Of a stretch of 32,000 nucleotides of DNA, positions 1 through 32,000 are shown piece by piece. The stretch comes from Patescibacteria group bacterium (lineage in GTDB: Bacteria > Patescibacteriota > Minisyncoccia > UBA6257 > HR35), in the NCBI GenBank assembly GCA_023480925.1, contig JAMCWY010000022.1, positions 2,986 through 34,985 of the forward strand, read 5' to 3'. Made by a program: the position numbers and the translations under genes. The number at the start of each line of letters is the position of its first letter. Positions within the stretch are counted from its first letter, which is position 1. The notes beneath the pieces were generated by a model, which ran no database searches, was not told the DNA's origin, and saw only the letters and a program-made list of their open reading frames with translations.

Positions 1-842
1 TTCAAAAGCGAAGCGAGAAAAAAACTAAATGTTCTTAAATCAAAAAGCAAGATCATTTTTTTTAATATCGGCGTCCGAACGACGATATTGATGGCGGTCC
101 GGCGACCGACTCGAGTCGAAAAAAACGCGGTTAAACTCAAAAGGGTAAAAATAACGATCGAGATGATAACGCGGACATGCTTGCCGATAAACAAACCGAC
201 CGTGATAAAAATTTTCGAGGCGAGCGGAACATTACCTTGAAACTGACTGACCAACAAAGCGATCTTGGGCAAGACAAAAGTCGCCATCAACAAAACCACG
301 CCAAAGGCGCCAACCAAAATAATGGCGGGATAAATTAGGGCTGAAGTTATCTCGGACCGAGCGATTTTTGATCGTTCCAAATCGGACGCCCATTTTTCAA
401 AAACTTTGGCCAAATTGCCGGAATATTCGCCGACGCGAACAATCTCGATCTCCATCGGCGAAAAATAATTCGGGAACAGAGCAAAGGCTTCGTAAATCGA
501 AGCGCCTTTTTCCAGATGTAAATTTAGATAAACGAGAAAGTTTTTGAGCGCATGCGAGTTTGTATCTTGCATCAAAATCGTCACGCCGTCTTTAAAGTTC
601 ATACCTGACTTGAAAACAACAAAAAGATTCCGAACCAAAAAAATTTTGTCTTTAATCGACAATCGACCGAAAAAATCGTTGATTAAATAAAACGGAAAAA
701 GCCGCCTGGTTTTGGCAATTTTGATCGGCGTCCAACGCAACATCAAAAGGTAGCTCAAGACCTCATCTTCGGACTGAGCCAAGACCGAACCCTTTTGAGA
801 TTTACCTTCTTGGCTAACCGCTGAAAATTTATATGAATCCAT
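1..842 (-). CDS. pilC: Type IV pilus / T2SS platform protein PilC/GspF family, N-terminal ~280 aa (3' end runs off the left edge)
   Basis: Not in the ORF track. Hand translation of the minus strand from ATG at 842..840 is open all the way to base 1: MDSYKFSAVSQEGKSQKGSVLAQSEDEVLSYL...FKSGMNFKDGVTILMQD...EIEIVRVGEYSGNLAKVFEKWASDLE...ALIYPAIILVGAFGVVLLMATFVLPK...RTPILKKMILLFDLRTFSFFLASLL. This is the layout of a GspF/T2SS-F repeat followed by the start of the second repeat. It lies immediately downstream of a PilB-like ATPase. Confidence 0.8.
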   Translation of the reverse strand, partial: MDSYKFSAVSQEGKSQKGSVLAQSEDEVLSYLLMLRWTPIKIAKTRRLFPFYLINDFFGRLSIKDKIFLVRNLFVVFKSGMNFKDGVTILMQDTNSHALKNFLVYLNLHLEKGASIYEAFALFPNYFSPMEIEIVRVGEYSGNLAKVFEKWASDLERSKIARSEITSALIYPAIILVGAFGVVLLMATFVLPKIALLVSQFQGNVPLASKIFITVGLFIGKHVRVIISIVIFTLLSLTAFFSTRVGRRTAINIVVRTPILKKMILLFDLRTFSFFLASLL

Positions 843-878
843 AATTTTTAAATTCACGCTTTGCCAGAATTTCAAATT

Positions 879-2585
879 TTACTCTCGAATCACCCGCATG
901 ACCTCTTCGAGTGTTGTCTGGCCGGTAAAAATTTTATTCAAGCCATCCTCAAACATCGTCTTGAATCCCCCTTTTTTAAGCATCTCCCGAAACTCAACTA
1001 GGTGAAAATTTTTTTGGGAAATATAATCCTTAGCCTCCTCGTCGACCTTAAGCGTTTCAAAAATACCGATCCGACCACGATAGCCAGAAGACGAACAAAT
1101 CACACAACCCTTGCCTCGATAAACGAATTCGGGCAGACCGATATTTTTAATTTCTGTTTCAGTCAAATTTAAATTTTTCAACTGGGCCTTAATCATTTCT
1201 TTTTGAGTAATCGAGATCTTTTCCGAAATAATACAATCAAGACAAATCTTTCGGACCAAGCGCTGGGCAAGAATGATGTCAATCGTGGCGGCGATGAGGT
1301 AATTTGGCACGCCCAAATCGATTAACCGCGGAATTGAAGACGGCGCGTCGTTGGTGTGAAGGGTGGAAAGAAGGAGATGCCCAGTAAGAGCGGCCTGGAT
1401 GGCAATGTCGGCAGTTTCAAAATCGCGAATCTCGCCAACCATAATCACGTTTGGATCTTGGCGCAAAAACGATCTAAGGCCGTTGGCAAAATCAAAACCG
1501 ATCTTTTGGTTGACTTGGCTTTGGTTAATGTAAGCCAACTCGTACTCAATTGGATCTTCGATCGTGACGATATTAACCTCGGGCCGATTTAAAAGTTGAA
1601 GAACTGTGTAAAGAGTCGTTGTCTTACCCGAGCCGGTTGGACCAGTCGACAAAATTAAACCATAAGCTTTATTTAATGATTCTTTAATAGCAACCTCGTT
1701 CGCTTGAGGCATACCCAACTCCTCAAACGAAGATGGTTTGAAATTTGCGGCCAAGAGCCTCATCGCGACCTTTTCACCGTAAAGTGTTGGCATAATTGAA
1801 ACACGGATGTCAAAAGGAAAGTTACTGACAACAGTTTTAAAACGACCATCTTGGGGCTTGAAGTGTTCGTCCAGTTGGAGATTGCTTAAAATTTTAACCC
1901 GGGCGACAAGAGGCAGATGAAGTTCCTTAGGTAAACGCATAATTTCTCGCAGGACCCCGTCGACCCGGAATCGAATCAGCGAGAACGTTTCCGTAATTTC
2001 AAGATGAATATCCGAAGCGTTCATACCCATAGCGTAGCCAAGAAGATTATCGATTATCTGAATAGCGGAAAGTTCTGTCTTTTCGTTCGTGAGTGTGGCT
2101 AAGTCTATTTCCGAAAGTTGTTTTTTAATTAATTCGTTATACTTTTCTCGATAAAGTTTCTGATAGCCGGTTAAGGCGTAACGAAAATCTTCCTCGAGCG
2201 TCAAGTAAGGTTCGATTTTTAAACCGGTCAGGTTGCCAACCAAACTGACCGTTTCGAGATCTTGAGGATAGACCATCGCCAGTTTTAAAACTTGATCCTT
2301 GAGTTCAATCGGTAAAATTTCTTTTTCACTAGCGACATTCTCCGGGATCAATCGCAAAACCGAAGCTGGAATATCAATTTTTCTCAGATCCACAAGCGGC
2401 ACTTTTAAATAATCGCTTAAAAGTTGCGCGAAATAATTTTTATCCAACAAACGTCGGCCAAAAAGAATATCCAAAGGAGTCAAATTGAGTTGCTGCGCCT
2501 CTTGGAGGATGTCGTGCCAGGTCGATTTGTCCACAACCTGATTTTTGAACAAAATTTCTTCAACTTGTTTCTCGGGAATGTTCAT
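879..2585 (-). CDS. pilB: PilB/GspE-family type IV pilus assembly (extension) ATPase, 568 aa
   Basis: N-terminal T2SSE_N/MshEN-like domain. Walker A GPTGSGKTTT, Asp box, Walker B IMVGEIRD, His box LLSTLHTN. Tetracysteine motif CLDC...CVIC followed by GYRGRIGIFE. ATGA overlap with the upstream membrane ORF at 2582-2585. Confidence 0.92.
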   Translation of the reverse strand: MNIPEKQVEEILFKNQVVDKSTWHDILQEAQQLNLTPLDILFGRRLLDKNYFAQLLSDYLKVPLVDLRKIDIPASVLRLIPENVASEKEILPIELKDQVLKLAMVYPQDLETVSLVGNLTGLKIEPYLTLEEDFRYALTGYQKLYREKYNELIKKQLSEIDLATLTNEKTELSAIQIIDNLLGYAMGMNASDIHLEITETFSLIRFRVDGVLREIMRLPKELHLPLVARVKILSNLQLDEHFKPQDGRFKTVVSNFPFDIRVSIMPTLYGEKVAMRLLAANFKPSSFEELGMPQANEVAIKESLNKAYGLILSTGPTGSGKTTTLYTVLQLLNRPEVNIVTIEDPIEYELAYINQSQVNQKIGFDFANGLRSFLRQDPNVIMVGEIRDFETADIAIQAALTGHLLLSTLHTNDAPSSIPRLIDLGVPNYLIAATIDIILAQRLVRKICLDCIISEKISITQKEMIKAQLKNLNLTETEIKNIGLPEFVYRGKGCVICSSSGYRGRIGIFETLKVDEEAKDYISQKNFHLVEFREMLKKGGFKTMFEDGLNKIFTGQTTLEEVMRVIRE

Positions 2586-3289
2586 GGTTTAATCCGGGCA
2601 AACCAGTAAAACTGGTTTAGATAAAAATTAAGCGGGATGAAAATCAAAATTAGACCTAACCAAAAATTTCTTAAGCTGACCCGCTCGAAACCCGATCGCC
2701 TTTTGTTAATTATAGACCAAAATTGGACAACAACCAACAAGATCAAACCAAAAATAAAAAAACCGAGATTAAGAGGAAAGTCGATCAAAAGACCGGCGAA
2801 AAAAAGAAAATAAAACTCTTCGCGATAAAAAAACCGACCTCGAAAAAGCTTGGTTAGAAGCCCCATTAAAAAAATAATCAGCCCGGCGCCGATTAAACGC
2901 CAAAGCGGAATTTTTATAAAATGCTGGTAGCTGTAACCGAGATAAAATTTGCCCAAATCTTTATAGGGCGGCAAAGAATAACGCATAAACGAATCAAGCT
3001 GCCATTCGCGATACTGGAAAAAAGACAGACTAGTTGAATAAAAAATAAAAAAGGCTAAAATTATAAAAATAGCCAGGCGATAAGACCGAAAAGGCCAGAC
3101 GCCGCCGTAAGCGCCCGTTTTTTTAAAAATCAGATCAAGGCCAAATAAAAACAAAGCAATTAAAAAACTAACGAGATAAAAAAAATTACTTATGACAAAA
3201 GTTAAAAAATTCGACATCGGCGCGGTTAGTTTTTGGTTGATTGAAAAACCAGATAATAATATTTTAACCGAGATTAAAACGATTATCAA
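2582..3289 (-). CDS. Polytopic integral membrane protein of unknown function, translationally coupled to pilB (start uncertain; internal Met at 3217 possible)
   Basis: 235-aa ORF, very F/Y/L-rich with about 6-7 hydrophobic segments. Its stop TGA overlaps the pilB ATG. No prepilin-peptidase GGGD-type motif seen. The 5' end overlaps the divergent CorA-like ORF by 26-98 nt depending on the start chosen. Confidence 0.55.
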   Translation of the reverse strand: MIIVLISVKILLSGFSINQKLTAPMSNFLTFVISNFFYLVSFLIALFLFGLDLIFKKTGAYGGVWPFRSYRLAIFIILAFFIFYSTSLSFFQYREWQLDSFMRYSLPPYKDLGKFYLGYSYQHFIKIPLWRLIGAGLIIFLMGLLTKLFRGRFFYREEFYFLFFAGLLIDFPLNLGFFIFGLILLVVVQFWSIINKRRSGFERVSLRNFWLGLILIFIPLNFYLNQFYWFARIKP

Positions 3290-4106
3290 TTTAAATCAGT
3301 CAACCTTGACCGAGTTGGCCGAACCATCGAACCAACCCAAGAGCGAAGAGTATCAAGATTATTTTTACTTTATTCTTCATCTACCCATTTGGCAAAAATT
3401 GGAAAAGAAAAATAAAAACGTCGAGATTGATTTGATCTACGCGGAAAATTTTTTGGCTTGCGTCAGCTATGAAGAAACTCTACCATTGGTCGAATTCGAG
3501 CAAGAACTTGAAAATAATACTTATTTCCGCGACAATCTTATCGTGGCCAATGATAGCTTTTTTGTTTTTTACGAACTGCTCCGATTCGTATTCAAATTTC
3601 TCTCGCGCCAACTCCATCATCTTCAAAAGAAGGTTGACCAGGTCGAAGACAAAATTTTTACTTTCGATCTCAAGCTCCTCGGCGACTTTCGTGAAATCAA
3701 AATGGATGTCCTTGATTTTATTAAGATCATTCAGCAAAATCAGCGGGGGTTGATTGATCTTGACCAGTATAAAATCTTCGCCCAAGTCGACCGTTACCTT
3801 TTTAAAAAACTCGAGTCTGATTATTTAAAAATCATGGACCAACTTATTTTTTTTCAAACGGCGACCAACTCGCTTGAAGCCTCCCAGCTTAACTTTCTCA
3901 ACCTTCAGTTCACTAAAATTGTCAGAACCTTCACGACCTTAGCCTTCATTACTTTTCCCTTGATGCTCTTGGTCGGATTAGTCGGACTGGGTTATGATTC
4001 CAACCCGCTCTTCCGCCTCGGCCAATCGTTTTGGTTGGTGTTGGGCTTAACTTTGACCGCCGCTATTTTGATGATTATTTACTTTAAAAACAAAAAATGG
4101 CTTTAA
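3192..4106 (+). CDS. CorA-family divalent cation channel homolog with non-canonical GLG in place of the GMN signature
   Basis: The C-terminal two-TM region FTTLAFITFPLMLLVGLVGLGYDSNPLF...MIIYFKNKKWL lines up by eye with the CorA C-terminus (..PLTFIAGIYGMNFEYMPEL...YFKKKKWL in the Thermotoga protein as I recall it). A long helical middle region precedes it. Confidence 0.75.
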   Translation: MTKVKKFDIGAVSFWLIEKPDNNILTEIKTIINLNQSTLTELAEPSNQPKSEEYQDYFYFILHLPIWQKLEKKNKNVEIDLIYAENFLACVSYEETLPLVEFEQELENNTYFRDNLIVANDSFFVFYELLRFVFKFLSRQLHHLQKKVDQVEDKIFTFDLKLLGDFREIKMDVLDFIKIIQQNQRGLIDLDQYKIFAQVDRYLFKKLESDYLKIMDQLIFFQTATNSLEASQLNFLNLQFTKIVRTFTTLAFITFPLMLLVGLVGLGYDSNPLFRLGQSFWLVLGLTLTAAILMIIYFKNKKWL

Positions 4107-4645
4107 AAAAAACACGACGGCGATTGTCAAAAATAAGAAATTTTTTCAATCAAAGCGCTGGCCCTTCAGCCGGCTTTACTTTAGTTGAAATTATTATCGT
4201 CATGGCTTTGGTCGTGATGGTTGCCATAATCGCCACGGCCTTGGTCAATTTTTCCAGTCGCGGCCTCTTGCTTAGATCCGAATCGGAAAAAATTCAAAAA
4301 ACAATCGAGACGGCCAGAGAAAGAGCCGACCTCAGCATTAATGGTTTAGGCTGGGGCGTTTATTTTCTTAACACCAGCACCGAGCAATCTTACTCAATTT
4401 TCTCCGGCTCGAACTTTGCCTCAGCCAGCACGACCGTTAAAACCTTATTACCAAACACCGTCATCTTTATCGTCCCCACAACCTCATCCTCGACCGAAAT
4501 CGATTTCGCCAAATTCACCGATCAGATCAGCCTCAACGGCACCAACCTCAACACCACAACCGCCATCATTATTAGTTCAGCCGATGGCGCGACTAGGGCG
4601 ACGATCTCAATTAACCCCCTGGGCCAAACTTCGATTAGTTATTAG
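4097..4645 (+). CDS. Prepilin-type N-terminal cleavage/methylation domain protein (type IV pilin or pseudopilin), 182 aa
   Basis: Class III signal: basic leader then G|FTLVEIIIVMALVVMVAIIATALV (G-F-T-L-x-E plus hydrophobic helix). Ser/Thr-rich C-terminal globular part. An alternative TTG start would give a shorter leader. Confidence 0.8.
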   Translation: MALKKTRRRLSKIRNFFNQSAGPSAGFTLVEIIIVMALVVMVAIIATALVNFSSRGLLLRSESEKIQKTIETARERADLSINGLGWGVYFLNTSTEQSYSIFSGSNFASASTTVKTLLPNTVIFIVPTTSSSTEIDFAKFTDQISLNGTNLNTTTAIIISSADGATRATISINPLGQTSISY

Positions 4646-4742
4646 ACTTGGCCAATTTAATCCTTCGTCTCGATTGTTTGTTTTTTTAAAACCGCCGATT
4701 AAATTTCGAATCAACGTCGGTTTGTGTTAGAATTAAAAAGAA

Positions 4743-4973
4743 ATGAGACGCGTTATAATTTATTCAACCAGTCACTGCCCTTACTGCCAACTGGCTAAAG
4801 AATTTTTAACCAAAAAAGGCGTTGCTTTCGAAGAAAAAAACGTTGAAACCGACCTAAACAGCCGGAATGAATTAATTCAAAAAAGCGGTCAGTTGGCCGT
4901 TCCGGTCATAGAGATCGACGGAAAACTTATAATCGGTTTTTCCGCCGATGAGATTGAAAAAGCTTTGGACTAA
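4743..4973 (+). CDS. Glutaredoxin-like small redoxin (CPYC active site), 76 aa
   Basis: IYSTSHCPYCQLAKEFL...VPVIEIDGKLIIGF: thioredoxin-fold glutaredoxin/NrdH-like pattern. Sits directly upstream of a thioredoxin reductase homolog. Confidence 0.85.
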   Translation: MRRVIIYSTSHCPYCQLAKEFLTKKGVAFEEKNVETDLNSRNELIQKSGQLAVPVIEIDGKLIIGFSADEIEKALD

Positions 4974-5017
4974 GTTTGGAATTGAAAATTAAATTGTTTT
5001 TTTTATAAAACCCCTCG

Positions 5018-5950
5018 ATGAAAAAAGCTCTAATTGTTGGCGCCTCCGCCGCCGGCCTAAGCGCCGCCATCTATCTTAAACGTCACGCCGTTGACTTTAG
5101 TCTTATCGCCAAAGATATTGGTGGTGAGATGATCCTGTCAGGCGAAATCGGAAATTACCCGGGCATAGCCGCAACAACTGGCTTTGAATTGACCAAACAG
5201 TTTCGAAAACAAGCCGAGCTTAACCAAATTGAGGTCGAGACTGGCATTAATGTTAATGAAATTAAATCAATTGCCAACGGTTTTCAGGTTAACGGCCAAA
5301 AAAATAATCAGCTCGTCCAGAACGAGGCAAACGCGATCTTGGTCGCGACCGGCTCAACACCGAAAAAGCTTGGCCTGCCCGGCGAAAAAGAATTCTATCA
5401 ACACGGCCTGAGTTATTGCGCCGTTTGTGACGGACCGGTTTTTAAAAATAAAAATGTCGCGATCATCGGCGGCGGCAACTCCGCCCTAGAAGCCGGTTTA
5501 ATGTTAACCGAACTTTGTCCGCAAGTTTACCTGATCACAATCAATGACGCGCTCCAGGGCGACGTGATTTTAATTAGAGCCTTAATAAAAAAATCAAACG
5601 TTAAAATAATCTACCGCGGTCAGACCAAAGAATTTTTTGGCGAAAATAATTTTCTTAAAGGCCTGGCTTATCTTGACTTGAACAGCGGCCAAATCGAAAA
5701 AATTTTGGTTGACGGCGTTTTTGTCCACATCGGCCTAAACCCGAACAGCGACCTTGTCCCGGAAATATGGGGTATAAAAAATAATTTAAACGAAATTAAA
5801 ATTGACCGCCTCGGCCAAACTTCTCAACCCGGCCTTTTCGCCGCCGGCGACGTGACTGATTTGCCTTATAAACAAATCGGCGTCGCGACCGGCCAGGGCG
5901 TTATCGCCGGCCTTTCTTTGATTAACTTCCTCAATAATCTTGATGCCTGA
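5018..5950 (+). CDS. trxB: Thioredoxin-disulfide reductase family flavoprotein, 310 aa
   Basis: Redox-active CAVCDG, NAD(P)H motif IIGGGNSALEAG, C-terminal FAAGDVTD. The N-terminal FAD motif reads VGASAAG (GxSxxG rather than GxGxxG). Confidence 0.85.
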   Translation: MKKALIVGASAAGLSAAIYLKRHAVDFSLIAKDIGGEMILSGEIGNYPGIAATTGFELTKQFRKQAELNQIEVETGINVNEIKSIANGFQVNGQKNNQLVQNEANAILVATGSTPKKLGLPGEKEFYQHGLSYCAVCDGPVFKNKNVAIIGGGNSALEAGLMLTELCPQVYLITINDALQGDVILIRALIKKSNVKIIYRGQTKEFFGENNFLKGLAYLDLNSGQIEKILVDGVFVHIGLNPNSDLVPEIWGIKNNLNEIKIDRLGQTSQPGLFAAGDVTDLPYKQIGVATGQGVIAGLSLINFLNNLDA

Positions 5951-7364
5951 ATTTAAAAATTTGACCGTTTCTGATTTTAAAAAATTATTTTTGGGCGGGT
6001 ACGATTTGAATGATTTTTATTCAACCTACCTCGATTGGTTAAAGGCCGCCGATGAAAAAATTAACGGTTTTCTTTACCTAACTGAAAAAACAGTCGCTCA
6101 GAGCATTGCCGAAATAAAAACAAAACCAAAAACCCTGCCGCTTTGGGGCGTGCCGGTCGCGATTAAAGACGCGATCTTAGTTAAATCCGAACGCGCGACT
6201 TCGGCCTCGAAAATATTGGAAAATTTCATCGCTCCCTACGACGCGACCGTGGTAAAAAAAATCAAGGCGGCCGGCGGCATCATCGTTGGTAAAACCAATA
6301 TGGACGAATTCGCCATGGGTTCGTCAACTGAAAATTCAGCCTTCAAAAAAACCAAAAATCCGTTCGACCCAGAGAGAATTCCCGGCGGCAGCTCGGGCGG
6401 GTCGGCCGCGGTCGTTGGCGCCGGCCTTGTCCCGCTCAGCCTAGGCTCTGATACGGGCGGTTCAATCAGACAGCCAGCTAGCTTTTGCGACGTCTACGGC
6501 CTTAAACCAACCTATGGCGCTGTTTCTCGTTACGGCCTAATGGCAATGGCTTCATCGCTTGACCAGATCGGTCCGTTTAGCCGCCGCCTCGAAGATTTAA
6601 CCGCGATCTTTGACATAATCAGGGGCGCCGATCCAAAAGACAGCACCAGTCAAACCGGACCGGCTTCAAACCAAACCAACTTAAATAAAATTAAGAAAAA
6701 ATTAAAGCTCGGTCTGCCGATTGAGTGTTTTGACGACCTTGATCCAAAGATCAAAAATCTTATTTTGGAAAAAATTAAATCAACCGGACTCGAGTGGGTT
6801 GAAATTTCTTTAAACGAACTAGCCCAAAGCTTGGCCTGCTATTATTTAATTATGCCGGCCGAGGCCAGCGCCAACCTCGCCCGCTACGACGGCATTCGTT
6901 ATGGCCTGAGCGCCGAAGCGGATGAAATTTGGTCAGTTTATAAAAAATCGCGCCGACGCGGTTTTGGTCAAGAGGTCGTTCGACGAATTATCCTCGGCAC
7001 ATTTATTCTCTCGCACGGTTATTACGACGCCTATTACCTCAAAGCCCAAAAGCTCCGCCAGAAAATTTTTTCCGATTTTAAGAAAGCCTTAACTAGGGTT
7101 GATTTAATCTTGATGCCAACCTCGCCGAGTTTGCCTTTTAAATTCGAGGAAAAAACCAGCGATCCATTGGCGATGTATCTAAGCGATATTTACACTGTTT
7201 CGGCCAACCTTGCTGGCATTCCCAGCCTTAATATCCCGATTGGCCTAATTGAACCGCCCGAGCGAACAAAAAAATTGCCGGTCGGCCTTCAAGTTATCGC
7301 CGGCCTATTCGAAGAGAATAAAATATTTTCTTTTGCTAAAATCTTAGAAGATGCCAATCATTAA
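5943..7364 (+). CDS. gatA: Glu-tRNA(Gln)/Asp-tRNA(Asn) amidotransferase subunit A (amidase signature family)
   Basis: Amidase signature GGSSGGSAAVV...GSDTGGSIRQPASFCDVYGLKPTYG, plus the YYLKAQK motif typical of GatA. The ATG at 5943 is preferred over the TTG at 5940. It overlaps the trxB stop by 8 nt. Confidence 0.9.
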   Translation: MPEFKNLTVSDFKKLFLGGYDLNDFYSTYLDWLKAADEKINGFLYLTEKTVAQSIAEIKTKPKTLPLWGVPVAIKDAILVKSERATSASKILENFIAPYDATVVKKIKAAGGIIVGKTNMDEFAMGSSTENSAFKKTKNPFDPERIPGGSSGGSAAVVGAGLVPLSLGSDTGGSIRQPASFCDVYGLKPTYGAVSRYGLMAMASSLDQIGPFSRRLEDLTAIFDIIRGADPKDSTSQTGPASNQTNLNKIKKKLKLGLPIECFDDLDPKIKNLILEKIKSTGLEWVEISLNELAQSLACYYLIMPAEASANLARYDGIRYGLSAEADEIWSVYKKSRRRGFGQEVVRRIILGTFILSHGYYDAYYLKAQKLRQKIFSDFKKALTRVDLILMPTSPSLPFKFEEKTSDPLAMYLSDIYTVSANLAGIPSLNIPIGLIEPPERTKKLPVGLQVIAGLFEENKIFSFAKILEDANH

Positions 7365-7998
7365 ACAACTCCTTGAGCTTTTCGGAGTCTTTAGTGGATT
7401 AATTTACGAAAACACCAACTCGTCGATCTTCCGCTTAATCGTTTTCACCATAGCCATCGCCACGAGCTTGGCCGGATTTTACTACTGGTACGTTTTGGAA
7501 AAAAAATACGAGTGGAGTAGGTGGTTGTGGGGAAACCTTTTTCGTTTCTTTAGCCAGGCTCGAATCGACTTCAATGATTTTAAAAAAGATTGGATTAATT
7601 TAAAAAAACCTTTCTTGGTCAATCCGCTTAAATCGGTCATCGACGCAGAAAAATTTTTCGATCAAGTTTTCGATCTTTACGGCTATCTCGGCAAAAGCCT
7701 AACCGAACAAATCGGTCAAGCCTCACTCTTAACTCTGCCGCGTCGCGAACGACTCCAAAAAACCGTCGCGATTGTCGAAGCGATTAAGTTGCGAATCAAA
7801 ACCGGCGGAAAAATCGACCTAAGTAAAAAAGAAATTCTAACTATTTTAGAAGAATTTGAAAATAATCTTTTCGACCTCTTAGTTATCGGCGAAACTGAAC
7901 GTTGGGTCAAAAATCAAATCGCCGAGTTTAACCACTATCGCGATCACAATAACGCCACCAAACCAACCAACAACCAAGCAAGTAATTTTAAATCTTAA
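7351..7998 (+). CDS. Hypothetical protein with one N-proximal TM segment, 215 aa
   Basis: ORF overlaps the gatA 3' end by 14 nt (operonic). It has a hydrophobic segment IFRLIVFTIAIATSLAGFYYWYVL. No recognisable motif. Confidence 0.5.
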   Translation: MPIIKQLLELFGVFSGLIYENTNSSIFRLIVFTIAIATSLAGFYYWYVLEKKYEWSRWLWGNLFRFFSQARIDFNDFKKDWINLKKPFLVNPLKSVIDAEKFFDQVFDLYGYLGKSLTEQIGQASLLTLPRRERLQKTVAIVEAIKLRIKTGGKIDLSKKEILTILEEFENNLFDLLVIGETERWVKNQIAEFNHYRDHNNATKPTNNQASNFKS

Positions 7999-8044
7999 AT
8001 TAAAAAGTTTACGTTTTAAGTTTGAAAGGCTCGTTAAAAACAAT

Positions 8045-8077
8045 AGAGGCAACGAACGAAAAAATTTCGTTGCCTCT
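8045..8077. terminator. Intrinsic-terminator-like hairpin between convergent genes (bidirectional; better T-tract on the minus strand)
   Basis: Perfect 12-bp stem: agaggcaacgaa (8045-8056) pairs with ttcgttgcctct (8066-8077), with a 9-nt loop. Read on the minus strand it is followed by ATTGTTTTTAA, downstream of htrA. On the plus strand it is followed by TTTAT. Confidence 0.5.
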
Positions 8078-8194
8078 TTATGCCCGTGCAAAGGAGGAAG
8101 CGCGAACTATTTTTAGTTTAGTGCTATTTTCGCCAAAGTCAAGATTTTAAAAACGCCAAAAGACCAATGACATTCTTATCGCAATTACGGTTAA

Positions 8195-9505
8195 TTATAA
8201 CGTGGTCGGGTAGGCTTGGAGTTGAACGGGGATAGAAATAATTTGATCGCCTCTTAAAATTTTCAAAACAACTATTTGACCAATTTGATCATGGCTAATA
8301 ATTTGCGTTGGCGTGGTTTGTTGATTGATCGCCCGGCCGTCAATAGTTAAAATAATATCGCCTGGTTTAAGACCGGCTTTGGCCGCGGGCGAGTTTGGCA
8401 AAATCGCCGGCTGATTCGGGTCGGCGCTATAGATATAAGCACCCTGGTCAACGGCCAAATTAAACTTATTCTTAGCCTGGTTGTTAATGAGCAAATAACG
8501 AATACCCAGATATGGCACCTCGATCCGGCCAGTCGCTTCAACTTGGCTCAAAACCTGTTTAAACCGGTTAATCGGCAAAGCGAAACCGATGCTTTGGGCG
8601 CCGGAAACAATTGCTGTGTTAACGCCGATAACTTGACCGCGGAGACTGATCAGCGGACCGCCGGAATTGCCAAAATTTATCGCCGCGTCTGTTTGAATCA
8701 GATCTTCTAAATTTTCCACATTGCCAAAATTATCCGAAGCAACGAGATTTCTTTTAAGACCGGAAACGACGCCGACGCTTACTGTGTTTCTAAACTCGCC
8801 CAAGGCGTTGCCGATCGCCACGACCGTTTGGCCGAGAACAATCTTGTCAGAATCGCCCAGAGTTAAATAAGGTAAATCGTCCGCCTGAATTTTAATAATG
8901 GCAATGTCGTCAAAAGGATAAATGGCCGCGACCGTAGCTTGAAATTTCCTGCCGTCGTTCAAATAAACCGTATAGGTGGCCTTAGGATCGTCGACAACGT
9001 GTTTGTTGGTGATAATATAACCGTCGGGCGAAACGATAAAACCCGAACCGCCGCCGACCTGTTCTGTCGTCGTCCCCTCTTGAACCGGAGCTTGAAATTG
9101 GAAAAAATTGCCAAAACCGTTTTGTTGCAAAAATTGATTCAAGCCATTATTATTAAGGGGACTAATGTTTTCCTGATTTGTGATTGGGACGGTTTTACTG
9201 ATAGCGATACTTACAACCGCGGGCGAGGCTTGATTAATAACGTTGATAACGTCACGCTCGTAGCTGTCAACCGGCTGGTATTGGTCCGATTGGGCTTGAT
9301 TTTGAAAGACGCTCTCGAGGCCGCGGCTTGATTGGTTCGGCTGATTTGATTGATTTAACTGATTTTGATTTTTGGTCTGGATCAAATTTCTAAGCAAATC
9401 TATAAATCGACTAATCGAACTAGTCTGGGCCTGAACCAGTCCAAGTGAAGCGAACAAAAAAACCATAGTGGTAACAATAAAAATCGTCAATCTTTTTTTG
9501 CTCAT
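8195..9505 (-). CDS. htrA: HtrA/DegP-family periplasmic/extracytoplasmic serine protease with one PDZ domain, 436 aa
   Basis: N-terminal signal/anchor. Catalytic triad contexts ITNKHVV, DDIAIIKI, GNSGGPL. C-terminal PDZ (PAAKAGLKPGDIILTIDG). Q/N-rich linker after the anchor. Confidence 0.9.
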   Translation of the reverse strand: MSKKRLTIFIVTTMVFLFASLGLVQAQTSSISRFIDLLRNLIQTKNQNQLNQSNQPNQSSRGLESVFQNQAQSDQYQPVDSYERDVINVINQASPAVVSIAISKTVPITNQENISPLNNNGLNQFLQQNGFGNFFQFQAPVQEGTTTEQVGGGSGFIVSPDGYIITNKHVVDDPKATYTVYLNDGRKFQATVAAIYPFDDIAIIKIQADDLPYLTLGDSDKIVLGQTVVAIGNALGEFRNTVSVGVVSGLKRNLVASDNFGNVENLEDLIQTDAAINFGNSGGPLISLRGQVIGVNTAIVSGAQSIGFALPINRFKQVLSQVEATGRIEVPYLGIRYLLINNQAKNKFNLAVDQGAYIYSADPNQPAILPNSPAAKAGLKPGDIILTIDGRAINQQTTPTQIISHDQIGQIVVLKILRGDQIISIPVQLQAYPTTL

Positions 9506-9615
9506 TGTTTTTATTTTTTAAAATGGAATAATTTTTAAACCCCTAATTATTTTATTAAATTTTTTTTCTAAATCAAGGCCACTAACTAATTTTTCACGCC
9601 CGCTTTATTAAACCC

Positions 9616-9858
9616 TTAGGGGCTTGTCGGGGTTTTGACAAAACTTATGACAATCGCGGGGATGGCATTGGCTAAAAACAAAAGGGCTAAACCGGTCAGA
9701 ACGATCATTAGGGCCTTACTTAAACCGCTCCAATTTCTGGCTTTGACTGAATAAGTCAGATTAATGCCCAACCAAACCAAAATAACAACCGCGCCGGCCA
9801 GACTAATAAGAAAAATAAAATTTTTAATCCTGATTAAAATATCAATCGCGTTAGCCAT
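9616..9858 (-). CDS. Small two-TM membrane protein, 80 aa (architecture reminiscent of T4SS-type pilins; function unknown)
   Basis: Two hydrophobic helices (FIFLISLAGAVVILVWLGI and ALMIVLTGLALLFLANAIPAIVI) flank a short polar loop YSVKARNWSGLSK. It lies 44 nt downstream of the cysteine desulfurase gene. Confidence 0.5.
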   Translation of the reverse strand: MANAIDILIRIKNFIFLISLAGAVVILVWLGINLTYSVKARNWSGLSKALMIVLTGLALLFLANAIPAIVISFVKTPTSP

Positions 9859-9902
9859 AACTGTCTGACAGTATTTTGTTTATTCTTATATATTTTAACA
9901 AA

Positions 9903-11096
9903 TTAACGCTGATTATTAAACTTGGCCGCTCTGTTTAAAAAAACTTCAATTAACCCAACGGTTCGATCAATTTCTTTTTTTGTTGTCGACCGGCCAAATG
10001 AAAACCGGAGACTGCGTCTAGCTCGTTCCGACGAGTTGAATTGGCTATAAACCGTCGGGCTTGGAATTGGCGCGCGAGCCTTACAGGCCATACCCGCTGA
10101 AACAAAAACGTTGTTTTGGTCCAAAAAAATCATCAGGTCGCGAGCCTCGGCTCTAGGCAGATAAATATTCAAAATCTTGGCCGAGGAGTTAACTAACTGA
10201 TGATTTAGTTCAAAATCAATCTTGGTTGAATTTAAACGTTCGATTAAATAACTTCTGATCCGATCGAGCTTAGGTCTCGTCTGGTCCAGCTCGTTCTGGC
10301 TCAATTCTAAAGCTGTAGCCAAACCGACAACCGCGGCCACATTCTCGGTTCCGGCTCGACGGCCAAACTCCTGGTCCGAACCGGACAGCAACCGAACTAG
10401 TTTAATTTTTTGGTTTAAGACTAAGGCGCCTGCGCCTTTAAGTCCGCCGATCTTGTGGCCAGACAAAGTCAAACCGTCAAGCCCAAGCGCCCCAATCGAG
10501 ATCCTTTCCGTCGTGGCGGCCTGGCTAACATCGCTGTGAAAAATAATTTTAACTTCGCTGCTTTGATTGATTGTTCCAATCCCTTCGGCGATTTTTTTAA
10601 TTTCTTGAATCACGCCCGTCTCGCTATTAACCAGATGAATCGAAATCAAAATTGTGTTTGGCCTAATCACTCGTTCGATCCCCGACCACGAAATTAAACC
10701 AGACCGATCCGGCTTAATTAAAGAAAGATGAATCTGGCCGAGTCGTTCCAACTCCTTCATTGTTTCGACGACCGATGGATGGTCGATCTCGCTTGAAATT
10801 AAGTGCGGTATTTTCTTAAATCGGCCAAGGTAATCAAAAACCAAACCTTTGATGATTAAGTTGTTCGCCTCGGTCGCCGAACTGACAAAAATAATCTCGT
10901 TTAAAGACCGCGCCTCGACAACTGTCTGAATCTTGACCCGAGCCTGGTCCAACGCCGCCAACGCCTCTTGGCCAAGCCGATGAAGACTTGAAGGATTACC
11001 AAAAGATCGGCCAAAAAACTTCGCCGTTGCCGATTTAACCTCGAGCCGAACCGGCGCGGTCGAAGCGTAATCAAGATAAATAAAATCGCCTGACAT
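9903..11096 (-). CDS. Cysteine desulfurase, class V aminotransferase (NifS/IscS family), 397 aa
   Basis: PLP-lysine context LTLSGHKIGGLKGAGALV, catalytic-Cys loop VSAGMAC, N-terminal YLDYASTAP...GNPSSLH. Confidence 0.85.
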   Translation of the reverse strand: MSGDFIYLDYASTAPVRLEVKSATAKFFGRSFGNPSSLHRLGQEALAALDQARVKIQTVVEARSLNEIIFVSSATEANNLIIKGLVFDYLGRFKKIPHLISSEIDHPSVVETMKELERLGQIHLSLIKPDRSGLISWSGIERVIRPNTILISIHLVNSETGVIQEIKKIAEGIGTINQSSEVKIIFHSDVSQAATTERISIGALGLDGLTLSGHKIGGLKGAGALVLNQKIKLVRLLSGSDQEFGRRAGTENVAAVVGLATALELSQNELDQTRPKLDRIRSYLIERLNSTKIDFELNHQLVNSSAKILNIYLPRAEARDLMIFLDQNNVFVSAGMACKARAPIPSPTVYSQFNSSERARRSLRFSFGRSTTKKEIDRTVGLIEVFLNRAAKFNNQR

Positions 11097-11126
11097 TTTT
11101 AAGATCTTAAACCGCCACCGGTGAAA

Positions 11127-12800
11127 TTAATTTGAAACGATCGGGCCTGTTACTCGTTCAACCTCGTCAATTGTCGTCACACCTAAAAGTATCTTAATAA
11201 TCGCGTCCTGTTGAAGCGAAACAAATCCTTCTTTTTTAATCTGAGCCAATAAATCCGCCTCGGTCATCTCGCCGTATATAATTTTTTCAACCGCCGGCGT
11301 GATTTTAATAAATTCAAAAACGCCGATTCGACCCTTATAGCCGGTTTTAAGACAGTAATCGCAGCCAACCGCTTTGACGAGTTTGATTTTTTCTAAATCA
11401 AGAGAGCTTTTCACGACCGGGCCCAGATCGGCTAGACTTAATTTGATCCGCTCGACTATTTTTTGATCCGGCCGATATTCTTGCCGGCACCTGGGACAGA
11501 CTTTTCGGACTAAGCGCTGGGCGACGATCAGCCTTAGGCTCGGCGGAATCAGAGTTTTGTCAACGCCAAGTTCGATTAAGCGCGGCATCGCTCCGAGCGA
11601 GTTGTTGGTATGAAGAGTGGAAAGAACAAGGTGGCCGGTCAAGGCCGCCTGGATTGCCGTTTCGGCCGTATCATGATCACGAACCTCGCCAACTAAAATC
11701 ACGTCCGGATCTTGACGCAAGGCGGAACGCAAACCATTGGCAAAGGTGTAACCTTCGCGAACATTAACCTGCGTTTGAGAAATGCCTTCGAGTTGGTATT
11801 CAACCGGGTCTTCAATCGTAACGATTTTTATCTCCGGCCTTTTCAACATATTTAAAATTGAATAAAGCGTTGTTGTCTTACCTGAGCCGGTTGGACCAGT
11901 ATTTAAAATCAACCCATTGGGCAACTTAATCGTGGTCTTAACCAACTCCAAATCATCCGGACGAAAACCAAGTTCGTTTAAGTTTAAAAGGACGGATTTA
12001 ACGTTTAAGATTCTCATCACGATCGTTTCGGCGTGAATTCCCGGCACGACCGAAACCCTAACATCAAGCAAGTCGTCTTTTAAATTTATGGCGAAGCGAC
12101 CATCTTGGGCTCGATCCGACACATCTAAAAACATCCCGGCCGCCAGTTTAATCCGGTTTTTAATCAATCTGTAAACTTTAAGAGGAATTTCGGCAACCTG
12201 GTATAAAATTCCGTCAATTCGAAACTTGAGATTAACTCGATCCTCTTCTGGTTCAAAATGAATGTCTGACGCGCCAAAAATAAAAGCGCCGGCCAGGACG
12301 TAATCAAGGATATCGAACGGATTCGACTCAGTACTTGTTTCAATCTTAGATTTAATCTCGGCGATCGTTTTCACGCCCTCAATCGCGGCCAAAAGCTTCT
12401 CTGGGCTAATCTCTAGTGTTTCCAAGTATTTGACGCTTTTGCTTTGGCTAAAGTGATAAACCGGCCAAACCGACTCAAGACTATTAAGCGAAATAATTCC
12501 AACCTCGAGCCGGTACCCGGCCTGTTTTAATTTTTCCAAATAATTTTTTACTTTCAAATCGTCGGGGTTGTAGACGCCCACAATAAGAACGCCGGCTTCT
12601 TTTTTGATCGGCGCGATTTTTAGTTCTCTGGAATCGGCTTCGGGGATTAAACGTAAAATATCGGGAGCCGGCTTTCGTAATTCCAAATCAAAATATTTTA
12701 AACCAAGACTCTGGGCCAGGGCCTGAGCCAGTTCTTCCGCTTCGGTTTTCTTTAGTTTGATAAAATAATCATTAAGATTTAGTTGATCTTGGTCGGCCAT
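11127..12800 (-). CDS. Second PilB/GspE-family secretion ATPase paralog, 557 aa
   Basis: T2SSE_N-like N-terminus. Walker A GPTGSGKTTT, ILVGEVRD, VLSTLHTN. Tetracysteine CPRC...CDYC followed by GYKGRIGVFE. Confidence 0.9.
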   Translation of the reverse strand: MADQDQLNLNDYFIKLKKTEAEELAQALAQSLGLKYFDLELRKPAPDILRLIPEADSRELKIAPIKKEAGVLIVGVYNPDDLKVKNYLEKLKQAGYRLEVGIISLNSLESVWPVYHFSQSKSVKYLETLEISPEKLLAAIEGVKTIAEIKSKIETSTESNPFDILDYVLAGAFIFGASDIHFEPEEDRVNLKFRIDGILYQVAEIPLKVYRLIKNRIKLAAGMFLDVSDRAQDGRFAINLKDDLLDVRVSVVPGIHAETIVMRILNVKSVLLNLNELGFRPDDLELVKTTIKLPNGLILNTGPTGSGKTTTLYSILNMLKRPEIKIVTIEDPVEYQLEGISQTQVNVREGYTFANGLRSALRQDPDVILVGEVRDHDTAETAIQAALTGHLVLSTLHTNNSLGAMPRLIELGVDKTLIPPSLRLIVAQRLVRKVCPRCRQEYRPDQKIVERIKLSLADLGPVVKSSLDLEKIKLVKAVGCDYCLKTGYKGRIGVFEFIKITPAVEKIIYGEMTEADLLAQIKKEGFVSLQQDAIIKILLGVTTIDEVERVTGPIVSN

Positions 12801-12822
12801 CCTTTAAATTTGATTAATTTAA

Positions 12823-12852
12823 TTGTCTCGTTTAAATATAACCAGTTATAAT
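12823..12852 (+). promoter_or_regulatory. Candidate sigma70-type promoter for the PBP gene: TTGTCT-18 nt-TATAAT, with the -10 ending 6 nt before the ATG (possible leaderless mRNA)
   Basis: ttgtct at 12823-12828 and a perfect tataat at 12847-12852. The ATG is at 12859. Pattern match only. Confidence 0.3.
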
Positions 12853-12858
12853 TATTTT

Positions 12859-14961
12859 ATGGCAAGAATAAAAAAAATAAAAAAAATTCGAATCGCCAAC
12901 CTAACTAAAAATATTCTTTTTTTAATCGGCATTCTTTCTTTTAGCCTCGTTTCTTTTTTTATCCTCTACGTTTCTCTCTCGTCTTTGAACCTACCGCCGA
13001 TCGATCTAGTTGGCCAAAAACTCGCTGGCGGCGGCACTCGGATTTACGATCGAACCGGGAATGTTTTGCTTTATGACATTGGCAGCCGTCGTTACTGGGT
13101 CAACTATAATCAGATTCCGAAAAACGTCGTCATCTCGATTCTGGCGGCGGAAGATAGCGGTTTTTTTTACAACCCCGGCATCAGTCTCAAAGGCATAGTC
13201 CGGTCCGCCTGGCTTGACCTAAAAACGATGAGTTTTCAATATGGCGGCTCGACCATCACCCAACAACTCGTCCGCAATCTTTTTCTAACCGACCAAAAAA
13301 CACTGGTTCGAAAAATCGAGGAAATTATTTTGGCGCTTGAATTTGAAAAAAAGTACACCAAAGAAGAAATTTTAACGATGTACTTAAACGCGATAAGTTT
13401 CGGCGAAGACAATTACGGTGTCAAGGCGGCGGCTGATTTTTATTTCGGCAAGGATCTTAAAGATCTCAGTCTAGGCGAAGCAGCGACTCTGGCCGCCATC
13501 CCAAACGCGCCCTCGTATTATGATCCGGACATCCCCGGTAATTACAACCGATTAATCGAACGCCGCAACTTTATTCTTAAACATCTTCTCGATCTTGGTT
13601 GGATTAACCAGACCCAATACCAAACGGCCGTAAGTGAAAAGATTAAAACTATCCCGCGGCGATACGTTCGAATGGCCGCGCCTCATTTCGTTTTAGAGGT
13701 CAAAAGTATTTTGGAAAAAATGTTTCCGGGCGTCGATCTTAGCACCGCCGGCCTAAAAGTCATCACCACGCTCGACTACAACGACCAAAAAATAGCCGAG
13801 GCGGCGGTCCAAGCCGGCGTAATTAATAACGAAAAACTTTATAAGGGCGACAATGCCAGCCTCTTAATGATGGACAATCGCACCGGTGAAATCTTGGCCA
13901 TGGTTGGTTCAGTCGATTTTAATAACAACGCCATTGACGGACAGGTTAATATGACTATTTGGCCGCGCCAACCCGGTTCGGCTTTTAAGCCCATTTCTTA
14001 TGTCACTCTCTTCCAACTTGGTTATCCAATCGACACAATTGTTTTCGATTTGCCGACAAATTTCGGCACGGCCCAAGATCCTTATCAACCGAAAAATTTT
14101 GACCACCGCTATCTCGGTCCCGTCAGTCTCCCAATCGCCCTTGACCAATCTCGAAACGTTCCGTCGGTAAAAGTTTTTTACTTGGCCGGACCGGATCGTG
14201 TCATTGAAAACGCGAGAAAATTTGGCTTAACCACGATTAAAAATTACAGCCACTATGGTCTTTCTCTCGGTCTTGGCACCGCACCGGTCAGAATGATTGA
14301 TATGATTCGCGTCTACGGCGTTTTTGCCGACGATGGCAATTTAGTCAGTCAAACCTTAATTAAAAAAATCACTAACGCCCAAAACGACGTCATCTACCAA
14401 TACAAACCAAACCTGACCCGAGTCATCGACAGCCAACCCGTCAGAATGCTGAATAAAATTCTTAGCGACATTAAAGATAAAGCCGGACTCTTTCAAAGTA
14501 GCCTTAATTTGGTTCAAATCCCAGGTTACCAAATTGCCCTCAAAACCGGCACGACCGATAATTATCGCGACGCTTGGACATTTGGTTACACGCCCGACTT
14601 CACTGTCGCGGTTTGGGCCGGCAACACCAATGGTCAACCAATGGAACCGGGCGGCATCAGCATCTTGGCCGCCCTGCCGATTTGGCACGACTTCGTCTCG
14701 CAAGTAATCAAAAATTTTCCCGCCAACACCTTTCCCCAACCCCTACCCATTGAAACAACCAAACCAATGCTTGACGGCAGCTGGTTGACGCCATCCGGCA
14801 TCCATAATATTCTTTATTACGTTAATCCAAACGATCCCCTTGGGCCGGCGCCAACCAACCCCGCCGACAATCCTCAGTACCTCAACTGGGAAGAGCCAGT
14901 CCAAAACTGGGCTAGGTCTCTAATTGAGAAAAAATCTGGCTTTCCGGGAAATAATTTTTAA
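12859..14961 (+). CDS. Class A penicillin-binding protein (bifunctional GT51 glycosyltransferase / transpeptidase)
   Basis: GT51 motifs EDSGFFYNPGISLKG, GGSTITQQLVRN, RKIEEIILALEFEKKYTKEEILTMYLN. Transpeptidase motifs SAFKP (SxxK), SRN, KTGTT. N-terminal TM anchor. The ORF track begins at TTG 12823; the ATG at 12859 (MARIKKIKK) is preferred. Confidence 0.9.
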   Translation: MARIKKIKKIRIANLTKNILFLIGILSFSLVSFFILYVSLSSLNLPPIDLVGQKLAGGGTRIYDRTGNVLLYDIGSRRYWVNYNQIPKNVVISILAAEDSGFFYNPGISLKGIVRSAWLDLKTMSFQYGGSTITQQLVRNLFLTDQKTLVRKIEEIILALEFEKKYTKEEILTMYLNAISFGEDNYGVKAAADFYFGKDLKDLSLGEAATLAAIPNAPSYYDPDIPGNYNRLIERRNFILKHLLDLGWINQTQYQTAVSEKIKTIPRRYVRMAAPHFVLEVKSILEKMFPGVDLSTAGLKVITTLDYNDQKIAEAAVQAGVINNEKLYKGDNASLLMMDNRTGEILAMVGSVDFNNNAIDGQVNMTIWPRQPGSAFKPISYVTLFQLGYPIDTIVFDLPTNFGTAQDPYQPKNFDHRYLGPVSLPIALDQSRNVPSVKVFYLAGPDRVIENARKFGLTTIKNYSHYGLSLGLGTAPVRMIDMIRVYGVFADDGNLVSQTLIKKITNAQNDVIYQYKPNLTRVIDSQPVRMLNKILSDIKDKAGLFQSSLNLVQIPGYQIALKTGTTDNYRDAWTFGYTPDFTVAVWAGNTNGQPMEPGGISILAALPIWHDFVSQVIKNFPANTFPQPLPIETTKPMLDGSWLTPSGIHNILYYVNPNDPLGPAPTNPADNPQYLNWEEPVQNWARSLIEKKSGFPGNNF

Positions 14962-15127
14962 CGATTAGACTAATTTCTTTAAAAACCAAATTATCAAACT
15001 TGCCTTTAAGATAAATATTGTCGCCCTTAAATTGGATCTTTAGTTCAAGTTTTGGATATCTTGATTTTATCTCCTCGACGCACCTTAAAATTCTTGGTTT
15101 AAAAAAAAATGGTTTTATTAAAGCCAT
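14912..15127 (-). CDS. Small hypothetical protein coupled to dnaN, 71 aa (speculative DUF721/DciA-like)
   Basis: The ATG overlaps the dnaN TAA stop (TAATG at 15125-15129). The 3' end overlaps the convergent PBP gene by 50 nt. No firm motif. Confidence 0.45.
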   Translation of the reverse strand: MALIKPFFFKPRILRCVEEIKSRYPKLELKIQFKGDNIYLKGKFDNLVFKEISLIVKNYFPESQIFSQLET

Positions 15128-16257
15128 TAAAGCGGCATTAAAACATAAAGAAAATCATCATCGATTGGCGATTTAATCAAGATTGGCTTAGGGCTACCCT
15201 GATCGGAAAAATTAAACCCGATCAAAACTTTCTCAGTCGAAACCGATTCCAAGCCGTCTCTAAAAAAGTCGACGTTAATTGAGATGTTAAAGTTTTCATT
15301 CTCCATTAGTGTGTTTTCTTTTATCTCCGTCTCGATTAAATTTTTTGACTCGCCCAACAGGTCGTTTTTTGAATAAAGTTCAATTTTTTTTATTTTAGGC
15401 GTAATCGTTAATTTTATTTCTTTATTTTGATCGACAAAAATTTTATTCAGCTTCAATTTTTCATCAATCTCGTCTCGATTAACCAAACAAATTAATGAAA
15501 AAATTTCCGGCAGAATCTGTTGATAGTTAGGATACTCGACCGCCGTCACTTTAGTAATTAAACTCTGGTCGCCCAAGTCAAAAACGACCTGATCTTCTTC
15601 AAGGCAAATTTTTGTCTCTCGGGGTTTTTCTTTTACACTTAAATATTCTTGAATAATTTTTTTGGGTATTAATATTTTTTTTGATTTTATGTTTGTTTTA
15701 AAAAAACTCGATTTTAATTTGACCTCAGCCAAACGGATCGTGTCTGTCGTCACTAATTTTAATAAATCGTGTTCCAACCATAAATAAACGCCATCAAATT
15801 CAGGTTTAAAAATATCGGCGGTTCGAAGAGGCGCCATCACCCTGATCAAAAAATCCGCGAATAAAACAGAATCAATTTCAATAAACTTATCCGAGTTGAA
15901 GTTTTGGTTGATGGGATAGTCTTCGTGGCTTAAGGTGGGCAAACTTGAAAAACTTTCGCGACCTTTTATGATAATAGTGCTGTTATTAACTTCCAATTCA
16001 ACCTCTTCTTCAAAAAAATTACTAATAATCGCGAAAAATTGTTTGGCCGGAATTAAAACTTCGCCGGTTTTAACCACATCAGCTTTTAATTTGGCTTGAT
16101 AGGAAATTTCAAGATCAGTCGCGTTAATTTGGATTGTATTATTTTCCGCTTTTAAGCGAAAGAAATTAAGTATTTCCAAGTCGCCCTTTTTTCCAGTGAT
16201 ACGATTGACGATTTCAATCAAATTTTTTAATTTGTTCTTATTAACTTTTAGATTCAT
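15127..16257 (-). CDS. dnaN: DNA polymerase III beta sliding clamp, 376 aa
   Basis: Position directly downstream of dnaA, typical size, and typical N-terminus (L..I..V.R........IL....L.A......I.ATDLEIS). Confidence 0.85.
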   Translation of the reverse strand: MNLKVNKNKLKNLIEIVNRITGKKGDLEILNFFRLKAENNTIQINATDLEISYQAKLKADVVKTGEVLIPAKQFFAIISNFFEEEVELEVNNSTIIIKGRESFSSLPTLSHEDYPINQNFNSDKFIEIDSVLFADFLIRVMAPLRTADIFKPEFDGVYLWLEHDLLKLVTTDTIRLAEVKLKSSFFKTNIKSKKILIPKKIIQEYLSVKEKPRETKICLEEDQVVFDLGDQSLITKVTAVEYPNYQQILPEIFSLICLVNRDEIDEKLKLNKIFVDQNKEIKLTITPKIKKIELYSKNDLLGESKNLIETEIKENTLMENENFNISINVDFFRDGLESVSTEKVLIGFNFSDQGSPKPILIKSPIDDDFLYVLMPL

Positions 16258-16401
16258 TTATTATTTAATAATACTTTATTAATATAAATAATAATTATAG
16301 ACGCTGTGAATATGGGGATAATATTAAAACTATTTAAATGTTAGTTAAATTTATTTTTTAGTTTTTAAAACATCTATAAATCGGGTTGATAAGGTGTTTA
16401 A
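16258..16401. promoter_or_regulatory. Candidate oriC segment: AT-rich dnaA-dnaN spacer with DnaA-box-like 9-mers
   Basis: Against TGTGGATAA: tggggataa at 16313-16321 (1 mismatch), tgtgaatat at 16305-16313 (2 mismatches), ggttgataa at 16384-16392 (2 mismatches). These are flanked by nearly pure A/T runs (16261-16300, 16321-16370) that could act as a DUE. Confidence 0.45.
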
Positions 16402-17772
16402 TTATAATTCTAAAATCTTTGTCCTCAAGATTTCCACTTCTTGGCTAAGTTCGATATTGGTGTTAAGTTCTTTAACGATTTTTTCGCAAGAATAAATAAT
16501 TGTGGTGTGATCGCGATTACTTAAAACTTCGCCGATCGAAACGTAAGACATCTTGCCCAGGTCGCGCAAAAGGTACATAACAACCTGGCGAGGTTTAATA
16601 ATATTAACCTTTCTTGATTTCTTCAACATGTCTGTTTCTTGAATATTGTAAAAATCGGAGACGATCTTGATAATCTTTTGCGGAGTAATTTTTCGATAAA
16701 GTTGCGTCAGATAATCCTTTAAAATCTCGTTGATTCGTTCTTCGGTGATTGTTTCAATTTTTTTCTCTTTAATAACATAAACGACTAAATTTAACGCTCC
16801 TTCCAGTTCTCTGATATTCCGATTTATTTTTTTCGCGATTAGTTCAAGTATCTCGTTGTCCAAAAGAAAGCCCTTTTCTTGGCACTTTATTTTGAGAATA
16901 GCCAATCTTGTTTCAAGGTCGGGCGTGGTGATGTCTATAATTAGGCCGCCTTCAAATCGGGATCGAAGCCTTTGTTCGATGTCGGGGATTAAGGCCGGCG
17001 GCCGATCAGAAGAGAAGACAATTTGTTTCGAGGCGTTGTAGATGAAATTAAAGGTATGAAAAAGTTCTTCTTGTGACTTGGTTTTGCCTGAAAAAAACTG
17101 GGTGTCGTCAACGATTAAAAAATCAAGGCCTCGAAATTTCAACTTAAACTCGTCAATCGAGTTGTTTTTAAGCGAATCAATTAGTTCGTTCGTGAACTGT
17201 TCGCTTGTGATATATTTAACCTTTTTGTCTTTGTGGTTTTTTAAAATTTCATTGCCGATTGATTGAAGCAAATGAGTTTTACCCAAACCCACTCCGCCAT
17301 AGATAAAGAGAGGATTAACTTTGGCCGAGGAGTCGTTGACAATGCCTTGGGCGGCGGCAAAGGCCAATTCATTATTCCCGCCCACGACGAAATTATCAAA
17401 GCGATAACGATGATTAAGATTGGTTGAAGGATCAGCCTCAAAGAGGCTGGTTTTTTTGTAATAACTAAAAGTTTTTTGGGATTGGCTAATTTTGGTCGTG
17501 GTTTTAAGCCGTTCCTCGATTAAAACATAATCGATTTTTTCCAACTCGGGGATAAAACTTTTGGCCGCCTTTAAAAGAGTGTAATGAAGTTTTTGCTCAA
17601 CCCAAAACTTAACCATCTTATTGGGTACGTTTAACTTTAAAACACCGTCGCTAAAGCTAACCGGTCGAATTTCACTGAACCAAGTTTTAATTGTTGGCCG
17701 GCTCGTCTGTCCCCCTAGTTCATTAATCGTCTTGTTCCAAATTTCATTTAAACTTGCTTCGGTTATGTCCAT
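16402..17772 (-). CDS. dnaA: Chromosomal replication initiator protein DnaA, 456 aa
   Basis: AAA+ Walker A GGVGLGKTHLLQ, Walker B LIVDDTQF, sensor/box VII region, and a C-terminal DNA-binding domain (...RQVVMYLLRDL...SIGEVL.NRDHTTIIYSCEKI). Confidence 0.95.
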   Translation of the reverse strand: MDITEASLNEIWNKTINELGGQTSRPTIKTWFSEIRPVSFSDGVLKLNVPNKMVKFWVEQKLHYTLLKAAKSFIPELEKIDYVLIEERLKTTTKISQSQKTFSYYKKTSLFEADPSTNLNHRYRFDNFVVGGNNELAFAAAQGIVNDSSAKVNPLFIYGGVGLGKTHLLQSIGNEILKNHKDKKVKYITSEQFTNELIDSLKNNSIDEFKLKFRGLDFLIVDDTQFFSGKTKSQEELFHTFNFIYNASKQIVFSSDRPPALIPDIEQRLRSRFEGGLIIDITTPDLETRLAILKIKCQEKGFLLDNEILELIAKKINRNIRELEGALNLVVYVIKEKKIETITEERINEILKDYLTQLYRKITPQKIIKIVSDFYNIQETDMLKKSRKVNIIKPRQVVMYLLRDLGKMSYVSIGEVLSNRDHTTIIYSCEKIVKELNTNIELSQEVEILRTKILEL

Positions 17773-17848
17773 GCTAAAATTTTATTACATTTTATTATAT
17801 AATATCAATAAGGTTAAAAATTAAAATAATCGATCGGATAAATTTAAA

Positions 17849-17965
17849 ATGACCAAAAAGAAAAGAAAAAGAAAGGTTGGTTTTCTGGTTCGATCAAGGA
17901 AAAAGAACGGTCGAAATATCTTAAAATCAAGGCGTCAAAAAAAGAGAAAAAAGATTAGTTCGTGA
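17849..17965 (+). CDS. rpmH: 50S ribosomal protein L34, 38 aa (short form)
   Basis: Not in the ORF track (<60 aa). Hand translation gives MTKKKRKRKVGFLVRSRKKNGRNILKSRRQKKRKKISS*, which matches the L34 pattern KRKR..GF..R....NGR..L..RR.KGRK.L. The TGA stop overlaps the rnpA ATG (TGATG). Canonical rpmH-rnpA-yidC order, divergent from dnaA. Confidence 0.8.
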   Translation: MTKKKRKRKVGFLVRSRKKNGRNILKSRRQKKRKKISS

Positions 17966-18291
17966 TGTTGGCGAGAAAATTTTGTCTCAGCCGCTCGGAC
18001 CGGCTTAAGTTTGATCGCGGCTCGGAATCAGATCGAGGTAATTTTTTTAAAATTTACAGCCGCGCCAATAGTTTAAACCACGCTCGCTTCGCCGTTCAAA
18101 TCAAAAAAAACCTAATTAAAAAATCAGTTGATCGGAATAAGCTCAAAAGAAAAATTAAACAAATTTTGGAATTAGGAATTAAAAAAAACACCATTACTTC
18201 AAACCGCGACTATCTTATTTTGGCGAAAAATAACCCGATCGGATTAAGTTTCAGCCAACTCAAAGAAATTTTTACCAATGAACTTTTTTAA
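17965..18291 (+). CDS. rnpA: Ribonuclease P protein component
   Basis: Basic ~108-aa protein with the RNR-like motif KKSVDRNKLKRKIKQIL. Located between rpmH and yidC. The ORF track starts at GTG 17962; the ATG at 17965 is preferred. Confidence 0.8.
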   Translation: MLARKFCLSRSDRLKFDRGSESDRGNFFKIYSRANSLNHARFAVQIKKNLIKKSVDRNKLKRKIKQILELGIKKNTITSNRDYLILAKNNPIGLSFSQLKEIFTNELF

Positions 18292-18925
18292 TCTGGTTTT
18301 AATCAACCCGCTCTTGAATTTACTTTTAAATATTTTTTCCTTGACTCATGATTTTGGTTGGGCGATAATTTTGACCACGGTTCTTTTAAAATTTTTTTTG
18401 CTGCCGTTCGCTTATTTGGCCCATCGCGAAGAAGGCCGAGTTAGGCAGGTCAGCCAAAGAGTCAACCGCGAAACAAAGGGAATAAAAGATATGATTGAAA
18501 AATCAAAAATCATTCAAAATGTTTACGCGGAAGAAAAATTTAATCCGATGAAAAATTTTGGCGTCCAAATAATCCAGCTGCCGATTTTTATCGGGTTTAT
18601 CGCCGCGCTCAACCGGGCGAAATTAATAATTGCCAATCCGTTTTTCCTTGGTCTGATCGATTTGCGTCTAGTTAATTTTTATTTGGCCCTGCTTGCTTTT
18701 TTGCTTCAATTTCTTCTGATTTTTAGCCAACCGGCCGAGGGTCGCAAAATTGCTTTTATTGTTTTGTTTTTTATTGGTTTGATTCTTTTCCGTCTGCCGG
18801 CGATATTCACCGTTTACTGGCTGGCCCTTTCAATTTTTATTCTCTTAGAGCGAAAAATTTTTCATTGGCATGAAGTAAAGTTTGCGGTCAAGCCGGTTAG
18901 TGAAAAAGAGGCCAGCCTGAGTTAG
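18278..18925 (+). CDS. yidC: YidC/Oxa1-family membrane protein insertase, short form, 215 aa
   Basis: NPLLNLLLNIFSLTHDFGWAIILTTVLLKFFLLPF matches the conserved first core helix of YidC. Further TM helices follow. Canonical position after rnpA (14-nt overlap). Confidence 0.8.
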   Translation: MNFFNLVLINPLLNLLLNIFSLTHDFGWAIILTTVLLKFFLLPFAYLAHREEGRVRQVSQRVNRETKGIKDMIEKSKIIQNVYAEEKFNPMKNFGVQIIQLPIFIGFIAALNRAKLIIANPFFLGLIDLRLVNFYLALLAFLLQFLLIFSQPAEGRKIAFIVLFFIGLILFRLPAIFTVYWLALSIFILLERKIFHWHEVKFAVKPVSEKEASLS

Positions 18926-19996
18926 CTGCGGCTTGAGGACATCATAATTACCGTTTAAATCAATGGTTTTTTCCTTATTGTCATTTGGGTTGTAAATAAA
19001 GATCTTGTCGGTAAAAGACTTTTTTAATTGAAGCCAGTTCTCGGGTAGGCCGGTTAGGTTTTGGTTGGTTGGGACGCCACAAACAAGATACTGCTCAAAC
19101 GAACACTTGGAGTCGGCGAAGGTGCCGAAGTTGAAAGCTTTTTGAATCTTGCCACCAAAATCAATTAGATTAGAGATCCAACTTGATTGGCTGAAATAAC
19201 TAATAAAAATTAAATTGGAATTTTTTTGGCCGATCGCGGTTAAGCCCGGTTCGGCTTGAAAAATTTCTTTAATTAGAGATTGACTGGGGTCATAGAGGAA
19301 CAGAGGCGAGGCCCGGCCAGTTTGAGGCTTGTCGTAAAAAATGACCTCTTGGCCGTCGGGACTAAAGAATTCAGGTTCAAGTAAGGAAAAGTTAAAAAGT
19401 TTTTTTTCAACGCCTTGGCGGTTAAGCTCGGCGATATAATTGATATTACCTTCATTGGAAACGTAATAAAGGGGAAGATTACCGATCCAGCCGGCCGCTC
19501 GGGTCAATAAATTGAGTTTAGTTAGGTTGTCGGCGGTGATATCCAAAACGAAGTAATGGTCAATGACGCCGCGGCTACTTTTGATTAGTAAGCTTTGTTT
19601 GTCCGGCGACAGACTTAGAAAACTAATATTGGGATCATCGTAAAGTTGCTGGAAGGTTTTATGTTCAAGATCAAAAGCGGTGACGGTTTTCGATTGATAA
19701 TCGTAGGCGTAAATTTTTGGATAGTCAATTTTGGCAAAACCAAGAGGTTCTTGAAAAACTGGTCCAATCGCGCCGACCGCCGGCGCGGTCGTGGCATTAA
19801 TTGTGTTTATTGGGGTTGATTTAAAGTTTGGCCCTAGTTCGTTGTTGGAAATCTTATAGACTTTTTGACCAGTGCCATTGATTTGATAAGATGTTTGAAT
19901 CGGCGGTTTTTTTATTATCTCTTCAACCATTAAAAAAGTAAAAGTGATCAAAATAATCGCGCCGAAGACAATAAAGACGTTCTTGATTTTTCTCAT
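18845..19996 (-). CDS. Membrane-anchored PD40/TolB-like beta-propeller repeat protein, 383 aa; last gene of the T4SS-like operon
   Basis: N-terminal anchor VFIVFGAIILITFTFLMV. PD40-like repeats LSLSPDKQSLLIKSS and FFSPDGQEVIFYDK. ATGA overlap with the upstream ORF at 19993-19996. The 3' end overlaps yidC by 81 nt. Confidence 0.6.
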   Translation of the reverse strand: MRKIKNVFIVFGAIILITFTFLMVEEIIKKPPIQTSYQINGTGQKVYKISNNELGPNFKSTPINTINATTAPAVGAIGPVFQEPLGFAKIDYPKIYAYDYQSKTVTAFDLEHKTFQQLYDDPNISFLSLSPDKQSLLIKSSRGVIDHYFVLDITADNLTKLNLLTRAAGWIGNLPLYYVSNEGNINYIAELNRQGVEKKLFNFSLLEPEFFSPDGQEVIFYDKPQTGRASPLFLYDPSQSLIKEIFQAEPGLTAIGQKNSNLIFISYFSQSSWISNLIDFGGKIQKAFNFGTFADSKCSFEQYLVCGVPTNQNLTGLPENWLQLKKSFTDKIFIYNPNDNKEKTIDLNGNYDVLKPQLTQAGLFFTNRLDRKLYFMPMKNFSL

Positions 19997-20325
19997 CGTT
20001 GTTTTGAATTATAAAAATAAATCGAGCCAAAAATAAGACCAATCACAACTAGGCCGACAATAAATTCAATTATAAGGTTAATAAAAATTTTTTTCCCGCC
20101 GACGCGGTTTTGATTTTGGTCGGGTTGACGGGAGGACGAAGAATTTTGATTGGCGGTTACGACTTGGCCCGAAGGCAGAAGCAGGGGTTTGATCGCGGCC
20201 GAGCTTGAGCCGGTTCGAGGCGTGGCCGGCTTGACTAAGTTTTGGCCAAAAGAAAATTTTACTGGGTTGGTCAAAACTAAGAAAATTATCAGGCCGACTA
20301 AAAATAAAAATTTATTTTTTGGCAT
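19993..20325 (-). CDS. Small secreted / C-terminally anchored protein, 110 aa
   Basis: N-terminal signal-like segment FLFLVGLIIFLVLTNPVKFSFGQ, S/Q/N-rich middle, C-terminal TM FIVGLVVIGLIFGSIYFY followed by a basic tail. Begins 9 nt after the preceding gene. Confidence 0.5.
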   Translation of the reverse strand: MPKNKFLFLVGLIIFLVLTNPVKFSFGQNLVKPATPRTGSSSAAIKPLLLPSGQVVTANQNSSSSRQPDQNQNRVGGKKIFINLIIEFIVGLVVIGLIFGSIYFYNSKQR

Positions 20326-20334
20326 TATTTTTTA

Positions 20335-21357
20335 CTAATTACAATTGTTCATTGTTTGGTCATAAGTTGAGTATGTCGTCACTACAACCGCGGCCGTGTT
20401 AATGGCGGCGTACTGTCTAAACGCGTCTTTGCCAACGCCAACATAAAGATCAATATGATTACCGTTAATGCCGCCACCTCGGTCTGTGCCGCAAAACACG
20501 CCGTATCTTTGGTTGTTTATATACATAACGACTTTTGAGGGTAACCACTCGGTTGGCACAGCCACAGTTTTGCCGGAGATAAGGACGTGGCCTTCGGCGT
20601 CAAGTGGTTGAGAAATTTCTTGAAAACTAGAGTTGATATAACGGCCTTGTTTGCCTTGACAAATAAGGCCGTTGCCTTGGTCGCAATAGCCGGTGCCTTG
20701 CATCTGGACGTCTGCTTTAAAAGAGTTTTCGCTTTGAGCCTGACTTTCGAGAGGAACATAATAACGGGTGACTTGAACTGGAATGCGTTGGCCGGTGTTT
20801 GGCGAACTAGCTTGGCCACTAGTAACAGGGGCGTTGGCGGCGAAACTGTTTTTGCCCGTGACAAATGTTTGACCGTCAACGGTAACGAAGCCGGGTATAT
20901 CGATATTTTGGACTCGGTAAAGAAGAAGATCGGCGTTAAAAATTTGAGGGTTGATCCAATAGAGAACCGAGCCGCTGAGAAAAATTACGATTAAACCAAA
21001 GACGGCGTTCTTGATTTTTTCCTTGCCGGCGGCCTTTAGGTTGACGGTTGAACTAAGCATGTATTCAAACGCGCCAACGATGACAAAGATAAAGGCGAGA
21101 GCGACAGCGATAACGGCGATCAGGTTGTAAACCGCTTGGAGGCAGCCCTGAAGACTAAAGGGATTATTGTTGGTTTGGTTTGAAATTGGGCATTCGGTTT
21201 GGAAATAACTGAACGGCGAAGCGAGATTGTTAAGGGGGGCGGCGAAAGAAATTATCGGTAAAGTCAAAATAAAAATTAAAACAAGGATCAAGTTAAGATT
21301 GCCCAGCCGGAATTTTTTATTAAAGTTTTTTCCCGAATAAAATTTTTTTAAACTCAT
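20335..21357 (-). CDS. Fusion protein: N-terminal T4SS-pilin-like TM hairpin plus C-terminal MltA/3D-domain (putative peptidoglycan lytic transglycosylase), 340 aa
   Basis: N-terminal part: signal/anchor, then LQAVYNLIAVIAVALAFIFVIVGAFEYMLSS..LKAAGKEKIKNAVFGLIVIFLSGSVLYWINP (helix-loop-helix as in Gram-positive/CPR T4SS pilins). C-terminal part: RYYVPLES...MQGTGYCDQGNG...GKTVAVPTEWLPSKVVMYINNQRYGVFCGTDRGGGINGNHIDLYVGVGKDAF. This aligns by eye to the 3D domain (GTVAVD...P.G..V.......DTGGAIKGN.ID.F). Confidence 0.7.
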   Translation of the reverse strand: MSLKKFYSGKNFNKKFRLGNLNLILVLIFILTLPIISFAAPLNNLASPFSYFQTECPISNQTNNNPFSLQGCLQAVYNLIAVIAVALAFIFVIVGAFEYMLSSTVNLKAAGKEKIKNAVFGLIVIFLSGSVLYWINPQIFNADLLLYRVQNIDIPGFVTVDGQTFVTGKNSFAANAPVTSGQASSPNTGQRIPVQVTRYYVPLESQAQSENSFKADVQMQGTGYCDQGNGLICQGKQGRYINSSFQEISQPLDAEGHVLISGKTVAVPTEWLPSKVVMYINNQRYGVFCGTDRGGGINGNHIDLYVGVGKDAFRQYAAINTAAVVVTTYSTYDQTMNNCN

Positions 21358-22007
21358 TAAATCGTTAATTTGGTCGAGGCGCTTTGGTTTGGTTGATTTT
21401 GATTTTGGATAATCAACTCAAGCTCGTTTTGAGCGCCTAAGCCCATATCGGGATTTAATTGGATTGACCAAGCGTTTGAAAAAATTCTGTTATTTTCTGC
21501 CCAGAAATAATCCAGCAAAGGCGAAGAAAAATTAAAAGCCAGGCCGGTTAAGTTGTCATTTGATTGAAGCTGACGCGCGGGCAGATAAAAGTTAGAGCCG
21601 GGTTCGAACTTAACGATCGTAACGCTTGGTTGGGGGACGTTAATGTCAATCGGTTCGGTTAAAGTTAATTTGAAATCTTTTGAGACAAGTTTGACCGCAC
21701 CAGTGATAACGCTAATATTGGCGTCGCCTAGGGGCAGCCTTAAAAATGGCAAAGTAGTTTGTTCACTGAGCGCGAGATTCGTTTGAGCATTCCAGGTGTA
21801 GTTAAAATCTTGGGCGGAGTAGATTCGGCCGCCTTGACTGATTTGAACCTCAGCTCCAAGAATAATCGAGTCGCCAACTTTTTTACTTGAGAGATAAAAA
21901 TAATTTTGGTTCGATTGGGCTTGGCTAAAATTAATATCAATAAGACCAAGAATGCAGATAAGTCCAAGCACCAAGACTAATTTTCGCGGGTTAAATTTTG
22001 AAATCAT
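21357..22007 (-). CDS. Secreted or N-terminally anchored beta-rich protein of unknown function, 216 aa
   Basis: The ORF track extends to 22190, but that extension overlaps the upstream gene. Met at 22007 starts a clean signal/anchor: MISKFNPRKLVLVLGLICILGLIDINFSQAQ. The stop overlaps the next ATG (TAATG at 21355-21359). Confidence 0.55.
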   Translation of the reverse strand: MISKFNPRKLVLVLGLICILGLIDINFSQAQSNQNYFYLSSKKVGDSIILGAEVQISQGGRIYSAQDFNYTWNAQTNLALSEQTTLPFLRLPLGDANISVITGAVKLVSKDFKLTLTEPIDINVPQPSVTIVKFEPGSNFYLPARQLQSNDNLTGLAFNFSSPLLDYFWAENNRIFSNAWSIQLNPDMGLGAQNELELIIQNQNQPNQSASTKLTI

Positions 22008-22038
22008 TTTTAATCGAGTTGTTTTTAATTTTTGATCT

Positions 22039-22587
22039 TTAATCATCGCTGATAGTCGGGCCGGCGATTTCTTGGCTTGGTCTAGAAATGACTTCGCCAT
22101 TATCCTGGCCGGTTGTTTCAAAATGAGAAGCGATTTTTGGCCAAAGAAAAAATAAAAATATAACACTGATCGTTTCAAGGGGGAGAACACTTACGATTGT
22201 GCCGATGATTGGCAATTCATCGGCGACAACCTCGCCGCCCGTGACGAGTCGGGTGATAATCGAAATATTCCGGCGGGCTCGATTAAGTTGGCTCTTGCCG
22301 CCGCTGAATTCGGGTCGGTAACTTAAATAAAGAAACAGGCCGAAATAAATTAAACGGAAAACTCCCAAGATTAATCTGATAATCCAGCCAACCAGACCTC
22401 CCGTGGGAATGTCAAGGATGTCGGCGATAATGTCGACTAAGTCAAGCCAAATCGCCAAACCCAAAAGAGAAAAAAGCAAAAAGTAAGTCGGGCCGCTTCG
22501 GCTGTCCCCCGGCTCGGCCTGGCTGGAATCGTTCAAGTCGGTTGGGCCGGTTATTTTTTGTGTTTCCGGTTCGGAAATTATTTCCAT
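22039..22587 (-). CDS. Integral membrane protein of unknown function, 182 aa
   Basis: Acidic/polar N-terminus, then about 3-4 TM segments (YFLLFSLLGLAIWLDLV, LVGWIIRLILGVFRLIYFGLFLYL, IIGTIVSVLPLETISVIFLFFLW). Its ATG lies 1 nt after the VirB4 stop. Confidence 0.55.
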   Translation of the reverse strand: MEIISEPETQKITGPTDLNDSSQAEPGDSRSGPTYFLLFSLLGLAIWLDLVDIIADILDIPTGGLVGWIIRLILGVFRLIYFGLFLYLSYRPEFSGGKSQLNRARRNISIITRLVTGGEVVADELPIIGTIVSVLPLETISVIFLFFLWPKIASHFETTGQDNGEVISRPSQEIAGPTISDD

Positions 22588-22588
22588 T

Positions 22589-24409
22589 TTATAAGCCTTT
22601 GTCCGCCGCGGCTTTTTTTAGAGCCATTAATTGTTCTAAGTCGGAACGAATAATCTGATCTTCGGCGTATGAACCGAGGATGTAAATCGGGACGCGCTTA
22701 AGGCCGGCGACGATAATGCCGCGGCCGCGTTCGGCCTGAAGGAGAAAATTTTTTTCGCCCTCAGATAAAGCGAAAACTTGGCCAATTAGGTCGATCGTCG
22801 CCGGCGATTGTTTCATCAAAAAAACCAGGGCCGAGTTGGTAATAATCGGTTTGCCGAAAGACGAGCTAAGAAAGTCCTCGACGTCTTGAGTAATATTGGT
22901 GACGCCCAGAAGATATTTTCGGCCGCGCTTAATCACGTTCAAAAGAAACTCGCCGCCGGCTTTTTGTTTCATAATCCACCAGGCTTCATCGATGATGATG
23001 ACCCGTCGCCGGACGTCGCGTCGGGCTCGATTCATAATAAAAGAAAGAGTCAGGTACATGCCGATTGGCCGAAGTTGTTCGACCAGATCGCGAAAGCCAA
23101 AAACAATCAAGCGCCGGTCCAGCTCAACGTTGGTGGGTTTGTTGATAAAACCGGAGAAGTTGCCTTGGGTGTAAGGATAAATTCGGTCGGCTATTTTTTC
23201 GCCGCCCTCGACGTTCCGGAGTATTTTTTCGAAGTCGTCGAGAGTCGGGAAGATATCGATTTTACTAATGTCGCTTTCGGGCAAAATATTAAACGAGGCG
23301 TAGGTTTGGGTTAGGGCCCGATCGATAATCGTCAGCTCTTCTGAATCGAGATCTTTTTCTGTGATGATTTGGATCAAACCAACCAGATCGGAAATTTTTT
23401 CTTTAAAGACTCCAACCGGATCTTCATCCGCCAAAGGCAAAGAAAGATCGAATGGGTTGATGTGAAGATCGGATTTGAGCGAGACGGGGATAAAGCTGCC
23501 GGCGTAAATTTCAGCGATTGAACGGTACTCGTCTTCAGGATCGAGAATAATCGTGTCGGTGCCAAGGACCAGATTTCGCATTACTTCAAGTTTGGCCATG
23601 TAAGATTTGCCCGAACCCGATCGGGCAAAAACAACCATGTGAGCGTTTTCAAAAGCGAAGCGGTCAAAAATAACCAGGCTGCTGTCTTGGAGATTGATGC
23701 CGAATAAAACACCTTGTTCCATTGAGAGTTCGGAGGAGATGAAAGGGAAAAAAGAAGAAGCGGGAGATGAGTTGAGTTGATAGCGGAGACTAATCTCGTC
23801 TAAGCCGAGCGGCGTGGTCGAGATAAACCCGGATTCTTGTTGAAAAAGAACAGTCTTGGGCAGTATCAGAGCGCTTTCAAGGATTTTTATCACTTGTTTT
23901 TCTTTAATGACAAGATCGTCTTTAGTCTCGGCTAAAATCGTTAAATAAAGGCCAACCTCGAACATTTTCTCGCGCGCCTGGATCAGGGCGTCTCGAAGCG
24001 ATTCGATGTCTTGGTAAGCGGTTTCGAGTTCGGGCGAGCGAACTAACCCACGCTCGACTCTTTCTTGAATTTGACCTTCGACTCGGGCAAGTTGTTTTTC
24101 GAATCTTTTCAAGAGCGCCGGTGTTTCTAAGGGGAAGAAAAAAAGAGAAAGATTAAAGGCTTCTTCAAGGGAAATAATGTTTTCAAGCCAACCAGCCAAA
24201 AGATAGCGAGGATAAGTCAAGATAAAAATCGTTTTGCCGAAAATGTCGCCGATTTGAAAATCGGAAAGATTAAAAATCGCGCCTGCCGGCGAAATTATTT
24301 CTTTAATATTCTCAAAGCCGGATGATTCTTTGACCGTTGGAATGACCAAGACTGGCTTATTCGGCTCGACCGCGCTTTTAAATTTCGGCAACTTTAAATT
24401 TAGCTTCAT
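22589..24409 (-). CDS. virB4: VirB4/TraC/TrbE-family type IV secretion ATPase (middle and C-terminal ATPase domains), 606 aa
   Basis: Walker A VVFARSGSGKSYM. Walker B RVIIIDEAWWIM (the DEAW form typical of VirB4). GVTNITQDVEDF. N-proximal ISPAGAIFNLSDFQIGDIFGKTIFILTYPRYLLAGWLENII, as in Gram-positive VirB4 homologs. Confidence 0.85.
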   Translation of the reverse strand: MKLNLKLPKFKSAVEPNKPVLVIPTVKESSGFENIKEIISPAGAIFNLSDFQIGDIFGKTIFILTYPRYLLAGWLENIISLEEAFNLSLFFFPLETPALLKRFEKQLARVEGQIQERVERGLVRSPELETAYQDIESLRDALIQAREKMFEVGLYLTILAETKDDLVIKEKQVIKILESALILPKTVLFQQESGFISTTPLGLDEISLRYQLNSSPASSFFPFISSELSMEQGVLFGINLQDSSLVIFDRFAFENAHMVVFARSGSGKSYMAKLEVMRNLVLGTDTIILDPEDEYRSIAEIYAGSFIPVSLKSDLHINPFDLSLPLADEDPVGVFKEKISDLVGLIQIITEKDLDSEELTIIDRALTQTYASFNILPESDISKIDIFPTLDDFEKILRNVEGGEKIADRIYPYTQGNFSGFINKPTNVELDRRLIVFGFRDLVEQLRPIGMYLTLSFIMNRARRDVRRRVIIIDEAWWIMKQKAGGEFLLNVIKRGRKYLLGVTNITQDVEDFLSSSFGKPIITNSALVFLMKQSPATIDLIGQVFALSEGEKNFLLQAERGRGIIVAGLKRVPIYILGSYAEDQIIRSDLEQLMALKKAAADKGL

Positions 24410-25038
24410 TTATAATTTAACGTTGTCTGGCTTAATTGTTCAAAAAGTTGGATCGGCGCCAAACCCCAACGCAGGCTTGGGTTGTATGTTTCGAAAAGCA
24501 GTTGAATCAGCTCCGAAGTTTGAAGACGGATCGGCTGAAGACCAATGATGGAAAGTTTTTCGGAAAGGTAAACGATTCTGGTTTCAAGTTGTTCGAGTTT
24601 TTCTTCGTAGCGCTCTTCTTTGCTCGAATCGTTTTTGCGCAACTTGCTCATGTCTAAATTTGACTCGTAGGGGACGACCAGATAAAACATTTTTTTCATA
24701 ATTTTGTGGTTTTCGATATAACCGGCGAGAAATTCGATGTACTCTTGGAGTTGAAGCCGGATCAGCGGTTCTTTTTCGTTTTCCAAAACCGACTTAAGGT
24801 AGTTGAGATAATTTTCAATATTAGCCAAGCGCGAGACGGTTAAAATTTGAAGGGGAAAGTCAATGCCGTTTAGAAGATTTTTAAACTGGTCAATCACCAA
24901 CTCTTTTTCTTTCTCGGCTAAGAGATAAAAATTTATTCCGGGCACCATTAAAACCGCCCGGAGACTACCGTTCGTTAAGATCATCGTATCGTCGCGAACA
25001 TCCGCGACTTTAATCAAATTAAATGTCGGTTTTACCAT
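24406..25038 (-). CDS. VirB4 N-terminal-domain-like protein, 210 aa (separate ORF coupled to the ATPase by an ATGA overlap)
   Basis: IKVADVRDDTMILTNGSLRAVLMVPGINFYLLAEKEKELVIDQFKNLLNGIDFPLQILTVSR...KKMFYLVVPYES resembles the extreme N-terminal segment of ~800-aa Gram-positive VirB4 proteins. The two ORFs sum to 816 aa. Its TGA overlaps the ATG of the 606-aa ORF. Confidence 0.6.
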   Translation of the reverse strand: MVKPTFNLIKVADVRDDTMILTNGSLRAVLMVPGINFYLLAEKEKELVIDQFKNLLNGIDFPLQILTVSRLANIENYLNYLKSVLENEKEPLIRLQLQEYIEFLAGYIENHKIMKKMFYLVVPYESNLDMSKLRKNDSSKEERYEEKLEQLETRIVYLSEKLSIIGLQPIRLQTSELIQLLFETYNPSLRWGLAPIQLFEQLSQTTLNYK

Positions 25039-25676
25039 CGTCTTTTTGGAAATTTTGGTAAAGGAAAATTTTTATATGGATTATAGTTATTTAGGGTTGG
25101 TTGGAGCTTTTTGACGACACTAATCAGGGGCTGGTTATTTATTCGGGTTTGGACCGGCGTCGCCGGTGCTGGCGGTTGAATTTTTATTTCTGGCTTCGGC
25201 GCGATTTGTTTTTCCGGGCCAAGCCATGGCGTTTCTTTGATTGTCGGAATCGGTTCGGCCGAGCTGATGGGCGGCGGCGGTGTTTTTGGTTTTCTAATTA
25301 ATAATTGTTCCGTTGTCTCGATCTGTTTTTCTCCTGTGGGCGGTTCTTTTAAATATTTTTCCAATTCAGGCAACTCAATCGTTTTATTGACAATCTTGGT
25401 CATCGATTGCCAGACATATTTTCGGTTTGAACCAAAGAAGTAAAAAAGCGAAGGTAGCGACGATAGGACCGGTTTGCCGTTAAGATTAATGAAGCCCAGG
25501 GCGACAGCCAGACCAAACGAGATTATAACGATTATGAGTTCGATTAAACCGCCGACAACTTTGCTGCCGATATAACTGATAATAAAGGCGGCCAAAAATA
25601 AAAAGAGTTGTTTAAACGTGACTAAGCCCATTAGCTTGTCTTCGACGCCGATGTATTGAGGAACGCTCGATCTCAT
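25032..25676 (-). CDS. PrgI-family / VirB3-like two-TM protein with a Pro-rich C-terminal extension, 214 aa
   Basis: SVPQYIGVEDKLMGLVTFKQLFLFLAAFIISYIG followed by a second TM matches the PrgI-family N-terminal pattern (vP..i..eDKl.G.lt.rQ). It lies immediately upstream of VirB4, as VirB3/PrgI genes usually do. 7-nt overlap with the next ORF. Confidence 0.55.
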   Translation of the reverse strand: MRSSVPQYIGVEDKLMGLVTFKQLFLFLAAFIISYIGSKVVGGLIELIIVIISFGLAVALGFINLNGKPVLSSLPSLFYFFGSNRKYVWQSMTKIVNKTIELPELEKYLKEPPTGEKQIETTEQLLIRKPKTPPPPISSAEPIPTIKETPWLGPEKQIAPKPEIKIQPPAPATPVQTRINNQPLISVVKKLQPTLNNYNPYKNFPLPKFPKRRW

Positions 25677-25688
25677 TTTTAAATCTAA

Positions 25689-26555
25689 TTATAAATTAGA
25701 AAGATCGATCACGGCGCGATCTTTTTTTCCCGGTTCGGCCTTTTTAATGATGATTTTGGGGCCAAGATTGGATGAGTCTGACGATTGGTTTGGGCTTGGC
25801 GCGTTGGCTGGTTGGGTTGAACTTGGTTGGTTCGTCGGCCATTTAATCTCCTTAACGTTGACAAAGGTTGAATTTGAATCAGGCCGGTCGGCGTCTTTTA
25901 ATTTAAGGTTAGTTGGTTCGGCCGGAATTTCCAAAATATTTTTTCCCAAAGGGTTAAAATTTTGATCCGCGCTCATCGGTTTCGGCGTCGCGCTCGTCGT
26001 CATCGGCTGGCTTTCTATTTTGATTGGTTCGGGTGGCTTGGCGATTGGTTCGGCCGGCGCTTGAAATGGTTCGCTTCCGTCGTCAAGAGAAGTTTGCTTT
26101 GGCGCCGCGGCGACAACTCGGTTTTGGTTTAAATTCGGCGCGGCGCGATTAAGATTAATCACGGGAGAGTTCATTCTGGGCGTTTCTTGTTTCTTAATTT
26201 CGTCCAAGAGGGCTTGAATGTCGCTTTGTTTTTCCGCTTCGACTTGTTCGTTCCAGCTTTCCCACCTTTTTTTAATTAAAGGCAAAAAGCGGCTGAAAAT
26301 AAAATGGCCGAGTCCGGATGCTTGCTCTTGATCGAAATTTAATCTTGATTTTATTTCAGCCACGATCGTGTTAATCGAGTCCGCCTCAATCGCTTTGACC
26401 GCGATGTCTCGGAGAAGAAAATCCAAAGCGATCTCGTTTTCTTCCAACTCAAACTTTTTCGCGTACTCGTCCAAGAAAGAAAAATAATTTTCCGAGTTGA
26501 GAAAATTCTTTATGCTTTCCGGCGCCTGGTTGTATTTTTCAAAAAAGTTTAACAT
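25689..26555 (-). CDS. Hypothetical protein with no TM segment: helical N-terminal domain plus Pro/Ser-rich disordered C-terminus, 288 aa
   Basis: Long ORF in the operon frame context. No recognisable motif. Low-complexity segment EPFQAPAEPIAKPPEPIKIESQP... Confidence 0.5.
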   Translation of the reverse strand: MLNFFEKYNQAPESIKNFLNSENYFSFLDEYAKKFELEENEIALDFLLRDIAVKAIEADSINTIVAEIKSRLNFDQEQASGLGHFIFSRFLPLIKKRWESWNEQVEAEKQSDIQALLDEIKKQETPRMNSPVINLNRAAPNLNQNRVVAAAPKQTSLDDGSEPFQAPAEPIAKPPEPIKIESQPMTTSATPKPMSADQNFNPLGKNILEIPAEPTNLKLKDADRPDSNSTFVNVKEIKWPTNQPSSTQPANAPSPNQSSDSSNLGPKIIIKKAEPGKKDRAVIDLSNL

Positions 26556-26578
26556 TAAAATAATTATGGGTTTAGCGG

Positions 26579-28678
26579 TTAATCTCTAAAATTAAGACCC
26601 AAACCATTGAGCGAATACGGATTTCCACTATTATCTTTGACGTTTCCGATAATTGAATCAATGTGATTGGCTAATTCGTCGCGCGTGTTTTTGTCAGTTA
26701 TATTTTTTCGAATTTCTTCGACAATGTCTTGGTTATTCTGGATCGCCGCCAGAGAATTAAGGGCGGCCGAGGCTTTATTTTGACTTTTCTGGTTACCCTG
26801 TTCAATTAAGGCAATGGTCGCGGCTAATGTTTCTCCCGATGTTCCTTTAGCGGTCATCAAAGCGTTTAACTCGGGCGTTGCGACAAACCCGCGGTTGAAG
26901 AAACGGTCGTCGGTGAATCCAAGATTCTTGGCTATATTAAAGTGATCAAGGCGGCTGCCGAACTCCATTTTTTGGTTAGCCGGCATTTTCAGCCATGCGT
27001 CTGAGAGGATCTGGTTCGTACTTGTTCCCTTTGGTCCGCCCCACCCAGCGGTTTCGCTGGTTTGGCTTACGATTGGTTCAAGTTGATCCCAGCCGCCGGC
27101 GGAAGAGATGTTAATTTTGGCCAAAGCCGCGATCATGCTTTCTTTGTCCGGAGAGTTAAAGCCTCGCCATTTTTTCGCCAAAACCGCTCTAAGTTTTTCA
27201 TCTTTAAGGCTATCTTTGATGCCGGGTATGCCCGAGATATTTCTAACCCAATCTTCCGTGTCCCAATCAATGTCGGTGGATTGGAGAAAATTTTTGAGCA
27301 CGCCGTAATTTTTGTCTTGAATTAAACTTGACATTGTTTCTTTAACCTTATCCGGGTTACCGCTGGTTTTTTCAACCAGAGCCTTACCCCGTATCTCTTC
27401 GCGTTCTTTTTTCGGTTTAAGTAACGATTCGGAAAGACTTTCAAGTTGTTTGGAAAACTTGGCCGTGCCGGCGATACCGGACGCGCCCATAGTCGTACTC
27501 CAATCTTTTAATTTAGAACCCATTTTTTCTCGGACTGGCGACATTGCCTTTTGGCTTGTCCATTTGATTCCGCCACCGATAACGTTGGCCCAAACTGTTC
27601 GAGCGGCGGTCATGCCGCCACCGGCGAACTTACCCGCCCAATCAATAGCGAAAATGATGGCGAAGCCGTAGTAAATAGCAATAAAGATAAAACGAAAAAC
27701 GGTCATTAAAATATATGGGCCAATGGCAAAGCTCGAACCGAGTAAGCCGCCGTTGACGCCGCTGCCGGCGCCTTGTTGGGCCGGCGCGACAAACGTGTTG
27801 TAAAAATCGCCTGTGGCTCCGCCAACACCGTTGGCGGAGCCGGTTGTGATCGGTTGGGTAAAGGCGGTTGAGATAAGACTGAAACCAACCAGAATCATTA
27901 ATAATAGTATCGCTGGCAGAGCCGACCATTTTAAGAAAGATTGAATTGTTTGGTTCAGATGGTTGCTGTTTTTCCCGAACGCGGTTGAGACGATCGCGAG
28001 TGGCAGGAATCCAACCAAAAGAGCAATAAAGATAAATCGACCGACAAAAATGCCGGCGAAGATAAACATAAAAGCGGTCCAAAGAAAAGAAAGAGCCAAA
28101 CCGGCCAACTCAAAAGCAAGGTCGGGTACAACCCGCAATGTTTGGTTGGAAATATTGGCTGCGACACCTTGGGTCGCCTGTTCGGTTAACTGGCTGGGTG
28201 AGAAGTGAGAAAGGCTGGCAAAAATGGCTGTGCCGACATAATGGCAGTTATTAACGTCACTGCTGTTGGCGGGAGTGAAGAGACAGGCAAGCGAGTAGGT
28301 GATTGAGTTGAAGATATTAAATATTTCTTCGGCGAAAAAGAAAGAGAAGTTGATTAAGAGCGCGATTAAAATTAAGACAAAAATTTTCTTGCGCGCTTCT
28401 TCGCCGTGGTTAATAATAAAAAGAATGCCGATATAGAGGCTGGCGAAAATAATGCCGAGATAGGCAATGTTTTTAAAAATTTTCCAAACCTGGGACGCGA
28501 AGTTTAGATCGGAAAAAGGATTGGCAACAGCAAAGGCATTGATCAAAAGCGCGGCCAGCCGGCCCAATATTTGGAAGAGAAAAGTGGTGATAGTATTCAA
28601 AATACCCAGAAACCAGATCAAGATTCCACCATACGTGTTGACGTTTATATTAAACAGATAAGATATAAATGAATCCAT
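26579..28678 (-). CDS. VirB6/TrbL-like polytopic membrane protein with a ~300-aa hydrophilic C-terminal domain, 699 aa
   Basis: About 8 hydrophobic segments in the first ~370 aa, with a Gly-rich loop (SANGVGGATGDFYN...GAGSGVNGG), then a soluble domain. The architecture and operon position resemble Gram-positive VirB6 analogs. The assignment rests on architecture only. Confidence 0.55.
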   Translation of the reverse strand: MDSFISYLFNINVNTYGGILIWFLGILNTITTFLFQILGRLAALLINAFAVANPFSDLNFASQVWKIFKNIAYLGIIFASLYIGILFIINHGEEARKKIFVLILIALLINFSFFFAEEIFNIFNSITYSLACLFTPANSSDVNNCHYVGTAIFASLSHFSPSQLTEQATQGVAANISNQTLRVVPDLAFELAGLALSFLWTAFMFIFAGIFVGRFIFIALLVGFLPLAIVSTAFGKNSNHLNQTIQSFLKWSALPAILLLMILVGFSLISTAFTQPITTGSANGVGGATGDFYNTFVAPAQQGAGSGVNGGLLGSSFAIGPYILMTVFRFIFIAIYYGFAIIFAIDWAGKFAGGGMTAARTVWANVIGGGIKWTSQKAMSPVREKMGSKLKDWSTTMGASGIAGTAKFSKQLESLSESLLKPKKEREEIRGKALVEKTSGNPDKVKETMSSLIQDKNYGVLKNFLQSTDIDWDTEDWVRNISGIPGIKDSLKDEKLRAVLAKKWRGFNSPDKESMIAALAKINISSAGGWDQLEPIVSQTSETAGWGGPKGTSTNQILSDAWLKMPANQKMEFGSRLDHFNIAKNLGFTDDRFFNRGFVATPELNALMTAKGTSGETLAATIALIEQGNQKSQNKASAALNSLAAIQNNQDIVEEIRKNITDKNTRDELANHIDSIIGNVKDNSGNPYSLNGLGLNFRD

Positions 28679-28680
28679 GA

Positions 28681-31600
28681 TTAAATTTGAATTTTATTTG
28701 GACTGAATAAATTAAAAATATTCGCGACCAACCCGCCGGCTAACTTAAACGGCAGTTCAACCAAACCAAGAAGATGATCAAGAAATCCGCGGCCAGCGAT
28801 TGTCGTTTGATTTTTACTCCCATTGATATTAACCGCGACCGGTGGGCTGGTGGTAAAATCGTGAATTTCAGTGTTTAAGAACATAATGGCGCTTCTCAGG
28901 CTTGGGTCGCTTACTTTCGTTTCAAGATCATTTAGGCTTTTTTCAAGTGCTTGAATTTGCTGATTGATGTTGTCTAAATTAAAGTTGGTTTGGTCAATGT
29001 GGAGGTTGGTCAAGTCTTGAGTGATTTGATCTAAAATTTGATTCCTTTGCGTTTGAAGTTGGTTTTCGAGATCAGTGATTCGAGTTTGAAGGTGATTAAT
29101 CTCAGTCAATATCGGTGACAGGTTTGAGTTTTGACCATTGAACTGATCATTGAGAGCGGTCATGAGGTTGTTGGCGTTCTGGTTGATGTTAATCAGGGCG
29201 TTAAGAAGGCTGCCGAGGTCGACTTGGATATTGGTGTTGTTAACATTTTCTCCAATAACAACATTTAGAAGATTGTTGTCGGTCGCGACCTGTTTGAGAT
29301 TTTGATAAACCGAAATTTTTTCGGCGTAATAATTTTGCAGGGGCGCGATCCAGCTCGTGTCGGTCGCTTGGCCGGAAAGAAGTTTTTGAGTGTAGCTGAT
29401 CAAACCGCTGATAACGCTGTTCTCGTTAATCTTATATTTTGGTTGAGCCAAATCTTGGTTGGCCAAAAGAATGAGGTCATATTTAAATCGGCCCTGGTCA
29501 AAATTAGACCAATGCGAAGGACCATATGGATTTGTATACCACTGACGGTAGCGGCCAACGCCATTAAGATCCTGCAAACCTTCAAGTTGGATCAGGCTAA
29601 GGGAGTGAAGGCAATCAACCGCGTTTGTGGTCAAAGTACCGGAGTAAAAAGCGCTTAAATTAACATAATTTGGCGTTTGGGAACAAGTTGATGGGACTGG
29701 GTCGGCGACAAGAAATGGCGTTGGGACATTATTAAGGTTGGCCCACCTAAAGCCGCCTTCTTGGCTGAACAGCATTTGAATTTTTGACTGATAAAGAGAA
29801 TCACTCAAGTTGTTAAGAGGCGTAGTCACGGCGGTTTGAAAATTTTGAATGCTGTTCATATCAGTTTGAAGTTGTTGGCTTAAAGTGACGATCTCGGTCG
29901 CCGTGGCCGAACTGTTTAAAGCGTTCAACTGACTGATCAAGTTGGTAATGTCCGGATTATTAAATAGGCCGGCGAGCTGACTCGAGAGGTCGGCGCGTGT
30001 GGCGCTGGCCGTGTCAAGCTCGGCCTGAAAATTTTGAAGCTGATCGTTTTCGCTTAAAACATTCGTTTTATAATTTAACCAAGTTTGACTGGTTTGGTTT
30101 GAATAGGAGTCAAGCATATTACTTGAACTACTGACGACTGCTTGGAGACTGGTTAGTTGTGTTTGAATTAGACTGATTAAATCAATGGTCGAAGTTGAAT
30201 TAAGTTGGCCAATCGAGGCGGCGATCGAAGTGGCGAGATTGGTTGCTTCGGCTTGAGCCAATTTTGTCATTTCAATCTTTTGGTTGTTTAGTTCCGAAAC
30301 GCAGGCTTTGTTGCTGATCTGGCCGGTACCGCTGCCACCGCCGCTGAGCTGGCTCATGCCGTTGCAAGCTTGAGCGATGTTGCTGGTCGTGTAAGAGCCG
30401 GCGAGTTCGTTGCTTGGATTGGTTGAATGATTGATCGCGCCCTGGAGGTCGGCTAAGCCGTTGTTGATCAAGCCAAAAAGTCTTGAACGCAAGAAGGAAG
30501 TTAGATAACTGGAAAGAAAATTGAGCGAATCTTTAAACGTCGGCAGTTGTTGAACCTGAGCGAGCATTGCGGTTTGAGCGATTTTTTTTAAATCGCCGGA
30601 GGAAAAAGAAGACTGACAATTAACGCCGTTGGCGCAATTTTTGATCGTGGCGTAGCCGTTGTTGATATCGGTCTGAGTTTGGTTGGTTTGAACCGACGCT
30701 TGATTAAGGATCGAACTGTCCAGGGCGAAAAGTTGGGGCGCGGTTTCAACGTAAGTGTTGGCCGAGTTAAGGCCGACGTCGATGATTTGACTGTTCGCAC
30801 GCTGGACGTCGCTGAATGGATTAGAGGTTTGAGTGGGCTGAGACGAGTTTAGGAGTTGGGCTTCGCTTGTTCGTCTGAGCGACTGATCGGCGTTGGCGAA
30901 ATAAGGAATTTTATCTAAGAAGCCAACTAGGCTCGGCCTTCTATTTTGACTTAGTTGGTTTGGACTAACTGTTTGACTTATGACTAAAGGACATGTTCTT
31001 GATTGAAGATTATTTAAAATATTATCCGCGGCCTGGCTAAAGCCGGGAAAATTTCTTAAAAAAGAATTACTGTTCACCGCTTGGTTGAGATTATTTTCAA
31101 AAGTGTCGCGGGCGCCGGCGATAATGCCGACGATCGCGTTTTTGACCGACGGGTAAGCGAGCGAAGGAATACAGTTGGTGTTGTTAATATAATTATTAAC
31201 GCCGCCAATCGCGCCAAGCGATTGCATGACTTGATTGTAGGCAACTGGGTTTTTGATAAAAAACTGGCCGGTTTTTTGGAGCATAGCGTTGGTGGCGACA
31301 TTAAGGACGCGATCAAGAAAATAAGCTTGAGCGTCTTTGATCATTTGTTTCAGCTGAGCTTTGAGGTTTTCACCGACGCCACGGATCGATTCTTGGATTG
31401 ATTGACCAATCGCCTTTTTCGCGCCTGCGTCGGAAGTCGGAACTTCGTTAAACAACCCCGAGAGAAAATTTCCAATCAACTCGCTCGTAAAACCCTGGAC
31501 AATATTGCCGAGATCGAAACCCGAGCCGCTTGATTCGATTGGATAAAGCGGCGGAACCGAACCAGACGGGTTGGGTTGAGTTGAACTCGGACTCGAACCC

Positions 31601-31713
31601 GAGTTGTAGTCGATGTTGTTAAAAGTCGTGTTATCCGCGCGGCTAAAATAAAAAGGTAGAGCCGAGGCTAAAATAACTAAAATTAAAAATAAACGGGTTG
31701 ATTTTTTTTTCAT
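28681..31713 (-). CDS. Large secreted N/Q/S/T-rich protein with C-terminal coiled coil and hydrophobic C-terminus, 1010 aa (candidate surface/contact component)
   Basis: Signal peptide MKKKSTRLFLILVILASALPFYFSRADN. Long helical Q/N/S/T-rich stretches. Coiled-coil-like LTEINHLQTRITDLENQLQTQRNQILDQITQDLTNL...QIQALEKSLNDLETKV. C-terminal LLGLVELPFKLAGGLVANIFNLF. ATGA overlap with the upstream ORF. Confidence 0.6.
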   Translation of the reverse strand: MKKKSTRLFLILVILASALPFYFSRADNTTFNNIDYNSGSSPSSTQPNPSGSVPPLYPIESSGSGFDLGNIVQGFTSELIGNFLSGLFNEVPTSDAGAKKAIGQSIQESIRGVGENLKAQLKQMIKDAQAYFLDRVLNVATNAMLQKTGQFFIKNPVAYNQVMQSLGAIGGVNNYINNTNCIPSLAYPSVKNAIVGIIAGARDTFENNLNQAVNSNSFLRNFPGFSQAADNILNNLQSRTCPLVISQTVSPNQLSQNRRPSLVGFLDKIPYFANADQSLRRTSEAQLLNSSQPTQTSNPFSDVQRANSQIIDVGLNSANTYVETAPQLFALDSSILNQASVQTNQTQTDINNGYATIKNCANGVNCQSSFSSGDLKKIAQTAMLAQVQQLPTFKDSLNFLSSYLTSFLRSRLFGLINNGLADLQGAINHSTNPSNELAGSYTTSNIAQACNGMSQLSGGGSGTGQISNKACVSELNNQKIEMTKLAQAEATNLATSIAASIGQLNSTSTIDLISLIQTQLTSLQAVVSSSSNMLDSYSNQTSQTWLNYKTNVLSENDQLQNFQAELDTASATRADLSSQLAGLFNNPDITNLISQLNALNSSATATEIVTLSQQLQTDMNSIQNFQTAVTTPLNNLSDSLYQSKIQMLFSQEGGFRWANLNNVPTPFLVADPVPSTCSQTPNYVNLSAFYSGTLTTNAVDCLHSLSLIQLEGLQDLNGVGRYRQWYTNPYGPSHWSNFDQGRFKYDLILLANQDLAQPKYKINENSVISGLISYTQKLLSGQATDTSWIAPLQNYYAEKISVYQNLKQVATDNNLLNVVIGENVNNTNIQVDLGSLLNALININQNANNLMTALNDQFNGQNSNLSPILTEINHLQTRITDLENQLQTQRNQILDQITQDLTNLHIDQTNFNLDNINQQIQALEKSLNDLETKVSDPSLRSAIMFLNTEIHDFTTSPPVAVNINGSKNQTTIAGRGFLDHLLGLVELPFKLAGGLVANIFNLFSPNKIQI

Positions 31714-32000
31714 TGATTAAGCATGGTTAAAACTTTGTCTTGACTTTGATTAAGATTATTAAGAATGCTTAGGAGAATTAATTTTTTTTGAGAATCGGGA
31801 TTTTGGCTAAGTTGGTTGAAAATATAAGCGCGGCTAGTTAAATTAAATATCCAAAAAATTTGAAATTTATAAAAATTAGGCGGCGGCTGGATTCGACCAA
31901 ACGCCTTCGCCGTTTCGAGATAAATTGAACTGTTAGTTTGGAGACTTTGGTTGTTGTTTAGATCAATCTTAATTTTAGTTAAATTGGAATTACCTTGAAG
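31710..32000 (-). CDS. 3' end (96 codons) of a further upstream operon gene, unknown function; the 5' end lies beyond the window
   Basis: Not in the ORF track. Hand translation of the minus strand from 32000 is open: LQGNSNLTKIKIDLNNNQSLQTNSSIYLETAKAFGRIQPPPNFYKFQIFWIFNLTSRAYIFNQLSQNPDSQKKLILLSILNNLNQSQDKVLTMLNQ*. The TGA stop overlaps the ATG of the 1010-aa gene (ATGA). Confidence 0.5.
   Translation of the reverse strand, partial: LQGNSNLTKIKIDLNNNQSLQTNSSIYLETAKAFGRIQPPPNFYKFQIFWIFNLTSRAYIFNQLSQNPDSQKKLILLSILNNLNQSQDKVLTMLNQ

Follow-up and report, generated by a model that had tools for sequence, protein, structure and literature searches.

What does a type IV secretion system (T4SS) lacking a relaxase do beside the replication origin of a Patescibacteria group bacterium, and is it a mobile element? 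The locus analysed here is a relaxase-less Gram-positive-style T4SS operon of 12 genes beside the origin. Such systems are carried by most ultra-small Patescibacteria (CPR) in this position, as described in 2023 (Wang et al., 2023; PMC10633639) and in a comparative study of 2025 (Quinonero-Coronel et al., 2025; PMC12102498). An earlier reading of the DNA from its letters alone (the sequence-only reading) had stated that these gene sets were noted in surveys with no established function. This statement is overtaken by the dedicated comparative paper and by Tn-seq data, according to which Southlakia epibionticum cannot grow epibiotically without its T4SS genes, pilin genes included, and comEC is dispensable (PMC10633639). 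Essentiality is established in one Saccharimonadia strain only, the cluster of which differs in composition.

Operon layout and position on the chromosome

The window, that is the whole stretch of 32,000 nucleotides that was analysed, contains between 18845 and 32000 twelve ORFs, all on the minus strand and tightly packed as one unit. The origin-region housekeeping genes, assigned by translation, and the predicted products of the cluster, with the basis of assignment in brackets, are as follows:

15127-16257, minus strand: dnaN
16402-17772, minus strand: dnaA
17849-17965, plus strand: rpmH
17962-18291, plus strand: rnpA
18278-18925, plus strand: yidC
18845-19996, minus strand: 383-aa protein, N-terminal TM anchor and TolB-like beta-propeller, last operon gene (profile)
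19993-20325, minus strand: 110-aa protein, signal peptide and C-terminal TM anchor (alignment with relatives)
20335-21357, minus strand: 340-aa pilin-3D protein, signal peptide, VirB2-like pilin hairpin and C-terminal 3D domain (family profiles)
21357-22007, minus strand: 216-aa bitopic protein, 229 aa if the start is at 22046 (profile, AF2)
22039-22587, minus strand: 182-aa membrane protein (TM prediction, slot-family HMM)
22589-24409, minus strand: 606-aa VirB4 ATPase, middle and C-terminal P-loop part (NF045971, P-loop_TraG)
24406-25038, minus strand: 210-aa TrsD, detached VirB4 N-terminal domain (NCBIfam, alignment to fused VirB4)
25032-25676, minus strand: 214-aa PrgI/VirB3-like protein, two-TM hairpin and Pro-rich tail (orthologues)
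25689-26555, minus strand: 288-aa protein (HMM of the VirB6-VirB3 slot family)
26579-28678, minus strand: 699-aa VirB6-like polytopic protein (TM prediction, orthologous family)
28681-31713, minus strand: 1010-aa protein, N-terminal signal/anchor (hydrophobicity, weak family matches)
31710-32000, minus strand: U, first operon gene, only the C-terminal 96 codons within the window (iterated HMM family)

The sequence-only reading had described these ORFs as coupled, and each junction that it listed was exact upon re-checking: ATGA overlaps at 31710-31713, 24406-24409 and 19993-19996, gaps of 2 nt at 28679-28680 and of 1 nt at 22588, an overlap of 7 nt at 25032-25038, and a TAATG junction, which is a 1-nt overlap at 21357. 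Other gaps in the operon measure 9, 12 and 23 nt. The start of the 216-aa protein is preceded by a gap of 31 nt; the alternative ATG at 22046 yields the 229-aa form, giving an 8-nt overlap with the upstream stop. Neither promoter-like sites (24 versus 22.0 in shuffled sequence) nor terminator-like sites (25 versus 22.1) are enriched within the cluster. Seven of the 12 products are accessory proteins, six of these seven being predicted to be membrane-anchored or secreted. They may belong to the structure of the machine or be envelope proteins that only share its transcript. Genes for type IV pili also lie within the window.

Location of the cluster in the chromosome beside the origin, likewise claimed earlier, is borne out by dnaA, dnaN, rpmH, rnpA and yidC and by a flip in the sign of the GC skew at ~16-18 kb. 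The 3' end of yidC is overlapped for 81 nt by the 3' end of the gene for the 383-aa protein. For comparison 81 loci from related Parcubacteria/Paceibacteria were used, and a gene order ending beside yidC-rnpA-rpmH-dnaA-dnaN recurs in ~50 of them, the order being U, the big protein, VirB6, the 288-aa protein, VirB3, TrsD, VirB4, the small TM protein, the 216-aa protein, the pilin and the 383-aa protein. Since gene order is kept in dozens of other genomes, the clustering exceeds chance. The origin-region neighbours are present in 50-58 of the 81 loci (Pfam-labelled in L001 and L082-L084); dnaA lies downstream of the cluster on the same strand in 50/50 loci, and 53/53 have yidC on the strand opposite to it.

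Could the locus be an integrative conjugative element (ICE) or its remnant, with relaxase, coupling protein and integrase just outside the window? The edge of the window falls inside the first gene, the VirB4 is a member of CD1110, a family of conjugal-transfer ATPases of Gram-positive ICEs, and the parts resemble monoderm conjugation systems (PMC12102498). However, profile searches detected no relaxase, coupling protein, VirB11, outer-membrane core or integrase in the window, in agreement with the sequence-only reading, and no tRNA genes, att-type repeats or repeats flanking the cluster beyond short chance matches were found there. Past the equivalent of the window end, DivIC, UPF0102 and LeuRS are encoded in a 634-kb contig and in the closest relatives, whose VirB4 is 75-77% identical, and upstream of the cluster these relatives likewise lack a relaxase, a coupling protein, VirB11, an outer-membrane core and an integrase. 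Furthermore, the dnaA-side position is identical in ~50 species-level genomes, and relaxase homologues number just 109 in 3,035 Patescibacteria genomes, 15 of them near virB4 (PMC12102498). VirB4 divergence also parallels that of DnaA, their identities correlating (Spearman 0.64, Pearson 0.88) similarly to those of DnaA and DnaN. VirB4 is conserved more strongly than DnaA, with median identities to the window of 46% (VirB4), 41% (DnaA) and 27% (DnaN and YidC). VirB4 relatives occur in at least 595 GTDB species genomes, and among the best 120 VirB4 homologues (58-100% identical), most of which carry no taxon name, every named one is from Patescibacteria. As the location is fixed and VirB4 divergence follows DnaA divergence, the cluster is not a mobile element, and an ICE or its remnant, with the mobility genes just beyond the window edge, is highly improbable. 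The earlier proposal of a dedicated envelope machine is supported. The genome, of which ~35 kb were covered, could carry a coupling-protein gene at another site; VirD4 homologues occur in the majority of Patescibacteria genomes, well away from virB4 (PMC12102498).

A split VirB4 motor and its membrane partners

The earlier assignment of a Gram-positive-style, VirB4-centred gene set agrees with Pfam/NCBIfam-type profile results. The 606-aa protein, previously proposed to be a VirB4 ATPase, matches the VirB4-like CD1110 family NF045971 with 339.3 bits, above the curated cut-off of 325, over model positions 186-734, and P-loop_TraG with an E-value of 1.4e-21. Both its Walker motifs, A (ARSGSGKSY) and B (DEAWW), are invariant in 12 diverse homologues. 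The 210-aa protein had been left unassigned; in NCBIfam it matches TrsD/TraD (E 5e-7) and positions 105-278 of VirB4_plasma (E 1e-12), and its orthologues bear PF26593 TraC-like. The 210-aa and 606-aa proteins are colinear with fused VirB4 proteins of ~790 aa (loci L012, L018, L077 and L080), aligning to residues 7-206 and 213-787, respectively. By these alignments VirB4 is split across two genes, TrsD and the P-loop part.

For the membrane partners proposed earlier the evidence comes from orthologues. The 214-aa protein, with a predicted TM hairpin, scores below threshold for PrgI itself (E 0.043, 14.8 bits versus a cut-off of 27), but 39 of 40 orthologues match (best E 3e-11), and it is thus assigned to PrgI/VirB3 by orthology. 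For the 699-aa protein ~6-7 TM segments are predicted, followed by a soluble C-terminal domain of ~340 aa. A Pfam search with the protein itself gives no match; its orthologous family is present in 50 loci, and the putative assignment as extended VirB6-like protein is transitive, through only those 5 of 33 orthologues that match TrbL/VirB6 (best E 1.9e-7). The pilin-like hairpin fused to a 3D lytic domain was recovered as claimed, both profiles being above cut-off in the 340-aa protein (T4SS_pilin 33.8 bits, cut-off 26.6; 3D 29.7 bits, cut-off 23.8). The 3D domain is lytic transglycosylase-like, and 45 of 51 orthologues match T4SS_pilin, some carrying NlpC/P60, M23, VanY or SLT cell-wall hydrolase domains in place of 3D.

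Does this VirB4 power mainly a pilus or adhesion organelle, with a VirB2-like filament attaching to the host and no substrate being transported? A VirB2-like pilin is encoded in this cluster and in 69 of the 81 loci, the pilins of S. epibionticum are essential (PMC10633639), and no coupling protein was found nearby. However, the pilin carries a globular C-terminal part of ~200 aa including the 3D domain, and the pilins of relatives carry other enzymes or long extensions, which makes VirB2-type filament packing hard to reconcile. In addition, type IV pili, which are adhesive in cultivated Saccharibacteria (PMC12206443), are encoded in the same window. A chiefly adhesive or pilus-building role is therefore rather improbable.

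Alternatively, a machine like the archaeal Ced system could draw host DNA into the cell as nucleotide supply. Such a role would fit Patescibacteria, which do not make nucleotides, and the finding that the T4SS is essential and comEC-dependent transformation is not (PMC10633639); uptake of DNA or other macromolecules is also favoured by the authors of the comparative study (PMC12102498). Ced resembles the locus in having a VirB4-related ATPase without a relaxase and in being proposed to import, not export. The VirB4 matches CedB weakly (E 9e-13), but its 47.6 bits stay far below the cut-off of 700, compared to 339 bits for CD1110; it is thus not a Ced orthologue. Family searches recognised no CedA-like protein among the cluster products, the membrane and surface parts are unlike those of Ced, and none of the 12 proteins has a DNA-binding or nuclease domain. 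DNA import appears unlikely, though with some arguments in its favour, and is a sub-case of the best explanation given below, not an exclusive alternative.

Accessory proteins

The sequence-only reading had counted at least six members without assignable function. This holds for the 288-aa protein, which has no relative in Pfam or PDB, and for the 182-aa protein, which has none in PDB. The 288-aa protein lacks TM segments; its N-terminal ~95 aa form a conserved domain, and its tail is Pro-rich. An HMM of the family that fills the VirB6-VirB3 slot, with 43 proteins of related loci, recognises it (E 7e-11; hhalign 95%). The 182-aa protein has three predicted TM segments and joins a multi-TM family between VirB4 and the 216-aa protein in 38 loci (hmmsearch E 2.4e-4; hhalign 94%), which its L001 orthologue matches at E 9e-12. 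Judging from these profiles, both are conserved cluster members.

The 216-aa protein is no longer without a fold. Its N-terminal TM segment is followed by an all-beta ectodomain, and its family is found in 70 of the 81 loci. Its profile matches Ig-like domains in PDB (Hoc, E 9.6e-5; PKD; IgG constant domains) and its orthologues match BiPBP_C and PKD; the AF2 model is all beta and poor (pLDDT 55), with non-significant Ig-like Foldseek matches. The ectodomain is thus probably Ig-like. The 383-aa protein belongs to a family present in 61 loci. Its profile matches TolB structures (E 1e-7 to 7e-7) and, at ~1e-4, the DPP4 propeller, and it is predicted to be a membrane-anchored TolB-like beta-propeller.

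U is a secreted protein. An iterated HMM finds its family in 35 loci, first in the cluster every time. Its relatives have 218-350 aa, with bacterial TSP3 Ca-binding repeats in 12 of 31 members; in the closest relatives U has a length of 227-231 aa, and ~220-290 nt of intergenic sequence separate it from DivIC upstream. The 1010-aa protein, mostly helical or coiled-coil after a single N-terminal hydrophobic segment, evolves fast and probably lies at the cell surface. It has only sub-threshold, coiled-coil-type family matches, 7 relatives among 1.84 billion representative proteins, an uninformative single-sequence AF2 model (pLDDT 35) and no demonstrable kinship to the family in the same slot of 27 other loci (hhalign 19.5%). 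The 110-aa protein has no family match and is a shortened form of a 210-214 aa protein of relatives, the alignment indicating absence of the Cys-rich central domain of ~110 aa found in L082, L084 and L001.

This lost domain and the very fast evolution of the 1010-aa protein could be taken as signs that the locus is a decaying, non-functional relic of an ancient acquisition. However, all 11 ORFs wholly inside the window are intact, the partial first ORF is free of internal stops, the VirB4 catalytic motifs are invariant in a protein conserved beyond DnaA, and the order of the identifiable families is retained in most of the 81 loci. Decay is therefore barely credible.

Relation to known systems and proposed function

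The apparatus derives from monoderm conjugation machinery of the MPF-FATA type (pGO1/pSK41 Trs, pCF10 Prg/Pcf, CTn2 CD1110). It shares with this class a CD1110-family VirB4, PrgI/VirB3, a VirB6-like polytopic protein, a cell-wall hydrolase and the absence of an outer-membrane core, and with pGO1 a separate gene for TrsD. In contrast to MPF-FATA systems, which reside on plasmids or ICEs, it has a fixed chromosomal position, no relaxase, coupling protein or oriT context, no recognisable VirB8-like component (PrgL/TraM) in the cluster and no PrgB-type adhesin, whereas it has a VirB2-like pilin that they lack. The only experimentally tested relative, SEML1_0006-0019 of S. epibionticum ML1 (PMC10633639), is likewise a chromosomal, Gram-positive-like T4SS with pilins and low locus-tag numbers, and neither a relaxase nor a coupling protein is recognisable in its cluster. 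This relative differs in belonging to Saccharimonadia and in having six separate pilin genes in an array and, downstream of virB4, genes for a peptidase and a lysozyme, where the window locus has a single pilin fused to 3D and other accessory proteins. From the Paceibacteria-type locus (PMC12102498) there is no essential difference: split TrsD and monoderm-type VirB4, PrgI/VirB3, VirB6-like protein, VirB2-like pilin, lack of a nearby relaxase or coupling protein, and adjoining dnaA, dnaN, rnpA and rpmH are common to both.

Given the descriptions of 2023 and 2025, the locus is one more ordinary member of a known family; what is new lies in details of the accessory proteins and is minor. Added beyond the main text of PMC12102498 are the TolB-like propeller, the Ig-like protein, the first gene with TSP3 repeats, two conserved unassigned families, the fusion of pilin and 3D, and the finding that transcription always runs towards dnaA.

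How might such a machine work? TrsD and VirB4 would form a hexameric motor, docked on VirB3 and VirB6 at the cytoplasmic membrane. The pilin-3D protein would open the peptidoglycan and may polymerise into, or cap, a short pilus-like conduit, and it could be imagined that the Ig-like, TolB-like propeller, TSP3-repeat and large helical proteins build the wall-spanning and host-contacting part. Very probably, the locus encodes a monoderm-derived Patescibacteria T4SS that would move proteins or other macromolecules between episymbiont and host cell, and not the bacterium's own DNA by conjugation.

Operon layout and the VirB4 and TrsD genes

Twelve consecutive ORFs, all on the minus strand, run from 32000 down to 18845 of the window. 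The operon coordinates and every junction listed in the sequence-only reading proved exact when the junctions were recomputed:

31710-31713, minus strand, ATGA overlap
28679-28680, minus strand, 2-nt gap
25032-25038, minus strand, 7-nt overlap
24406-24409, minus strand, ATGA overlap
22588, minus strand, 1-nt gap
21357, minus strand, 1-nt TAATG overlap
19993-19996, minus strand, ATGA overlap
Remaining operon gaps, minus strand, 9, 12 and 23 nt

In addition, a 31-nt gap precedes the start of the 216-aa gene, where an alternative ATG at 22046 would give an 8-nt overlap with the upstream stop. A scan of the cluster for promoter-like and terminator-like sites found them no more often than in shuffled sequence. 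The last gene of the operon, encoding the 383-aa protein on the minus strand, and yidC on the plus strand overlap convergently at their 3' ends by 81 nt (18845-18925); similar overlaps of 36-144 nt recur in the related loci L001, L082 and L084, and 12 of 51 loci show such an overlap in all. Apart from the 288-aa protein, all non-ATPase members are predicted by hydrophobicity to be secreted or anchored in the membrane.

The 606-aa protein had been named a VirB4 ATPase, and this assignment is borne out by a score of 339.3 bits against NF045971 (the CD1110 family of VirB4-like conjugal-transfer ATPases; curated cut-off 325), the match being limited to positions 186-734 of the model. Where is the N-terminal part of the ATPase encoded? 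The 210-aa gene directly upstream of virB4, joined to it by an ATGA overlap, matches TrsD/TraD (E 5e-7) and positions 105-278 of VirB4_plasma, and the 210-aa and 606-aa proteins are colinear with fused VirB4 proteins from four related loci (about 790 aa), over residues 7-206 and 213-787, respectively. Judged from these alignments the 210-aa gene is the N-terminal part of VirB4 that is absent from the 606-aa protein, a split that the sequence-only reading had overlooked. TrsD and VirB4 are fused into one protein of about 770-790 aa at L012:746-3106, L018:788-3160, L077:9335-11707 and L080:9356-11665, and are split at most loci; at L018, L077 and L080, moreover, the pilin is bare or fewer genes follow downstream. 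An identical VirB4 is encoded on a Patescibacteria MAG contig of 34,985 bases, which leaves at most about 3 kb outside the window. The 120 best VirB4 homologues are 58-100% identical, every taxon-named one belonging to Patescibacteria, and by its sequence relationships the VirB4 of the window is of the monoderm (MPF-FATA-related) type, grouping with Patescibacteria VirB4 proteins.

Membrane, pilin and accessory proteins

Two further assignments of the sequence-only reading hold through relatives rather than through the window proteins themselves. The 214-aa protein alone gives only a sub-threshold PrgI match (E 0.043), but 39 of its 40 positional orthologues match PrgI (best E 3e-11), which upholds its identification as PrgI/VirB3. 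The 699-aa protein is polytopic, with 6-7 predicted TM segments, and TrbL/VirB6 is matched by five of 33 orthologues (best E 1.9e-7); however, it has no family match of its own and a PDB profile search gave no VirB6 match, so that the label VirB6-like, which comes via the orthologues, appears reasonable but transitive.

The 340-aa protein had been described as a pilin hairpin fused to a 3D domain, and both domains lie above their thresholds (T4SS_pilin 33.8 bits, cut-off 26.6; 3D 29.7 bits, cut-off 23.8). T4SS_pilin is matched by 45 of 51 orthologues. A C-terminal extension on the pilin hairpin is usual in these loci and a recognisable cell-wall hydrolase is present in a minority, its type varying from 3D in the window to NlpC/P60, M23, VanY or SLT elsewhere. 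Since the window-type 3D region was found only in the two nearest loci, the pilin-hydrolase fusion is not generalisable as a single domain. Compared with the minimal monoderm core of a type IV secretion system (T4SS; VirB1, B3, B4, B6, B8 and D4), the role of the VirB1-type cell-wall hydrolase would be filled here by the 3D domain as a functional analogue only, with no VirB1/SLT or CHAP homology. A pure adhesion pilus is a possible alternative to a secretion apparatus, but the hairpins bear large globular domains, which are awkward for a filament reading.

In the PDB, the profile of the 383-aa family, built from 28 orthologues, matches TolB beta-propellers (about 1e-7), and that of the 216-aa protein matches Ig-like domains (E 9.6e-5). 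Searched alone, the 216-aa sequence found only itself, while the profile search reached 20 proteins; its AF2 model is all beta at low confidence (pLDDT 55), and the structural neighbours returned by Foldseek for this model are only Ig-like, none of them significant. A VirB8/NTF2 signal was not found, the bitopic candidates looking Ig-like (216 aa) and TolB-like (383 aa), with the sole structural model being of low confidence. The 288-aa and 182-aa families are conserved and unannotated, the latter being multi-TM, and each fills its own corresponding slot, in 43 proteins and 38 loci, respectively. Many members of the 288-aa family end in DPYRE after a long proline-rich tail (family alignment A8; L064:7651-8727, L026:7854-8819), an ending absent from the window protein. 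The family of the first gene, which is partial in the window, was found in 35 loci by iterated HMM searches, and 12 of 31 aligned members carry TSP3 calcium-binding repeats. No significant PDB match came from profile searches with the VirB6-like, 288-aa, 182-aa, first-gene and big-slot families, the big slot being the position of the 1010-aa protein. Of the operon members that had been listed as lacking an assignable function, the 288-aa and 182-aa proteins still have no Pfam or PDB relative and folding of the 1010-aa protein failed, but the 216-aa protein is probably Ig-like and part of the first-gene family has TSP3 repeats.

The 1010-aa protein has only seven relatives among 1.84 billion representative proteins, and AF2 without an alignment yielded no usable model (pLDDT 35). 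No link could be made to the family that fills its slot elsewhere, at 27 loci (hhalign 26% and 19.5%). In these 27 loci the slot holds another well-conserved family of about 500 aa (alignment A11; L014:2941-4362, L066:3768-5222) with Cys-containing motifs (CSPF, CTL, GGW, GFLS, TPG); no domain is known for this family, and a peptidoglycan-binding domain occurs in one member. The 110-aa protein (19993-20325, minus strand) corresponds in shortened form to a protein of 210-214 aa in the closest relatives, of which it retains only the signal peptide and C-terminal TM anchor, with the central Cys-rich domain (CNE..C...CP.DCP) missing. Its full-length counterparts are:

L082:14225-14866, 210-214 aa counterpart
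L084:14177-14806, 210-214 aa counterpart
L001:14071-14706, 210-214 aa counterpart

Chromosomal position and mobility genes

The operon adjoins the following genes, and the sign of the GC skew changes at about 16-18 kb of the window, in agreement with the origin-adjacent chromosomal location proposed from the sequence:

18278-18925, plus strand, yidC
17962-18291, plus strand, rnpA
17849-17965, plus strand, rpmH
16402-17772, minus strand, dnaA
15127-16257, minus strand, dnaN

Short intergenic regions flank dnaA (16258-16401, 144 nt; 17773-17848, 76 nt). Consensus DnaA boxes in the window are not above chance (eight found, 5.6 expected), and the exact oriC was not located.

When one genome was surveyed per GTDB species, at least 595 proved to have a relative, and 80 loci were taken for comparison and mapped for gene order by iterated HMM searches. 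The recurrent order starts with first gene, large protein, VirB6-like protein, 288-aa family, PrgI, TrsD and VirB4. Downstream of VirB4 come a small multi-TM protein, the Ig-like protein, the pilin and the propeller; yidC and rnpA, on the opposite strand, are next, and dnaA and dnaN close the series. In all 50 of 50 loci dnaA lies downstream and shares its strand with virB4, and in 53 of 53 yidC has the reverse orientation. The same 12 genes occur in a 634-kb contig and in the closest relatives (75-77% VirB4 identity), where the first gene is flanked upstream by DivIC, UPF0102 and leucyl-tRNA synthetase. Median identity to the window is 46% for VirB4, 41% for DnaA, 27% for DnaN and 27% for YidC, and the identities of VirB4 and DnaA are correlated (Spearman 0.64, Pearson 0.88) similarly to those of DnaA and DnaN. 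The fixed position and the conservation of VirB4 in step with DnaA argue for a vertically inherited, strongly constrained chromosomal machine and not a mobile element. At each locus examined (L001-L081; window 15127-32000) the 13-kb operon is transcribed towards dnaA/oriC; judged from the GC skew it lies on the lagging strand, head-on to replication. Such an orientation is unusual for a long, conserved and presumably well-expressed operon.

Could the cluster nevertheless be a conjugative element, as its VirB4 type might suggest? An ICE or plasmid with an MPF-FATA T4SS has a relaxase and a coupling protein, an integrase and att repeats or a variable site, features not encountered here. Neither the scanned ORFs of the window nor the flanks of L001 and L082-L084 (10 kb each) gave a relaxase or type IV coupling protein. 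There was likewise no integrase domain, and a repeat search of the window gave no flanking repeats beyond short chance matches, in line with what the sequence-only reading had stated for the window. Its proposed inspection beyond 32000, carried out on the flanks of the closest relatives, likewise turned up DivIC, UPF0102 and LeuRS instead of a coupling protein, relaxase or integrase. With the position of the locus identical in about 50 genomes and no mobility genes in the regions scanned, a conjugative element is very unlikely. The window has no tRNA genes and no match to Rfam families.

Type IV pilus genes are also present in the window, at 879-2585 (minus strand), 4097-4645 (plus strand) and 11127-12800 (minus strand), and comprise two PilB/GspE-type ATPases of 568 and 557 aa (T2SSE and MshEN) and a prepilin whose N-terminus bears a methylation motif. 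As candidates for VirB11 the two PilB-like T2SSE ATPases were rejected, being proteins of 557-568 aa with MshEN domains, 6-17 kb away and with the prepilin gene near. Two ORFs beside the pilus genes (235 aa, 2582-3289; 215 aa, 7351-7998) have no family match.

Relation to known systems, possible mechanism and meaning

The T4SS of the window is an already known system. Analysis of 3,035 Patescibacteria genomes found VirB4 in 2,417, and 2,425 VirB4 proteins fell into a single clade inside the monoderm MPF-FATA class; TrsD, PrgI/VirB3, VirB6 and VirB2-like pilins are encoded near virB4, relaxases are almost absent, coupling proteins rarely adjoin virB4, and in Paceibacteria and Microgenomatia the locus adjoins dnaA, dnaN, rnpA and rpmH (Quinonero-Coronel et al., 2025; PMC12102498). 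The window shares with this clade TrsD next to virB4, PrgI/VirB3, a VirB2-like pilin and the origin location without a relaxase. In Southlakia epibionticum, Tn-seq showed the T4SS cluster including its pilins to be essential for epibiotic growth, while comEC is not (Wang et al., 2023; PMC10633639), and a 2025 review lists such systems as the latest additions to the T4SS superfamily (PMC12857230). The first interpretation was thus right but rediscovers published work, and its remark that such gene sets had been noted in surveys without an established function needs amending: a dedicated description (PMC12102498) and essentiality by Tn-seq (PMC10633639) exist. Literature searches up to mid-2026 turned up no paper establishing the substrate or the structure. 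The accessory fold and family assignments, the types of pilin extension and the transcription towards dnaA go beyond the main text of PMC12102498 and leave the classification unchanged.

How might the parts work together? The components and their arrangement can be read directly from the loci; that they assemble into one machine, in which direction it would transport and what, we infer. In the account with the best support, TrsD and VirB4 would jointly constitute the ATPase motor, held by PrgI/VirB3 and the VirB6-like protein, which would also make the membrane channel. The pilin-3D protein could lyse the cell wall locally and might also furnish a short structure made of pilin, and the anchored Ig-like, propeller, TSP3-repeat and large helical proteins may form an extracellular part facing the host. 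DNA import of the archaeal Ced type is possible as a function; as a family assignment it is opposed by scores of 47.6 bits for CedB (cut-off 700) and 24.5 for CedD (cut-off 600) and by the lack of a CedA-like match when CedA, A1 and A2 were sought. A bolder proposal, which we consider rather improbable, is that the Paceibacteria-type T4SS has a new architecture above the membrane: six conserved partners without T4SS counterpart (the TSP3-repeat first gene, the 288-aa protein, the multi-TM 182-aa protein, the Ig-like bitopic protein, the TolB-like propeller and the hyper-variable giant helical protein) and pilin hairpins bearing swappable enzymatic ectodomains in place of a classical filament would build an unseen wall-spanning, host-docking structure that takes macromolecules from the host.

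The locus itself reveals no new principle, and shows that the system can be recovered by reading sequence alone. The analysis gives a tidier list of the parts of the Paceibacteria-type cluster, whose conserved accessory families could direct structural or genetic studies as soon as a member of the class is open to manipulation. No T4SS before that of Patescibacteria had been shown to be essential for the growth of its own carrier bacterium, and the substrate and direction of transport of the Patescibacteria system bear on the lifestyle of a vast branch of bacteria that are ultra-small and host-dependent.
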